Part shown: positions 1 to 64,000 of the stretch, piece after piece
Position numbering within the stretch: position 1 is the first letter of the stretch
How the letters are laid out: each line of letters starts with the position of its first letter
Assembly: GCA_963799845.1 (NCBI GenBank)
Contig: CAWCYI010000006.1
Span: 256,001-320,000, forward strand
Direction of reading: 5' to 3'
Source: an uncultured Nitrososphaerota archaeon
GTDB taxonomy: Archaea > Thermoproteota > Nitrososphaeria > Nitrososphaerales > CADDZS01
DNA: 64,000 nt
Translations under genes and position numbers: made by a program
Notes under the pieces: model-generated
Told to the model about the DNA's origin: nothing
What the model saw: the letters and a program-made list of their open reading frames with translations, nothing else
Database searches by the model: none

Positions 1-12
1 ATCCAGAAACTG

Positions 13-513
13 TTGGGATCAAATATCTTGTCGGAACGGGAGGCGCGAACTGTACGAGAGTCGGCTCTCGAAAGTGTTCATTTGATGATGCCCCAGGACG
101 CCAATATTCAAGGTAATGTCTACGGCGGGACGATAATGAAGCTGATGGACGAGATTGCGGGTTCAGTAGCTGTTCTTCACTCGAGAAAAAATGCTGTTAC
201 TGCGTCAGTCGATCAAATGAGTTTCTACGAGCCAGTCTACATCGGGAATCTGTTGATTTTGAAAGCCAGCGTAAACTATGTTGGGAACACGTCTATGGAA
301 ATCGGAGTAAGGATCGAAACCCGGGATTTGAAAACTGGAAATATCCTCCATACAGGTTCATCATATCTAACCTTTGTTGCGCTTGATGAATCGGGCAAGC
401 CCACCCAGATCGCGAGGGTCATTCCGGAAACTCCGGAAGAAAAAAGAAGGTATGTAGAAGGAAAAGCTAGAAGAGATCATAGATTATCCGAGTCGGTCAA
501 GAATAAGGTCTAA
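13..513 (+). CDS. Acyl-CoA thioesterase (HotDog fold, YciA-like)
   Basis: DANxxGNVYGGxIMKLMDE motif, TASVDxMxFxxPV and NYVGNTSMEIG. Confidence 0.9.
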   Translation: MGSNILSEREARTVRESALESVHLMMPQDANIQGNVYGGTIMKLMDEIAGSVAVLHSRKNAVTASVDQMSFYEPVYIGNLLILKASVNYVGNTSMEIGVRIETRDLKTGNILHTGSSYLTFVALDESGKPTQIARVIPETPEEKRRYVEGKARRDHRLSESVKNKV

Positions 514-665
514 TGCCTAATACATCGTCGAGAGACTTGTAGCTTGGGTTCTCAAGAAAAGGATTTTTTGAAACTTCCGATATTGTGTAAGAAGCACAGC
601 ACGGAAAAGGATATTACGTAAGAGAATAGGGTTAGGATACCTCCCAGCCACGTGTATCCGCAAAC

Positions 666-824
666 TTGGAATTCAGATGTTATTTTTGTGACGAAATCAA
701 GAACGAAGAGCCATACTTTTTCGAGCTATCGAGTCAAAAAAAGGAGCCAGTTTGTAAGAGATGTCACGAAAAGATGGAGGTCGTGAGACGGCTCAAAGAG
801 GAACCGGAGGAACGGAAGAAGTGA
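666..824 (+). CDS. Small CxxC...CxxCH zinc-finger protein (52 aa), absent from ORF track
   Basis: Hand translation from TTG 666: MEFRCYFCDEIKNEEPYFFELSSQKKEPVCKRCHEKMEVVRRLKEEPEERKK*; fills an otherwise empty gap. Confidence 0.65.
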   Translation: MEFRCYFCDEIKNEEPYFFELSSQKKEPVCKRCHEKMEVVRRLKEEPEERKK

Positions 825-1131
825 CGGAAATCTCGTTGGCTATTCTCTGTTTCCTCACAACAAGTTTCTGAAGCTTGCCCCTTTTCCTGTAATACCAGAC
901 CTCGGCAATACCATCATAAGCGTCTCCCCATGACCTCAGGATTTCTGTATCCCCCTTTTTCATTCTGGATGATCCGCTTTTGACCTGTATCAACCGAACT
1001 ACGCCATCTTTTGCTGCAAAAACATCCACGGGGCCGTGCGACATTGCACTACGGCTGCAAAACCAGCCTTCGGCTCTTAATCTGTGCATGGTTTCGTACT
1101 CCCTGCTTCTTCCTCGGGTGTAGTTGGTCAT
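793..1131 (-). CDS. hjc: Archaeal Holliday junction resolvase Hjc-like PD-(D/E)xK nuclease
   Basis: YxRGRxREYE...RSAxSHGPVD...LIQVKS; start reassigned to ATG 1131. Confidence 0.8.
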   Translation of the reverse strand: MTNYTRGRSREYETMHRLRAEGWFCSRSAMSHGPVDVFAAKDGVVRLIQVKSGSSRMKKGDTEILRSWGDAYDGIAEVWYYRKRGKLQKLVVRKQRIANEISVTSSVPPVPL

Positions 1132-1162
1132 CTTCGCGCCGACCCTCGGATTTGGTTGCTTA

Positions 1163-1570
1163 TTATTCTTCGTCATCTTCAGATGGAGCAGCGGGTCTAG
1201 CGTCTGCCTCAGCATCGAGTTTCTCAGCGGACAACAACTCAAACTTGTAAATGCTGTCCATGTCGAGGCTGAATTTTTCTTTGAGAAAAGAAACTACCTT
1301 GGAGTCAAGAGTGGCTTTAGAAGCTTTGAACTTGAACAAGTACACAATCCCCAGTTCAAGAGTGTCGGCAATGATTTCTGGAGACAAATCCAACGTCGCG
1401 ATGTATCTTCCCTCCGGTAGTTTTTCGTAAAATTGGACATCGACCTTCTTTTCATCTTTATTAATATCAAGAATATAACCGGAACCCGACCACTCTTCTT
1501 CATGATCGAATTTAGCATTGCGAATTTCTTCTGCCACCCACTTTGGTACGTTCTCTGTTGCCATAATCAA
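1163..1570 (-). CDS. Hypothetical protein, beta-rich with acidic tail
   Basis: 135-aa ORF with protein-like composition, co-oriented directly upstream of hjc. Confidence 0.7.
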   Translation of the reverse strand: MIMATENVPKWVAEEIRNAKFDHEEEWSGSGYILDINKDEKKVDVQFYEKLPEGRYIATLDLSPEIIADTLELGIVYLFKFKASKATLDSKVVSFLKEKFSLDMDSIYKFELLSAEKLDAEADARPAAPSEDDEE

Positions 1571-1716
1571 GCCGCTCTACATTAGGAATAATGGACACTG
1601 GGCCTAACCTCAAGTTAAATAAAATTGTTGAATCAGAATCCAATCAGGTCAAGGCATCAGTGGGATCGGAGCTAAACAATTAAATCAAGTTCGACCTGTC
1701 TCGTAATTAGTATCGG

Positions 1717-2358
1717 ATGATTTACTCTGGAGTAGAAACCTCGCTCTCAGAAATTAAGAAGCTTTTTGAGACCACAGTTAATCGGCGTGAACAACTAATC
1801 AAGGAATCTAGGGAAGTTATTTCTCTTTCTTCCAAATCAATTGTTTGCATCCACAATTCAAAGTTTGACGAAGCAAAAAAACTTCAGAAGCAAGCGATGC
1901 GGAAATTGGTCTATCTTCGAGAAATTGCTGGTTCCGATATGGTTCGCTACATTATTCCATCCGAACAGGAACTCGTAGAATGCTCCGTTGTTCTTGCACT
2001 TTCAACTGGCGATGACATTCCTTCCAGAAAACAACTCAAGGTTGAAAATAGTTCATACATTTTGGGACTGCTTGACACGATAGGGGAACTAAAGAGAATG
2101 GTCTACGACACAATAAGGGTCGCAGAATTCGAAAAAGCCGAGAGACTATTCTCCATAATGCAGCAACTCTATCTTTTGCTATCACCATTTTCCACATACG
2201 ATCATGTAGCCCAGGGAGTAAAGAGAAAACTTGACGTCGCGAGGATTCTAATTGAAGATACCCGTGGGACTGTCACAGAAGAGGCCAGGCGTCGCGAGCT
2301 GATCAATGCAGTAAGTCAACTAGGTATTCAGCTCGATCAGCATTCTAGGGCGAGCTAA
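1717..2358 (+). CDS. Translin/TRAX (C3PO-like) family protein
   Basis: RREQLIKxSR, QELVE and YILGLLDTIGELKR motifs; LKRKLD-like KRKLD. Confidence 0.88.
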   Translation: MIYSGVETSLSEIKKLFETTVNRREQLIKESREVISLSSKSIVCIHNSKFDEAKKLQKQAMRKLVYLREIAGSDMVRYIIPSEQELVECSVVLALSTGDDIPSRKQLKVENSSYILGLLDTIGELKRMVYDTIRVAEFEKAERLFSIMQQLYLLLSPFSTYDHVAQGVKRKLDVARILIEDTRGTVTEEARRRELINAVSQLGIQLDQHSRAS

Positions 2359-2493
2359 CTAGATATGATTAATTTCTATCGTGCTAGTTGCAAACAGGAA
2401 CGTGACACAATTAGTGATTCAATTCTACCTCCATTCTTGAATATCTGGATTCTACCTCAACTTGTGAAACAGAAAGAGAGGAGCTGAGAAATT

Positions 2494-3183
2494 TTGTTGA
2501 AAGCCTCGTACATACCCACCTTGTTGGAGCTATTGGAGCTTGGAGTGAAGGATCGTCCAGTATTCATAACTACAACCGAACTTGGAAAAAAACTTGGAAA
2601 ATCGCAACAACTAGCCTCGAAACACCTTGAGGAAATGGAAAGAGAAGGCATGATTGAGAGAATCAGGAGTGGCGGAAAGACTTACGTGAAACTTACGAAG
2701 AAGGGCGTCTCTTCGGGAGCAATGCTGTACTCGTCGTTGTCCAGGGTATTTGGGAATGAAGAGGAAAAATTGAACGTAGTTGGGACAGTTTTTTCGGGTC
2801 TGGGTGAAGGCGCTTACTATATTTCCATGAAAGGCTACAAGAAACAGTTCATCACGAAACTCGGTTTTGAGCCGTTCCCTGGGACAATGAACCTCCGCCT
2901 CGACTCTCCAGTTTACAGAAAGATCCGCCGTGATCTTGGATCCTTGAAAGGAATCCATATCGACGGTTTCAATGATGGAAAGCGAACTTTTGGGGGAGCC
3001 GAATGTTTCAGAGCCTTGTTAAATGGAAAAGTTGAAGGAGCAGTTCTTATCATTGAAAGAACAACCCATGACGACTCAGTTCTAGAGATAATTTCTCCGG
3101 TGAATCTACGAGAGCAATTCAAACTAAAAGATGGAGATGAATTGAAAGTGACGATTTCTCTGGAAAACTCAAAAGCCACTTAA
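2494..3183 (+). CDS. ribK: CTP-dependent riboflavin kinase with N-terminal wHTH (RbkR type)
   Basis: N-terminal MarR-like HTH; SGLGEGAYY, PFPGTMN and LEIISPVNLRxxxxLKDGD. Confidence 0.93.
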   Translation: MLKASYIPTLLELLELGVKDRPVFITTTELGKKLGKSQQLASKHLEEMEREGMIERIRSGGKTYVKLTKKGVSSGAMLYSSLSRVFGNEEEKLNVVGTVFSGLGEGAYYISMKGYKKQFITKLGFEPFPGTMNLRLDSPVYRKIRRDLGSLKGIHIDGFNDGKRTFGGAECFRALLNGKVEGAVLIIERTTHDDSVLEIISPVNLREQFKLKDGDELKVTISLENSKAT

Positions 3184-3822
3184 CGATTCTGGATTTTGGT
3201 TAACTATCGAAGTAGTCTTGATATTTGGATTCGAGGTTCCGAGTCTAACCACTCTGGTGGATAATCCATGTCTATGGATTTCTTCCGAAATCTTTGCTTC
3301 GCTATGAAACTGGTCGTACCCCAAGGCAATTATGTCGGGTCTCAATAAAATAACAGTCTCGAAAATATCGGTCTCACTCCCGAGTACGGCTACATCTACG
3401 ACCCTCAGGCCCGAAACGAGCTCCTTCCGAAGAATTTCACTGTGTTGTGGTTTGCGTTTCTTGTTTCTTTCATAAGTCGAATCTCGAGCCACAGAGACAA
3501 CCAGGACATCCCCGAGCGACTTTGCCTGCTTGAGAGTTTCAAGATGACCTGGGTGGATGATGTCAAATGCACCGCCTGCCATTACGACGACAATCATGTT
3601 TCTACCTAATTCTGTAAGTTGTGGCTTGCTCTTCGTGTTTCGGATAAGACCTTTCTCTTCCAGCTTGGAAAGTTCCTCTTTAAGGTGAGACGAATCGGTC
3701 AACAACATCTCCGCCAGGAAATCAATCGAAGATTCCTCTTTACTCACAAATTGCAATGCATAGATTTTGGCGAGTAAACACTTGTCGCGTGCGTCAAGTT
3801 GCATCTTAGGTGAACTAGTCAA
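3169..3822 (-). CDS. ribL: Archaeal FAD synthase (cytidylyltransferase fold) with N-terminal wHTH
   Basis: GGAFDIIHPGH, LVVSVARD and PDIIALGYDQ; preceded by about 75 aa ending LEEKGLI...LTELGR. Confidence 0.85.
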   Translation of the reverse strand: MTSSPKMQLDARDKCLLAKIYALQFVSKEESSIDFLAEMLLTDSSHLKEELSKLEEKGLIRNTKSKPQLTELGRNMIVVVMAGGAFDIIHPGHLETLKQAKSLGDVLVVSVARDSTYERNKKRKPQHSEILRKELVSGLRVVDVAVLGSETDIFETVILLRPDIIALGYDQFHSEAKISEEIHRHGLSTRVVRLGTSNPNIKTTSIVNQNPESLSGF

Positions 3823-3856
3823 CTCGTTTTATCTTGCCATTCCTTAAACATGCTTG

Positions 3857-4597
3857 TTAGACTAAGGAAATGAAAATAGAAACATAAATGCCAAGACTTA
3901 ATCCTGCCGCCACAATTATTAGAATGACATAATCACTTTTTGAGAGGACAGGTCTGTAAAGTGAGGTCGGTCTTTTTGTTGCTCCGTAAGCCCTTGAATC
4001 CATTGCTTCTGCAAGATCTAGACTTCTGTTCAAAGCAACTGCTATCAGCGGCACAATGATGGGTATCGAATTTCTGAGGCGCCTCACGAAATTGCCCTTG
4101 TCAAATTCCAATCCCCTTGAACGCTGTGCGTCCATTATCTGGAGTGCGTCGAGCATCAAAACTGGTACGAATCTAATCGCGATGACAAAAATCATCACAA
4201 AATCAGAAGGCAATCTGAACCACTTCATCACCTGCTCAAGTTCATCTGGGGTAGTGGTGAGAAAAAAAAGGGAGGTCGAGGAAATCACGGCAAACAATCG
4301 GATTCCGAAGACTACCGCGTCGTGCGGGGATCCCGGTTTGAAATAATAATTCAATCCAAATGCGACCAATGATATTGCGGCTGTTAGTATCATAGACCTC
4401 GCAAATCGGTGGAATATTTTGGCAGCGGAGACAATCGCTAGAATTATAGCGACCAACAGTAACAGCAATATAATGCTGTGACTCAGGAGAGAAACAGTAA
4501 AAATGCTCAGCGTAATCGATAGTCTGACCCTAGGATCCAAGCGATGATAGAACGTCTTTCCTCTGACGAATAGGAATCCGGAAGCAATCCACTGCAA
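3857..4597 (-). CDS. ecfT: ECF transporter T component
   Basis: LDPRxR, AIRFVP, DAQRSRG and AEAMDSRAY motifs. Confidence 0.93.
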   Translation of the reverse strand: MQWIASGFLFVRGKTFYHRLDPRVRLSITLSIFTVSLLSHSIILLLLLVAIILAIVSAAKIFHRFARSMILTAAISLVAFGLNYYFKPGSPHDAVVFGIRLFAVISSTSLFFLTTTPDELEQVMKWFRLPSDFVMIFVIAIRFVPVLMLDALQIMDAQRSRGLEFDKGNFVRRLRNSIPIIVPLIAVALNRSLDLAEAMDSRAYGATKRPTSLYRPVLSKSDYVILIIVAAGLSLGIYVSIFISLV

Positions 4598-4615
4598 TTT
4601 TCTTCGCCTAAAAAA

Positions 4616-5452
4616 TCAACTTAGAATTCGTTGCTCGGCCTCTTCCGTGTTAATGGGATACGGTTTCGACCACTCCATCTTCTTCGCAAAGTCGATCAGC
4701 TGAGGCGATATGATGCTAGACCTTTTCATCAGCATCTCGTCGGATAAGACGTTTTGAGGTGATCCATCTGCGACAATCTCCCCGCTTGACATCAAAATTG
4801 TCCTCGGCTGGAGCGGCCAAACAAATTCAACGTCGTGGGTTACAAGTATAACGTTCTTCTTTTGACTCAACAAAAGTCTAATGATCTGATCCAGTTTCTC
4901 TTTTTGTTCAGAATCCTGACCAACGGTTGGTTCGTCCAAAATCAAGATATCAGGATCCCAAGAAAGGACTAGAGCGAAGCACAGCCGCTTTTTTTCGCCG
5001 CCGCTTAGTTCCATCGGAGAGCGTTCTGCATATTCTCTCAGGGAGAAAGTGTCAAGTGCCCAGTCAATCCTCTTTTTCAGAAAATCATTTGTAAAGCCGA
5101 AGTTCTTCAAGGCGAATTCAATTTCTTTTGTCACAGTCTGCGCGAACAATTGGTTGTTCGGATTTTGAAATACGATCCCGACCCTTCGCGACAAAAGTGC
5201 TGGCGTGCTAAACTTGGTATCTTGGCCGAAAACTCTTACTCTCCCGTGTGTCGGCTTCAAGAGCCCGTTAATGTGCCTCACCAGCGTGCTTTTCCCCGCG
5301 CCATTAGCACCGAGTATTGCAACAAGTTCTGACTGAACGATGTTGAAACTGACCTTTCGAAGTGCAATCGTTCCATTTGGATGACTATAGTCAACATGTT
5401 CGAACGAGACTACGGACTGGATCGCTTCGTATGAGGACTTGATGGACTCCAT
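4616..5452 (-). CDS. ecfA2: ECF transporter ATPase (A')
   Basis: GANGAGKST, FQNP, LSGGEKKR and LDEPT. Confidence 0.92.
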   Translation of the reverse strand: MESIKSSYEAIQSVVSFEHVDYSHPNGTIALRKVSFNIVQSELVAILGANGAGKSTLVRHINGLLKPTHGRVRVFGQDTKFSTPALLSRRVGIVFQNPNNQLFAQTVTKEIEFALKNFGFTNDFLKKRIDWALDTFSLREYAERSPMELSGGEKKRLCFALVLSWDPDILILDEPTVGQDSEQKEKLDQIIRLLLSQKKNVILVTHDVEFVWPLQPRTILMSSGEIVADGSPQNVLSDEMLMKRSSIISPQLIDFAKKMEWSKPYPINTEEAEQRILS

Positions 5453-5510
5453 TCCCTAATTTTCCTGTTTCGATATTGATTCACTTTTTTCCCCTAGACA
5501 ATCAATCGAA

Positions 5511-6389
5511 TTATTTTGAAACTAACTTTGCTCTTAGTTCCAATGAATCTAGAGGAAGGTCGCTTCCGCTAATCCCGAGTCTCTTCGCTAGTTTTACAAT
5601 TGTGGGCTCAGTGACGCCGTAACTAGAAATTTCAGTCTCAGAAAGGACATCTCTGGTCATTCCTTCGATCACAACGGCACCCTCTTCCATGACAATAATT
5701 CTGTCGCAGATTTTCGATACGAGATCCAGCCTATGTTCCACAATTAGCACCGTGATCCCAAGTTCGTTTCGGATTTTCTGGATCTGTTGAACAAGCGTGC
5801 TTGCGGTAAAAGGATCAAGCAACGAAGTGGGCTCATCAAGAATTAGAATCTTGGGTTTCATAGCGATGACCCCAGCTATCGCAACCCTTTGTTTCTGGCC
5901 ATCCGATAGCTCATGAGGTGCTCTCAAAGCGAGATGTCGAATTTGAAGAAGATCCATTGCCCAGTCAACCCGCTGCCGAATTTCCTCCGCGGGAAGGCCC
6001 AAATTTTCCAATCCAAATCCAATGTCTCGTTCTACAGAAAACATGAAAATTTGATTTTCCGGATTTTGAAAAATGTAGCCGACTCTAACCGAGAGATCTC
6101 TCATGCTGGTTCCAGCGACTGAAAGGCCGTCTATTAATACCTCGCCTGAATAATCGCCGTTGTGCTGATGCGGAATCAGCCCATTGATTGCACGCAGAAG
6201 CGTACTTTTGCCGGAACCTGAATGACCTGCAATCAATACGATTTCTTTTTCGGCAATCTGGATGTTTATTTTGTCCAAAACAAAATTTTTGGATCCAGCG
6301 TACCTAAAAGAGAGATTCTTCACAACCACCAAAGTGGACTCGTTAGATTGAAGCAGCTGGTTGCTGAGAGTTGAATCATTTTTGCTCAT
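5511..6389 (-). CDS. ecfA1: ECF transporter ATPase (A)
   Basis: GHSGSGKST, FQNPENQ, LSDGQKQR and LDEPT. Confidence 0.92.
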   Translation of the reverse strand: MSKNDSTLSNQLLQSNESTLVVVKNLSFRYAGSKNFVLDKINIQIAEKEIVLIAGHSGSGKSTLLRAINGLIPHQHNGDYSGEVLIDGLSVAGTSMRDLSVRVGYIFQNPENQIFMFSVERDIGFGLENLGLPAEEIRQRVDWAMDLLQIRHLALRAPHELSDGQKQRVAIAGVIAMKPKILILDEPTSLLDPFTASTLVQQIQKIRNELGITVLIVEHRLDLVSKICDRIIVMEEGAVVIEGMTRDVLSETEISSYGVTEPTIVKLAKRLGISGSDLPLDSLELRAKLVSK

Positions 6390-6419
6390 TAGAAATCAGT
6401 TTGTGATGCCATTCTCATA

Positions 6420-7049
6420 TCATTTCTTGGCGACAGACTCCGGTAGAGGATACGCCATCTTGAAATGAATTCGTTTGGTGATCGCCTTCACTGAAGCATA
6501 GCCCAACGGAACCGTATACAGTGCGAGGGTTGCATTAAAAAATGCAATTAACGGTAAAATCGTAATTACATAAGAATCCGGAGTGCTAAATCCAAGCGGT
6601 GGCGGAAACGGCAACAATCCGTAATTCACGATGGACATCACAGAAGTTCTGATAACGATAGCAAGGCCTGTCGCGAAGGCTATCTCCACCGAAAGCGAAA
6701 CTTTCATACCCGAAGAGATTCTGTGACCCAGAGCAATTGCGATAAGAGTAACCGTAACAGCTATCAGATTGTAGAGAGGACCAGCCGCTAGAGCACCGGG
6801 GTTCACCAGTACCAACACTATCGCATTAATGATCGAAGCGATAATGCTCGCAGAGAGCCCGAAAATTAGAAGACAGGCCACTATCGGAATTTCCCAAATC
6901 TCGTAGATCAGAAAATAAAGATAGGGAGCGGGGACTTGGACATGAGCCAAATTCAAGACAAGCGCAAGAGCAGAAAAAAGAGCGATTCCGGTCATCGTTT
7001 GAGTTTTTGACCGAGTCGTTATTTGTTGGACTTCGTCGGTTTGGCCCAT
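6420..7049 (-). CDS. ECF transporter S component (RibU/PanT-like; riboflavin inferred from context)
   Basis: About 6 TM helices, AxxxAL in TM1, PxLxFLxYExWEIP; first gene of the ECF-ribL operon. Confidence 0.8.
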   Translation of the reverse strand: MGQTDEVQQITTRSKTQTMTGIALFSALALVLNLAHVQVPAPYLYFLIYEIWEIPIVACLLIFGLSASIIASIINAIVLVLVNPGALAAGPLYNLIAVTVTLIAIALGHRISSGMKVSLSVEIAFATGLAIVIRTSVMSIVNYGLLPFPPPLGFSTPDSYVITILPLIAFFNATLALYTVPLGYASVKAITKRIHFKMAYPLPESVAKK

Positions 7050-7095
7050 AGTTGAGAAAAAAGGATCAAATCGTGTAATAAATTTATTGTAATGA

Positions 7096-8139
7096 CTATT
7101 TTTGTAGTAATCTAGCTTTCAAGTTTTGAACAAGATGATTTGCAAGAACAGATGGCTCCATCTTACCAGATAATGAAGCCGCAGTTGAGTGGCCGCCACC
7201 TACAAGGTCGTAGTGATCTGCAACCTTTTTCATTTCAACGGCCAGATCGATCCCAGTTTCCTTGAAGAACGATTGTGCGCTTCGAGCCGATAGTCTTGCC
7301 TCGCCGTTGCTATCTCCGAAAGCAATCCCAACATCCGCCCCCATATCCACAAGCATTCTAGCGACAGCAGCGTGATAGCTCGAAATCTGACTCTTGGCGA
7401 TGACTCGCCCCGCTACTTCATCGTACTCTAGCCGTTGAGCCGCCTTCATCCTCCCCAAGATTTCCGATCTGTCAGGCCTATACCTGAGTATTTTCTTCGA
7501 TGCTGAAATTTCAGAACCCGCCTTCACCAGGGTGAGCGCGGCTTCCAAAGTTTTTTCAGTGGCAATCCCCAAATGCTGTGAATCAAATAACAATCCCGTC
7601 AGCAGAATGTCTCCTATTTTTTTCGTTATTAGATGACTCGGAAAGCCCAGTGCTATGATTTCGCAAGTAGATGTAGAATCGCTTCTCACTATACGATCGC
7701 TCAGGTAAGCCCACGCCTCGTCGTCAAGGCTTGAGAAGTGATGGTCCACCAATATTTTCCTAGCTGAGCTTTGAGCTATCACTTCTGTGAATGGCTCCAA
7801 CAGGCGATAATCGCCTGCGTCGACTATGATAATTAGATCAGATTCTAGAACTAATGACTTTTCAATTCGCTCTTGAAACTGTATTCCCAATGTCGAGCTG
7901 ACATTCTTCCCCAGATTACTAACACCCTGAGGGGCAACTATGGTACACTCTAATGAAATCTCAGGATAGGAACTCTGAAGCAGGAGAATCAATGCTCCAG
8001 CGGCGCACAGTGCATCGGGATCGGCTTGACGATGAGTAAAAAAAATCGATTTAACGGTTCTGTTAGAAATCAAATAGTCGAGTTGTTTCTTGATCGCACT
8101 TTGGACGTAGGTTCTGCTCGTTCGCTCTTCTTCTAGCAT
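7096..8139 (-). CDS. DHH-family phosphoesterase (NrnA-like) with DHHA1 domain
   Basis: THxxADPDA, VDHH, STSTCEI and GGGHxxAA. Confidence 0.9.
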   Translation of the reverse strand: MLEEERTSRTYVQSAIKKQLDYLISNRTVKSIFFTHRQADPDALCAAGALILLLQSSYPEISLECTIVAPQGVSNLGKNVSSTLGIQFQERIEKSLVLESDLIIIVDAGDYRLLEPFTEVIAQSSARKILVDHHFSSLDDEAWAYLSDRIVRSDSTSTCEIIALGFPSHLITKKIGDILLTGLLFDSQHLGIATEKTLEAALTLVKAGSEISASKKILRYRPDRSEILGRMKAAQRLEYDEVAGRVIAKSQISSYHAAVARMLVDMGADVGIAFGDSNGEARLSARSAQSFFKETGIDLAVEMKKVADHYDLVGGGHSTAASLSGKMEPSVLANHLVQNLKARLLQK

Positions 8140-8187
8140 GACATTAAGATTCTCTTCTGGAAACTCAAAAATTAGAAATGGTCTAGA

Positions 8188-8566
8188 TTAGCTCGACTGA
8201 GCAGTGGGAGTAGTCTTTCCCTTTAGAGCGTCCTCTATTTTCGCCTGAAGGTCCTTGACGTTTTCTCGAACCCTGGTCTCTTGTTTTCCCAGAACAGTTG
8301 ATCTCGTATTCAGCTAGTTCCTTCCGTTCTTCAAGATCTTTCAAAAGTTCATCCTTTTTGGCGCGGACGAGTATATTCCCAGCGCTCTTGTATACAGCAT
8401 CGGAGTCCGCCGCCTTCTTGAGCTCCGTTATTGCTCTGTCTAATTCGGAAGACTCTACGTCAATTTGTTGTTTCTGAAGCATTATCGCCTGCAAATTTTG
8501 CTGAAGCTGCTCAAATCGAACTAATTGCTCTCTAAGCCAAGGTGGAACTTCGTTGGATGTGCTCAT
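8188..8566 (-). CDS. pfdB: Prefoldin beta subunit (one apparent +1 frameshift at 8311)
   Basis: VYKSAGNILV; removing base 8311 gives ...ELANTRSTVLGKQETRVRENVKDLQAKIEDALKG...SS* with stop at 8188. Confidence 0.92.
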
Positions 8567-8645
8567 CTTGCTTCTCTTTTCGGAAGAAGGGCGGGTGTAA
8601 TTGCTCTATCAATCTTTCTGTGAAAAATATCCGTTTAACTCGTTT

Positions 8646-8948
8646 CTAGCTAAGAGACGAAGTTGTATGAATGATCTTTAGAGCAGATAGAGTCAATCTT
8701 AGAATTGTATTCATCCCTGCTCGTAGCGACACCAAATCCGACGCGACAAACTTGAGCGAGATAGTTCTTCCATTATTCTTGGATTTCAAAGCAAAAGTGA
8801 ATCTCCTGTTCTTCACAATTTCGGGAGAGAGAGCAGAAGCTATTGCTTCAGTCACTTTCTTATCCTCGACGATTTCTACGCTCAAAGTCGCGAAAAGGAC
8901 CTTTGAGTGAAATTTGCGAGAATAGCCACTTTTCTTGCTAGCTGGCAT
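8646..8948 (-). CDS. pcc1: KEOPS complex subunit Pcc1
   Basis: ALSPE...AxDLxSLRAxxNTxLRL; canonical position between rpl37ae and pfdB. Confidence 0.85.
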   Translation of the reverse strand: MPASKKSGYSRKFHSKVLFATLSVEIVEDKKVTEAIASALSPEIVKNRRFTFALKSKNNGRTISLKFVASDLVSLRAGMNTILRLTLSALKIIHTTSSLS

Positions 8949-8966
8949 CCGAAATTTTCAGACGAA

Positions 8967-9179
8967 TTAGATATTGTACGCTTCCCCTGCAACCTTGTAT
9001 TCGCAGGTCGAACAAGCCCAAATTCCAGCACTTTGTCTTCTGAATCGAGTCGAACCACATGAAGGGCATCTACGCGTCCTTTTGAGATTACCCATTATTC
9101 GTCCGTAGCGCTTCCTTACGGTAGAGCCATACTTGGCTCCGAGTCCCTTCATGCTACCATGTTCAGAAGATTTAGGCAT
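8967..9179 (-). CDS. rpl37ae: 50S ribosomal protein L37Ae (eL43)
   Basis: GAKYGSTVRKR, CPSC...GIWACSTC. Confidence 0.95.
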   Translation of the reverse strand: MPKSSEHGSMKGLGAKYGSTVRKRYGRIMGNLKRTRRCPSCGSTRFRRQSAGIWACSTCEYKVAGEAYNI

Positions 9180-9996
9180 AGGAGGCAGCCTTCTTTATCA
9201 AAGAACGTGTTTCTAATCCTTTAAGTCTAGCGGTACTTGCGGCTTGCAATACTTGTTCAGTAGTAAGGCTCCCTGGCATTCCCTTTTGTCCGGCGCAAAT
9301 ATTTCCTCGGTCGTCTGAAACGAAAGTAATCCTTGACTCCATCAACGCTTCTTCCTCTGAAGTTGGATCAACCAACAGATGGTCTCCAATACGAGCCATG
9401 GTTACTGACACTGGGACAGTCTGAATCGGAAGCGGAACCGTCTCATCAGTTTTCATCGGTTGACCTTTTTCATCAAGCACGTACTTTGGAATTTTCGCTG
9501 TCAGAAGAGAAGAGACCACAGCATACGAAGTCGCATCGAAAAGATTTCCATCCACATTCAGAATACTCACGTCGACAAATACTGCATAGACGTGCTTTCC
9601 CTCGACAAGAACTAATTTCGAAACATCGATCATTCCAGATTCGCGAATGCCTCTGTCCGAAACTCTTGCGAGTTCAATTGTACTCTCATCGGGCGGTCCC
9701 GGTTCAGCGTAGGGCGAAGCAAGAGGAAGAACTTCCGCACTAACAATAAGCAGCCCCTTGTCGGGAGTATCAGGAAACGGTGTTCCGAGATTGACTTTGA
9801 CCCCTGCTATGAGTTCCGTATTTCCAAGCTTGACTCTGGCAGATCCTTCAGCCTTTTCGATTATGTTTGTTTCAATCGTTAGTTCTCTCATGTCAGAGAG
9901 TCCACGACCATCGAGCCTCATTCCTCTGCTTAGAACCTCATTCATTTGTGCTCTTCTAAGCTGCTCGACAACGAAGATTTTCTTTACCGCCGACAT
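9172..9996 (-). CDS. rrp42: Exosome complex component Rrp42
   Basis: RLDGR, AEGSARVKLG, PFPDTP and DGNLFDA. Confidence 0.95.
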   Translation of the reverse strand: MSAVKKIFVVEQLRRAQMNEVLSRGMRLDGRGLSDMRELTIETNIIEKAEGSARVKLGNTELIAGVKVNLGTPFPDTPDKGLLIVSAEVLPLASPYAEPGPPDESTIELARVSDRGIRESGMIDVSKLVLVEGKHVYAVFVDVSILNVDGNLFDATSYAVVSSLLTAKIPKYVLDEKGQPMKTDETVPLPIQTVPVSVTMARIGDHLLVDPTSEEEALMESRITFVSDDRGNICAGQKGMPGSLTTEQVLQAASTARLKGLETRSLIKKAASYA

Positions 9997-10751
9997 TACT
10001 GTTCGACCTCCAAAGCTTTATCGTTTTTTCCGAAGTATCTTCCGATCAACGCTTCCCTCTGAAGCTGGTAGACCTTTCTACAACCATCGAGAGCCCAACC
10101 AAAAGCTTTGTTGAACTCCTCTTCGTTCAATTGACCGTCAAGTTGCAACAATGTGACCTGGTTTGTGGAAGGCATGATTGCTATAGGCAAGTCAGCCTGT
10201 CCTTCTTTATCCTCAATGTCATCGACATCTAGAACAACTTGACCTGCGACCTTACCCGCAGCACAGGCTGATACAAGGTCTTTCATATTAATCCCGGCAT
10301 CAGCAAGCGCCACCGAAGCGGCCGAAATCCCGGCACACCTTGAACCACCATCTGATTGCAGTACTTCCACGAAGACATCGATTGCGGTTCTCGGATAGTC
10401 TTCTAGCATGAGCGCCGGTTCAAGAGCTTCACGAATTACCTTCGAAATTTCTATTTCCCTCCTAGAGGGCGCCGGATTCTTTCTCTCGTCTGTCGAGAAA
10501 GGCGACATGTGATACCTACATCTTAGGACGCTCCTGTCCGGAAGCGCGCTATGTTTCGGATGAACTTCCTTGGGTCCGTAAACAGCCACCATGATCTTAT
10601 TTTTCCCGAATTGAATGAAGGCTGAACCGTCAGCATTCTTCAAAATTCCGACCTCTATCTTTATTGGCCGAAGTTCGTCGATTTTCCGGCCATCTAGGCG
10701 TTCCCCTTGTTCACTAATGAGACGAGTACTGTCTCCACCCTGTTTTCCCAT
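9996..10751 (-). CDS. rrp41: Exosome complex exonuclease Rrp41
   Basis: RLDGRxxDELR, VYGPKE, RRExEISKV and DGGSRC. Confidence 0.96.
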
Positions 10752-10824
10752 TTTACTTTTTTCACCTAAATTTGATTCCTACGCTTCTTCCTTTAGCTAA
10801 CTGCTATTATCCGAATTGATGCAA

Positions 10825-11652
10825 TTACATACCTTCGACGGGCTGGTCGTGATTCTCCATTTCAGAAGTTCCCATTTCGTGCGTCTCTCCCTGTTCTTCT
10901 ACAGGTTGCACCTGAGAACTTTCAGACGTTTGCCCTAATTCGTCTGTCGTGGATTCATGCGATTCGTCTGCCTGAGGTTCTACGGTAATTCCAAGAAGAG
11001 TTTGAACTCGTTCAGTCAAATCTGGAGAATGTGCCTCCTCCTCCACAAGATTAACGGCGCGAATCGCCCTAATAGTATCATCCGGACTGCCAACTATGAC
11101 AACAACTCCATTTTGGCCAATTAACATCCTAGATTTCGTCCCCGCTTCAATAGTCTTTATCATAGAGCCTTTCTTCCCAATAAGCCGCGGGACTTTTGCG
11201 GGAGAGATTTTTACTACCTGGCCCCTTGGAATTCTTCCCAGGCCTGGTCCTGAGATCGAAAGTAAAGGATCTCTCGTCCTGTCAAAAGCGATAACGCGCG
11301 AAGCGATCATGTCGCCGACCTTCAGCTTGTCAGTTAGAGAGTCCTTTGCCGGCGAGTAATCTCTTCCAAAAACCGACGCCGCAGGCAATATTCCAAAAAA
11401 ACAAGAATTAATGTCCGCCTCCCAAGCGAACGCACTGTAATCGATTATCTTACCAACGACTAGATCGTCTATTCTCGGAATATAAGGACCCGAGAGCGCG
11501 ATAACTCGAACAACGTCATGACCAATCTCAGCCATTCCTACCCTTGTGGCTATTAGCTGATCATCGACCCTCATCACGTTTAGGTCGGCCCGCACATTCC
11601 CTCGGGCGACAACCTCGCCCGGAATTACGTATTTTCTCTTTATCTCTGGCAC
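10825..11652 (-). CDS. rrp4: Exosome RNA-binding subunit Rrp4
   Basis: S1 + KH domains (PRLIGKKGSMI, GQNG); acidic C-terminal tail. Confidence 0.95.
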   Translation of the reverse strand: MPEIKRKYVIPGEVVARGNVRADLNVMRVDDQLIATRVGMAEIGHDVVRVIALSGPYIPRIDDLVVGKIIDYSAFAWEADINSCFFGILPAASVFGRDYSPAKDSLTDKLKVGDMIASRVIAFDRTRDPLLSISGPGLGRIPRGQVVKISPAKVPRLIGKKGSMIKTIEAGTKSRMLIGQNGVVVIVGSPDDTIRAIRAVNLVEEEAHSPDLTERVQTLLGITVEPQADESHESTTDELGQTSESSQVQPVEEQGETHEMGTSEMENHDQPVEGM

Positions 11653-11691
11653 GAGTTTTCACTTTAAATTCTACAGTAGATTAACTTTGAC

Positions 11692-12381
11692 CTAACGAAG
11701 CACAGAGGCTTGAGCGGTTCCCTTTGACAAAGAGCCGAGCCGATCCAGAAGAGTAGAATGAACTCCGGCAGGAATCTCTATTATGACCGTGAGGCCTCCA
11801 TCACCGCCCCATTCTTCCTTCACTATATCGCCGACCCCCTTCAAAGCTCCGAAAGACTGCGAGGCGTACTGGGCGGGAACCTTGATTAGCATCTTAATTC
11901 TCTCGGACTTCAAAGGCAAAATTCCCCTTAGCTGATCTATCACATTTTTCGTCTGCTCCCCCACATCCTTGAATGGATCTATCGTAATTCTAACTTCGGC
12001 CATTGCCTGCTCGATCCGCAGCGGAGGATGCGGTAAACCTGATCTTGGATCGACGTAATTCCTTGAAATCGCAACTACTATCTGCTTACGCTTCTCCTCG
12101 ACCAACCGTCTCCTCTGATCCGTAGTCAAGTTAATATCACCTTTTCGCAAAATAACTTCAGCGATCTGTAGGAAGTTGGTTGTCTTGAAAATCTTCGCTA
12201 GTTTCTCGGCAGGAACTCTCAAACCTTTATTGGCGTCTGAATAAACTTCGTCAACAGCAACTATCTGTGAAACTTCGACATTCCGACCGAATTTGAAATC
12301 GAGCGCAGGATCTGGGTGAACAAGAATCTCAAAATGCTCTCCGCCAGTGGACAGCCTCACTATGCTAAATTTTGAAGACAA
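11692..12381 (-). CDS. Ribosome maturation protein SBDS/Sdo1
   Basis: GEHFEILVHP and DPRxxLPHPPxRIE. Confidence 0.95.
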   Translation of the reverse strand: MSSKFSIVRLSTGGEHFEILVHPDPALDFKFGRNVEVSQIVAVDEVYSDANKGLRVPAEKLAKIFKTTNFLQIAEVILRKGDINLTTDQRRRLVEEKRKQIVVAISRNYVDPRSGLPHPPLRIEQAMAEVRITIDPFKDVGEQTKNVIDQLRGILPLKSERIKMLIKVPAQYASQSFGALKGVGDIVKEEWGGDGGLTVIIEIPAGVHSTLLDRLGSLSKGTAQASVLR

Positions 12382-12501
12382 AACAGATCAGTTCTCGGTA
12401 TGATAATTAACTGCTCGAATACAGCTTCGTAAAAACCTTAGCCCAAGGATCTTCTCGGGCCATGAACGGATTATCGCCTTTTTCTCGTACATTCGTGCTT
12501 A

Positions 12502-13242
12502 TTACGAAGGAGGTTGCTTGGATGACCTTTGCTTTGCCTTGTCTGCATAGCCATCAATTTCAGAATCAGTGAGACGCCTCATTTGCTTTGTTTCAACTGG
12601 AACTACTGCCATCTTAATGTGCCTAGTTCCGATTTTGTCTTCACTGACCAAGTAAATCGATTCAACAGCGAGTGTCAAGGCATCATCAACGGAAATATCT
12701 TCTCTGTATCTTTGTTCCAAATACTCGCCAACCTGATCCGCACCTGCCCCAATCGCAATAGCATAATAACCGACATACGTACCGCTTGGATCCGTCAAGA
12801 ATAACTGAGGTCCATTAGAATCAACTCCAGCGATGATCAAAGACACACCAAACGGCCTCACACCAGCATACTGGGTGTACTGCTGACATTGATCCGATAG
12901 TCGCTTTGCAACGGATTCGACATCAACAGGCTCGTCGTAGACTAATTTGTTGCTTTGAGCGACAATTCTGGCTTGATCAACTTGAACCCTAGCATCCGGA
13001 ATATAACCGGCTGCTGCAACTCCCAAGTGATCATCAACTTGGAATATCTTTTGCGTTTCACCAGGAGTTTGAAGTTTTCTTGGCCTCTCTTCAACCGCGA
13101 GAATAACGCCGTATTTTGTCCTAACACCAACGGCTAAAGTGCCTCGACGAACTGTTTCAATAGCATATTCAACTTGATATAAACGACCATCTGGAGAAAA
13201 GACAGTGATGGCCCGGTCATAACCTGCAGCTGCGGGAAACAT
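12502..13242 (-). CDS. psmA: Proteasome alpha subunit
   Basis: YDRAITVFSPDGRLYQVEYA and RPFGVSL. Confidence 0.97.
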   Translation of the reverse strand: MFPAAAGYDRAITVFSPDGRLYQVEYAIETVRRGTLAVGVRTKYGVILAVEERPRKLQTPGETQKIFQVDDHLGVAAAGYIPDARVQVDQARIVAQSNKLVYDEPVDVESVAKRLSDQCQQYTQYAGVRPFGVSLIIAGVDSNGPQLFLTDPSGTYVGYYAIAIGAGADQVGEYLEQRYREDISVDDALTLAVESIYLVSEDKIGTRHIKMAVVPVETKQMRRLTDSEIDGYADKAKQRSSKQPPS

Positions 13243-13331
13243 ACTCGAAAACCTAAATCACATCGTCTTAACCGTGAATTTAAACCTTACAGACGATCGG
13301 AAAAGATCAAGGGAAGAAAATAAAAATCTTT

Positions 13332-13844
13332 TTGGAAGTCTCATTCTACCGAGCTGTGAACACAATTTCCAACAATGATGTCTTGTCAGAGATAGTCCAA
13401 TTTCGAGGCCATCGGAATGTACTTGGCAATCATCGAAATACTCTAGAGATCACAAAAGATTCTGAGATTTCGCGACGTGCTGATTGTATTGTCGGAGTGG
13501 AAGCCGACAAGGCGTGTGCAGATCTGCGAAGAAAATTAGTTGAACATATCAGGTCCAGAGGCATGTTAAGACTCGCTATTACAGTGAAGCATCTCAACTT
13601 TGTTTTCTACGGATCAGGTAATTCAGAGCTGCAATTAACGGATCCGATGGAGATGGTATTTCGGAAATCAGGTTTCATAAGCTCTAGGACGATTGCTTTA
13701 CAGTGCGATGCGGCAGCCATTGACTTGCCCCGTGAAATGATTCATCTTCTTCAGGATCCAAATACAATCGGTTCCTTACAAATTGATGCTCTGTCCGAGC
13801 GGTCTTCTGCTGACCAAGAAATCCCCCAAATAGAGTTCGTTTGA
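13332..13844 (+). CDS. DUF371 family protein
   Basis: GHxNVxxxHxxTLEITKD...DCIVGV...VFRKS..RT..AAxDL; true start may be slightly downstream. Confidence 0.85.
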   Translation: MEVSFYRAVNTISNNDVLSEIVQFRGHRNVLGNHRNTLEITKDSEISRRADCIVGVEADKACADLRRKLVEHIRSRGMLRLAITVKHLNFVFYGSGNSELQLTDPMEMVFRKSGFISSRTIALQCDAAAIDLPREMIHLLQDPNTIGSLQIDALSERSSADQEIPQIEFV

Positions 13845-13872
13845 TCTAATCAAAACTTTATGTTGATAATTA

Positions 13873-14796
13873 ATGGTTTATCCTCAGATAGATATCTCCG
13901 GCGCGAATCTTTGTCCCAACACGACAATGGATTCGGGTCAGGTGTTCAGATGGAGGAGCTTGGATGATTCCCTCGACCGGTGGGTTGGTGTCGTTGGCGG
14001 TAATTTGATCAAGGTTTCAAGACATTCTGCGACTCTACTGGGAACCATCAGGTCGAGCACGAATTTCTCAGAATTAATAGAACGATATTTTTCAATTCGT
14101 GATGATCTAAGACAAGCGTTTTCGACGTTTCCGACAGATGATTCATTCCTTTCGTCTGCCCTATCAAAATTCTCTGGATTGAGATTGTTGACTCAAGATC
14201 CGTGGGAGTGTCTTATCTCCTTCGTGTGTTCAATTAATTGCAACATTCCATCAATAAAACAGAAGATCGAGAACTTATCAAGGCGCTTTGGGGCAAGAAT
14301 CGAGTCAGGACTTTCCGAAAAATTTTACTCATTTCCCACGGCGCGTGCTCTGTCAAAGGCAGAAAAAAATGACCTGCTCTCTTGCAAGTTAGGTTTCCGT
14401 TGGAGGTACGTTAAGTTCATCGCTGAACAGGTGGAGAAAGGAACGCTAGACCTCGACCGAATAAGCGATTTGCCCTACAAGAAGGCCCTCAACGAATTGA
14501 TGAGCAAGACCTCTGGCAAGACTTTTGGAGTCGGTCCCAAAGTTGCGGATTGTGTCTTGCTTTATTCGTTCCACAAAACTGAAGCATTTCCGTTGGACGT
14601 ATGGATAATGAAGTACGTAAATCGAATTTGTGAAATAGAATTGGAGACAATTCCCAAATCTCTTACCCTAAAGAATTATTTTTTGATCGGTGACATAATG
14701 AGAAAGAAATTTGGAATAAATGCGGGTTACGCGCAGTTGTATCTTTACGAGAAAATTAGACGTGACGGGTTTACTCAAAATACAGTGCAGGCTTGA
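13873..14796 (+). CDS. ogg: 8-oxoguanine DNA glycosylase (Ogg1 type, HhH-GPD)
   Basis: SGQVFRW, QDPWECLISF, GVGPKVADC, FPLDVW and AGYAQLYL. Confidence 0.92.
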   Translation: MVYPQIDISGANLCPNTTMDSGQVFRWRSLDDSLDRWVGVVGGNLIKVSRHSATLLGTIRSSTNFSELIERYFSIRDDLRQAFSTFPTDDSFLSSALSKFSGLRLLTQDPWECLISFVCSINCNIPSIKQKIENLSRRFGARIESGLSEKFYSFPTARALSKAEKNDLLSCKLGFRWRYVKFIAEQVEKGTLDLDRISDLPYKKALNELMSKTSGKTFGVGPKVADCVLLYSFHKTEAFPLDVWIMKYVNRICEIELETIPKSLTLKNYFLIGDIMRKKFGINAGYAQLYLYEKIRRDGFTQNTVQA

Positions 14797-17668
14797 ATGG
14801 GAGGGCAAAAGACACTTTGTTCTTTGGATCGTAGATATTTTGCTCATCATTACCCTGCACGTTGACGCTAACGCCTAAACGACTGCCGAGATATTTTTGA
14901 GCTGCCTCATAAGCCAATTTTTCATCTAGGTGCTTTGACTTTCTGTAGTTCTCAAGAAAATCCTCGCCAAGCTCATTGATCGTCTTAGACAGCCTGTTCA
15001 GGGTGTTTGCAACCAACTTTTTGTCTATACCCGGATGAGTCGAAAAGAACTTCCTTAGAGTTTCGCTTGTTTTCTCGCTAGTCTTTCTTCCCTCAAGCAG
15101 TTGGTCGAATAGACCGTAAGCCCAATCGGGTGAGCAGTAGATGTAGAGAGACCGGGGCTTTAATGTCATTAGTTTCAAAATGTTGTTTGAATCCTCGATC
15201 AATCTCTCAAGTAAGGATTCGGATAACTCAGATTCTGGATGCATTCGAACCTGCTCTACGTGTGGAAAACTAGACTCACACACCATTTTTTCTCGTCCCA
15301 GCTCCTGATAGATTTCCTCTACTGTATAGGGAATAAATGGAGCAAGAAGCTTATCCAGCAATCGATCGCGTATTCAATGACTTTTGCGTTTCGGTTTTCG
15401 CTACGGGAATTATAGTAACGAAGGTCATTCCAGTAAGAGTAAAACACTTCCTGAAATCCCGATTTTGTCTTCATTAGATCTAAGTTGGCGGATATACTTC
15501 CTATGTGCTTCTGGATTCGATTTTCGAGCCACAGATCAATCGACTCCATACTGTCGGTCTTTGATGCGGCTGATTCCGACATCGATCGGATAAAGCTTGG
15601 AAGAGCATTAATCTTTCCCTGAACATCCCTTGCATTTTTCTCTCGCCAGTCCATATCATCGAGACCCTCAGCGCCTTCCATCAGAGCAGATCGGAGCGCA
15701 TCTGCACCGTAAATTTCTAGGGCATTTGAGAGCGTAATGACATTTCCCTTGCTTTTGCTCATTTTCTCCCCTTCCACCATCATCATTCCGTTGGCGGAAA
15801 TTCCAGTCGGCCAAAGAGAACGCGGAAAGAAAGCTACGTGCTGAAACACGAAAAACATGAGGTGATTTGGAATTCAGCTCCTTTGCAGAGTTTCTCAAAT
15901 TTACCGGATACCAATAGAGAAACTCGTTTCTCATCTCTTGAATTAATTGAGCCGCGAGGCGAACCTTCCCGGACAACATTCTTGCGTCTCCATCTCCAAG
16001 AAATACGTAATTGAAAAAATCATCCGTTAGAGATTCTGGCTCAATACTGTTGGAGACAAGAAGCGGCCTGATAGTATAATACGCCATGTAAATCGTAGAA
16101 TCACTTAGCGTTTCAACTATCCAGCCGGGAGACCACGGAAGAGGAGTCCCTAGCCCAACCCTTCTCGCACATGGCCAATCTTTGATCCAGTCGATTACGT
16201 CATGGAACCATTGCCTCGTGCTCTCAGGGTACATCTGTGCACTATCTACGCATTCATGAGCTAGCTTTTTCCATTCAGGATCGGAATACTTCAGGAACCA
16301 TTGATCCTCTAGGATTTTAACACGGCATACTGTAAGGCACCTGCAAACGACTTTTTCAGGAAGATCATACATGGAATCAGCGAGACCCTTTTCCTTAAAA
16401 TCCTGAATAATCAAAGGCTTGGCTTCTGCCACTTTTCGTCCTTTGTATTTCCCAGTGTTTTCCATGAGAATTCCCTGATGGAATTCTCGTTTGTAAAGCA
16501 CCGCGGTAGCGTCATGAACCTTTTGATCTAGTTGATCTTTAACTTGCATTTCATCGACGATCTCTTGTGCCGGAAATTCTCCCATTCCCTTTACCGAGAT
16601 CAGCGAAACTGGTGAGACCTTCTGAACAGTGCTGGAATCCAGATGATATTTTCTTTGCTCATCAAAATTTGATTTCAAATCTTTCAAAGCGATATAGTCC
16701 ATCGGTGCATGCGCCGGAACGCTGTATACTACACCCGTTCCATTGCTGGGTTCGACAAATTTCGCCGGAAAAATGGGAAGCGTCTTTTCACTGTAGAGCG
16801 GATGGATAACATTCTTCCCGATTAATTTGCTTCCTAGAAAACTTCTCTGAATTACAATTGCCCTGAGCTGATCTTTGAGCTTGTCAGCAGCTTCAGCACT
16901 CACGATCCAGCTGCTGCCGCCATCAATTGAAATCTCAGAATATTCCGAATCGGGATTTATCCAGAGATTAGTGACCCCAAAGATTGTCTCAGGTCTGAAA
17001 GTGGCAGCCGGCAGAAAAGTATGGGCTCCTTCAAGTTTAAACAGAACAAGTGTATATTCCTCCCATTGCACTCCCTGTCCTTCTAATCTATCATGATCAC
17101 CCGTTGGACTTTGATCTCTAGGACACCATACAACAGGATGTGTACCCTGAGTAACAAAACCCATCTGCCGCAGCTTGTTATATTGCCATAGGACGAATTT
17201 GTTGAAGGTCGGTTCAAGATCAGTTGTGTGAAACTCTCTTCGCCAATCTATAGAAAGTGCGAGTCTCTGTAAGGCAGTCCTGCCAGAGTCCGTATAGTAC
17301 TGGGCCATGAATTTTGGATCGTAAAACTTTGGCAGATCTTCCTTCGGCACCTTGTCAATTTCGACAAACTCGGTGATCATTGCTCTGTCACCTTTGGACA
17401 GTCTCTCCGCAGCGGCTACTATTGGTTGTCCTGTCCAGTGCCAAGCCCATGGAAATAACACGTTGTAACCTTGCATTCGCTTGTACCGAGCAAAAACATC
17501 TACCCTGGTTGCAGTGAATCCGTGCCCTAAATGGAGAGGTCCGTTCATGTAGGGGAAAGGAAACGTGACCATCTTCTTTTCTCTAGAAAGATTGCGCTCG
17601 GGTTCGAAGACTCTATTTTCTTGCCACCTAGAAATCCATTTGTCTTCAATAGCACGGTCCATGTCCAA
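14771..17668 (-). CDS. leuS: Leucine--tRNA ligase (apparent frameshifts at ~15875 and ~15352)
   Basis: PYMNGxLHLGH (HIGH), KMSKS, C-terminal ALPFKPALY; three ORF-track pieces join into 965 aa. Confidence 0.95.
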
Positions 17669-17698
17669 CCTAGTCCTCAGGTAAATTGACGCAGAATG

Positions 17699-20467
17699 TT
17701 AGGATTGGCCTTCGATTTGATATAACAAAATCGCTTGAAAGTCGGGCAATACTTCGGGTTTCTTGGCAGCTCCGCCTTGAGCGAATCTTGCATCTCCTCC
17801 CCCGGAACCGCCTAGAGCCTTTGCAATCTCGCGCGCTAGAGATCCCGCTTTCACTCCTTTCTTCTGGACGTCCTCCCCGCAGAAAACGATTAACCTGACT
17901 CCAGAATTTTCTTCAAATAGGGAGAGATAAATCAAAGATGGACTGGACTTGGACAATCGGTCGCCCACTATGGTGTGATATTCAGAATCGAGCCCCTCTT
18001 CAAAGGCGGAGAGATAGTAGCCAAGACCGTTGGAAAGTTTTATGCTAAGTTGAGGTATTTCGTTGATCATGAGATCAGCCAGCTTCTTGGCTAGCTGTTT
18101 AGAAGTCCTTCTTGCAATTTCTTCGTTCTTTTGCACTCTCGAAATAGAAGCAGTTAATTTTTCGACCGGTGTTTCGAGTTTTGACGAAGCCACAGCCAAT
18201 ATTGATTCTTGGTTTTCAACAAAATTTACAGCCGCCTCGCCTGCAACATACTCCAAACGCTCGACACCGTCCTGAACTCGTTCCGATTTTACGATCTTGA
18301 TCAAACCAACGTCTCCGGTTCTGGTACAATGAGTTCCACCGCAGGCTTCAATGTCCCAGCCCTCAATGTTTACAACCCTGAGTTCGCTTACCGGCGCGGC
18401 TCCTCCCTGGTATAGACGAAAACCGTATTCTTTTTCAGCCACCGATCGAGGCATCCACTTTATCACAACTGGGAGGTTACGCCTGACCACCTCATTTGCC
18501 ATTCTTTCGATTTCAAGTGCTTGGTCTCTAGACAAATGTGCAAAATGAGTGATATCCAATCTCGCCATGTTTTCATCTTTGTAAGCTGAATGTTGCCAAA
18601 CCCACGGACCCAAGATTTTCCTTGCGGATCCGTTGACTATGTGAGTGGCAGTGTGGTGCCGCATTATAAGGGAGCGACGTCTTGAATCAACTTTACCCTC
18701 CACCCGATCTCCAACGGAAATTCGACCTGAAAGTTCGGGAACATGGTGTAGAACGACGCTCTTGATTTTGAAAACGTCATCAACAAAAAGATCATTTATT
18801 GTTCCATGATCAGGCTCTTGACCACCTGCCCTCGCGTAGAAAGCAGTCGAATCAAGAACGACATAATCGTTTGAAACAATCTCAAGAACTTTGGCGCTGA
18901 AATCAAATTGATCCCTGTTTCGGTAGAAGATCAGGTCTGTCGGAGAGCTCGTCGTTAGCTCAAATGCTTGCGCCTTTTCCCGTTCTATTGATTCAATTTC
19001 TGATTCCTTCGGATCATCCATGTGCCGGGAAGTTATCTTGCTGTAAAAATCTGGAGGTATAGTAATCTTGAGGCCGCTTGCAGTAAGGAATTCAGGCGTT
19101 ATTCCTTCGCTATCATAAAGTTGAACGAGCTCCTCAGATCCGAGTTTCGAGTTTTTCTTTCGCAGATTTTCGACTACTTTCGAAGATCTCTCTTTCGTGA
19201 TTGAATATTTTTTCTTCTCAACTTCAAGGATTGTTCTGACATCATCCTCGTGTTCCGTCAACTCGGGATATATTGGTTTGAGAAATTCGGCATGCCAACG
19301 AGCCAAATCATCAATTTCGACATCCAGATCAAGTTCGTTTATGAAATCTAGAGCTCTTCTAAGAATAACCCGAAGATTATAGCCGCCACCCACATTTCCT
19401 GGAAGCATACCGTCGGAAATTGCGAACAGGAGAGTCCTAGCATGGTCGACGATTGAATAGATACCCTGAATTTGCCGTATTTTAGACCGGAAAAGTGGTT
19501 CGGGCATCTTGAGTTGCCTTGCAAGATCTGAATAATCTTCAACGACTCCTTTGAATTGATCTATATCGAGAGAGCCAGCGAGCCGGAAGTACTCATCTAG
19601 AGAATGATCAACTTCCATACTGAGTCCATTCTCAGTCCTTAATTTGTCAAGCACCGTTCGAAAAACGGATTCATAACAATTGAATGTTCCTTGCGACAGC
19701 CAGACAAGTCGGTCAAATCCCAACCCCATGTCAATAATTTTCTCGTCGTATTCTTTGAAATTCTCAGGAGTTCCTTCGTAGGCAGTAAAAACCGCGTTAC
19801 CCAATTCAGCACCCCTTACAAAGTATTCGAGACTGTATCCGAACGCGCCAGGGCCGAGCCAGACGTCCTCCTTGAATACTATTTCCTCTTTCTTTATTCC
19901 GAATTCTGAATTGAGTAATTCAAAATCAAGATCTATGCATTTATCCTTCCAGTAACCCTTTGAATTCGCCACGGCTTGCTGGCCAACCATGCAAAATGAA
20001 GTCAGGTGTCTTCCTGTAATGCCGACATTGGCAATATCAGAAAATCGTAGACACATTTGTGGGACGACCAGAGGGTTAGCTGGAAAATCGAATACAACTT
20101 TACCCGATTCGATTCTTTGGAAATCTACAATAGAAGCAATTGTAAAATAAAGGTCAGGCCTCCACCTGCAAACCACAGGGTATCTCGGGATTGATTCATG
20201 TCCATTTTTCTTGAAGAATCTTTCAATCGTCTTCCAACCTGTAACATAATCAAAGGCTTTTGAAGTGGCGGGATTTCCCAAGAACTCGTACGGCTGGCAG
20301 GTTGGGTCACCACAAAGGACTCTATTCTGGTCGAGCGTCCAGAAGAATAAACCACATTTAGGGCATTTCTTTCTCAAGAACCCAAGTTCATCAAATAGCC
20401 GCACGCGATAATACCTGTCGGGATCGGCTGAGAATCGTTCTCGAAGTAGCTCCTTCCCTAATGGCAT
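17699..20467 (-). CDS. alaS: Alanine--tRNA ligase (archaeal type)
   Basis: WRPDLYFTIASI, GRHLTSF, HHTATH...CGGTH editing motifs, GGSGGG; start at ATG 20467. Confidence 0.96.
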   Translation of the reverse strand: MPLGKELLRERFSADPDRYYRVRLFDELGFLRKKCPKCGLFFWTLDQNRVLCGDPTCQPYEFLGNPATSKAFDYVTGWKTIERFFKKNGHESIPRYPVVCRWRPDLYFTIASIVDFQRIESGKVVFDFPANPLVVPQMCLRFSDIANVGITGRHLTSFCMVGQQAVANSKGYWKDKCIDLDFELLNSEFGIKKEEIVFKEDVWLGPGAFGYSLEYFVRGAELGNAVFTAYEGTPENFKEYDEKIIDMGLGFDRLVWLSQGTFNCYESVFRTVLDKLRTENGLSMEVDHSLDEYFRLAGSLDIDQFKGVVEDYSDLARQLKMPEPLFRSKIRQIQGIYSIVDHARTLLFAISDGMLPGNVGGGYNLRVILRRALDFINELDLDVEIDDLARWHAEFLKPIYPELTEHEDDVRTILEVEKKKYSITKERSSKVVENLRKKNSKLGSEELVQLYDSEGITPEFLTASGLKITIPPDFYSKITSRHMDDPKESEIESIEREKAQAFELTTSSPTDLIFYRNRDQFDFSAKVLEIVSNDYVVLDSTAFYARAGGQEPDHGTINDLFVDDVFKIKSVVLHHVPELSGRISVGDRVEGKVDSRRRSLIMRHHTATHIVNGSARKILGPWVWQHSAYKDENMARLDITHFAHLSRDQALEIERMANEVVRRNLPVVIKWMPRSVAEKEYGFRLYQGGAAPVSELRVVNIEGWDIEACGGTHCTRTGDVGLIKIVKSERVQDGVERLEYVAGEAAVNFVENQESILAVASSKLETPVEKLTASISRVQKNEEIARRTSKQLAKKLADLMINEIPQLSIKLSNGLGYYLSAFEEGLDSEYHTIVGDRLSKSSPSLIYLSLFEENSGVRLIVFCGEDVQKKGVKAGSLAREIAKALGGSGGGDARFAQGGAAKKPEVLPDFQAILLYQIEGQS

Positions 20468-20556
20468 TGACAGGATACCTTCGGTTATTAACTGAAAAGT
20501 TTGCACTAGTTTATTTATTGATTAAGTTCAAACTGCTTGAAAAAATTCGAGAAGGA

Positions 20557-22258
20557 CTAACCCTCGCTTTCATATTCCTCTTTCAGATCGTGTATTTGAT
20601 CCAACAGAGAATTCATTACGCTTTGCAGCCTACGCTCGTTGCTTTGCTGTAGTCTTGAGAATGTCTCTTCTTTCATCTTTCTTGAAAGAAGCTGATCATA
20701 GTTGTTCAGAATGTCTTTGACAACACGGTCAAATTCTCGATCGCTTGCAAGAACTTCGTTTAGATCGCTTTGCACAGTCACGCTTGCATCCGCTAGCTGA
20801 GCTCGCAATGTGCCAATCCTCGAATTCGTCTTTATCCTGAAATCATCAATACGAGATCTAGCGACAATGACCTCGTTTCGAGACACTGAAGTGCCCCTGG
20901 CTTTTAATTCCGAGAGTATTTCGTTCGTGTTCGAGACTTTGTCTTCAAAAGCCTTTGTCAACGAATCAAAAGTTGTTGAGGAATCTTCCTTCGACTCTTG
21001 TTTTGGTCGAAACACCACAGCTCCAACGAATACAGCAATAAACAACAACCCGGCTATTGGCAAAGCAGACCCGAAAGCTGAGGCAATTCCCACTCTATAA
21101 GTCAGAATCGAGGACCCGTGGATCTCGGTAGTATTGAACCCTTTGAGGGAAAGCTGATTTCCAGAAACTACAATCCCTGGGACGGTCGATGAGGTGATCT
21201 GATATTGGTCGAAAACAGCTTGGATAGGAGTCGTTGTGGGAATGGAAACAATATAGTTACCATTAGAATAGTTCCAGTACTGTTGCCCTAAAGGATATTG
21301 GTAAACGAGCGATGCAGAGCTGTCAGGTTGAATTGCTTGTCCCGTTGAATTTAGATCAAGAACATCGCCGCTAATCGGAATTGAAGCGAGATTGCTCAAT
21401 GGAGGTTCACTTGTTGGAACTGCAGTCAGACTTGAATCATTTGTAAGTGGCGAGTACGAAAGAGAGTAGATTGTGTTCTCTCCGAGATTACGTAAATCCA
21501 GAGTATCGGTAACTATTACTTGCCCGTTAGCGGCAACAGAAAGTCTGTCTGTTTGCGGAGGTAAAATCCAATGCTCCGGAAGAGTCTGGGGTTGAGAAGA
21601 TCTCCACCTGACCGCTTCTGACTGTATTCGAAACGTTAGGACCGCTGTAATCCCAAGTCTCAAGGGTCGCATTAGTCCCGACAGTGTGCGAAAACCCAGC
21701 CTCTTGCATTGGTGTAGGGTCAACAATGTGAGTCGTCAAATAGGGAAGTACTATCGAAGTGACGATCTTATCCAGTGGTATGCTAACTCCCGGAGAAAAA
21801 AGAATTGGAGCTGTGTAATTACCATCGGCGATTGACTGAAAAGTATTGAGCACGTAAAACCCTAAGCTAATTGATGAATTCGATCCTGGTTGCAGGCCAG
21901 GAGAAACTGAAAGTGCCATTGAGACGGTATTGTTATTCGAAATACTCGTAGATTCGGTCACCTGAACCGTGTTATTGTCAGTAATGCCGTGGAGACTCAT
22001 TGCCACGATGTGGCCAGCAAACGCCGACGGGAATACCAAGGTTACTGATGAAAGGCCCGATGTGCTGTTCGTTGTTTGATAAAGCGTCTCATTTACTTCG
22101 AATTGACCAAAAGTGTTGAATGTGACGATGTTCTTGACCCAATAACCACTCGTTGCCGTCGAAGCGGCATGAGAAGTAGAACTATTGGCAAGCATACCAA
22201 AAGCTAGGAGTGAAATAATGAAAATGAGCGCCATCAAAAACGACGCCTTGAAGCGCAA
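20557..22258 (-). CDS. Signal-peptide, single-TM glycoprotein resembling ribophorin I/OST1 (frameshift at 21544; 566 aa joined)
   Basis: Signal peptide, beta-rich extracellular region with many N-x-S/T sequons, RQLSVAANGQVIVTDTLDLRNLG, one TM helix, helical cytoplasmic tail. Confidence 0.6.
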
Positions 22259-22449
22259 AGTTATAGACTCCGGTGAAGCACTCGAACCACAAAAACCGTT
22301 TTAAAGACTTTCGGGAGAAAAGATAGATTCTCGCTATTTTTTGTGACTGTGTTGAAAATCGTCGCCGTTTAGTTTTGTTGTCACAATATCACGCGTTAAC
22401 ACTATAAAATCTGCAAACCAGAATTTTCAAATCGAAGCCTCGAGAGAAA

Positions 22450-23835
22450 TTGGTAGTACACAAATTCCTTCCCAATTCGGAAGATGAAATCACTCGTTAC
22501 ATGCTTGACAGGCTTGGTTTGAATTCTTTGGACGAACTTTTCAGTGATATTCCAGAAAATGTACGTCTTAACAGACCTCTAAAGATCCCGGATTCGATGA
22601 GTGAAATCGAATTGGAAAAGTTAGTCTCCAAAAAATTATCGCGAAACAATGCTGCGCCGGAGTTTCTAAACTTCCTTGGAGGAGGAAACTGGGTTCATCA
22701 CGTCCCATCAATAATTGACGAGATCTTGTCAAGAGGCGAGTTTTACACGGCGTATACTCCCTACCAGCCAGAAATAAGTCAGGGAATGCTTCAGGCACTT
22801 TTCGAATATCAGAGCGAAATCTGTGAGCCTACAGGGATGGAAGTTGCAAATAGCTCGATGTACGATTGGGGAAGCGCTTTAGGTGAGGCCGGAAGGATGG
22901 CACAAAGGGTCACCGGTAGAATGAAAATTCTAGCCGCTTCGAGTTCTTCTCCAGAGAGACTTGGTGTTCTAGAAACATACTGCGTACCCGCAGGAATACG
23001 GGTGTCAAGAATCAACTTTCAAAACTCCGGAACTATTGACATGAATTTGCTCAACAGACAATTGGATGACTCCATTGGTGCAGTCTATCTAGAAGTTCCG
23101 AATTTTCTTGGCGTTATTGAGGACTCTTTGAATGAAATTGCAGAGAGGTGTCATAAAAGGGGAGCTTTGTTGATTGCGGGGGTCAATCCTATCACACTTG
23201 GGGTATTGACTCCTCCTGGCGCTTATGGAGCAGATATAGTAGTTGGAGACGGACAACCTCTTGGTCTTTATCCGAATTTTGGGGGGCCGTTGATGGGAAT
23301 TTTTGCCACGAGAGATGATTCAACTTTGCTCAGGCAAATGCCTGGGAGGCTGATCGGCATGACTCGTTCGATAAACGGGGCAAGAAGAGGCTATACAATG
23401 GTGTTGCAAACTCGGGAACAGCACATTAGGCGAGAACATGCTACATCCAATATTTGCACTAATGAGGCGTTATTCGCTCTGGCTGTAAACATCTATCTTT
23501 CCGCGATGGGTCCAAATGGGATTCGAGAAATTGGTGAACGTATCTTTGGCAATTCACATTATGCCAGGAAGAGGTTTCTCGAGGAAGGTTTATCCGTACC
23601 CCATTTTAGTGGCAATTTCTTCGGCGAACTAAGCGTCAAGACGATTTCCGATTCGATTGAGCTGTCAAAAGAGCTAGCCAAACACAATATTCTGGGAGGA
23701 CTGCCACTAGGAAGATTCTATGATAATTTGCAAAACGTTTCCTTATTTTCATTCAGCGAACTGCACGGAGTGGATGACATCGAACAACTGCTTTCTACGA
23801 TCAAATCGATCGAGCAAGAAAAAGTAGGTGCTTAG
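22450..23835 (+). CDS. gcvPA: Glycine dehydrogenase (decarboxylating) subunit 1
   Basis: EFYTAYTPYQPEISQG and QTREQHIRRExATSNICTN. Confidence 0.96.
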   Translation: MVVHKFLPNSEDEITRYMLDRLGLNSLDELFSDIPENVRLNRPLKIPDSMSEIELEKLVSKKLSRNNAAPEFLNFLGGGNWVHHVPSIIDEILSRGEFYTAYTPYQPEISQGMLQALFEYQSEICEPTGMEVANSSMYDWGSALGEAGRMAQRVTGRMKILAASSSSPERLGVLETYCVPAGIRVSRINFQNSGTIDMNLLNRQLDDSIGAVYLEVPNFLGVIEDSLNEIAERCHKRGALLIAGVNPITLGVLTPPGAYGADIVVGDGQPLGLYPNFGGPLMGIFATRDDSTLLRQMPGRLIGMTRSINGARRGYTMVLQTREQHIRREHATSNICTNEALFALAVNIYLSAMGPNGIREIGERIFGNSHYARKRFLEEGLSVPHFSGNFFGELSVKTISDSIELSKELAKHNILGGLPLGRFYDNLQNVSLFSFSELHGVDDIEQLLSTIKSIEQEKVGA

Positions 23836-25366
23836 GAAAGGAATGGTTTTCCATCAAGCTGTCTGGGACGAGCCTCTTCTTAGTGAGCTTTCCAGAAGTG
23901 GTCGTCGAGGATATTCTCTTCCGCCTGTTGAGAAAATTGTGAGATCTCAAATTGAAAATCTGAATGAGCAGATTCCAGAAAAGATGATCCGAAACGATCT
24001 CCCGAGGTTGCCGGAAATCTCCGAACCTGAGATAATTCGTCATTTTGTAAGACTCTCTCAGATGAATTTTGCAATCGATCTAGGAATGTACCCCCTGGGC
24101 AGTTGTACAATGAAATACAATCCCAAAGTTTCCCAAAGAATCGCGCGTAATCCGAAAATGGCTATGCTTCATCCGTATCAGCATGAATCGACCGTTCAAG
24201 GAACCCTAGAGATATTCTATGAACTACAGCAAATGCTTTCGGAAATTTCCGGAATGGATTATTTTTCATTGGCACCTGCGGCGGGAGCGCAGGGCGAATA
24301 TGTAGGCGCGTTAATTATTCGCAAGTATCTCAAAGATAACAATCTTGAAGGGAAAGACGAAATGCTCGTTCCGGATTCCGCGCATGGTACCAATCCAGCA
24401 AGTGCGGCTATGGCGGGATTCAAGGTCGTGAAAATACCTTCGTCGGACGAAGGAATAGTGACTCTTGAAGCTGTAAAGAAAGTAATTTCAGACAAGACCG
24501 CAGGAATGATGTTGACCGTTCCGAGCACTCTGGGAATTTTTGAAAGAGAGATAGTTGAAGTCACCAAAATCGTGCATGAGAAAAAAGGTCTGATGTATTA
24601 CGATGGCGCCAACATGAACGCTCTACTGGGACGTGCTCGACCCGGGGATATGGGTTTCGACATAGTGCACATAAATGTCCACAAGACTTTTGCGACTCCT
24701 CATGGCGGAGGCGGTCCTGGGGCGGGGCCCGTCGGGGTAAGGTCGCACCTTCGCGAGTACCTCCCAGTACCATTAATTTCGAAAATTGGCAATGAATACA
24801 CATTGGATTACTCGGTTGCTCGAACAATCGGACATATCAAGTCATTTTACGGCAATTCTGCTGTACTTTTGAGAGCTTATTGCTACATTCTGAGCCTTGG
24901 TAGGGACGGTCTGAAGTCTGTATCAGAGCAAGCAGTGTTGGCTTCAAATTACCTACTATCGTTGCTTAACAAGGATGCCTTCAGTACTCCTTACTCGCCG
25001 AAAACTCCGCGAAAGCATGAGTTTGTGGTTAGTGCATCTCCCTTGAAAAAGAGAACAGGGATCTCAGCAGGTGATGTGGCAAAAGCGATCCTTGACTCGG
25101 GAATGCACTCCCCGACCACGTACTTTCCTCTTATTGTGGCGGAAGCTCTGATGGTAGAACCGACAGAGACAGAGTCTGTTGAAAACCTTGAGGCTTACGG
25201 GCGTGTCCTAAATGAGATCGCGACTTCGGCGTCGAGTGACAAAGAGTCTGTTATCGATTCACCAAAGAATACTTCAATCGGAAGACTGGACGAATACAGG
25301 GCTTCACATCCTACCTCTATGATTTTGAACTGGAAGAAGATTCCGAAATCGCAAAAAGGGCAGTAA
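23828..25366 (+). CDS. gcvPB: Glycine dehydrogenase (decarboxylating) subunit 2
   Basis: YPLGSCTMKYNP, SAHGTNPASA and PLP-lysine motif HKTFxTPHGGGGPG; start may be ATG 23843. Confidence 0.96.
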   Translation: MLRKGMVFHQAVWDEPLLSELSRSGRRGYSLPPVEKIVRSQIENLNEQIPEKMIRNDLPRLPEISEPEIIRHFVRLSQMNFAIDLGMYPLGSCTMKYNPKVSQRIARNPKMAMLHPYQHESTVQGTLEIFYELQQMLSEISGMDYFSLAPAAGAQGEYVGALIIRKYLKDNNLEGKDEMLVPDSAHGTNPASAAMAGFKVVKIPSSDEGIVTLEAVKKVISDKTAGMMLTVPSTLGIFEREIVEVTKIVHEKKGLMYYDGANMNALLGRARPGDMGFDIVHINVHKTFATPHGGGGPGAGPVGVRSHLREYLPVPLISKIGNEYTLDYSVARTIGHIKSFYGNSAVLLRAYCYILSLGRDGLKSVSEQAVLASNYLLSLLNKDAFSTPYSPKTPRKHEFVVSASPLKKRTGISAGDVAKAILDSGMHSPTTYFPLIVAEALMVEPTETESVENLEAYGRVLNEIATSASSDKESVIDSPKNTSIGRLDEYRASHPTSMILNWKKIPKSQKGQ

Positions 25367-25370
25367 TAGA

Positions 25371-25700
25371 TTGCCCTCTTCGAATAAGCGACGTCTGTTT
25401 GAATCCGTTAAGCAAAAGAGGAGAAGAATCGCATCTCAACAGATGAGAACTGCTCTTGATATAGCGAAAAGAGAGAACCAAAGCCATCCTGAACTTTCCG
25501 AAAAAACTGCCCAACTAGTCTGGAAATTATCTACCAAATTTAATGTCCGACTAGGTCGTTATAGATTGTTGTTTTGTCGTAGGTGCAAGTCATTTATCCT
25601 ACCTCCTAGAAGTTCTAGATATCGTCTAAGCAAGAAGAACCGTAGAACATTGACCGTCACTTGCCTAAAGTGCGGAAATGTATACCGAAGGCTCTTCTAG
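25371..25700 (+). CDS. rnp4: RNase P protein component Rpp21
   Basis: FCRRC...TCLKCGxxxR zinc ribbon; position upstream of rps19e. Confidence 0.88.
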   Translation: MPSSNKRRLFESVKQKRRRIASQQMRTALDIAKRENQSHPELSEKTAQLVWKLSTKFNVRLGRYRLLFCRRCKSFILPPRSSRYRLSKKNRRTLTVTCLKCGNVYRRLF

Positions 25701-25810
25701 ACCCGATCAAGGCATCCGAAAAAATCTTATGCATGTATCGTGATTTATATAGAGCTTCAAAAAATGGTCTCTTCTACCTTAACTTTCAAAATCAGAGGTT
25801 TGTATTTGAA

Positions 25811-26266
25811 ATGACTACTGCTCACGAAGTTCCACAGGACTTGCTAATTTCTAAACTTGCTGATCACCTGAGGCATGTATCCCAAGTTACCCAGCCTCAA
25901 TGGACTGCGTACGCAAAGACTGGATCTCACGCCTCTAGGCAACCTATTGAGAAGGACTGGTGGTACGCCCGTTGCGGATCTCTTTTGAGGAAAATCTACA
26001 TTCATGGACCGATTGGAGTTTCGCAATTAGAGTCGGACTACGGCGGAAGAAAGGAAATTGGATATTATGTTGGACATCATCGCGACGCTGGTGGTTCGGC
26101 AATTAGGAAGGCGATCCAACAGCTCGAAGCCGCGGGACTGGTGGCAAAGCACGGCAGAAAAGGTCGAATCTTGACTGGAAAAGGAGTTAGTCTTCTAGAT
26201 AGGCAAAGCACCGAGATATTGAAGGAACTCGCTAAGACAAAGCCCGAACTGGCTCGATATCTGTGA
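25811..26266 (+). CDS. rps19e: 30S ribosomal protein S19e
   Basis: DWWYxRxxSLLRKIY, YGGRK and IRKAIQQLE; start reassigned to ATG 25811. Confidence 0.96.
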   Translation: MTTAHEVPQDLLISKLADHLRHVSQVTQPQWTAYAKTGSHASRQPIEKDWWYARCGSLLRKIYIHGPIGVSQLESDYGGRKEIGYYVGHHRDAGGSAIRKAIQQLEAAGLVAKHGRKGRILTGKGVSLLDRQSTEILKELAKTKPELARYL

Positions 26267-26310
26267 ACTTTCGAGTGATTCTTTAAAATGATGCTGGGGA
26301 GCGGAATCGT

Positions 26311-26610
26311 TTGAGTGACACGCCGAAAAATCCCCAAGACAACTCTCCGGGCAGCCAACCAGTCGACCAGGAGCGACAATCCAAGGCAGCTCGGGAGCAG
26401 ATGTTGCGGCTTGTATTTACAGCAGAAGCTAGAGAGAGGTTAAATAACGTGAGAATGGTGAAGCCGGATCTTGCTGGATCCATAGAGAATCAGATCTTTC
26501 AACTCGCAAGCTCGGGTCGTTTGAGGCATCAGATTAGCGACGAGGAACTTAAACAGATGTTGGGACAGTTGCAAAGACCAAAAAAAGAATTCAAAATTAA
26601 TTGGAAGTAA
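26311..26610 (+). CDS. PDCD5-like DNA-binding protein
   Basis: EARERLNNVRMVKPD...ISDEELKxML. Confidence 0.92.
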   Translation: MSDTPKNPQDNSPGSQPVDQERQSKAAREQMLRLVFTAEARERLNNVRMVKPDLAGSIENQIFQLASSGRLRHQISDEELKQMLGQLQRPKKEFKINWK

Positions 26611-26626
26611 GAAGGAGAAGGTAGTA

Positions 26627-26782
26627 TTGAGCAAAAAAACTTCAGGAGTAAAGAAACGGTTGCTTCGAGTCAGGCGACAGTCGTACCCCGTCCCTACTTG
26701 GGTGATAGCGAAAACAAAACAGAAGGTAAGAACACATCCTCAGCAGCGTCAGTGGCGTCGACAAAAGCTGAAAGTAAAGTAG
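26627..26782 (+). CDS. rpl39e: 50S ribosomal protein L39e (absent from ORF track)
   Basis: Hand translation: MSKKTSGVKKRLLRVRRQSYPVPTWVIAKTKQKVRTHPQQRQWRRQKLKVK*; canonical position before rpl31e. Confidence 0.93.
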   Translation: MSKKTSGVKKRLLRVRRQSYPVPTWVIAKTKQKVRTHPQQRQWRRQKLKVK

Positions 26783-26794
26783 TGGTAAGTTGAA

Positions 26795-27253
26795 TTGTCA
26801 GATCAAGATATTGAACTCGAAAGAGTGTACACGGTTCCCTTGTCGCGAGCGTGGATAACTGCCAGGCATCGACGAACACGCAGGGCGGTAAATATCCTCA
26901 GGGAATTCGCCGAACATCATATGAAATCTTCAGAAATTAAGATAGACACCGAACTTAACGAAGAGCTTTGGAAGAGGGGAATTACTAAACCCCCCAGAAG
27001 AATAACGGTGAAAATGGAGAAAGACGAAGATGGAGTAGTCACAATCTCTCTTCCCAAGAAAGCAAAGAAGGAAACAGAGATAGCAGCCCCAATAGAGGAG
27101 CCTGTCAAGCCGGAACCAGCCGCTGAGGAGAAGACGGTTGCCCCAGTTGCTCAAGAACCCAAAACTGTCGCCCCTCCGAATGCTCCTAAAAAGCGACCGC
27201 AAAAGTCGCCAAAGAAGTCTGCCACAAAGAAGGCAAAGAAACCGAAGAACTAG
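26795..27253 (+). CDS. rpl31e: 50S ribosomal protein L31e with long C-terminal tail
   Basis: ERVYTVPL, RAVNILREF and LNEELWKRGITKPP. Confidence 0.95.
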   Translation: MSDQDIELERVYTVPLSRAWITARHRRTRRAVNILREFAEHHMKSSEIKIDTELNEELWKRGITKPPRRITVKMEKDEDGVVTISLPKKAKKETEIAAPIEEPVKPEPAAEEKTVAPVAQEPKTVAPPNAPKKRPQKSPKKSATKKAKKPKN

Positions 27254-27259
27254 GCTTTC

Positions 27260-27779
27260 TTAGTTCTCTCGGACTCTAAACCAATTGCGGAAGAGTAAGG
27301 GCAACGGTCTCCCGTACCACTTTTCAAAAAGAGCTCGTATTTCTTCCGTGCTTTCAATCCCGGCAAGTTGGGCTTCCTCGTCAGAAAGATCGTATGCGTT
27401 TACTCGATCAGTCCGGTAAAATTTCGATCAGAATCTTTGCGGAATCGGACTTTTGTCTGAATCTGTTTTCAATTACATAATACATTCCAACCTTCGGAGA
27501 CTTGCGGTAAGTAACTTGAACCTTTCCAACAGAAATCTTCTGGATCAATTCTTTCACAAAGATAATCTGCTTAGGTTTGCCATTTGCGTACAGCGACTCA
27601 CTTTTCCAAAAACCGGGAAACTTTTGCAACGCGAGCTGGATTGCTTCATTCAATGTAAGGTCCATACCGAACTCAGCTTCGACGTCGATAACATCAAGAT
27701 TGCCAGGGGACACAGAATTCTCCCTCATCCAATCTTTCAGTTTGTCCCTAGTCTTAGAATCAGAAATACGTTTCGACAA
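27260..27779 (-). CDS. ASCH-domain protein with N-terminal extension (frameshift at ~27423; 172 aa joined)
   Basis: IIF...ISVGKVQVTYR; corrected C-terminus ...DLSDEEAQLAGIESTEEIRALFEKWY...FRVREN*. Confidence 0.7.
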
Positions 27780-27868
27780 GTAGGAATCATCTTGAGAGTA
27801 TCTAGTTTCCTCTCGATGGCAGGACGTGTCTAGTAAAACGTTCTCTTAAGTAGATTTTCTTTAGCCGA

Positions 27869-28936
27869 TTAGTTCATTTCGATGTTGGAAAGAAGCGAGT
27901 CGAAATCGAGAACTTGATCAATATCGTCGTCCAAGTTGACTGCTGCACGGCCTAGTGCCTGATCAACCGGATCGTACGAGTCGAACTTTGTCGTGGAGAA
28001 TCCCGTTGCCATGATTATAGCTGTCGACATTGATGATGAGTTTGCAGAAAGGCCATATTCTATCTGCATTGTCCCTGATCCAAGGACGCCTGAAAGACCA
28101 CCGATTGAAGTCACCAACTCACTCATCGTGATTGACTTATCAGTACAAAGATGAACCAAAGATTTGGACGCTTCTCTTGTATTGACCGTCTTGTCGAAAT
28201 GGCTCGCCGCGTTAATCACAGCCTGCCGATACTCCGAGATCAAAATCGAATCTCCCAGACAGAGCACACTGTAGGAATTCGTCTTTACAAAATTCACGAC
28301 ATTGTTCATGCCAATACTGAATTCATGCTGCTCAGTCGAACCGAGAAGTTTGTTGAGAGCAAGTGCGATCTTCTGGTTAACGAGGGCATATGCATCGATG
28401 AGTGGGAGATCTTGCTGGAGCAATTCGTCATTGTCGATAACAACCACACCTGAAGCGTGTTTTCGGACTTGTTTTAGAGCGCTACCTGCAAAGAAGTGCT
28501 TTGATTTCTCAAAGTTGTACGGCATAACCATTATTGCGACTGTGACCGCTCCTTTTGCACTCGCTTCTTGGGCAATCATGGGAGCTATTGCGGAGCCAAC
28601 AGTGCCACCTAGGCCTGCGATTATGAAAACGATGTCGCTGTCACTAATATTCTGGCGAATCTGTGGGAGCTTCCCTGAGGCAATACCTCTCAATTTGAAA
28701 GGAGTAGACTTACTGCTCGCGCCCAACTCCACTAGAATTCTCTCACCTTTAGTGATGTTAGCAATATCATGATCGTCGCAAGTAATGTACACAAAATGTT
28801 CCAAAAGTTTGCTTTCCTTAGAAAGTTGATTCCCAATCTTACATCCGGCACTGCCGATGCAGACGACTGCGACCTTGCGACCATAACCAGGAGCTGAGTA
28901 CGGAAAATCTGTCAGTTTTAGATCTAGTTGCGACAA
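27869..28936 (-). CDS. ftsZ: Divergent FtsZ/tubulin-family protein (thaumarchaeal type)
   Basis: IGSAGxKI, AGLGGTVGSAIAP, MPYNFE and IDNDEL. Confidence 0.85.
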   Translation of the reverse strand: MSQLDLKLTDFPYSAPGYGRKVAVVCIGSAGCKIGNQLSKESKLLEHFVYITCDDHDIANITKGERILVELGASSKSTPFKLRGIASGKLPQIRQNISDSDIVFIIAGLGGTVGSAIAPMIAQEASAKGAVTVAIMVMPYNFEKSKHFFAGSALKQVRKHASGVVVIDNDELLQQDLPLIDAYALVNQKIALALNKLLGSTEQHEFSIGMNNVVNFVKTNSYSVLCLGDSILISEYRQAVINAASHFDKTVNTREASKSLVHLCTDKSITMSELVTSIGGLSGVLGSGTMQIEYGLSANSSSMSTAIIMATGFSTTKFDSYDPVDQALGRAAVNLDDDIDQVLDFDSLLSNIEMN

Positions 28937-29025
28937 AATGGGAGACTCATTTTTGCCTACGAAAAAGATCAGATATTATTATCGATGATTAGTTAAGTTA
29001 GTAGCTCTTGTCAACTAAGTTTCGT

Positions 29026-30339
29026 TTATGTCCTTGTCGGAGAAATTTTAGCCCTTAGGGTTGAGGAGGTCGATCCTACAACTTCAACTTCAACTTCCGA
29101 TCCGAGAATTGGTTCCTGACCGGAGAAATTGCCATCCTGGATTAGGCAAGGTTTGTATGCATAGTTTCTTCCGACGACCGCATCTTTGACTCTCTCATCA
29201 AGTATCACCCTGCCCTTCCATCCGATCCAATGGGAATTAACCTCGTTCTGTATTCTTCTTGAGAGTGTCGTCATCAAACCGGATCTTTTCCTTGCCTCAT
29301 CCGATGCAATCTGATCTTCCATGACAGCAGCTTTCGTACCTGGTCTCGCACCGAATCTTGATAAATTCAGAACATCAGGTCTTGTTCTCACCAGCAGCTC
29401 CATCGATTCTTCAAATTCGGTTTCGGTCTCTGACGGAAATCCAACGATCATATCCGTACTGAGGGTGATATCGGGAATCTCCTCTCGCAAGCGAGAGACC
29501 ATCGATTCAAAATCTGAAACAGCGTAGCCCCTCTGCATTTCTCTCAAAACTCGATTACTTCCTGATTGAACCGGGAGGTGGGCAAATTTGAAAACTTTGT
29601 CGAGTTCAAAGCAATCCAAGATTTCTTCCAAGTCCCGCCTTGTGAGCAATGGATTCATCATCCCGACTCTAATTTTGAAATCTCCGGGAACCGCAGCAAC
29701 CTTTCTGATGAGAGCAGGCAGACTTGTCTTTGAGTCTCGGCCATAAGCAGCATTGTCCGTCGAAGTCAGCCAAATTTCCTTCGCACCCTGAGAGACAAAA
29801 GATCTCACCTCGTTTATGATATCTAACGCCGGATAACTGAAAACCGTCCCCTTGACTAGCTTGACCTGACAAAATGTGCAGCTGCTCAAGCAACCGGACG
29901 AGATTTCAACTATCCCGATAACCGAGTTCAACCTGCTTCTCGGTAGACCCAGCTTTACGAGCTTTCTTGGCTCCAAAGAAACGGTCCGCTGTCCCCCCAT
30001 AACCGAAAGAATCGCAGGGATAATCTCCTCTAGATTGTTGGGTCCAATCATACTCAAGTTCTGATTGATCTCAATCACCTTCTGAGGATCTGCTTTTGGT
30101 AGACAGCCCGCAACAATCACCTTCTTTGATCCATTTTTAGACAGGGCACGGATCCGGCTTAACATCCTCTGCTCTGTGACCGTCTTCACGGAGCAAGTCA
30201 CCAGTATTGCGACGTCCGCCTCGTTTTCGTCTCCAACTATTCTTAGACCATCGTTCTCAATCATTCCGGAAATGATCTCAGTATCTGCCATACTCGCAGA
30301 GCAACCGTGTCCCTCAACGAAAACGCTAGTCATTTCCAT
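29026..30339 (-). CDS. tRNA t6A37 methylthiotransferase (archaeal MtaB/CDKAL1 type, radical SAM + TRAM)
   Basis: GCSAS, TCSVK, AGCLP, CLSSCTFC, HLPVQSGS and IVGFPxE. Confidence 0.9.
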   Translation of the reverse strand: MEMTSVFVEGHGCSASMADTEIISGMIENDGLRIVGDENEADVAILVTCSVKTVTEQRMLSRIRALSKNGSKKVIVAGCLPKADPQKVIEINQNLSMIGPNNLEEIIPAILSVMGGQRTVSLEPRKLVKLGLPRSRLNSVIGIVEISSGCLSSCTFCQVKLVKGTVFSYPALDIINEVRSFVSQGAKEIWLTSTDNAAYGRDSKTSLPALIRKVAAVPGDFKIRVGMMNPLLTRRDLEEILDCFELDKVFKFAHLPVQSGSNRVLREMQRGYAVSDFESMVSRLREEIPDITLSTDMIVGFPSETETEFEESMELLVRTRPDVLNLSRFGARPGTKAAVMEDQIASDEARKRSGLMTTLSRRIQNEVNSHWIGWKGRVILDERVKDAVVGRNYAYKPCLIQDGNFSGQEPILGSEVEVEVVGSTSSTLRAKISPTRT

Positions 30340-30443
30340 ACGGGTCCTCCTCTATATCGGAAAATGATTGGAGCGTTTCTATTTCTTTCTAGTGACTCCT
30401 CAAGAAACGCTTTATTGGCGAGGCATGAATTCGGCAATCCTGA

Positions 30444-31151
30444 ATGCATCCCCATGCAATCATTCTGGAGGAAGCATCTTTGGAATTGGTCCCGAAGCGA
30501 TTCTGGGGTCATGAGTCCTGCAAGATTGTTGAAGCAAGATTTGGAGTACCTCCTCAATCACAAATTCTGGACGACAACTTCCACCACAAGATAATTGCAA
30601 CTATTCCCAATAGCGAGAAAAGGGGAAGACCCGACATTGTCCACTTTGCCTTACTTGATATCGTAAGCACGCCCGCCTATTGGTTGGACCTGATACGACC
30701 CATAATCCGCACCATAAACGGGGAAATTATAATCGTCAAGAAAGGAGTGCGTCTGCCGAGAACGGAGCTCCGATTCAATGGTCTGATGTCAAAGATCCTC
30801 CGAAACGAAGCCGGGCCAGATGAGCTGAAACTGTTTGAATACAGAGATAGTCAGCCAATGGGCAAACTTCTCGAATCTCTTAATCCATCCAAAGTATTTT
30901 GCCTGAGCGTCGTGGGGATCAAACGAGACTTGCACGAGCTCGTCGCGAATCTGGCCAGAGAGGTGGGCATTAGTTCATATGTTTGGGTAGTGGGGGGTTT
31001 CGCTAGGGGCCACTTCAGCGAGGAGGTCAACAGGCTCGCTGATGACCTGATCTCAATCTCAGGTTATCCGCTTTCGGCGCACGTCGTAACTGCTCGGCTC
31101 TCATATGAAATCGAGACGTCCAAGCAAAAATCGCACGAAGATTCGCCTTGA
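30444..31151 (+). CDS. nep1: 16S rRNA pseudouridine N1-methyltransferase Nep1/Emg1
   Basis: EASLELVP, RGRPDIVHFALL, RLPRxxxRFxGL and VGGFARG. Confidence 0.92.
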   Translation: MHPHAIILEEASLELVPKRFWGHESCKIVEARFGVPPQSQILDDNFHHKIIATIPNSEKRGRPDIVHFALLDIVSTPAYWLDLIRPIIRTINGEIIIVKKGVRLPRTELRFNGLMSKILRNEAGPDELKLFEYRDSQPMGKLLESLNPSKVFCLSVVGIKRDLHELVANLAREVGISSYVWVVGGFARGHFSEEVNRLADDLISISGYPLSAHVVTARLSYEIETSKQKSHEDSP

Positions 31152-31665
31152 ACCTACCCATTTTCTCATTTTCCTTCTCTTCCTTTGCGAGTCTTCCAAA
31201 ACTGTCGTAAAATAATCCAAGAACGTAACCAAATGCAAATGAGACAGGCAGTGCTGCGATCTGGGATATCAACGGAATGTAAGAAGGGTTACACTGATAC
31301 ACGAAAAAAACTGCCGGTCCTGCGAAAATACCTACCAAAAAGACTGGGATTCCAAGGGTCATCGCCTTCTTCTTGGAAGATGAACCAGGCAGTTTAAAGT
31401 AAAGGACTGAAAATAAAGCTCCATAAAACACTCCATAGATGAGGGCCCAAAGACCATAGACCATCGGGAAGTAAAGGACATCAGTGGCAAACTGGTCAGA
31501 CGCGGTTACGTTGGCGGGAGCGTTCAGCTTGATCAACTGCTGCGAGATGTAGCTGATTTGCGACGAGCTGCAGGCTTCCAGAGTACCCAGATGGAGTAGT
31601 CCCACCATAGCTCCATAGATCACGCCTGCGGCCAGACCGGCCTTCAGCCCCTGTGAAATCGGCAC
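31027..31665 (-). CDS. Hypothetical membrane protein (about 4-5 TM); 3' end uncertain
   Basis: Hydrophobic helices; last ~40 codons overlap nep1 antisense. Confidence 0.7.
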   Translation of the reverse strand: MPISQGLKAGLAAGVIYGAMVGLLHLGTLEACSSSQISYISQQLIKLNAPANVTASDQFATDVLYFPMVYGLWALIYGVFYGALFSVLYFKLPGSSSKKKAMTLGIPVFLVGIFAGPAVFFVYQCNPSYIPLISQIAALPVSFAFGYVLGLFYDSFGRLAKEEKENEKMGRFKANLRAIFAWTSRFHMRAEQLRRAPKADNLRLRSGHQRAC

Positions 31666-31806
31666 TTTTTCGACACCTGAAATGGATTCTGATTTCCAAT
31701 TGACTTCATTAATCCGAAGAAATTATGCCTTCTGGGTGGCAGTGGTTGACTCCGGACAGTCTTTCACTGGCACGCATGGTCTAAAAAGTAGATTGGCAGA
31801 TGGAGG

Positions 31807-32490
31807 GTGTCGAAATCAACCATGACCCTGATCGGAATAATTGGAGGTACCGGAGATCTGGGAACAGCTCTAGCAATACATCTGGCTAAAAATAATGACG
31901 TATTGCTGGGATCAAGAAATCTGGAAAAGGCGCAATCTACCGTAGAAACAATCCGAAGGGAAAAAAATCACCCTTACTTGTGGCAAAGCCTCAAACCTAC
32001 TGAGAATCTTGAAGTTGTCAGGAGCTGCGATGTTTTGCTCCTGACCGTTCCGCACGAAAATGCGTTTGCGACGGTGAACGGACTTTCAAGTGACTTTCGG
32101 GGAAACCAAGTACTAATTTCGGCGGTCGCAGCCGTTGCGAAAAAAGGGGAGGAGTTCGTCGTCGATGAGGATCCTTCGGGCGAATCGTTCGCACAAAAAA
32201 TCAGTGCAATCGTCCCCCCAAATGTTAAGGTTGCAGCAGCCTTTCAAACTGTACCAGCTAGCATTCTTTACAAAGAAAGAGAAATCTCGGCGGACGTTCT
32301 TGTCTCCACCGACGACTTGGGAACGTACGAGTCTGTGTCAGCTATAGTTAGAGACATTGAGGGATTGAGGCCCCTTTACCTTGGTAGTCTGCGCCTGGCG
32401 GGAGAAATAGAGCGACTAACTGCTCTCCTCCTCAACATTGGCAAGAGAAACAGAATGAAGAGTCCGACTCTAAAGTTCGTGTCCTTTTAG
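31807..32490 (+). CDS. npdG: F420H2:NADP+ oxidoreductase (Fno/NpdG)
   Basis: IIGGTGxLG, GSRxxEKA, AAFQTVPA and IERLTALL. Confidence 0.88.
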   Translation: MSKSTMTLIGIIGGTGDLGTALAIHLAKNNDVLLGSRNLEKAQSTVETIRREKNHPYLWQSLKPTENLEVVRSCDVLLLTVPHENAFATVNGLSSDFRGNQVLISAVAAVAKKGEEFVVDEDPSGESFAQKISAIVPPNVKVAAAFQTVPASILYKEREISADVLVSTDDLGTYESVSAIVRDIEGLRPLYLGSLRLAGEIERLTALLLNIGKRNRMKSPTLKFVSF

Positions 32491-32511
32491 AGGCCAAGAT
32501 TTGCTTGAAGG

Positions 32512-33000
32512 CTATTTCTTGATAAGACGCTTTTCTAATTTCGTCCCGCACACAAGGCAATCGGGTCTTTGCTTGCTGTATTTCTTACCGCAGGCAGGAC
32601 AGAAAAAGACCCATTCAGACGCTGTAGCAATGCCTCCGGTCATAAGTGGCCGTGCCTTTACTCCTAATTTTGATGCGACGTTCTCGACTGCAAAATCATC
32701 GGAAAGAAGAATCGCATCATTACCATCGGCTGCGATAGAAAGACAGAGAGCTAGAACGCTCAAATCTGCTTTTGATAGATTGTTATCGCCGGTATCTCTG
32801 GCAGCTTCCTTTACCTTCTTCAAAGCGTCGGGAGTGGCCTGCCAGACATTAACCTTCGATAAGGCTATCAAAGTTCTGGTCCTTTCGTTGGAAACCTCGC
32901 TGATAACGTCTGGCGTCGTTACAAGATTTTCCGTCGTATTCGTATACGGCACTCCTGCGTAAAAAGCAGTAGTGTCCAAGACGAGGTACTGTTGAGACAT
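32512..33000 (-). CDS. nob1: Nob1 PIN-domain endonuclease with zinc ribbon
   Basis: VLDTTAF, TGDxxxLSxAD, SDDFAVENVA and CPAC...CLVCG. Confidence 0.92.
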   Translation of the reverse strand: MSQQYLVLDTTAFYAGVPYTNTTENLVTTPDVISEVSNERTRTLIALSKVNVWQATPDALKKVKEAARDTGDNNLSKADLSVLALCLSIAADGNDAILLSDDFAVENVASKLGVKARPLMTGGIATASEWVFFCPACGKKYSKQRPDCLVCGTKLEKRLIKK

Positions 33001-33191
33001 TTCGGAGAATTCAAAACCCTAGTGATTCTGATAACTCACACTAACATACAGAAGAACGCTCAAGACATAAAGGTCTCAGAAAAAGTGCTAAACTCGGTGC
33101 CAGAGATGACTAATTTCGTGCGCACATTATAATTAGAGTTTCGACAGCTTATCAAACTTTTCGCTGATAACAGAGTTCATCGCGACTTCTT

Positions 33192-34037
33192 TCATCGAAA
33201 ACCGAGGTTTTTTAATTGCCTGAAAGGACCGGCGCGATCAAATCTTACAAACACAGCTTCCTTGTCATGTTTTTTGAATGTAACATAAGTGTCAGCCTCT
33301 ATCCCAAATGAATCCTGCCCGTCGATCACAATGTTCAGAGAATAATTTCCAAGAACTCTGATTCTGGATATTGAAGTAATTATTACCGGTAGCCTGTTAA
33401 TCGATGCGATCGGAGTAATCGCGAAAAGCTGCAGAGAGCCCTCCAGAAATGGGGAACCGTAGGAATAAGCATGTCCGGTAGAACCGGTAGGAGTGCTGAC
33501 CAGCAGCCCGTCCATTCTCTGCGAAAAAACAGATCCATGGTCTAGGTCGATTGTGAAAAGCGGGGTCTTTGACAGTGATCGCCTAATCACGAGAACCTCA
33601 TTCAATGCGGGAGGCAAAAGTTTGTGCTCCAAAGAAGGAGATATTCGGAGTCTTTTTTCTATGTGGTAGTCTCCTTCCTCAATCTTTCTCAGGGCAAATT
33701 TGATTTGATCTGGCTTGATTTCCGCAAGGATTCCCCTGCCCCCCACGTTAACGCAAAGACATGGAATTGTGCTGTCAAGTAGTCGGAGCAACCTTAGAAT
33801 CGTACCATCGCCTGATACGGTGATGACGAGATCGGTCTTGGATTGTCCGATCTCTTCCACGGCTCTGACGTGATCCACTCCCTTAATGTGTAAGTTTGGA
33901 AAACACGTGACGCTCATTCCGCTCGCGAGTAGAAGTTCGGCAATGTCCCTCGCTATTTCTTTGGCTTCGCCGTGACCTTCTTTTGAAATAATTGCAATCT
34001 TGGAGACTTTCAGAAAAACAACCTCAATTTTTTTCAA
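33192..34037 (-). CDS. nadK: NAD kinase
   Basis: SGDGTIL, ALNE, DGLLVSTPTGSTGHAYS and IDGQ. Confidence 0.93.
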   Translation of the reverse strand: MKKIEVVFLKVSKIAIISKEGHGEAKEIARDIAELLLASGMSVTCFPNLHIKGVDHVRAVEEIGQSKTDLVITVSGDGTILRLLRLLDSTIPCLCVNVGGRGILAEIKPDQIKFALRKIEEGDYHIEKRLRISPSLEHKLLPPALNEVLVIRRSLSKTPLFTIDLDHGSVFSQRMDGLLVSTPTGSTGHAYSYGSPFLEGSLQLFAITPIASINRLPVIITSISRIRVLGNYSLNIVIDGQDSFGIEADTYVTFKKHDKEAVFVRFDRAGPFRQLKNLGFR

Positions 34038-34171
34038 CTTATTCCGATCGATCTAAATTCAGAAAAAAAAGTACCCACCGATTTATCATTAATCCCAAAA
34101 GTTTCGAAAGGTTAGATATAATTAACGTTAAATAGAGAACTACCGAGTCTCGTGCTTCATCGGTTGCGTAA

Positions 34172-34570
34172 ATGAGCAAGCCTGTAGATCTTGGCAGTCT
34201 GAAGGATGGCTCTTACATTATCATTGATGGTGAGGCATGCAGGATTGTTGAATATGATAAGAGCAAGCCAGGTAAACACGGTGCGGCAAAGGCACGTGTC
34301 GTCGGAATTGGAGTTTTTGACAACGTCAAGAGAAGTTTGGTTCTCCCTGTTTCCACAAATGTTGAAGTGCCTCTGATTGAGAAAAAGTCAGGCCAGGTTG
34401 TCTCTGCGGATCCGAATAATGTTCAGATAATGGATCTCGAGACCTTTGAGACGATCGATGTGCCCGTCCCGACTGATCCGGAAATTAAGAGCAAGATCGC
34501 ATCAGGTGCGGAAGTCGAGTATTGGCAAGTTTTGGGACGAAGGAAAATTATGAGAGTGAAGAATGCCTAG
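34172..34570 (+). CDS. eif5a: Translation factor aIF-5A
   Basis: SKPGKHGAAK hypusine motif. Confidence 0.97.
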   Translation: MSKPVDLGSLKDGSYIIIDGEACRIVEYDKSKPGKHGAAKARVVGIGVFDNVKRSLVLPVSTNVEVPLIEKKSGQVVSADPNNVQIMDLETFETIDVPVPTDPEIKSKIASGAEVEYWQVLGRRKIMRVKNA

Positions 34571-34573
34571 ACT

Positions 34574-35706
34574 CTAGAACTTGAAAAATCCTTTCTTCTT
34601 CTCGTCTTCTACCTGTTTGAATTGCTTAAGAAGTCTCTCTTTGCTTTTCCGTGAGTTTCATCGGAACTATAACGTTAACAGTTACTAGTTCGTTTCCCCT
34701 GTTGGAACTGCCCATAATGGGAACTCCCTTCCCTTTCAGTTTCAGGGTCGTTCCGTTCTGAGTTCCGGCTGGAATTGAAATCTCCGCGCCGGAACCATCT
34801 ATCGTCGGAACCTGTATAGTAGACCCGAGAGCCGCGCTCGCCATGTCAAGCGAAACGGAACAGTGAAGATCTCCTTCCTCGCGAGTGAAGACCTTGTGCG
34901 GCAAGACGTGGCAGACCACGTAGAGGTCTCCGGCGGACGTCCCACTTTCGCCTGCATCACCCTCGCCCCTCAACCGAAGCGATGATTCGTTTTCGATCCC
35001 CTGAGGGATTTTCACGGTTATTTTCCGTGTCTTTTGAACAGTCCCGTTTCCCTTGCAATCTCTGCATGGGTTATCGAGGACTTCGCCCTTTCCTCTGCAG
35101 ACTCTACAGGTCTCGATCCGAACAAATTGTGCAAATCCAGACGAGCTGAATTCTCTGGACCTGGCCTCTGCCACCACACTCGGTGCAGACTCGAGGCGTG
35201 CTACCGGGCCTCGCGCCGCTCCCTTTGCAAACTGAACATCTTTCCGTACGGGGAATTTCAATTTCTGTGTTGAGACCGGTTGCTACCTGTTCCAACGTAA
35301 AATCCAGCTCATATCTGAGATCCGCCCCACGTCGGGCCCCGCGGCCCGACCCCGTCATGTTCCCGAAGAACATGTCAAAAATACTTCCACCAAATCCGCC
35401 GAATCCTCCGAATCCGAGATCTCGTAGTATCTCATCAAAGTTGGCTGTACGGAAAATGTCCTCGGTGGAATATTTACCCTGAATTCCTTCATGACCGAAC
35501 CGATCGTACTGCGCCCTCTTCGCGTCATCCGATAGTACTGCGTATGCTTCTGAAATTTCCTTGAACCGATCTTCCGCACCAGCGGCCTTGTTACGATCGG
35601 GATGGTACTGCATTGCGAGTTTGCGGTACGAGCTCTTGAGCTGATCTTTACTCGCGTCTTTTGGGACGCCAAGTACCTCGTAATAGTCTCTTTTTTCCGA
35701 CGACAA
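34574..35706 (-). CDS. dnaJ: Chaperone DnaJ (apparent frameshifts at 35148 and 34634)
   Basis: HPD J-domain, G/F region, four CxxCxGxG repeats; corrected end RELLKQFKQVEDEKKKGFFKF*. Confidence 0.95.
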
Positions 35707-35722
35707 TTCTTACCTCTCTCTT

Positions 35723-37600
35723 TCAGTCCTTCTTCTGTGAAGAATCTTGGTCCACTTTGTATTCGGCATCTACGACTTTCTGTTCGCTTGCATCAGCTGA
35801 TTGGGACGAGGTCCCTGTGCCAGAAGAGGTGGAAGACGCCGCGGATGCAGCGGCAGCCTGTTGGTAGGCTACCGTTCCAATCTCCTTCAGCACGTTGCTC
35901 AAGGCCTCGCTCTTTTGCTTGATAACCTCAGTGTCAGTCCCTGCAATAGCATCTTTCAGCTCCTTCGAGGCGTTGTCCAGCTTTGCGAGCAGGTCGGCAG
36001 GGATCTTGTCCTTCAGATCTGACTTTGTTTTCTCGGTCGTGTATACAAGACTGTCGGCCTGGTTTCTAATTTCAGCCTCCTCGCGTTTCTTCTTGTCGGA
36101 TTCGGCGAACTCCTCTGCTTCTTTGACCATCCGCTCCTTTTCCTTGTCGGATAGCTTTGTCGAAGCGGTTATGGCGATTCCAGCTTGTTTACCCGTTGCC
36201 ATGTCTTTCGCGGAGACGTTCAGGATCCCGTTTGCATCTATGTCGAAAGCAACCTCAACCTGTGGAACACCCCTCGGAGCTGGTGGAATCCCTGTTAGAT
36301 TGAAATTACCTAGAGAAACGTTGTCCGTAGCCATAGCCCTCTCGCCTTGTAGGACGTGGATGGTCACGGTTGTCTGAAAATCTGCTGCTGTTGTGAAAAT
36401 CTGGCTTTTCTTCGTCGGGATCGTAGTATTCCTGTCGATAATCTTAGTCAGGATCCCTCCCATGGTTTCGACTCCCAGTGAGAGCGGAGTAACGTCAAGT
36501 AGCAGGATATCGGTAACTTCTCCCGAGAGAACCGCAGCCTGAATCGACGCTCCCATGGCAACACACTCCATCGGATCGACTCCGCGTTCAGCAGGTTTGC
36601 CCATGATTTTCTCGACGAAATTCCTGACAATCGGCATTCTAGTTGGTCCACCCACGAGAATTATCCGGTCGACCTGAGTCGGCTCGAGCTTTGCATCCTG
36701 CAACGCCTGCATTGTCGGATGCCTGCACCTTTCAATTATCGGGTTGATCAATTCTTCCAGTTTAGATCTAGTCAGAGTTAGGGCAAGATTCTTCGGCCCC
36801 GAGGCATCCGCGGCGATGAATGGGAGATTGATCTCCGTTGTGGGAGTTGTCGAAAGTTCGATCTTCGCCTTTTCTCCAGCTTCTCTAACCCTTTGCAGAG
36901 CAACGGGGTCATTCCTCAAATCGAGTCCACTTTGCGCCCGGAAGTGCGAAACGATATAATCGACCAACACGTTATCCATATCGGTACCGCCGAGTTGAGT
37001 GTCTCCGCTGGTCGATTTGACCTCGAACAAACCCCCGCCGAACTCCATTATCGTCACATCAAGAGTGCCTCCGCCGAGGTCGAAAACCATGATTTTCTGC
37101 TCTTTTCCTGCTTTATCCAATCCGTAAGCCAGCGAGGCTGCCGTCGGCTCGTTGATTATTCTCACAACTTCGAGGCCGGCTATCGATCCCGCATCCTTAG
37201 TCGCCTGCCTTTGATTGTCGTTGAAATAGGCAGGAACGGTGATGACCGCCTGCGAGATCTTCTCACCTAGGAATGCTTCTGCGTCTGCCCTAATTTTTTG
37301 CAGTATGAAAGCAGAAATTTGTTGCGGCGTGTACTCTTTCCCATAGATTCTGACCTTATAGTCGGTCCCCATCTTCCTCTTGATCGCCATAACGGTCCCT
37401 TCCGGGTTCGACACGGCCTGTCTCCTCGCGGGCTCGCCAACAAGTAACTGCCCCTCCTTTGTGAAGGCCACGTACGACGGGAATGCTTTTCCGCCGACTG
37501 AAGTCCCTTCTGCGCTTGGGATTATCGTAGGCCTGCCACCCATCATCACTGCCGCGGCAGAGTTGCTCGTCCCCAAATCTATTCCGATTATTTTTGCCAT
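35723..37600 (-). CDS. dnaK: Chaperone DnaK (Hsp70)
   Basis: [24 protein letters not shown] and PPAPRGVPQ. Confidence 0.98.
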
Positions 37601-37660
37601 TTCTTCTTGTTCACCTAATTTGTTTCTTAATTACACCAGATACATACAGTACTCGCAATG

Positions 37661-38336
37661 CTAGCGATTCTCTTTCGACGCGGCTTCCTCAATTTCTACT
37701 TCTTTTGAGCGGGAATCGACGATTTTGGAATTCTCTCCAGCCTTCTTTTCCTTTTGTTTCGCGACCTCGACCATTGCCGGCTTTATCACTTTTCCCTCAA
37801 CTGAATATCCAGGACTGATCACTGCAAGGATTGTACCATGTTCGTTGGTTTCCGACTCTTGATACGACAACGCCTCGTGGTGATTAGGATCGAATCTGCC
37901 GCCTAACTTTGCGGGAATGACCTTAACATCTTCCAACTTCAAAATATTCTCAATTCGAGAAGATACCAGAATCAACCCGTCCAGCAGGCCGGACTTTTTG
38001 TCGGATTCGCGAGCAACTCCAACCGCTCGATCCAGAGTCTTCCTTAATCGTAATAATCTCTAGTAGCCAGGTCAACTTTACTTGGTTTCTAACTTCGGAA
38101 ACTCTTCTGTCTGCCTGCCTCTGAAGATTCACGATGTCTGCCTGAAGATAACGCATTCTATTTGCAAGATCTGAAGATCTCTGACGTTCCTGCTCAAGCT
38201 CTTCTCTCAGACTTTGGATTTCTCGAGCGAAAGATTCTAGCTCCGATTCTCGCTTTGATTCCGAGAGTATAGTCTCAGTTTCCGCGGCCTCTTCCTCAGC
38301 CGTGTTGCTGTTCTTCTCGGGAGCACTAACGGACAA
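37661..38336 (-). CDS. grpE: Nucleotide exchange factor GrpE (apparent frameshift at 38037)
   Basis: YLQADxxNL, corrected KEDLDRA, FDPNHHEA and GY...IKPAMV. Confidence 0.93.
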
Positions 38337-38384
38337 CGTCTAGTCACCAACTCTAGCTAAAGATACGATTGATCAACTTGCATG

Positions 38385-38427
38385 CATATAAACGCAAAGG
38401 TTCGAATTTCGATTCGACTCGAAATTC
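38385..38427 (-). promoter_or_regulatory. grpE-dnaK-dnaJ promoter: TATA box plus upstream 9-bp perfect inverted repeat
   Basis: Minus-strand TTTATATG at ~38385-38392; GAATTTCGA-N6-TCGAAATTC at 38404-38427. Confidence 0.55.
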
Positions 38428-38520
38428 CCGGAATCTCTTGAAATCGGAATCAAATTTCGCGTCAAAGGGAGCTTAGGATATTCCAAACAATTTAAGATTA
38501 CCTTGTCGGCTATGTTACTC

Positions 38521-38656
38521 TCCCGATGATGCGCGCAAGGAATTGCTCTTTTTTCTTGCGTATGGAAGAGCCGTCTGAGTTGTGCATCCAGACCTCAGGG
38601 CCAGCTGCATACTTCGATGATGAGGCTCTACAAAAGGCGGCAGAGGGAACTGAAAT
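38521..38656 (+). ncRNA. Box C/D 2'-O-methylation guide sRNA (unusually long)
   Basis: C ATGATGC 38526, D' CTGA 38575, C' ATGATGA 38617, D CTGA 38650; TATA-like TTTAAGAT 38491; D' guide GGAAGAGCCG complementary to conserved LSU rRNA CGGCUCUUCC. Confidence 0.75.
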
Positions 38657-38729
38657 CTTAACGAATAACGACCAAAGAGTTTCCATAATTTCAAGCCAAG
38701 GGACAGGAAATTATTTTGGCTAATTTTGC

Positions 38730-39963
38730 CTAATCGTACTGGCTTCTAGCATCAGACTTTGACAAATCCTTCTCAATATCCGCATCATTTTCGTGGGATG
38801 AGCCAATGCTCTCCCTTCTAATCGGCTTTATTTTCACTTCGAGAATATCAAAGGGCTTGTCCCGCTCGATGTCGTAAGAGCCGAATAACTGGGAAAGGTT
38901 CGGTTCAACCGTGCCGTCCTGACCCAGTACGAGTTTCTTTAGGGGTATCCCGCCGTCACAATGAACCTCCAGTTCGATTGTTTCCCCTTCATCCAGAACT
39001 CTACCACGGATTTTTTGAATTTCTCTTTGTACAGTTCTGAACTTTCTGGATAGCCTGACGCTGACATGCACATTTGAGAATCTTTCCCTTACATCTTCCA
39101 GCTCTGAATTTCCAATTCTCAATCCTTCTGGTTTTCTTCTCAGGTATACCCTGGCACTTATCTCGAATTGAGGAACATAAGTAACCCTGCGGTCTAGGAT
39201 CTCTAGGTTCTTGATTTGAATTTCTTTTGACCTGAACGCAGTGGCCCTGGGCCTTCGGCCGGCACGTGCCATCAGCTGCCAATCCAGATCTCCTCTTCGG
39301 CCTCGTCACCTCGACGTAAAATGGTCTCCCGGATCCGACCACAAGGCTGTTTTCGTCTTCACTGCCCAGCCAGACAAAATTGCAGCTTTCGGCGTCAAAT
39401 TTCTTGACAAGAAAATCGGTAATTTTCGCTTGAATACTGAAGACGGATTTGCCTCTGTAATTGCACTGCGCGCAACCTAGTCCACTGCATACATTGCACA
39501 CCGAGCTCCTCTGCTGCAAACCGCGAACAAGCTTTGTGTAATTTCCACTGAGCCATATCGATCTTGGATTGACAGTAATCTGCCTATCAACCATTGAAGC
39601 CAAAATAGTTACGTCCGGTCGCGAATAGTTGACGCTCTTTCCCGTGTGCTGCTTGACACGCTTGCTCAGTACCTTGGTGATCTGGGATTTGATACCATCT
39701 CGACCCTTGATCTTGAGCCGCGATCTCAACTCGTCTTCTCTATCCAAAATCGACTGCGGAACTGATGCACCCACCAAGAATGATTCGAATTCGAACTCTT
39801 TCAGTTTGATGAGGATTTCGTCGGCAAGAGACTTCAGACCTGTCATCATCCCTTCGCAAACATAACAGGAACCCGGATCTACCGCTGCCTCGTATCTCAG
39901 TCCGTCCCTCTGCTGACAGAATTTACAAAGAACAATTCCTTGTTGGAGGACTGCGGATTTCAT
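38730..39963 (-). CDS. pus10: tRNA pseudouridine synthase Pus10, divergent (frameshift at 39273)
   Basis: CxxC/CxxC, THUMP-like region, YxKxxRGxxQ, GSEDxxSLVxGSGRPFxVE, DGG..KKL and FDILEV. Confidence 0.85.
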
Positions 39964-40084
39964 TTTCTATCGATTCCTTGGTTACGACTTACTCTTCGAT
40001 TGGGAGCTAGATTGCAATTCACTTTTAACAGAAAAATTAGTCGGAATTATTCTCTGAAACAAATACTTGGATATTCAGATGGAA

Positions 40085-41416
40085 TTACTGCTGCCTGTTC
40101 ATCTGTTTCATCATTGCTCTAAATTGTCTGCCTTTACTCGCCTTCATCACCGATTTTGCCTGCTTGTATCTTGTGAGCAGATCCTTTACCTCTCTCTCAG
40201 GGACTCCCGTTCCCCTCGCGATCCTCTTGATGCGCTGAGAATTCAGAAGATCGGGGTCCTCCCTTTCCGTCGGAGTCATTGCTTGGATCATCGCTCGCCA
40301 GTACTTCATTTTTCCCTCGATTTCTTCAATGTTCTCCGTGGGCATGTTAGCCTGAGAGAATCCCGGTAATGACTCGAGTATCTTTCGGAGGGAGCCCATT
40401 TTCTTCACTGATTCAATCTGAAGTAGGAAGTCGTTCATCGTCAATTTGCCGGACATCATTCGTTTGATCTGCTTCTCGTCTGCAACCGATTCCAGTTCCT
40501 TTGCCCTTTCAAGCAGGGCCTGCAGGTCTCCCATCCCCAACAAACGGCCGACAAACCTGGTGGGGTTGAATGCCTCCAAATCATCGACGCGCTCGCCGTT
40601 GCCGATAAAGAATATCTTCGCCCCGGTGGCAGCCGCAGCCGCAAGAGCTCCACCTCCCTTTGCTGCTCCGTCGAGCTTGGTGATTATTATCCCGCCAACC
40701 GGCACAGCGTTATGGAAAGCGGACGCCTGACCAAAAGCGGCTTTCCCGATAGTCCCGTCTAAGACCAAGAAAGTAAAGTCCGGATGAACAGCTCCCGAGA
40801 TCTGTTTCATTTCATCAAGCAGACCTTTCTCTTCCTTGTGCCTACCCGCAGTATCGACAATGATCACATTCGAGTTTTGTTCACGGAAATGCTCGACTCC
40901 AACTTTTGCAACCTTCACGGAGTTTTTCTCATTATCGATTGAAAAGACTGGAACATTGATGTCTGAGCAAATAGTCTTCAACTGGGTCACCGCCCCGGGC
41001 CTGAAAGTGTCTGCAGCGATGACTCCAACGCGATATCCTTTCTTTACCAGATTCCTGCTCAGTTTTCCAATAGTCGTCGTCTTCCCACTGCCCTGAATTC
41101 CGACAACGAGAATAACGTTCGGCCTGTTCGTGGGGAGATCGAGCTTTCCTCCCTCTCCGAGGATTCTCACAAATTCGTCGTACAGTATTTTTACGATCTG
41201 GTCTTTCCTTGGAAGACCTGGCGGGGGCTTTTCCTCAATGGCCCTTTTTTCAATTCTCTGGCAAATTTCGAGAACTATCCTTACGTCAACATCGCTAGAT
41301 AGAAGCGTCCGCTGGATGTCCTTTACGAACTCCTTGATCTCCTTCTCATCGATCGAGGCAGATCCAATCAGCTTGTTAACAGCGTTTTGAAAACCTTCCC
41401 TCAGTTTGTCTAGCAT
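40085..41416 (-). CDS. srp54: Signal recognition particle protein SRP54
   Basis: GIQGSGKTTT, DTFRPGA, DTAGRH, TKLDG and RIxRIARGTG. Confidence 0.97.
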   Translation of the reverse strand: MLDKLREGFQNAVNKLIGSASIDEKEIKEFVKDIQRTLLSSDVDVRIVLEICQRIEKRAIEEKPPPGLPRKDQIVKILYDEFVRILGEGGKLDLPTNRPNVILVVGIQGSGKTTTIGKLSRNLVKKGYRVGVIAADTFRPGAVTQLKTICSDINVPVFSIDNEKNSVKVAKVGVEHFREQNSNVIIVDTAGRHKEEKGLLDEMKQISGAVHPDFTFLVLDGTIGKAAFGQASAFHNAVPVGGIIITKLDGAAKGGGALAAAAATGAKIFFIGNGERVDDLEAFNPTRFVGRLLGMGDLQALLERAKELESVADEKQIKRMMSGKLTMNDFLLQIESVKKMGSLRKILESLPGFSQANMPTENIEEIEGKMKYWRAMIQAMTPTEREDPDLLNSQRIKRIARGTGVPEREVKDLLTRYKQAKSVMKASKGRQFRAMMKQMNRQQ

Positions 41417-41537
41417 GGAATCTAAATCCTTGGTCGTTACTTTGATTTAAGTTTGTAGAATCGATTCGATGAGTTGAGTCGCCAATTACATCGCCCGTTT
41501 CAAGAAAAGGGTCTGAATCGGTATTCTAAGTAATATT

Positions 41538-42281
41538 CTAAAAAATCTCGAAAGACTCTGGAATATTTTGACCTGTACGAATCCGATCCTTTCTGACAAG
41601 CGTCGCCTTTTTTATCTCAAGCTTTCCTTCGTAGCCGTTCCATTTCTTCACAGATTCACCGATTTCAATACGGCTTCTCGGATATAGAGGACAATCGAGG
41701 ACCAACGTCTCCCCTTCACCGCCTTCAAGAGCGGGGTTAAATCGATATTTTGAAGAGAGATTCAAAAGTTCCCTTACTGCTTGTTTGTCGATCGGCCTTC
41801 CAAGCCAAGTGTCATCCAATCCCGCTGCAGAAACCGAAGTGAGAATGAAATTGAAGCCTTTCTCCACAATCTCGGAAACGTATGTTACCTGATCAACACC
41901 CCAGAGAGGGGCCTTAGAAATAAGGCCGATGTCCTCTGCTATCCTATCCAGCCGGGATTTTTGATATCCGCTGCACAACGCCCCTGATCCGAGATGTGTG
42001 AATCCAAATTCCTTTCTCGCTTCACCGATCGTGTTCTTGATGTCAGATAACTCGCTCTCTTTTTCACCCTTTGTGTGCCCCAGGACACAAGGAATTTCGA
42101 GCGCTCTCGCACAGAGGTCAGCAGCATGGATGTTCGAGGTGTGCAACATGTAGCTATCTGCGTTCTCAGAGATCATAGTTATTAGGCAAGAAATTTGGAA
42201 TCCGGAATTTCTGAGCCTCTCGATTGTATACGTGCTATCCTTGCCTCCCGAATAAAGCACTGCGGCATTTTTCTCGTCCAT
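41538..42281 (-). CDS. dph6: Diphthine--ammonia ligase (Dph6-family PP-loop ATPase)
   Basis: YSGGKDS, SYMLH, YQKxR and EGGEGETLVLDCP. Confidence 0.85.
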   Translation of the reverse strand: MDEKNAAVLYSGGKDSTYTIERLRNSGFQISCLITMISENADSYMLHTSNIHAADLCARALEIPCVLGHTKGEKESELSDIKNTIGEARKEFGFTHLGSGALCSGYQKSRLDRIAEDIGLISKAPLWGVDQVTYVSEIVEKGFNFILTSVSAAGLDDTWLGRPIDKQAVRELLNLSSKYRFNPALEGGEGETLVLDCPLYPRSRIEIGESVKKWNGYEGKLEIKKATLVRKDRIRTGQNIPESFEIF

Positions 42282-42427
42282 TCAAATAACTCCTCCAAAA
42301 AAAGGTGAAATTTCAGATCCTGTAGCAGTAGTCTCTTGTCGGCACGTCGATCTTAGATAAGTAGAAACGATGTAACAGAAGCATTTAAAGCGCTTCTGCA
42401 AGAACTCGTTCGGAGAGTCACTGGTTT

Positions 42428-42706
42428 ATGCCGAAGTCGCGTGGCTATAGGAGAAAGACAAGGGCGATGTTTAGGGGCAAGCCCAGGTCTCCTCTCGGAG
42501 CGTTTTTGCGAGAGTATAAAGTGGGAGATCGAGTAGTTATTGATGTTGATTCTCGACAGCCGAAGGGTATGCCTCACAGGCGATTTCAGGGCTCGGTTGG
42601 AAGCGTTGAAGAAATCAGACGACGGAGCCTGGTCTTGGACGTACCTGTGGGAGACACCCGAAAGACGGTCGTTGCTCGATTAGAGCATGTTCGTCCTCTC
42701 GCGTGA
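42428..42706 (+). CDS. rpl21e: 50S ribosomal protein L21e
   Basis: SRGYRRKTR, KGMPHRRFQG and RLEHV. Confidence 0.96.
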   Translation: MPKSRGYRRKTRAMFRGKPRSPLGAFLREYKVGDRVVIDVDSRQPKGMPHRRFQGSVGSVEEIRRRSLVLDVPVGDTRKTVVARLEHVRPLA

Positions 42707-42742
42707 TCTAGTTCTAGTTGTTAATGGAATAGTTGGACGATT

Positions 42743-43084
42743 GTGACTGAGCAGACACAACAGCAGATCGCCGCAAAGAAGGCGCGGATAATAACGATCT
42801 CTGAAGCGCGAGAGATACTCTCCAAGATAGACCCGGAGCAGACCGATCAGATACAGAAGCGAACGATGGATTATCTGCTGAAGTTCTCGAAGGAAGAACC
42901 TGAGAAGGCTAAAAAGATGAGAAAGATGCTGATCGATGAATGTTCTCTGACAACCGAAGAAGCCACAGAACTTGTCAATGTATTGCCAAAGTCGCAAGAA
43001 GAGCTTAGAGTGTTCACCTCTGGCTGGAGAAAACTAATCCCTACCGCAACGGTGGAAAAGATCCTGAAAATTTTGTCCGATTAG
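42743..43084 (+). CDS. rpoF: RNA polymerase subunit F (Rpo4)
   Basis: ITISEAREIL, QKRTxDYLxKFSK and NVLPxxxEELR; canonical synteny. Confidence 0.9.
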   Translation: MTEQTQQQIAAKKARIITISEAREILSKIDPEQTDQIQKRTMDYLLKFSKEEPEKAKKMRKMLIDECSLTTEEATELVNVLPKSQEELRVFTSGWRKLIPTATVEKILKILSD

Positions 43085-43204
43085 CGAGCTCCACGTTTCG
43101 GAATTCAAATTTAACCTCGATTCGCACAATCGAAAGATGGGTTTTTCAGACACTTTTTGAAAATTCCGATCCAGTATACATTGATAAGAATCGTGTGAGA
43201 AAAA

Positions 43205-43771
43205 TTGTACGCTTCTACGCCTGCCGCGAAGAAGTACGAGGAGTTTGCATACGCTCTTGATTTTATTCCCCGCGGAAAATCCTTCATCATTAAGGAAAGA
43301 GAAGGTCCCCTAGTTCAGGCAGTTGGAGAGGAGCGACTTACCTTGCTTGAAATTCTCGCGACCCCCGAATCGGATTTCATAGTCGGTGAAAAAATTGCGA
43401 TTGGAAAAGAAAACCGGACGAAGATAGTCAGCGTTCTTGGTAAGCTAAATTACGACGAGCTTACTTCCGAAGCTCGAAATGAACTACAGTCAGTTCTGGA
43501 AAAGATGATTGCGGAAAATGAGTCCAGGTACGTCACTTATTTCAACGAGTTGCAACCCCTGACTCCCAGACTGCACGCTCTGGAACTAATACCCGGAATC
43601 GGCAAGACATTCATGAGACAGATTGTTTCGGAGAGAGAAAGGAAGCTGTTTGATAGTTTCGCAGATCTTGAAAGACGCGTCGGAATCCGCGATCCGGCCA
43701 AATTGCTGGCAAAGCGGATTGTCGAAGAACTTTCAGGCGGTTCCAGGATAACTATCTTTGTCCATCACTAA
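43205..43771 (+). CDS. DUF655 family protein (HhH)
   Basis: QAVGE..LTLLE, RLHALELIPGIGK and FxSFxDLxxRV. Confidence 0.92.
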   Translation: MYASTPAAKKYEEFAYALDFIPRGKSFIIKEREGPLVQAVGEERLTLLEILATPESDFIVGEKIAIGKENRTKIVSVLGKLNYDELTSEARNELQSVLEKMIAENESRYVTYFNELQPLTPRLHALELIPGIGKTFMRQIVSERERKLFDSFADLERRVGIRDPAKLLAKRIVEELSGGSRITIFVHH

Positions 43772-44585
43772 TGTTCGGAGCTTTTGTTCGGGAGATGGAG
43801 AAGAAACTTGCTAAAGCCAAGCGGAGGAGAATCAGTCTTGGTCAGCACATGCTTGCTTCAGATCTTGCCGCTGACAAGCTAGTCGCGGTCTGTAATCTTT
43901 CTCGTGGCGAACGAGTCCTTGAGATAGGGACCGGCCTCGGAATACTTACGCGGCGGTTGGCGGAAAAGTCGGCCTTCGTCAAGAGCTTCGAAATAGACGA
44001 TCACTTCTACGAGTTTGCCAAGAAGTCGCTTTCGACTTATCAGAACGTGGAGGTTGTCAAAGGGGACGCTTTCGAACATGAATTGGACGAAGTGTTCGAC
44101 ATCTGCGTCACCAGTCTACCTTATTCCCAATCCTTGAGGTTTGTAAGATGGCTTGCTCTAAACTGCAGATTCTTCAAAAGATCGGTGGTGATCGTCCAGT
44201 TGGAATTCGCAAACAAACTTGTTTCAGATCCAGGCATTCCATCCTACAGGGCCATATCGGTAGTGGCACAGATAAGCTTTGAAATTCAAAAACTCTTTCC
44301 CATCGGCAAAACAGATTTTGACCCTCCCCCAAGAGTTGCATCCCAAGTGCTCGGGCTCTCCCTGAACGATCGTTTGGAGCAGCCCTTCTTTAACAAGAAT
44401 AGTATCCACGTTTTGGATCAACTCTTTTCTTTCCGTGGTAGGCGCCTGTCTTCGGCGGTGAAAAGCTCTCTACCGTAGAAACTTCGAGTAATCTTTCTCC
44501 GGAGATTCTCTCTACCAGAATAGAGAACATTTCACCTCTGGAGTATTCAGAAATCTTGCCCCAAATTGAGCTGCGTATGTCGTGA
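43771..44585 (+). CDS. rsmA: 16S rRNA dimethyladenosine transferase KsgA/RsmA (apparent -1 frameshift at ~44461)
   Basis: LGQHML, EIGTGLG, SLPY and FDPPPRV; corrected C-terminus ...RIENISPLEYSEILPQIELRMS*. Confidence 0.9.
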
Positions 44586-45118
44586 GCGGACGCCCTTACA
44601 TTTACGCGGAAGATTCTAGACTACTCGGCGATGCTGTATCATCCCTGGACGACACAGATTCCTTTCTCGAAATCGGAGCCGGAAACGGCGGAAATCTGGT
44701 CAGAGTGAAGGACAAATTCAGACTTGTTGTCGGCACCGACATCAATCTAGAAATTCGAAGTGGTTTTTCCCCGGTAGTTCAACTTGTAATAGCCGACAAG
44801 GTTAGTTGCTTTCGTTCCTCGAGTTTTGACCTAGTGGCGTTCAATCCTCCTTACGTACCTTCTGAAGGAATCAAAGATCGAACGACAGATGGAGGCCGAA
44901 ACGGGATGGAAATTCCATTGGAATTTCTTTCTAGTGCGCTTGAGGTGTTGAAACCAGAGGGGAGAATTGCCATGGTCGTTTCGAGCGAGGATTCGATAGA
45001 AGAGCTTGAAGATTTTTGCATGAATAGGGGACTGCAGGCTACCAAGATCGCTGAGGCTAGATTATTTTTCGAGTCGTTGTTCGTTTATCTGATTAAGCAT
45101 CGAGAGAACGGTTGTTGA
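44582..45118 (+). CDS. HemK2/N6AMT1-like methyltransferase
   Basis: AEDSxLL, LEIGAGNG, FNPPY, GGRNG and LFFE. Confidence 0.88.
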   Translation: MSGRPYIYAEDSRLLGDAVSSLDDTDSFLEIGAGNGGNLVRVKDKFRLVVGTDINLEIRSGFSPVVQLVIADKVSCFRSSSFDLVAFNPPYVPSEGIKDRTTDGGRNGMEIPLEFLSSALEVLKPEGRIAMVVSSEDSIEELEDFCMNRGLQATKIAEARLFFESLFVYLIKHRENGC

Positions 45119-45121
45119 ATA

Positions 45122-45943
45122 ATGTCCCAGAGAGTCCGAAAAAACGCAGAAGGGAAGGCTCCTCTATCCCGCTTTGCAGTGGGGATAGTCGAACCAGAGT
45201 TCGGGATTAATCTGGGGTATCTTGCAAGAACCATGGCAAACTTTGGAATGCAAAATCTTCTCGTTATATCTAGCAAGAAGTTGGATGAAGAGAATCTCTC
45301 AAAGGCAAGGTTGTTTGCAGCCCACGGGCGATGGCTGATTGACCGATTACAGTATGTCCACTCTCTTGAGAAATTGAAACGAAAGTACAAAATGCTGATC
45401 GGAACAACCGCCATAGAAGGCAGGAGAAAATCGAACATCACCCGGAAGACGCTGGGCGTTGAAGAATGTGCTGCGACGGTTGTCTCAAGACTTAGACCTC
45501 GCTCAAATGCCTGCTTTATTTTTGGTCGCGATACCACGGGATTGACCAATGAAGAGTTGAAGGCTTGCGATTACACCGTGACAATACGAACGCACTCCAA
45601 CTATAACACGCTTAACGTGTCTCATGCTGCAGCCATCATTTTTTACATATTCACAATCACACAAAGACGATCCAGTCTTAACACTGGACTGAGACAAAGT
45701 CAGCCGAAATGGAATGGATCCGCCGCTCTTGCGACGAGGAAAGAAAGAGACCGGGTGGTGTTACTTTTCCAGAAACTTGCGGAAGAAGCCGAATTCAAAG
45801 AATTCAAATCCAAACTTCTGCAAGAAACATTGCAGAGGATGTTTAATAGAGGAGAGCCTTCACTCAGGGAGCTTTACCTGCTCATGGGACTGGCGTCTAA
45901 AGCTACCTCGAAGATAAAAAGGCTCTCTAAACGAGCGTCATAA
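45122..45943 (+). CDS. trmJ: SPOUT methyltransferase, TrmJ/LasT family
   Basis: VEPxxxxNLGxxARxMxNFG, FGRDxxGLTNEEL and YxTLNVSHAA. Confidence 0.88.
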   Translation: MSQRVRKNAEGKAPLSRFAVGIVEPEFGINLGYLARTMANFGMQNLLVISSKKLDEENLSKARLFAAHGRWLIDRLQYVHSLEKLKRKYKMLIGTTAIEGRRKSNITRKTLGVEECAATVVSRLRPRSNACFIFGRDTTGLTNEELKACDYTVTIRTHSNYNTLNVSHAAAIIFYIFTITQRRSSLNTGLRQSQPKWNGSAALATRKERDRVVLLFQKLAEEAEFKEFKSKLLQETLQRMFNRGEPSLRELYLLMGLASKATSKIKRLSKRAS

Positions 45944-47126
45944 GATAGACTTTGCGGCGAATAATTTTCTTCTTGGTCGTCGGCACGGCGCACGGATTCT
46001 CCACGTTCACTCCGGTTACTTGAGGATGGAAGACCGCAAAACCGAGATCGCTCATCGATTCAAGGTCCATGCTGTGTCCCCGTCCTCTGTCGTCAACTAC
46101 CTCAGGTACAACAATCGAGACTTTGCCGTTTTTTTCGAGAATTCTGGAGAACGCTCTAAATGCGTCTTCGTAATTTTCCTTGGCAGTGCGAACGATTTGA
46201 CCCGCCTCACCTGCTGTCGGATTTTTCTCCAACTTTGGAATCAGAATGGGTTCTGTCGCAATCGCATCGATTTTCGGGATGTTCTCCTTTTCGATTCTTG
46301 ATGTGTCCGCTCGCGTGACATAGTAGGACAGCTTGGGAGAAATCTGAAATTGCTTTTTCATCCATTCCAGGTTCTTTCGACACTTGATAACGCCTTGGCC
46401 CGATAACTCGATGCCTACGGCATTATAACCAGCGATCATCGCTTCCTGAAGTATTGTTCCGAGACCGCAGAATGGATCGAGGATAGTCCTTCCCTTACTC
46501 AAACCACAAAGGTTTACCAGAACGCGAGCGAGCCGAGGTCCAAGCGTTACAGTGGGGTCTTGATACGGGCGTCCAAAATCTCTCTCCCCGAATCCTTCGA
46601 TATCTGAAGTAAATTCGGTATATCCGTATTGAGGTCTCGAAAAGCGACAATCAACTATGATATCGAGACCACGCACCCTTGAATCGTTTTTTGCAATAAC
46701 ACTTTTGACCAGATCGGACAATCTCAGCTCCCTTACATCGCCTTCCTCATCTGACTTGAGAAATCTCGACTTTCCGAGTGATTCGCTTTTAAGAAAATCC
46801 GAAATGGAGACTTTGGCATCCTCATATGTGTCGAGGTCGCAACCGTAACTGGAAATTGTCCAATTGAATTTGGGACTCTCGGGGAGCGGGAGAGCTCTAG
46901 TCAATTCCTCCAATGAATTTCCGCAAACTCTGGCTACCTTGAATACTCCGCCTAATTTCTTTGCCAGCGCTTTTCCAGTTTCCCGGCTGCATTGAAGCAA
47001 TAGAGAATCTCTTGTACTTTCCAGTATTTCAAAATCGAAATTGCCGGAGTCTTTGACTCTGACTATTTCGATTGTAGATAGCTGTGCGTATGAAAGAATG
47101 CAGAGGAATTTCTGATCCGGAATCAA
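45927..47126 (-). CDS. TRM11-like SAM-dependent RNA methyltransferase
   Basis: RDxxRP, PRLARVLVNL, LDPFCGLGT and ATEP. Confidence 0.78.
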   Translation of the reverse strand: MIPDQKFLCILSYAQLSTIEIVRVKDSGNFDFEILESTRDSLLLQCSRETGKALAKKLGGVFKVARVCGNSLEELTRALPLPESPKFNWTISSYGCDLDTYEDAKVSISDFLKSESLGKSRFLKSDEEGDVRELRLSDLVKSVIAKNDSRVRGLDIIVDCRFSRPQYGYTEFTSDIEGFGERDFGRPYQDPTVTLGPRLARVLVNLCGLSKGRTILDPFCGLGTILQEAMIAGYNAVGIELSGQGVIKCRKNLEWMKKQFQISPKLSYYVTRADTSRIEKENIPKIDAIATEPILIPKLEKNPTAGEAGQIVRTAKENYEDAFRAFSRILEKNGKVSIVVPEVVDDRGRGHSMDLESMSDLGFAVFHPQVTGVNVENPCAVPTTKKKIIRRKVYLMTLV

Positions 47127-47227
47127 TACAATACTTCACGCAACGCGGTCAGCTTCGAATTCGAACGATCTCCTTTGATTCACGCATCTTGACTTAAATA
47201 GTGATCAGGTCACATTCGGACAATATC

Positions 47228-47806
47228 TTGTCCAAGGCGCCTACTCAGACAAAATCGTTCAGACTCGACGCCGATGTTCTGGAATCGCTCGAAATTGAGA
47301 GTGCTCGTCGTGGAACGAGTGTTAACAATCTGACTAACCAAATCCTGAGAAAGTGGGTTAATTTTGATCGCTACCTGCAAGATTTTGGGACCCTTGTTCT
47401 TTCGGTTCAAGACTTCTTAAGAGCAATCAATTCTTTCGACGACGAGACTATCCGCTCACTAGCTATTGAAAGCGGCAAGCGATTTCCAAAGGATCTGATA
47501 CTATTTACTGGCCAGAAAAATGATCTCAAAACATGCATTAGATTCGTCGAGACCATCCTCTGTGATTACATGAGATGGGCGAACTATCATAGCACTTCTG
47601 GCGAAACAGAGTTCGTGATCACTTTGAGGCACAACTACGGCAGCAAGTGGTCCATCGCGCTAGAGTCAATGCTCACGAGCATGTTCCAGACCAACGTTTC
47701 CATAGTTCCTCGGTTTACTGTTACTGAGAGCACCGTTCTCATGTCCATCGAAAAAGTACCAGAGCCCAAGACCGAGCCGACGGCCAATATTGAATCCATC
47801 GGCTAG
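47228..47806 (+). CDS. Ribbon-helix-helix protein with C-terminal ligand-binding-like domain
   Basis: TKSFRLDxxxxxxLxxESxRRGTSVNxLxNQIL; start reassigned to TTG 47228 because a TATA box (TTAAATA) sits at 47194. Confidence 0.7.
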   Translation: MSKAPTQTKSFRLDADVLESLEIESARRGTSVNNLTNQILRKWVNFDRYLQDFGTLVLSVQDFLRAINSFDDETIRSLAIESGKRFPKDLILFTGQKNDLKTCIRFVETILCDYMRWANYHSTSGETEFVITLRHNYGSKWSIALESMLTSMFQTNVSIVPRFTVTESTVLMSIEKVPEPKTEPTANIESIG

Positions 47807-47872
47807 TCGGATTATCAGCGGACGGGTAACGTTAAGTACCCTGCTGGGAAATTGTTTTTTTGCGAATTTCTG

Positions 47873-48397
47873 TTGAAAGGAAAGAACTACCGCCTGACAA
47901 GCGGGATGCCTCTTACAAGCAAAGTGTATTCTCCTGGCGCCCCGAATTCAAAAATTGCAAGGTTCAGCACTGGTCAAGCCAGTCCTGATTATGATTACAT
48001 TCTGAAGCTCGTTAGCACAGAAAAAGTTCAGATTAGACACAATGCTTTGGAAGCGGCAAGGGTTGCTGCGAATAAGAAATTGACCCCCATCGGAGAGACT
48101 GCATATTTTCTGAGGGTCAAAGTTTACCCCCACGTTATTCTTAGGGAAAACAGGATGATTGCAACTGCTGGTGCAGATCGTTTGCAGGAAGGTATGCGAA
48201 AGGCCTGGGGAAAGCCAATGGGGCTGGCAGCTAGGGTCATGCCGGGCTCTGTTATTTTGGAACTTTATATCAAGAAAGAAAATCTGGTAAAGGCAAAGGA
48301 AGCTATGAGAAGTGCGTCTACTAAACTGCCAATGGTTACGCAGGTCATTGTTGAGCCCCTTCAAAAGAATGAAAGCGCAATAGCAGTCGCGAACTAG
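47873..48397 (+). CDS. rpl10e: 50S ribosomal protein L10e (uL16)
   Basis: QIRHNALEAARVAAN and AGADRLQEGMRKAWGKP; start TTG 47873. Confidence 0.96.
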   Translation: MKGKNYRLTSGMPLTSKVYSPGAPNSKIARFSTGQASPDYDYILKLVSTEKVQIRHNALEAARVAANKKLTPIGETAYFLRVKVYPHVILRENRMIATAGADRLQEGMRKAWGKPMGLAARVMPGSVILELYIKKENLVKAKEAMRSASTKLPMVTQVIVEPLQKNESAIAVAN

Positions 48398-48404
48398 AAC
48401 GGCC

Positions 48405-48432
48405 CTGCCCCATTTCCCGGGCAGTTTCGTTT
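48405..48432 (+). terminator. Putative hairpin + T-rich terminator after rpl10e
   Basis: CTGCCC-N8-GGGCAG followed by TTTCGTTT. Confidence 0.35.
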
Positions 48433-48530
48433 ATCTAGGATTGTGCATTATTGTTAGATCAATCTGCGCTTCGATGTTACGGTTTTGGATTCGCATTAGA
48501 TATTTGAGTTAGCTCAGCTCTTCAAAGTAG

Positions 48531-49553
48531 ATGGAATGTTTGACGATTAGAATCGATAGAGGTGAAATTGAAGTCATACTTCAGGAGCAACATCCTAAGA
48601 GGATTGTCTTCAACGCGCCGGACGGTCTTCTACGCGAGACGAGAAAGATTGCTCAAGAACTCGAAGCCGCCTATGGTCTGCAGGCGATTGTGATAGCCGA
48701 TCCAACGTACGGCTCGTGTGACACTGTCGATTTGGATGCTCAAAGATTGGGAGCCGACATTGCTTTCCATGTCGGGCATAACGTCACGATTAAGAAGTTC
48801 GGCAAGATCACCTATTCGATAGATGCAGTTGACGATATTTCGTTCGAGGTCGTTGCGAATAAGGCCTGCGAGTCCCTCAAGAATCTTGGCTTTCGAAGTG
48901 CGGGGCTAGCCACTTTTGCGCAACATGTGGCGGAACTTAAACGGGTCTCGGAGATTTTAGAGACAAATGGTATATCAGCCCTGATCGGCAAGGGAATGGG
49001 ACAGCTCCACGATGGACAGATATTTGGCTGCGAGTTCTATCCAGCATTCAATATTAGAGATAAAGTCGATGCCATGCTTTTGCTTGGTCCAAGCATGTTT
49101 CACGCAATAGGGCTGAGTCTTTCCACTGGTAAACCTACGTTCATGCTTGATCCATACCAGAATGAAGTTATCGACATCAGCAAGGTCGCCCAAGAGCGAC
49201 TGAAAAAAGCTGTTCTATCTGTCTATAACGCCAGGGACGCGAATTCCTTCGGAGTGATAATAGGTTTGAAAGAAGGACAAATTATGACAGACCAATCAGT
49301 TAGGTTGAAGAAAGATCTCGAATCGTTCGGCAAAAGAGTTCAGCTCATCGCCCTCCGTGAAATCACTTCTGAAAGAATCAATTCGATGACCGACATCGAG
49401 GCGTTCGTTCAGACAGGGTGCCCTAGGATAAGCGTTGACGGTTATACTTTTGGAAAACCTGTCTTGAGCGTTCCTCAGACCGATGCGCTGCTCAGTCTAC
49501 TTGCAGGCAAAGAGATAAACATGGAGATGTTCGAGAGGAAACATTGGCTTTAG
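48531..49553 (+). CDS. dph2: Diphthamide synthesis protein Dph2
   Basis: Three Fe-S cysteines: YGSCD, GQIFGC and GCPRI. Confidence 0.92.
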   Translation: MECLTIRIDRGEIEVILQEQHPKRIVFNAPDGLLRETRKIAQELEAAYGLQAIVIADPTYGSCDTVDLDAQRLGADIAFHVGHNVTIKKFGKITYSIDAVDDISFEVVANKACESLKNLGFRSAGLATFAQHVAELKRVSEILETNGISALIGKGMGQLHDGQIFGCEFYPAFNIRDKVDAMLLLGPSMFHAIGLSLSTGKPTFMLDPYQNEVIDISKVAQERLKKAVLSVYNARDANSFGVIIGLKEGQIMTDQSVRLKKDLESFGKRVQLIALREITSERINSMTDIEAFVQTGCPRISVDGYTFGKPVLSVPQTDALLSLLAGKEINMEMFERKHWL

Positions 49554-49580
49554 TAATACGTAGAAACAGAGTGTTTTACA

Positions 49581-50171
49581 ATGGAAAAAAATAATCAGAA
49601 AGAAAAATCCCGTGAAGCTATACCGGGGGACCAACTTGCAACAATAGAAGAATTTGTACCAGGAGTTGGATCTATATCTTTGGGAGATTCTGTCATATCA
49701 ACGGTAGTTGGGCATGTACAGCCAGACATGGTTAACAGGGTAATTAATGTGAAACCTTCGAGGAACGCCGATGACTCTATGCCCAAGGTGGGAGATTACG
49801 TGATAGGTCGTGTTGACAGTGCTCAGCCGTCCATGGTGCAAGTCACTATAATTGCCGTGAACGATGAAGTGAGTGACAAAGAACTGAGTGGTATGCTGTC
49901 GATGAGGGATGAGCGGCGAAGAAGGACGACGAGCCCAATCAAGGCCGGAGATACAATTAGGGCGAAAGTGATCAGTACGAAAAACTCGATTTATCATCTA
50001 GCTCTCGACGATTCAAAGACAGGAGTCATCAAGACCGTCTGCAGCAACTGCGGCGGTAATGTGATAGCAATGGGAAGGGATAGAGTAAAGTGTCGTGAAT
50101 GTGGCTTTGTGGACGAGAGGTTGCTCTCGGACGATTTTATCAAGAATTCGCGAAGTCAATCTGACGCGTGA
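49581..50171 (+). CDS. csl4: Exosome subunit Csl4
   Basis: PGDxLAxIEEF, S1 domain GDxIRAKV and CSNC...CREC. Confidence 0.92.
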   Translation: MEKNNQKEKSREAIPGDQLATIEEFVPGVGSISLGDSVISTVVGHVQPDMVNRVINVKPSRNADDSMPKVGDYVIGRVDSAQPSMVQVTIIAVNDEVSDKELSGMLSMRDERRRRTTSPIKAGDTIRAKVISTKNSIYHLALDDSKTGVIKTVCSNCGGNVIAMGRDRVKCRECGFVDERLLSDDFIKNSRSQSDA

Positions 50172-50255
50172 AATAAGACCTCCTCTGGAATTTTGATGTC
50201 AGCCGTTCAAAGAAAACATATAAAGGGTACGCAGGCCGTTAGCTGATTCTTATCC

Positions 50256-50594
50256 TTGAATCTAAAAATCAACCCGGTAGGGCAAAGTTCAGTACAGATC
50301 CTGATAGAAAAAGAGGACTACAGCATCGCCGATATCGTTCACAAAGAACTGATGAATGTAAAACACGTAAAGTTTGCTGGCGTTGCCCCGCCACATCCCT
50401 TGATTAAGACGCTGACGATCGAGCTCAGTACCGACTCTAACAAACCGATAAAAGCTCTTGAGGAAGCTTTGAAACTTTCTCAGGAAAGGGTGGCTGAATT
50501 GCTGAAGCTTGCAAAGAAAATTTTTCCACAGGCTCCCGCTGGAAATGATGAGGTGCGCGGGAAAGTTGATTCGCCTTCTGAAGAGCTCTACTGA
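50256..50594 (+). CDS. rpoL: RNA polymerase subunit L (Rpo11)
   Basis: EDYSIxxxxxxEL, VKFAG...HPL. Confidence 0.88.
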   Translation: MNLKINPVGQSSVQILIEKEDYSIADIVHKELMNVKHVKFAGVAPPHPLIKTLTIELSTDSNKPIKALEEALKLSQERVAELLKLAKKIFPQAPAGNDEVRGKVDSPSEELY

Positions 50595-50721
50595 ATCCGT
50601 TGGGTTCCCTTCATCTACTACCGAACAAGGTTCATAAAACGCGGGCTCCCGACGTAATCTAAATTACAAAAAAAAGCCATATCGACTCACGGTTTTCTGA
50701 ATAATCTCTTTTCAAGAATAG

Positions 50722-51063
50722 TTGGTCTCCATGAAATTCTGTCCAAAGTGTGGTACCCGGTTGAAGTACAAACCTCAGAAAGATGGACCGGTTTTGCTCT
50801 GCGATAAATGTGGGTACTCGCAAGTTGCTGGACCTAACATAACAACTCCAGAGGAAGTGGATACGGATTCTTCGTCCACGATAAAGGTCTTGGGAGACAA
50901 AGAAGACAAGATCAAGACCATGCCGACCACCCAGGTCGAGTGTCCAAAGTGTGGTCACAATACGGCCTTCTGGTGGTTTTTGCAGACGAGGAGCGGTGAC
51001 GAACCGCCGACCCAGTTCTTCAGATGTGAAAAGTGCGCTCACACTTGGCGACAATATAGCTAG
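50722..51063 (+). CDS. tfs: Transcription factor S (TFS)
   Basis: MKFCPKCG, CPKCG...QTRSGDEPPTQFFRC with intact DE hairpin; start probably ATG 50731. Confidence 0.95.
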   Translation: MVSMKFCPKCGTRLKYKPQKDGPVLLCDKCGYSQVAGPNITTPEEVDTDSSSTIKVLGDKEDKIKTMPTTQVECPKCGHNTAFWWFLQTRSGDEPPTQFFRCEKCAHTWRQYS

Positions 51064-51123
51064 AAATCCGACGGAATAAACTATTTTTACTGAAATTGCA
51101 TCTTTCCGAAGTTAGACATAGAA

Positions 51124-51915
51124 TTGACGGAAGAATCAAGCAGAGCGACAGGTTTTCTTGCAAGAACTCAGTCTCCTAGCCAGTGGAAAGCAGTAACATC
51201 TGCTATCCAAACCCTCGTGGAAGAGGCAACTTTTGATGTTACTGCGGATGGAATCACTTTCAGGGCCATGGACCCTTCACATGTAGCGTTGATTGATCTG
51301 TTTTGGCCCAGCGCTGATTTCCAGAAATTTTCCTGCGATAAACCTGACAAATTTACTGTCCGAATGGATGACTTCGCCAAACTAATTCGGAGGGCGGAAG
51401 GCAAAGATTCGGTTGAGATATCGAGAGAAGGGTCAGAATCTCTGAGCGTCAAACTGAGCAATGGTTACAAACGCGAATTTGAACTTCACCTGATAGAGTC
51501 CAGCCAGAGCAACACTCCACTGCCCAAGCTGACGTACGATTCCAAGTTTGTGACGACGGAACCAGCCTTCGATCGCGTTCTGAATGATGTTTCTGCTGTT
51601 TCAAACCACATCTCGATAGAATCTGGGAAGGACAGGGTTCTATTTTCTGGAAAAGGTGACACCGGTAGGGCTTCCGTCGTGCTAGAAAAGGCCGAAGCTG
51701 GAAAAGGAGATCTCATTAATCTTTCATCAGAAAAGGAAAGCAAGTCGACGTACAGCATCGAGTATCTTCTGAAGATAACCAAGTCCGCGGGCGCAGCTTC
51801 CGACACCATCGATTTCGAGTATTCAAGCAAAATGCCGTTAAGGATGGATTTCAAACTTGGAGAGAATAGTAACGGATATATCCGTTTCTATTTGGCGCCG
51901 AGGGTTCAAGAGTAA
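51124..51915 (+). CDS. pcn: DNA polymerase sliding clamp PCNA
   Basis: AMDPSHVAL, YSIEYL and FYLAPR. Confidence 0.96.
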   Translation: MTEESSRATGFLARTQSPSQWKAVTSAIQTLVEEATFDVTADGITFRAMDPSHVALIDLFWPSADFQKFSCDKPDKFTVRMDDFAKLIRRAEGKDSVEISREGSESLSVKLSNGYKREFELHLIESSQSNTPLPKLTYDSKFVTTEPAFDRVLNDVSAVSNHISIESGKDRVLFSGKGDTGRASVVLEKAEAGKGDLINLSSEKESKSTYSIEYLLKITKSAGAASDTIDFEYSSKMPLRMDFKLGENSNGYIRFYLAPRVQE

Positions 51916-51940
51916 TTCAGTTCGGTCGCTACATCAACAG

Positions 51941-52096
51941 TAGCGGGGGGTGGACTCTCAGTAAAGCAGAGATCAACTGCTATTATTTTTGAACCACCGC
52001 TCTGCGGGTATCTCATGACAATACCTCTTTCCTTTTCGAAAAAAGAACAGGTCACATTATGAGCCCGCCGGGATAACCTGGCTTCCCCACCCCGCT
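51941..52096 (-). tRNA. Initiator tRNA-Met(CAT) with two BHB introns (52057-52010 at 37/38; 51987-51955 at 59/60)
   Basis: A1-U72 acceptor AGCGGGG/CCCCGCT, anticodon stem GCGGG/CCCGC, loop CTCATAA and T-arm GGTGG-TTCAAAT-CCACC after splicing; CCA not encoded. Confidence 0.93.
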
Positions 52097-52125
52097 AGGT
52101 TGTGTCTTTTTTTCTTCCAGAATTC

Positions 52126-52134
52126 CGTATTAAA
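52126..52134 (-). promoter_or_regulatory. TATA box of tRNA-iMet
   Basis: Minus-strand TTTAATAC about 30-37 nt upstream of tRNA position 1. Confidence 0.55.
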
Positions 52135-52194
52135 GCTTGACTGGGCTAGAGGAAACCGATTCGGTTCCAAAATGCTAAATCGGATTGAGAGACG

Positions 52195-53076
52195 TTGAAC
52201 ATCCTGTTTGGCGTGTCAAGTCAAGAATTACTTCACCCGGTGGGAATTCACGTTTCTATTTCGGGCAAGCTCGACTTTTCCGTAGATAGGGCAATTGTAC
52301 TGGGCTGCTCTCGAACATTTCAGATCTTTACCTGTAGTCCTCGTAGGTGGGATGCATCTCCCTTGGACGGGAATGAAGTCTCAGCGTATCGCAAGAAAAT
52401 CTCGGAATCCAAATTCAAGGTGCATGCTCATATGCCCTATCTCCCAAATCTGTCATCCCCTGAGGATGAATTTTATTCAAAATCGGTTCGAGTCCTGATC
52501 AGAGAAATTAGAAGATGCGGAGAACTGGGTGTTGAGAACTTGGTTCTTCACTTTGGCAGCCACTTGAAAACTTCGATTGAAGCAGGGGCAGAAAGGATAG
52601 TCGCTGCATGCAAGAATTCCATCGATGAAACAGAAGGCGTAGAGGTTCGTCTCCTGCTGGAGAATTCTGCCGATCCCAACAGCGTCGGTTCAAATTTCGA
52701 TACTATAGGCAGAGTGCTGGAAGGAATACGGAACAATAAGAGAATGGGTGTATGTCTCGACACGTGTCACGCTTTTGCGTCTGGTTACGATCTTTCTGCG
52801 CCGTCCGGTGTCAAAAAGTCGCTAGAGCTATTCGATTCTTCTATCGGGCTCGCAAATCTTTTCCTCATCCACCTGAACGATTCCAAAGGAAAGATCGGTT
52901 CAGGTCTAGATCGCCACGAAAGTATCGGCAAGGGAAACATTGGTGTCGCAGGTATGACGGCAATTCTGAGATCGGAAAAACTAGATCATTTGCCCTTTGT
53001 TTTGGAAACTCCCCGAGACTACGAGGGCGAGGACAAGGAGAATATCGAAACGACCAAACGGTTGATGCGCAACTAG
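52195..53076 (+). CDS. nfo: Endonuclease IV (AP endonuclease family 2)
   Basis: GIHVS, HMPYLPNL, LENSA, CLDTCHAFASGYD, HLNDSK, DRHE and LETP. Confidence 0.95.
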   Translation: MNILFGVSSQELLHPVGIHVSISGKLDFSVDRAIVLGCSRTFQIFTCSPRRWDASPLDGNEVSAYRKKISESKFKVHAHMPYLPNLSSPEDEFYSKSVRVLIREIRRCGELGVENLVLHFGSHLKTSIEAGAERIVAACKNSIDETEGVEVRLLLENSADPNSVGSNFDTIGRVLEGIRNNKRMGVCLDTCHAFASGYDLSAPSGVKKSLELFDSSIGLANLFLIHLNDSKGKIGSGLDRHESIGKGNIGVAGMTAILRSEKLDHLPFVLETPRDYEGEDKENIETTKRLMRN

Positions 53077-53828
53077 ACTTGAGCCCGGATGTAGTCCTGC
53101 CCGTCTCGAAAGGCGATCAATTTCGCAGCTCTCTGGTCCCGAGTTCCAGTCATGTAGGATTTGCTCCTTTTCCTAGACAAAGATGAAGTGCCGCTTTCGT
53201 TCACAAGTTGCAACCGAATTTCATCGTGATACCTCGAATCGAGAATTTGGGCGATTTTCTTTGCCAAGTGAATATTTCCGGAACCAATCTTGACTATTTT
53301 CTGAATATCAGGAGCATTATCTATAAGGGCAGAGACTCGTGCAATTGTTTCGTCGAGAGAGTGGACAACGCTGCTCTCGACCTCCCGATGATTTATGAAA
53401 GCGGCGACGCCAGTTCTCTTCCCTGGGTCTACTCCTATGATGAACCAGTCATGGGGCTTTGCAGGGTAGAGAAAAGATAGAATTTTCGCTCTTGCAATTC
53501 CCACATCGTCTCCAAGGTCCTCGACGCAAATTATGGAGGGGCCGAAGAATTGAAGACGCTCTCGCCTCGTTGTGATTATTACCTTGATATTTCTCTCAAG
53601 ATAAGGCACTGCGTTGTCTGATCCATCATTGCGAATCTGCGGATGTCTTGGCAAGACATCTGCGAAAGGAAACCCGAGCCTCTTGAGAAGGGAGGCAATT
53701 AGAAAATATGCCTTGCCATTAGAAGTTGACACTCCAACTTCGGGGCCGGAATCAAAGATTTCTCCTATTCTTCCCACCCAACAGGCGATAGAAAATTTGG
53801 CGAGATTCAAACTTTTAAGAGTTGACAT
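53073..53828 (-). CDS. YqgF/RuvX-like RNase H-fold protein with N-terminal extension; start uncertain
   Basis: IGVDPGKRTGVA, VNESGTS and RDQRAAKLIA. Confidence 0.7.
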   Translation of the reverse strand: MSTLKSLNLAKFSIACWVGRIGEIFDSGPEVGVSTSNGKAYFLIASLLKRLGFPFADVLPRHPQIRNDGSDNAVPYLERNIKVIITTRRERLQFFGPSIICVEDLGDDVGIARAKILSFLYPAKPHDWFIIGVDPGKRTGVAAFINHREVESSVVHSLDETIARVSALIDNAPDIQKIVKIGSGNIHLAKKIAQILDSRYHDEIRLQLVNESGTSSLSRKRSKSYMTGTRDQRAAKLIAFRDGQDYIRAQV

Positions 53829-53987
53829 TATTCTCTAGGAATGTCTGTCCTGAACTTCTCAATCCTAGGATAGGATATCGGACAAGGGATAATACTGTCA
53901 ACCATAGATAAATTACTAGGAGAAATCATTTCAAAGACTCAAACAATAACCCTAGCTTTCGAAGATCCAAAAATAAAACCGGCGTTA

Positions 53988-54560
53988 ATGAAGCGCCTCG
54001 TTGAGGTCTTTCTTACCGTCGCCGAAGTAGTGTATATCGACTATGATCTTCAATTTTCTTCTACCCTGCAAAATATTGGTGAAATTGATTATGGCAGAGC
54101 GTTTGGAAATAACCTACAGGTAATGCAACCCTCAGATGATGCTCTGGATTTTGTAAGTAGTATCGCATCAGTAAAAATGCGATTAGGAGGAATAATGATA
54201 CTCGATTCACTGAACTCACTTCAGAATGTCATAGCTGGAAATTTCTCAGAAGGTGAAACTAAAATTGCAAATCAGAGGTCTGCCCTCGTGATTACCATAC
54301 TACAACAGTTATCTCGATTTTATTCAAAATCTCTCATTGTAGTGAACGTTGCCAAGGCTCGACATAGAGTCGGAAAAGATCATTCTACATTTTGGGAGAA
54401 ATCTCTTGTCGGAGGTAGAATGATCAAATTCAAGAGCGATCTGATTCTCTTAGCAAAGGAGACTCAGAACAATCTTCCTAACATAGAAATTAGAGCGGAA
54501 GCATTGGGGCCTCAACTAGAACAGAAGAGTAGAGAAGAAGCGTATCTATTGAGTTTCTAG
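53988..54560 (+). CDS. Degenerate RecA/RadB-like protein (frame is open upstream to ~53895)
   Basis: Upstream in-frame LSTIDKLLGE, VYIDxDxxFS, Walker B ILDSLNSL and GGRMIKFKSDLIL; no Walker A. Confidence 0.55.
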   Translation: MKRLVEVFLTVAEVVYIDYDLQFSSTLQNIGEIDYGRAFGNNLQVMQPSDDALDFVSSIASVKMRLGGIMILDSLNSLQNVIAGNFSEGETKIANQRSALVITILQQLSRFYSKSLIVVNVAKARHRVGKDHSTFWEKSLVGGRMIKFKSDLILLAKETQNNLPNIEIRAEALGPQLEQKSREEAYLLSF

Positions 54561-54586
54561 CCTGGATCTAATGAAACCAGATGGAG

Positions 54587-55009
54587 CTACTTTACCGAGA
54601 GAATGTAGTAGCCTACGGTCATTGAGACAGCAATCAGTACGATTCCACCCACAAAGAACATTTCGGCCGAACGCGCCCTTATTGTCTGTCGACCACTAAG
54701 ATACAAGGCGTAAGCTCCTAGAGACCCAACAATATAGCTGAACATTATGATTATGGTTTCGGTGACATTTTGTGCGTTGGGATTCGCGACTATCGGATTC
54801 AGATTTATTCCCGCTTGACCTGCGTTGCCGATGGCGTTAATGACCCCGGCGACCAGCAGATACAGGGCAAGTAAATACAACCACTCTATTCCTCGGGTTC
54901 TCAAAGAGGTTGTAGAGCCGGGGTTGGAAAGCCTTCGGCCAATACTAGTTTGTGTCACTCGCGAAGTTAACTTTGATGTAGCGGTCTGTACTCTTTTCTT
55001 AATCCCCAT
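54587..55009 (-). CDS. 3-TM membrane protein resembling OSTC/DC2 (OST3/OST6 C-terminal family)
   Basis: LYLLVAGVINAI...QNVTETIIIMFSYIVGSLGAYAL...FVGGIVLIAVS...YILSVK. Confidence 0.6.
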   Translation of the reverse strand: MGIKKRVQTATSKLTSRVTQTSIGRRLSNPGSTTSLRTRGIEWLYLLALYLLVAGVINAIGNAGQAGINLNPIVANPNAQNVTETIIIMFSYIVGSLGAYALYLSGRQTIRARSAEMFFVGGIVLIAVSMTVGYYILSVK

Positions 55010-55043
55010 GATATTCGAACCTGTTTTTGCGAGCAGATGTAGT

Positions 55044-55274
55044 CTAACGGATTCGCCTTAATCGCAATTCTTCTCTTGCGACTTCCTTAGCAAAGTCTCC
55101 GGTTTCATTAAGCCGAATTATTGTCTCTAAATACCTTTCCCAGCTCATGTTTTCGAAGGCAGATCTCCAATCAGGATAGCTAGCCTCGATCTCAGAGAAT
55201 GCTCTATAGTGGTAACTGCAATATGTCTTGTCTAAGATTTTAGTTCTCTTGCACAAACTACAGTTCCCGTTCAA
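55044..55274 (-). CDS. Small CxxC...CxxH protein downstream of topA
   Basis: From TTG 55274: NCSLCKR...YCSYH...W..AF..MSWERYL....ETG..AKEV. Confidence 0.65.
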   Translation of the reverse strand: MNGNCSLCKRTKILDKTYCSYHYRAFSEIEASYPDWRSAFENMSWERYLETIIRLNETGDFAKEVAREELRLRRIR

Positions 55275-55282
55275 TCGAAATC

Positions 55283-57386
55283 TCACCTCGATCTCGATCG
55301 GCAGAAAAAGTTGGAGCACAAGATGATCGCTCGAGTATTATTTTCAGACGCCGAAATCATTGGCCATAAGCAGACTGAACAAGCGTCACCTGTGGGGGTT
55401 ATTTTCCCTCTCGGAAAAGCAGGTGATGAAGCATTACAACCACTCGCGAAGTTCGTGCATTTGATAAATCTCTTGCCTGTCTTTGACGAGGTGTTTAGAA
55501 TAAGCCTTCCTAATTTGCATTGAGGGCAAATGCTCAATTGTATTCTTTCCTCACCCGGAGACCTACCGTTTGATTTGAGATTTTTCAACCGAATCTCGGA
55601 CTTCTGTAGACTACCTAACGCGTTCCTAAGAGAGACAAGCATATCTTCGACGAAACTTAATTCATCCCCCTTTGACGAACGTATGAGATCTAGTTTTTTC
55701 TCCAATTCTCTAGTCATCTGAACCGAGATTATTTCAGGGCATTTGTCTCTCAAGACCTCGATTAAATTGATTGCAGTCTCGGTGGGAACTAATTCCCTTT
55801 TGGATTTTGTCAAGTATTTCCTGTCGATTAGGACTGCAATCGTCTCTGCCCTTGTCGCCTTTGTCCCGATCTCTTCTTCCTCCATCTTCGACAATAAAGA
55901 GCCCTCAGTGAATCTGTCCGGATTTTGATCATAATGTTCGTTCAACAAGGCAGATTCTGCCTTGACTTTTTCGCCTTCGGAGAGGGAAATATCCAAAGAC
56001 GCAGTTGAGTTCAATCCGAAGGGATAGTATTCGGTCCATCCTGGCTCCAGTAAACGAGCGCCTATCGTCTCGAAATCAAATGAAGAGATGTCGAAGATCA
56101 GTCTCAATCTTTCCTGAGTCGCATTAGGAGAAAATGCATTACAGAATCTTCTGACAATAAGATCGAATACTTTTGACTTATTACCCGTGAGCACCTGTTT
56201 CGGACTCTCTCCGGTTGGAAATATGGCGGGGTGAGCCGGATCGTCGTCAGGTCCCTCCCATGGAGAAGGTCGCATCTTAGGATCTGATTGCAGTTTCGAT
56301 ATCAACGGTGCATAATTTTTCAGCAATGACAACTTTTGAAAGATTCTTGAGAATCCGATTCTTTCTGGTAACTTTTGGCTGTCTGTGCGAGGATAAGAAG
56401 TCAAGGCGTCCTGGTACAATTTTTGAGCGATCGAAAGTGTGAGTTTCGGCGAGAGACCAAATAATCTAAACGATTCCCTCTGCAACTCTCCCAGGTCGAA
56501 CGGGTACCTAGGAGGAATCGACGCCAGTTTTTTCTCAATTTTCTTTACATTCGCAAACCCCGTGGAGGCTACCGCATCATAGACTTCCTTCGCCTTCTTG
56601 AAGCCACGGATTGGAGAATCTAGAAATCTTGAACTAAATTTGATTCCCGCTTTACTAAGCACGCAAGTAACTGACCAAGAAGGTCGAGGAACGTGTGTTA
56701 ATTTCTCAATTTCTCGTTCTACTACGAACGAAAGAGTAGGACCCTGCACCCGTCCTATTGTTAGATTTCTGAGTGAGCTCGAACCTGAGCGCTCAGAGGC
56801 GACAGTCACGGCTCTGGAGAGATTTACTCCCCACAAAAAGTCTGCAAGATGCCTCATTCGCCCCGCCTTAGCAAGATTTGGTTCGGTTGGAAGTAAAGTT
56901 GAAAAAGAATTGCGGATTTCATCCGAGGTTAAAGTCGAGAATTTTGCTCGCCAGAGTGTATTTTCGTGCCCGTGACAGGCATATTCTAGTATGTTGAAAC
57001 CGATTGTTTCGCCTTCTAGATCAAAGTCGCAAGCGTTCACGATCTTCGATGCGCCAGCGGCGCCGCTAGAAATGGCTCTAATCCTTCTTTCAATCAAAAA
57101 TCTAATTCTTGAATACTTTCTGAAAGAGTCTTTGCCTAAGGTATTTCGCGGAAACCAATCAATGTCAAGTGAAGGAAAAATCTCGCGTTTTCCCTGGGAG
57201 TCTATTCAGCTCGTAGAGATGGCCAAAAGCTGAGCAAATAACGTAATGTCTGCCATCGAAGGCTTTGGGGATGTCGATAATCTCATCACTACTGTCGAAC
57301 GTTCCGTCCACGTCTGAGATGGCATGGGCTATTTTTCTCGCTGCATCGGGTTTCTCAGCGATCACGAAAATCCTTTCATCCTTCAT
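55283..57386 (-). CDS. topA: DNA topoisomerase IA (apparent frameshift at 57207; 700 aa joined)
   Basis: IAEKPDAA, GHLYEL, ACDFDLEGE, GRVQGPTL, catalytic SYPRT, AHPAI, IGTKATR and C-terminal zinc ribbons. Confidence 0.95.
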
Positions 57387-57529
57387 TTGTTGATTGAGAT
57401 CTCCAAGATTCTGTCACTAAGATTTCAAGGAAATTTTCAATGTAAAAGATTATGACCCCGAGCTGAACGATCCGAAAACGTCTACCTTAAATCGACGAGA
57501 AATGTCCAGCGGGCGGAGTTTCAATTCAA

Positions 57530-57691
57530 ATGCCACTCGAAATTGTTTGCGGTGGATGCGGCGAAGTTCTATACTCGGGTTTCGATCTGAGGTCTCCAAA
57601 AGATGTCATAAGGACAAACGAAAACAGGTGCCGTGGTTGTGGAAAAAATCTATCTCCGTCGGATTTTACAATCGAAGTTGCGAAAGTGTGA
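57530..57691 (+). CDS. Small zinc-ribbon protein (53 aa), absent from ORF track
   Basis: Hand translation: MPLEIVCGGCGEVLYSGFDLRSPKDVIRTNENRCRGCGKNLSPSDFTIEVAKV*; TTAAAT box at ~57487. Confidence 0.8.
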   Translation: MPLEIVCGGCGEVLYSGFDLRSPKDVIRTNENRCRGCGKNLSPSDFTIEVAKV

Positions 57692-57692
57692 A

Positions 57693-58550
57693 CTAGACTG
57701 AAGGATTATTGGAATTTTTCAGACTTCGAAGAATTAGGCATTGATCTGGCGATATCGTCGTCTTCTCTTCGAATTCATTTCTCGGCTTCTCAAAAGCTTC
57801 CCGGAATCCTCGAATGAGCACAACTGGGCTCGCCTCATTCGCTTCACCCATCACCAGCTGAGCCGCTGTAGCCAATTGGTCAGCCGTGGCTCTAAGGGTG
57901 ACCTTCAGACTATTACCGCAGAGGTCAGATTTGCCTCTCATATCGATCGTGGGTCTTATACCGGAGTATGAGACCGCGACCCCCACGGTTCCCAGCCGGG
58001 TGGGAGTTACCCTGCTATCAGATAATACAATTCCCAAGTTTTTAACCGAAGATCGCCCACCGCGGAGATATGCCAGTTTAATCAAATTGTTTCGAAGAGA
58101 TCTTGCCGTCTCGTAAGGATTCTTTGGGTACGAAACGACGCATCCATCGGGAACATTGCTCTTGTCTATTCCAGCATTCGGCGCTAGTGTATCATTGACC
58201 AAAGTTAGCACGAATCCCGGGATGCCGCCGAAAATCACATCAGATTCATCGATTACCAATTGGGCTAGCGAAGGCTCCAAGCTGTATTTTTCTGCCAGTG
58301 CCCTTGCTTCTTCACTCGTAACAATCTTCGAAAGTTCGATCATCCGACCCTCTGATATCGCTGCGTATTTGCTTGATACGACGTATATGTCGCCGTCCTC
58401 TAACGCGAGATTATTCATGTCGAGGGAGTTCCATATTTCTTGACCAAGATCAAATGTCCCGAAGCGAACCTTTGCGCTCAACGGGATGATGTTAAGCGTC
58501 GGATTTTTGAACAACGAGAAAAGAAGCCGGGTTTTTGACCTATTCAACAT
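57693..58550 (-). CDS. cofE: Coenzyme F420-0:L-glutamate ligase
   Basis: VVSSKxxAISEG, NAGIDxSN, DSRxxPxRxGxxGVA, DxRGxxDLxG and MGEANE. Confidence 0.92.
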   Translation of the reverse strand: MLNRSKTRLLFSLFKNPTLNIIPLSAKVRFGTFDLGQEIWNSLDMNNLALEDGDIYVVSSKYAAISEGRMIELSKIVTSEEARALAEKYSLEPSLAQLVIDESDVIFGGIPGFVLTLVNDTLAPNAGIDKSNVPDGCVVSYPKNPYETARSLRNNLIKLAYLRGGRSSVKNLGIVLSDSRVTPTRLGTVGVAVSYSGIRPTIDMRGKSDLCGNSLKVTLRATADQLATAAQLVMGEANEASPVVLIRGFREAFEKPRNEFEEKTTISPDQCLILRSLKNSNNPSV

Positions 58551-58610
58551 GTCGTATCATCTGATTGATAAAACGAATTAAGTAGGCACGAGAATTGTAT
58601 TTTCAGTAAC

Positions 58611-59750
58611 TTGTCAAAAAGATCCCATCTGTACCAGTATCACAGAGATAACGGCAAAATGACTGAATTTTCGGGTTTCGAAATGCCCGTTTGGTACAAA
58701 GGCATCGTCGAAGAACACCTAGCGGTCCGAAACGCTGCCGGACTGTTTGACGTTTCTCACATGGGTCGAGTTTGGATAACGGGGCCGGATGCGACTAAAT
58801 ACTTGAGCCATTTGCTTCCGACTAATCCCAGTCTGGTAAGGGACGGTCGCGCGTTCTATTCAATGATTTGCAATCGAAATGGAGGAATAATCGACGACCT
58901 AATTACAAACAAATTCTCAGAAGAGCGATATCTGATGGTGGTCAATGCAGGAAACCGAGACAAGGATTTTTTGTGGCTTCGAAATAACAGTTCTGAATTT
59001 CAAGTATTTCTTGAGGATTTCTCAAATCAATCAGCGCTCATGACGATTCAAGGGCCTCTTGCGAGTGAGATTCTCCAAAAGATGGTTGACACTGATCTTT
59101 CTACTGTTAGGCGTTTCGCCCTCAGAGAATGTCTGGTGTCAAATGAGAAATGCCTCGTCTCAAGAACCGGGTACACTGGCGAAGATGGATTCGAAATTAC
59201 AGTGTTCGACACACCACTCGAGAACCCCGAACGAGCTTTGAAGATTTGGAAAGAGATTCTACAAATTGGCAATAATTCGGGAGTTCTACCATGTGGGCTG
59301 GGAGCGAGGGATTCACTTAGATTGGAAGCTGGAATGTGTCTTTACGGTCAGGATATCGATGAGACGACCACTCCCGTCGAAGCAGCGCTTGATAGTATTG
59401 TCAATCAGGATGAAAGAAACTTCATAGGAAAAGAGAAAATCATTCAGCAACTCAAACAAGGTACCGAAAGAAAGAGAGTTGCGTTCTCTATGATCGAATC
59501 GGGAATTCCGAGGCATGGATTTGACCTAGCCTTCTCGGGACAAAAAGTTGGAAATGTCACTTCAGGGACGTTCTCTCCGATCTTGAAAAAAGGAATTGGA
59601 ATGGGCTACGTTAGAACACCTCTTGCTAACTACGGGCAACGGATCGCTGTCCAAGTAAGGGAATCAGCGAAGATGTCTGAAGTCGTACCTACTCCATTTT
59701 ACGACGCTACGCGATTCGGCTACAAGAGAAAAATCAGGGCGAGTATCTAG
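58611..59750 (+). CDS. gcvT: Glycine cleavage system aminomethyltransferase T
   Basis: FDVSHMG, RTGYTGEDGFE, GLGARDSLRLEAG and VTSGTFSP. Confidence 0.96.
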   Translation: MSKRSHLYQYHRDNGKMTEFSGFEMPVWYKGIVEEHLAVRNAAGLFDVSHMGRVWITGPDATKYLSHLLPTNPSLVRDGRAFYSMICNRNGGIIDDLITNKFSEERYLMVVNAGNRDKDFLWLRNNSSEFQVFLEDFSNQSALMTIQGPLASEILQKMVDTDLSTVRRFALRECLVSNEKCLVSRTGYTGEDGFEITVFDTPLENPERALKIWKEILQIGNNSGVLPCGLGARDSLRLEAGMCLYGQDIDETTTPVEAALDSIVNQDERNFIGKEKIIQQLKQGTERKRVAFSMIESGIPRHGFDLAFSGQKVGNVTSGTFSPILKKGIGMGYVRTPLANYGQRIAVQVRESAKMSEVVPTPFYDATRFGYKRKIRASI

Positions 59751-59802
59751 AATCATTTTTATCTGATCAGATTTTCTCATTACTTCTGATCAGCGAATTC
59801 AG

Positions 59803-60213
59803 ATGGCAGAATCGTACAATGTACCAGCCGACTATTTCTATACGAGAGATCATGAATGGATAAAGCCGAACAGTGACTCGTATCTAATTGGAATCACCGA
59901 TTACGCAGCAAAGATGTTGAACGATATCGTTTACGTGAACCTTCCGAAAGAGGGAGTCTCTTTTAAACAAAAAGATGTTTTTGGTCAAGTCGAATCCGTA
60001 AAAACTGTTTCTGACTTGTATATGCCAGTATCAGGGGAAATTATCAAAACAAATAACCAGTTGACGCAGACTCCAGAGCTTGTCGCAAACTCCCCGTATG
60101 TTGATGGATGGATGTTGGTAATTAGCTCGGAGAAATTTTCCGAAGAATCTCGGGATCTTCTGGATGCAAAAGCGTACAATGATTTCATTTCGAGTCTCAA
60201 AGATGCTCAATGA
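59803..60213 (+). CDS. gcvH: Glycine cleavage system H protein
   Basis: HEW, GITDYA, lipoyl-lysine VESVKTVSD and SPYxxGW. Confidence 0.96.
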   Translation: MAESYNVPADYFYTRDHEWIKPNSDSYLIGITDYAAKMLNDIVYVNLPKEGVSFKQKDVFGQVESVKTVSDLYMPVSGEIIKTNNQLTQTPELVANSPYVDGWMLVISSEKFSEESRDLLDAKAYNDFISSLKDAQ

Positions 60214-60251
60214 GATTTTGAGGAAACCTTATACAGCCTTTTTGGACGCAA

Positions 60252-62642
60252 GTGTTTTTGCAAATGAGCTTCCGGGATCAGCTCGCCAAAATTAGAGGCA
60301 TATTTTACCGCCCCTCAATGACGCGGCGCAGTGCTACTATCTTTCTCGCGATGTCGCTTATTTTCATAATCGCACTAATCATGAGGCTTTATCCAGCACA
60401 ATATGGTTGGTTTTTGAATGAGTTTGACCCTTACTTTGACTATTATGCTTCTTATCACGTCGTCGTTCTAGCGCAACAGCACGGCTTGATATACGCCCTA
60501 TTCAACAATCCGGCGAATTGCCCCCCTGGTCTTGTCAGTGGTGCAGCAGCCGCCTGCCACTCTCAACAGGGATATTACTTTTGGCACGACATTCAGACTT
60601 GGTATCCGTATGGGAGAAATGTCGCTGCGACAAGCCAGGTAGGACTACAGCTCACAGGTGCGATGTCCTATCTTTTCGTCAACTCGGTTCTTGGAATTTC
60701 CGTTAGTTATTACGATTTCCTCGTCTTCTTCCCAGTCATCGTGGGTTCGCTCACAATCATTCCTCTATACTTCTTGGCGAAGAAAATTACGAACAGTGCG
60801 GGAGGAATTTTTGCAGCGCTGATTTTTGCGGTTTCACCCCCGATACTTGAACGAGGTAACTTAGGATGGTTCAAGTCTGAACCACTGTCGCTTTTTGCTT
60901 CAGTGATAGGAGCTTACTTCTTTCTTTCAATGTATAATTCCAAGAATTCGCTCAGGGGAGTACTCTTGAGAGGGCTGCTTGCGGGAATGTTCTTCGGATA
61001 TTCAATGATCGATTGGGGAGGTGGAGATGAGTTCGTTCTGATTTTCGGTCTGATATTCTTGATTGCTCCATTTGTGAAAAGCATAGACCTACAGAAGACA
61101 GTCCAAGGCGGATCCCTCCTAGTCGCTGCTTTACTTCTCATATCGGCAACTACTCCAAGGCCCGGCCCAGGAATTATTACAGATCTCATTGGACTCCCGC
61201 TTATCGGCAGCTGGGTTTTTGCGTTTGTCGCGTACTTTGTTAAACGATACGGCGATCCCGCTTCGTACAACCGCAATCTGATCAAGATTCTTCTGATCTT
61301 CGTATTTGGTGGACTCCTTGCTATTTCGTTCGGCGCCATCGGGGGGATATCTGGAAGATATCTCACTGTAATTTATTCCCAGTTCAGAACTAGCGATCCT
61401 CTGGTCCAGTCGGTTGCGGAACAGGCAGTGCCAACGGGCAGCCAGTTCTTTTCCGATTACGCAGCCGTTATACTTCTTTCAGGGTTTGGGGCGTATATTG
61501 CATTTAGAAGAAGGTCAATCGAAGGAATCTTCGCGCTAGTTCTTGCGATCACAGGGGTATACATCGCTTCTTCATTTTCAAGGCTGATGGTGTACTCGAC
61601 GCTGGCGCTTGGGATACTCGGTGCGATTGGCTTGATTGAACTTTCAGAATCAATCCTCAGGCCCAATGTTTCAAGCGTAAGTCGAAAGAAAAGCAAGATC
61701 TATGAATCAAGAAGCGAGGTCAAGGTCATATTCTCAGTATTGATGGTTGCTTTGATTGCTATTCCGATTTTCATCCCCGCAAACGCAACCAATGGATATT
61801 CATTATCCCACTCTGGATGGATTGCTGCTGCCAACGTTCCTGTAAGTGTAGCAAACGGCGGAACTGCATTCAGTACTTCCAGCACGGATTGGCTCCAAGC
61901 CTTTAGCTGGATGCGAACGCTTGGGTCGAGCACAACGATTGCATCCTGGTGGGATTACGGATATTGGACTGCGGTAATGGGAAATATTACCTCCCTGGCC
62001 GATAACGCAACAATAAACGAGACTCAGATTTCATTGATAGGACAGGCTCTAGTTGCCCCACCACAGCAGTCTTTGCAGGTATTGAAGGAACTTCATTCGC
62101 CTCAGTATATTCTAATATTCATCGCGGGCTATAGATTCACCCCCAGTACGTCCTCGGGACAAGCTAGCCAGCTTTATTACATGCTGACGGTTCCAACTCC
62201 TTATCCGCAACCTGCAGGTGGTGATGAATCTAAGAAACAGTGGTTTATTAGAATCGGGAATGAGACATGCGGATGTCTTGAAGAAACTCTTGGCTCACAT
62301 GCCCTGATGGAAAACGACGACTTTACTCCTACTCCATATTTCTGGGCAAATTCTACGCTTGGGAAACTTATTCCGTTCCAGTCACAACAATTGTACTACA
62401 ATCCAGTTTCTTCCCAAACCGCGCAAGGTTACAACCAGACTATTTCTACCACAACTGGCGCATCTGGGATATCTAACGGGTATACGGAGATCTACACTTA
62501 CGGAGTGAACTATCCGACAGGCGATACCTCTGCTCCCTTCCAGCTGGCGTTCGAATCTTCCAGCCTTCCGGGGACTGCCGCCGGTCTCTACACGGCAGTA
62601 CTTGTTTACAAGATCAATTACAACTATACCTTCCCTGCCTAA
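60252..62642 (+). CDS. aglB: Oligosaccharyltransferase catalytic subunit AglB/STT3
   Basis: EFDPYF, WYPYGR, SVAEQ, WWDYGY, ADNAT and DK motif DESKKQWFIRIG; about 13 TM helices. Confidence 0.95.
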   Translation: MFLQMSFRDQLAKIRGIFYRPSMTRRSATIFLAMSLIFIIALIMRLYPAQYGWFLNEFDPYFDYYASYHVVVLAQQHGLIYALFNNPANCPPGLVSGAAAACHSQQGYYFWHDIQTWYPYGRNVAATSQVGLQLTGAMSYLFVNSVLGISVSYYDFLVFFPVIVGSLTIIPLYFLAKKITNSAGGIFAALIFAVSPPILERGNLGWFKSEPLSLFASVIGAYFFLSMYNSKNSLRGVLLRGLLAGMFFGYSMIDWGGGDEFVLIFGLIFLIAPFVKSIDLQKTVQGGSLLVAALLLISATTPRPGPGIITDLIGLPLIGSWVFAFVAYFVKRYGDPASYNRNLIKILLIFVFGGLLAISFGAIGGISGRYLTVIYSQFRTSDPLVQSVAEQAVPTGSQFFSDYAAVILLSGFGAYIAFRRRSIEGIFALVLAITGVYIASSFSRLMVYSTLALGILGAIGLIELSESILRPNVSSVSRKKSKIYESRSEVKVIFSVLMVALIAIPIFIPANATNGYSLSHSGWIAAANVPVSVANGGTAFSTSSTDWLQAFSWMRTLGSSTTIASWWDYGYWTAVMGNITSLADNATINETQISLIGQALVAPPQQSLQVLKELHSPQYILIFIAGYRFTPSTSSGQASQLYYMLTVPTPYPQPAGGDESKKQWFIRIGNETCGCLEETLGSHALMENDDFTPTPYFWANSTLGKLIPFQSQQLYYNPVSSQTAQGYNQTISTTTGASGISNGYTEIYTYGVNYPTGDTSAPFQLAFESSSLPGTAAGLYTAVLVYKINYNYTFPA

Positions 62643-62686
62643 AAGGGGCTTTTGTCCGTCCTCGCCTGAAATACGTGTGCTGATTC

Positions 62687-63583
62687 GTGAACCCGCCCAA
62701 GGGTCAGTTGGAACAAGTCGCCAGCAACATTTATGCCGTAATATGCGACGCTGATGATTCGGTGTACGGCGGTTATGGAGCAAACCAAGGATTCGTGGTT
62801 CTCGAGGATTCGGTATTAGTGTTTGACTCGGGATTTTCTCTGCCCCAGGCGCGTCATCTTCAGACTTCAATTAGAAGTGTAACGGACAAGAAAATTCGCT
62901 TTTTGATAAACAGCCACGATCATTCAGACCACGTTTTCGGGAACTCATTTTTTACGAAAAAATATTCATCTCATGGCCTTTCGATAATTTCTCATACGGT
63001 TTGTAGTGAAAATATTGTCTGGCAGGGTCCGAAAAGACTGAAAAATTATATGAAGATTCCGGGACTGAAAAAGTGGCTTCGGACCCTTGATATAGAACCT
63101 CCAAATGTTACCTATTCAGATTTGGGTTTTAGAATAGATTTAGAAGGTACCGAAATAATCCTTGCCCATCCGCCGACAGGCGCTCATACACTTGGAGATA
63201 CAGCCATGTATTTGCCTCAAGAAGGCGTTGTTTATTCAGGAGACATCGTATGGAATAGATTCTTGCCTAACCTAGAAGATGCCAACCTGGAAGGATGGAT
63301 CAGTTTCCTAGGGGATATCGATCTAGGCACTTACAAGAAATGCATTCCTGGCCACGGAGATGTTTGTGGACCGAATGAAGTCGTCAACTTCCAAGAATAC
63401 CTCAAGTCTGTGAGAAAAAATCTTCTCGAATCCGAATCGGGGCGGCATACAAATAATCGCAACTTTCTGAGATCTTGCTTTGAAGTTCCAGGCACAGAGG
63501 ATTGGAAAATGAGATCTATCGTCGAATACAACATTAATGCTCTTTTTGGAAAGGATTCATCGGTTCATAAACATGGAAAGTGA
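62687..63583 (+). CDS. Metallo-beta-lactamase-fold hydrolase (cyclase-like)
   Basis: SHDHSDHVFGN, AHTLGD, GD and IPGHG. Confidence 0.88.
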   Translation: MNPPKGQLEQVASNIYAVICDADDSVYGGYGANQGFVVLEDSVLVFDSGFSLPQARHLQTSIRSVTDKKIRFLINSHDHSDHVFGNSFFTKKYSSHGLSIISHTVCSENIVWQGPKRLKNYMKIPGLKKWLRTLDIEPPNVTYSDLGFRIDLEGTEIILAHPPTGAHTLGDTAMYLPQEGVVYSGDIVWNRFLPNLEDANLEGWISFLGDIDLGTYKKCIPGHGDVCGPNEVVNFQEYLKSVRKNLLESESGRHTNNRNFLRSCFEVPGTEDWKMRSIVEYNINALFGKDSSVHKHGK

Positions 63584-63977
63584 TCACTACCCTCTTACCG
63601 CTTCTACCGATTTTGCTCTAACGGCGAGTTCAGCGGAGACCGCCCTAAGAAAAGAAGGCTTTGAGTTCATCCAAAATAGAACCAAAGATCTGGTAGAATT
63701 TGAAATTGAAAAGCCAGCTTACTTCAGGATCGTAATTCAGAGGAGGACAGATCCGGAGGTGGGAAATTTTCTCTTACCTTCGATAAAGGCCGCACGTGGC
63801 TGCCATATTGACGTATGGCTTTCAAGAGACCTAGTCATAGGAAAGAATGATAGCGATTCGTCTGTCAAAGTATTCCTCAGATCGCTCGTCCAGTCATTGC
63901 CTAGCCCTCCCTGGGAAGGATTGAAGTTTCGAGAATCCGGCAAGGTGAAGAAGAAATGGAAGGAGCTTCTCGACTGA
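63573..63977 (+). CDS. Hypothetical protein
   Basis: ORF overlapping the MBL gene stop; ATG 63573 preferred as start. Confidence 0.6.
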   Translation: MESDHYPLTASTDFALTASSAETALRKEGFEFIQNRTKDLVEFEIEKPAYFRIVIQRRTDPEVGNFLLPSIKAARGCHIDVWLSRDLVIGKNDSDSSVKVFLRSLVQSLPSPPWEGLKFRESGKVKKKWKELLD

Positions 63978-64000
63978 AACACGTTTCTTCGAAACTCCCC

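Follow-up and report, generated by a model that had tools for sequence, protein, structure and literature searches.

A divergent Ost1/ribophorin I-like protein of a Nitrososphaerales archaeon as a candidate non-catalytic partner of AglB

Results

One gene split by a surplus base

We analysed a stretch of 64,000 nucleotides (the window) from an uncultured Nitrososphaerota archaeon. Two overlapping open reading frames (ORFs) lie on its minus strand in different frames, at 21527-22258 (243 aa) and at 20557-21726 (389 aa). Both are parts of one gene, which is broken by a surplus base at 21544. The features of this gene, together with two further genes of the window, are the following.

20557-22258, minus strand: whole Ost1/ribophorin I-like gene, stop codon 20557-20559 included; split into two ORFs in the assembly
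21544, minus strand: surplus base that causes the frameshift (T on the plus strand, A in gene sense); missing from contigs of two public runs
22166-22258, minus strand: start codon TTG and an N-terminus like a signal peptide, about residues 1-31; Kyte-Doolittle 19-residue windows exceed 1.8 at residues 1-10, cleavage site placed by eye
21593-22141, minus strand: predicted outer beta-sandwich domain 1, about residues 40-222, numbered from the model of an equally long homologue
21091-21571, minus strand: predicted membrane-proximal beta-sandwich domain 2, about residues 230-389; spans the frameshift
21010-21090, minus strand: single transmembrane (TM) helix, about residues 390-416, from the hydrophobicity of the window protein and a helix at 392-415 in the homologue model
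20560-21000, minus strand: predicted four-helix tail in the cytoplasm, about residues 420-566; best-conserved part within the family
54587-55009, minus strand: 140-aa membrane protein, near aglB in many relatives; called 'DC2-like' in a preliminary description of this DNA, OST3/OST6/DC2 membership unproven
60252-62642, plus strand: AglB, an STT3-type oligosaccharyltransferase (OST) and presumed catalytic partner; only copy in the genome

The corrected protein has 238 + 328 = 566 aa. Homology of relatives to the second ORF begins at ORF residue 56-65, and the relatives have single open frames of 493-630 aa that span the junction. The two closest relatives read RQLSV or RQLSL at this point, and dropping one base after CAG gives the same RQLSV reading in the window sequence. 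When the family profile was run on the genome, the two halves abutted, with profile positions 4-227 at C6:277545-278243 and 228-556 at C6:276569-277543. Logan contigs from two public runs of one soil study leave out exactly base 21544, at a depth that is low in both (5.8 in run X1, which is possibly the source sample itself, and 2.9 in run X2). The one-base repair proposed in the preliminary description was thus exact.

Since public contigs lack base 21544 and relatives have single open frames, the gene was taken as intact, and it is very probably so in vivo. Alternatively, the strain of the window may carry a true pseudogene and the intact contigs may come from a co-occurring strain. The window assembly itself has the surplus base, and the contigs without it are shallow and derive from a metagenome possibly holding several strains. 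However, apart from base 21544 both contigs match the window fully over their 1231 and 192 bases (0 other letters), a second disruption was not found within the 1.7 kb, and the frame is open in all relatives. The surplus base is also part of a short repeat (CAGACAGAC), a setting that agrees with a consensus error. A pseudogene is therefore improbable.

A contig of 185 bases from a peat metatranscriptome (X4) maps to 21861-22045 with one other letter, which is too little for claiming transcription.

Architecture of the protein

Hydrophobicity of the two halves revealed a signal-like stretch at the N-terminus and one further segment at about residues 389-419. The protein thus has type I topology, with a signal-like N-terminus and a single TM helix right behind the second sandwich. 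The structure was modelled on a 73% identical, equally long homologue (L002:790-2487) and not on the broken sequence of the window itself. In the AlphaFold2 model (pLDDT 91.1), two beta-sandwiches were followed by a single TM helix and by four further helices at 426-565.

The 358 residues of the ectodomain hold 12 N-X-S/T sequons, compared with 6.6 +/- 2.2 in shuffled sequences (27 of 2000 shuffles reached 12), and no such sequon was found in the tail. The preliminary description had proposed a signal peptide, a sequon-rich beta ectodomain, one TM helix, and a helical tail. These modules were recovered, and the sequon enrichment proved modest. Within the close family, mean pairwise identity was 0.57 in the tail, whereas the two ectodomain domains reached 0.36 and 0.42.

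Homology to ribophorin I and Ost1

Direct searches did not reach the known family. The Pfam model Ribophorin_I (PF04597) gave no match at E<=1 on either half or on any of 19 order-level homologues, none on the host genome, and none at E<=0.01 across 41 genomes of the order, where the control of the same search also matched in no genome. Scanning both halves against Pfam and NCBIfam returned nothing relevant. This branch is outside the reach of the PF04597 model, whose 25-bit gathering cut-off, an operational threshold and no biological trait, it does not attain. HMMER profiles built from 10 close homologues, from the wider family, or from the tail only found no RPN1, Ost1, 8WHN, or other OST chain in the PDB; their best matches, a biofilm surface protein and an arginine repressor, were taken as chance. 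Homology therefore rests on profile-profile comparison, transitive matches, and the predicted fold of a homologue.

Against 1.84 billion representatives, the profile of 10 close homologues gave only 166 matches at E<=1e-3. Among the 150 matches listed, 48 long, weak ones from rank 75 down were chosen for scanning, and 34 of these matched Ribophorin_I (best E 2e-24). Nine of 10 profile matches scanned singly, with E values of 3e-12 to 6e-9 against the family profile, exceeded the 25-bit cut-off. An hhalign comparison of the 10-homologue profile with these nine Bathyarchaeia-type proteins gave a probability of 99.84 and an E value of 1.8e-30 over 514 columns. The tail alone aligned with the Bathyarchaeia-type tail end to end over all 139 columns (probability 97.05, E 7.8e-11). 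A profile of the nine proteins in turn matched human RPN1 (6s7o_E, 6.2e-20), an Asgard 'Ribophorin 1 superfamily protein' (8whn_A, 7.9e-19), and yeast Ost1 (6c26_1, 2.9e-7) in the PDB. Domain 2 corresponds to Ribophorin_I positions of about 250-437, the portion matched by the Bathyarchaeia-type relatives. At the profile level, the window protein is thus homologous to recognised Ribophorin I/Ost1 members.

The predicted fold led to the same family. In a Foldseek search of 350,542 chains with the homologue model, the top eight chains were all RPN1 or Ost1 (E 5e-22 to 3e-12), and rank 9 followed at 2.2e-5. VIA gave these eight chains Z scores of 18.3-21.2, with the next fold at 10.6, and its alignment to human RPN1 continued into the tail (model 37-553, chain 30-594). 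The model accordingly predicts two tandem beta-sandwiches of RPN1/Ost1 topology. Its four C-terminal helices and the hhalign result for the tail indicate that the tail domain is homologous to the ribosome-binding domain of the RPN1/Asgard type.

Identity to RPN1/Ost1 was only 8-12%. When two alignments were combined, the window segment FTSANRQLSV..G..V.D.....N.G shared columns with the Bathyarchaeia-type consensus and human RPN1, and the tail segment LLSRKMKEETF aligned with YRrGrlSkeaY of that consensus and with human RPN1. Both local resemblances to RPN1 that the preliminary description had pointed out fall in these same columns of the hhalign and PDB profile alignments. Its claim of a ribophorin I-like protein was also borne out, as the profile and fold routes reach RPN1/Ost1 and not the S-layer or DUF2207 proteins that it had named as the outcome against it.

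Comparison with known Ost1 proteins

Human RPN1, subunit 1 of OST-A and OST-B (6s7o_E, 8pn9_E, 8b6l_O, 6s7t_E), is likewise a type I protein, in which two tandem lumenal beta-sandwiches are followed by one TM helix and the cytosolic C-terminal domain is helical. It was the best structural match of the homologue model (Foldseek E 5e-22 to 4.5e-15, VIA Z 20.9-21.2, alignment into the tail), with coinciding motif columns R..G...V.D.....N.G in the ectodomain and K.K.(D/E)T(F/Y) in the tail. The two proteins differ in that identity is 10-12%, a direct Pfam/HMMER match was not found, the archaeal host has no ER, and the window tail is acidic; binding of STT3 or the ribosome would be by analogy with RPN1. 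Yeast Ost1 (6ezn_A, 6c26_1, 7oci_A, 8agb_E) shares both sandwiches and the TM helix (VIA Z 18.3-20.9, 356-363 residues, rmsd 6.8-7.2), and the matched part ends at model residue 421 or so. Because the solved yeast chains do not extend far beyond the TM helix, they offer nothing with which the four-helix tail could be matched.

The OST1 of the Asgard archaeon 'Ca. Prometheoarchaeum syntrophicum' MK-D1 (cytoplasmic domain PDB 8WHN; PMC11417166) is an archaeal plasma-membrane form with a long helical tail. The tail of the window family resembles the Bathyarchaeia-type tails (probability 97), which match 8whn_A as well as the tail of RPN1. Asgard and Bathyarchaeia proteins are detected by Ribophorin_I, whereas the window family is not. 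Binding to eukaryotic ribosomes has been demonstrated for the MK-D1 domain only, as far as the part of PMC11417166 available to us goes.

The nearest relatives found outside the order were Ribophorin_I-domain proteins of 554-604 aa with the same four modules (the P0092 group, in which one source name reads 'Candidatus Bathyarchaeia archaeon'). Identity to the window family was 16% by hhalign, and 28 of 32 Bathyarchaeia-type proteins carry a precomputed PF04597 assignment. Their tails are basic (mean net charge +6.6, pI 9.5), whereas those of the window family are acidic to neutral, the window protein having a net charge of -6 and a pI of 4.95.

Distribution and genomic neighbourhood

The gene was present in 27 of 41 genomes whose record titles place them in Nitrososphaerales, representing 11 of 20 families sampled, and the databases label the members of this branch 'hypothetical protein'. 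It was not found in the other 14 genomes, six of which are 99% complete (G015, G019, G023, G026, G037, and G040). All of these six except G019 have AglB, which indicates that AglB works there without the Ost1-like protein. A profile-based locus search with 10 close homologues returned 10 loci, which all belong to the close family. In that family, alaS is the conserved neighbour of the gene (9 of 11 loci). No linkage between the Ost1-like gene and aglB was found; they are 38 kb apart in the window, and in G007, G010, and G020 the distance is 58-200 kb.

AglB and candidate OST subunits

The STT3-type AglB named in the preliminary description was confirmed as real and single-copy. It matched PF02516 with 52.7 bits (cut-off 24.5 bits), and its WWDYG motif (W566 W567 D568 Y569 G570) was invariant in 17 sequences. 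A complex prediction with full AglB and domain 2 plus the TM helix (residues 62-256 of ORF 20560-21726) returned no answer (score 0.00) and is evidence in neither direction.

In 11 genomes, aglB and the gene of the 140-aa membrane protein are at most 9 kb apart (1.7-9 kb). This protein matched PF04756 at profile positions 222-283 with an E value of 0.079 and 12.8 bits (cut-off 27 bits), and its profile matched nothing in the PDB. The top three Foldseek matches were weak (E 0.44-0.67) and belonged to human OST-A entries (chain H or J); we take these chains to be DC2. VIA gave them Z scores of 5.8-8.3, tied with unrelated helical hairpins. A homologue search yielded 143 matches; among the 120 matches listed, none had a Pfam domain and all source names were 'hypothetical protein'.

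Further OST subunits were searched for in the host genome, whose completeness of 86.68% bounds every negative result, so that absence of a subunit is not established. OST48_N reached a best E of 0.299 within a frame with 5 stops, and DAD (DAD1) a best E of 0.186. Ost5 fell short of the cut-off with a best E of 0.0118, its control matching in 9 unrelated genomes, and Ribophorin_II gave no match in a search whose control matched nowhere. OST3_OST6 gave four sub-threshold matches in a search whose control matched in 12 of 14 genomes. In comparison with human OST, Ost5, OST48, RPN2, and DAD1 were thus not found above threshold at this completeness.

Discussion

Ost1/ribophorin I is counted as a 'eukaryotic signature' part of the secretion and glycosylation machinery and has mostly been credited to Asgard archaea. 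The window protein is almost certainly a highly divergent homologue of it. A generic surface glycoprotein that combines two Ig-like sandwiches with a TM anchor and a coiled-coil tail might resemble RPN1 by convergence alone. Such an origin would agree with the failure of direct Pfam and HMMER matching and with an identity of about 10%. Beta-sandwiches and helical bundles are also common folds, and unrelated chains receive Z scores of about 10. However, convergence would have to account for an hhalign alignment of 514 columns, at a probability of 99.84, with proteins that exceed the Ribophorin_I cut-off, for a tail that aligns end to end by itself, and for all four modules in identical order. 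Between the eight best structural matches, all RPN1 or Ost1, and the next fold there is also a gap of seven orders of magnitude in E value and of about 8 units in Z. Convergence is thus extremely improbable.

Even as a true Ost1 homologue, the protein could act without AglB, for example as a receptor or chaperone, associated with the translocon or the ribosome, that serves secreted proteins. STT3 would in that case have become its partner later, on the lineage that led to eukaryotes. Synteny with aglB was not found. A search of 41 genomes of the order did not find the gene in 14, the majority of which have AglB, and the most conserved part is the cytoplasmic tail, not the portion facing the catalytic site. 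Ost5, which bridges Ost1 to Stt3 in eukaryotes according to yeast structures, was not found above threshold. On the other hand, all members of the family that have been characterised are subunits of OST, the matched PDB entries being OST complexes without exception, and both ectodomain domains keep the RPN1/Ost1 fold at a Z score of about 20. An AglB-independent role therefore remains a minority prospect, though a serious one. With moderate confidence we favour the reading as a whole of one intact 566-aa type I membrane glycoprotein, a divergent Ost1/ribophorin I orthologue that is a non-catalytic partner of AglB. For the inferred cooperation with AglB taken singly, the chances appear evenly balanced.

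As a partner of AglB, the Ost1-like protein would be a non-catalytic companion of the single AglB/STT3 in the cytoplasmic membrane. The outer domains would lie next to the catalytic subunit, at the place where the polypeptide is glycosylated as it emerges. The strongly conserved tail would bind a cytoplasmic partner that is itself conserved; in analogy to RPN1 and Asgard OST1, this would be the ribosome or the translocon. Through a tail bound in this way, glycosylation would be coupled to secretion. Docking of the tail on the ribosome, which is suggested by this analogy, is doubtful in our judgement, and the acidic tail (net -6) is not in favour of RPN1-like binding to rRNA.

The host may have a eukaryote-style OST of STT3, RPN1, and DC2, as the preliminary description inferred. 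A more specific proposal, which we consider unlikely, is that Nitrososphaerales keep a minimal three-part OST of AglB, the Ost1-like protein, and, as a DC2/Ost3-like adaptor, the small three-helix membrane protein whose gene is 1.7-9 kb from aglB, with the Ost1 tail holding the complex at the Sec translocon. If this were true, an OST-A-like core for co-translational glycosylation would predate the Asgard-eukaryote line and go back to the common ancestor with TACK archaea.

According to the part of PMC11417166 available to us, OST1 occurs in archaea of the TACK and Asgard groups, and the cytoplasmic domain of a lokiarchaeal OST1 binds eukaryotic ribosomes. The background given in the preliminary description, that accessory OST subunits are discussed mainly for Asgard and a few TACK genomes, agrees with this part of the paper. 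As OST1 in TACK archaea has already been published there, the gain from the window protein is modest. In the portion available to us of a 2025 glycoproteomics study of Nitrososphaerota, aglB is the sole OST subunit named (PMC12153357), and a search for both words found no literature joining 'ribophorin' and 'Nitrososphaerota'.

The window protein adds to earlier signs that this 'eukaryotic' OST part also occurs outside Asgard archaea. A whole branch of Ost1, with members conserved in 27 of the 41 genomes sampled from the order, goes unseen by the Pfam model. Since its members also carry the label 'hypothetical protein', surveys based on Pfam or BLAST undercount the accessory OST subunits of archaea. 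The order includes cultivated organisms, so that the role of an Ost1 protein in a cell without an ER becomes testable.

Repair of the Ost1-like gene

In the assembly, the Ost1-like gene is broken into two ORFs:

21527-22258, minus strand, first ORF (243 aa, TTG start)
20557-21726, minus strand, second ORF (389 aa; overlaps the first in another frame)

The first frame ends ...FTSANRQTFCCR*, and the second reads ...QTDRLSVAANGQVIVTDTLDLRNLG... The second ORF was matched in 26 of the 41 genomes searched (the window's own and 40 relatives), and these matches always started at its residue 56-65 and always lay within one open frame of 493-630 aa. The junction is RQLSV or RQLSL in the two closest relatives and R-x-(L/I/V/F)-(S/T)-(V/I/L/M) in the remaining aligned relatives; the window, too, reads RQLSV once a single base following CAG is removed. 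The family profile aligned to the genome in two abutting halves (profile positions 4-227 and 228-556). Two public soil-metagenome runs of a single study, X1 (0.96 of sampled words present, depth 5.8) and X2 (depth 2.9), have contigs that lack exactly base 21544, where the preliminary description had placed its repair, and that show no further difference from the window. Coverage at this base is low and X1 is possibly the source sample; the contigs may also stem from a co-occurring strain. Together, the open frames of the relatives, the RQLSV junction, the contigs and the abutting profile halves make an assembly error the most likely cause of the break. The corrected protein has 566 residues (238 + 328).

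Four more same-strand pairs of overlapping ORFs in different frames were observed (15319-17668, 34626-35706, 38730-39963, and 52195-53186). Given the probable error at base 21544, these pairs may likewise reflect single-base indel errors in the 9-contig assembly and not real breaks. Positions 21861-22045, in the region of the N-terminal domain, were also matched by a 185-base contig from a peat metatranscriptome (run X4, a different study), the single mismatch being C>A at 21996. This hints at a near-identical organism in peat and possibly at transcription of the gene, but one such contig is much too small a basis for asserting either.

Homology of the Ost1-like protein to ribophorin I

Direct searches did not connect the protein with ribophorin I. 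Pfam and NCBIfam scans of both ORF halves gave nothing relevant, and Pfam Ribophorin_I matched neither the six-frame genome, nor the homologues across the order (0 of 19 at E<=1), nor the genomes of the order (0 of 41). HMMER family profiles against all PDB sequences returned no OST chain.

The family was then extended by profile. A profile of 10 close homologues gave 166 matches at E<=1e-3 among 1.84 billion representatives, that is, a small family, whose weaker members are proteins of 550-610 aa. Ribophorin_I was matched in 34 of 48 scanned weaker members (long proteins from rank 75 down, among the 150 matches listed of 166), with a best E of 2e-24; nine of ten scanned singly were above the 25-bit cut-off. 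PF04597 is carried by 28 of 32 relatives of the best weaker member, the sole taxon-named one being Candidatus Bathyarchaeia. When the close-family alignment was compared by hhalign with nine of these Bathyarchaeia-type proteins, the probability was 99.84 (E 1.8e-30, 514 columns), and the alignment spanned the first sandwich through the last helix. The tails by themselves (19 sequences across the order) also aligned end to end (probability 97.05, E 7.8e-11). The Bathyarchaeia-type profile in turn matched human RPN1 over nearly its whole length (E 6.2e-20), the crystal structure of the Lokiarchaeal OST1 cytoplasmic domain (8whn_A, E 7.9e-19), and yeast Ost1 (E 2.9e-7). Two local resemblances to RPN1, noted in the preliminary description, fall in the same columns when the two alignments are combined.

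The corrected protein has a signal-like hydrophobic stretch at its N-terminus and a second hydrophobic segment at about residues 389-419. An AlphaFold2 model was built on a 63-row alignment for L002:790-2487, an equally long homologue (566 aa) that is 73% identical to the window's protein and comes from a MAG recorded as 'Thaumarchaeota archaeon' (mean pLDDT 91.1, pTM 0.67).

Domains in the AlphaFold2 model of the L002 homologue
40-222, beta-sandwich 1
230-389, beta-sandwich 2
392-415, TM helix
426-565, four long helices (tail)

In a Foldseek search of this model against 350,542 PDB chains, RPN1 and Ost1 chains filled the first eight ranks (E 5e-22 to 3e-12), and rank 9 had an E of 2.2e-5. VIA-align scored these eight chains at Z 21.2-18.3 and the next one at 10.6, with alignments to human RPN1 reaching model residue 553-558. 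These results suggest that the Ost1-like protein is almost certainly homologous to ribophorin I, through an indirect sequence link and the predicted fold of a close homologue.

In the close family, conservation peaks in the tail (mean pairwise identity 0.57, versus 0.49 for the TM helix, 0.42 for domain 2, and 0.36 for domain 1); order-wide, the highest identities are 0.34, in the TM helix, and 0.31, in the tail. The ectodomain had been called sequon-rich. It is enriched, but modestly: 12 sequons per 358 residues versus 6.6 +/- 2.2 in shuffles, with 27 of 2000 shuffles reaching 12. The tail has none.

AglB and candidate OST partners

The genome has one STT3/AglB (PF02516, 52.7 bits):

60252-62642, plus strand, AglB
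58611-60213, plus strand, gcvT and gcvH, directly upstream of aglB
54587-55009, minus strand, 140-aa 'DC2-like' membrane protein

The WWDYG motif of AglB is invariant in 17 relatives and is followed closely by DNATINET (about residues 584-591), of which D584, N585, A586, T587, N589, and T591 are also invariant. This resembles the double sequon described, in the available part of the eLife article, for eukaryotic Stt3 and TACK and Asgard AglB (PMC8993221).

Conservation of the 'DC2-like' protein extends to 32 of 41 genomes. Its model (mean pLDDT 70.7) has an N-terminal helical region (residues 2-28) and three long helices, which may be read as membrane helices. Against Pfam OST3/OST6 it reached a sub-threshold E of 0.079, on the profile's last membrane helices. 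The top three Foldseek hits, also sub-threshold (E 0.44-0.67), were chain H or J of human OST-A entries, which we take to be DC2. VIA Z for OST chains (5.8-8.3) tied with unrelated hairpins, yet their identities were the highest (20-23%).

A comparison of coordinates between loci L037-L056 and L057-L080 showed that 11 genomes (G000, G001, G006, G007, G008, G010, G020, G021, G025, G030, and G039) of five families (f1, f9, f10, f14, and f19) carry the 'DC2-like' gene and aglB on one contig, 1.7-9 kb apart. The two are 42 kb apart in G024 and on different contigs in the remaining genomes. That the two genes so often stay close together hints at a functional link with AglB, one that the Ost1-like gene lacks. 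The unpublished genome G001 enters only the genome tallies (second-ORF, broad-profile Ost1, Ribophorin_I, 'DC2-like', and aglB searches) and one of the 11 synteny cases; no conclusion rests on it.

OST48, ribophorin II, DAD1, and Ost5 gave nothing above threshold in the genome (86.68% complete; two controls were uninformative). The organism has an STT3 and an Ost1 homologue, which may form a complex.

Distribution and proposed role of the Ost1-like protein

With the broad profile, the Ost1-like gene was found in 27 of 41 genomes and 11 of 20 families sampled. It was not found in the other 14 genomes, six of them 99% complete, and AglB is present in all but one of these six. Relatives are labelled Nitrososphaerales, Nitrososphaerota, or Thaumarchaeota archaeon, and the protein 'hypothetical protein'. 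The gene is flanked as follows:

17699-20506, minus strand, alaS
22450-25366, plus strand, gcvPA/gcvPB, directly beside the Ost1-like gene

The alaS gene adjoins it in 9 of 11 close-family loci, the other two being cut by contig ends; outside the close family, the neighbours differ. The glycine-cleavage genes are thus divided between the Ost1-like locus (gcvPA/gcvPB) and the aglB locus (gcvT/gcvH), probably by coincidence.

Given its homology with every characterised member, the Ost1-like protein would most likely act at the cytoplasmic membrane as a non-catalytic AglB partner. The patchy distribution would also fit a protein that works without AglB, as would the absence of linkage to aglB in the window (38 kb) and in G007, G010, and G020, where both genes share a contig (58-200 kb); we consider this less likely. 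As an AglB partner, the protein would face outward with its beta-sandwiches and use its tail to bind a conserved partner in the cytoplasm.

By analogy, this partner could be the ribosome or translocon. RPN1 is part of the human ribosome-bound translocon according to the title of entry 8b6l, and the MK-D1 OST1 domain is described, in the part of the article available, as pulling down with eukaryotic ribosomes (PMC11417166). The window's tail is acidic (net -6, pI 4.95; family mean -0.9), in contrast to the basic Bathyarchaeia-type tails (mean +6.6, pI 9.5), which counts against a simple rRNA-binding role. Across the order, tail charge varies widely, from acidic values in the window's own family (net -7 to +1) to basic ones in several other families (up to +8). 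The tail fold and the motifs EDKVS.TN, DREFDR, and Y.Q persist despite this charge spread. Different lineages may use different cytoplasmic partners.

Convincing prokaryotic homologues of OST accessory subunits were not found according to the available text of Lombard 2016 (PMC4973528). Carilo et al. 2024, in the portion available, place OST1 and OST3/6 in eukaryotes, TACK, and Asgard archaea (PMC11417166). Our literature search found no paper with both 'ribophorin' and 'Nitrososphaerota', and aglB is the sole OST subunit named in the available excerpt of a 2025 Nitrososphaerota glycoproteomics paper. Archaeal OST1 is therefore already reported in TACK, and the Nitrososphaerales branch adds a member. 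The main use of this finding is an Ost1 branch that is invisible to standard annotation.
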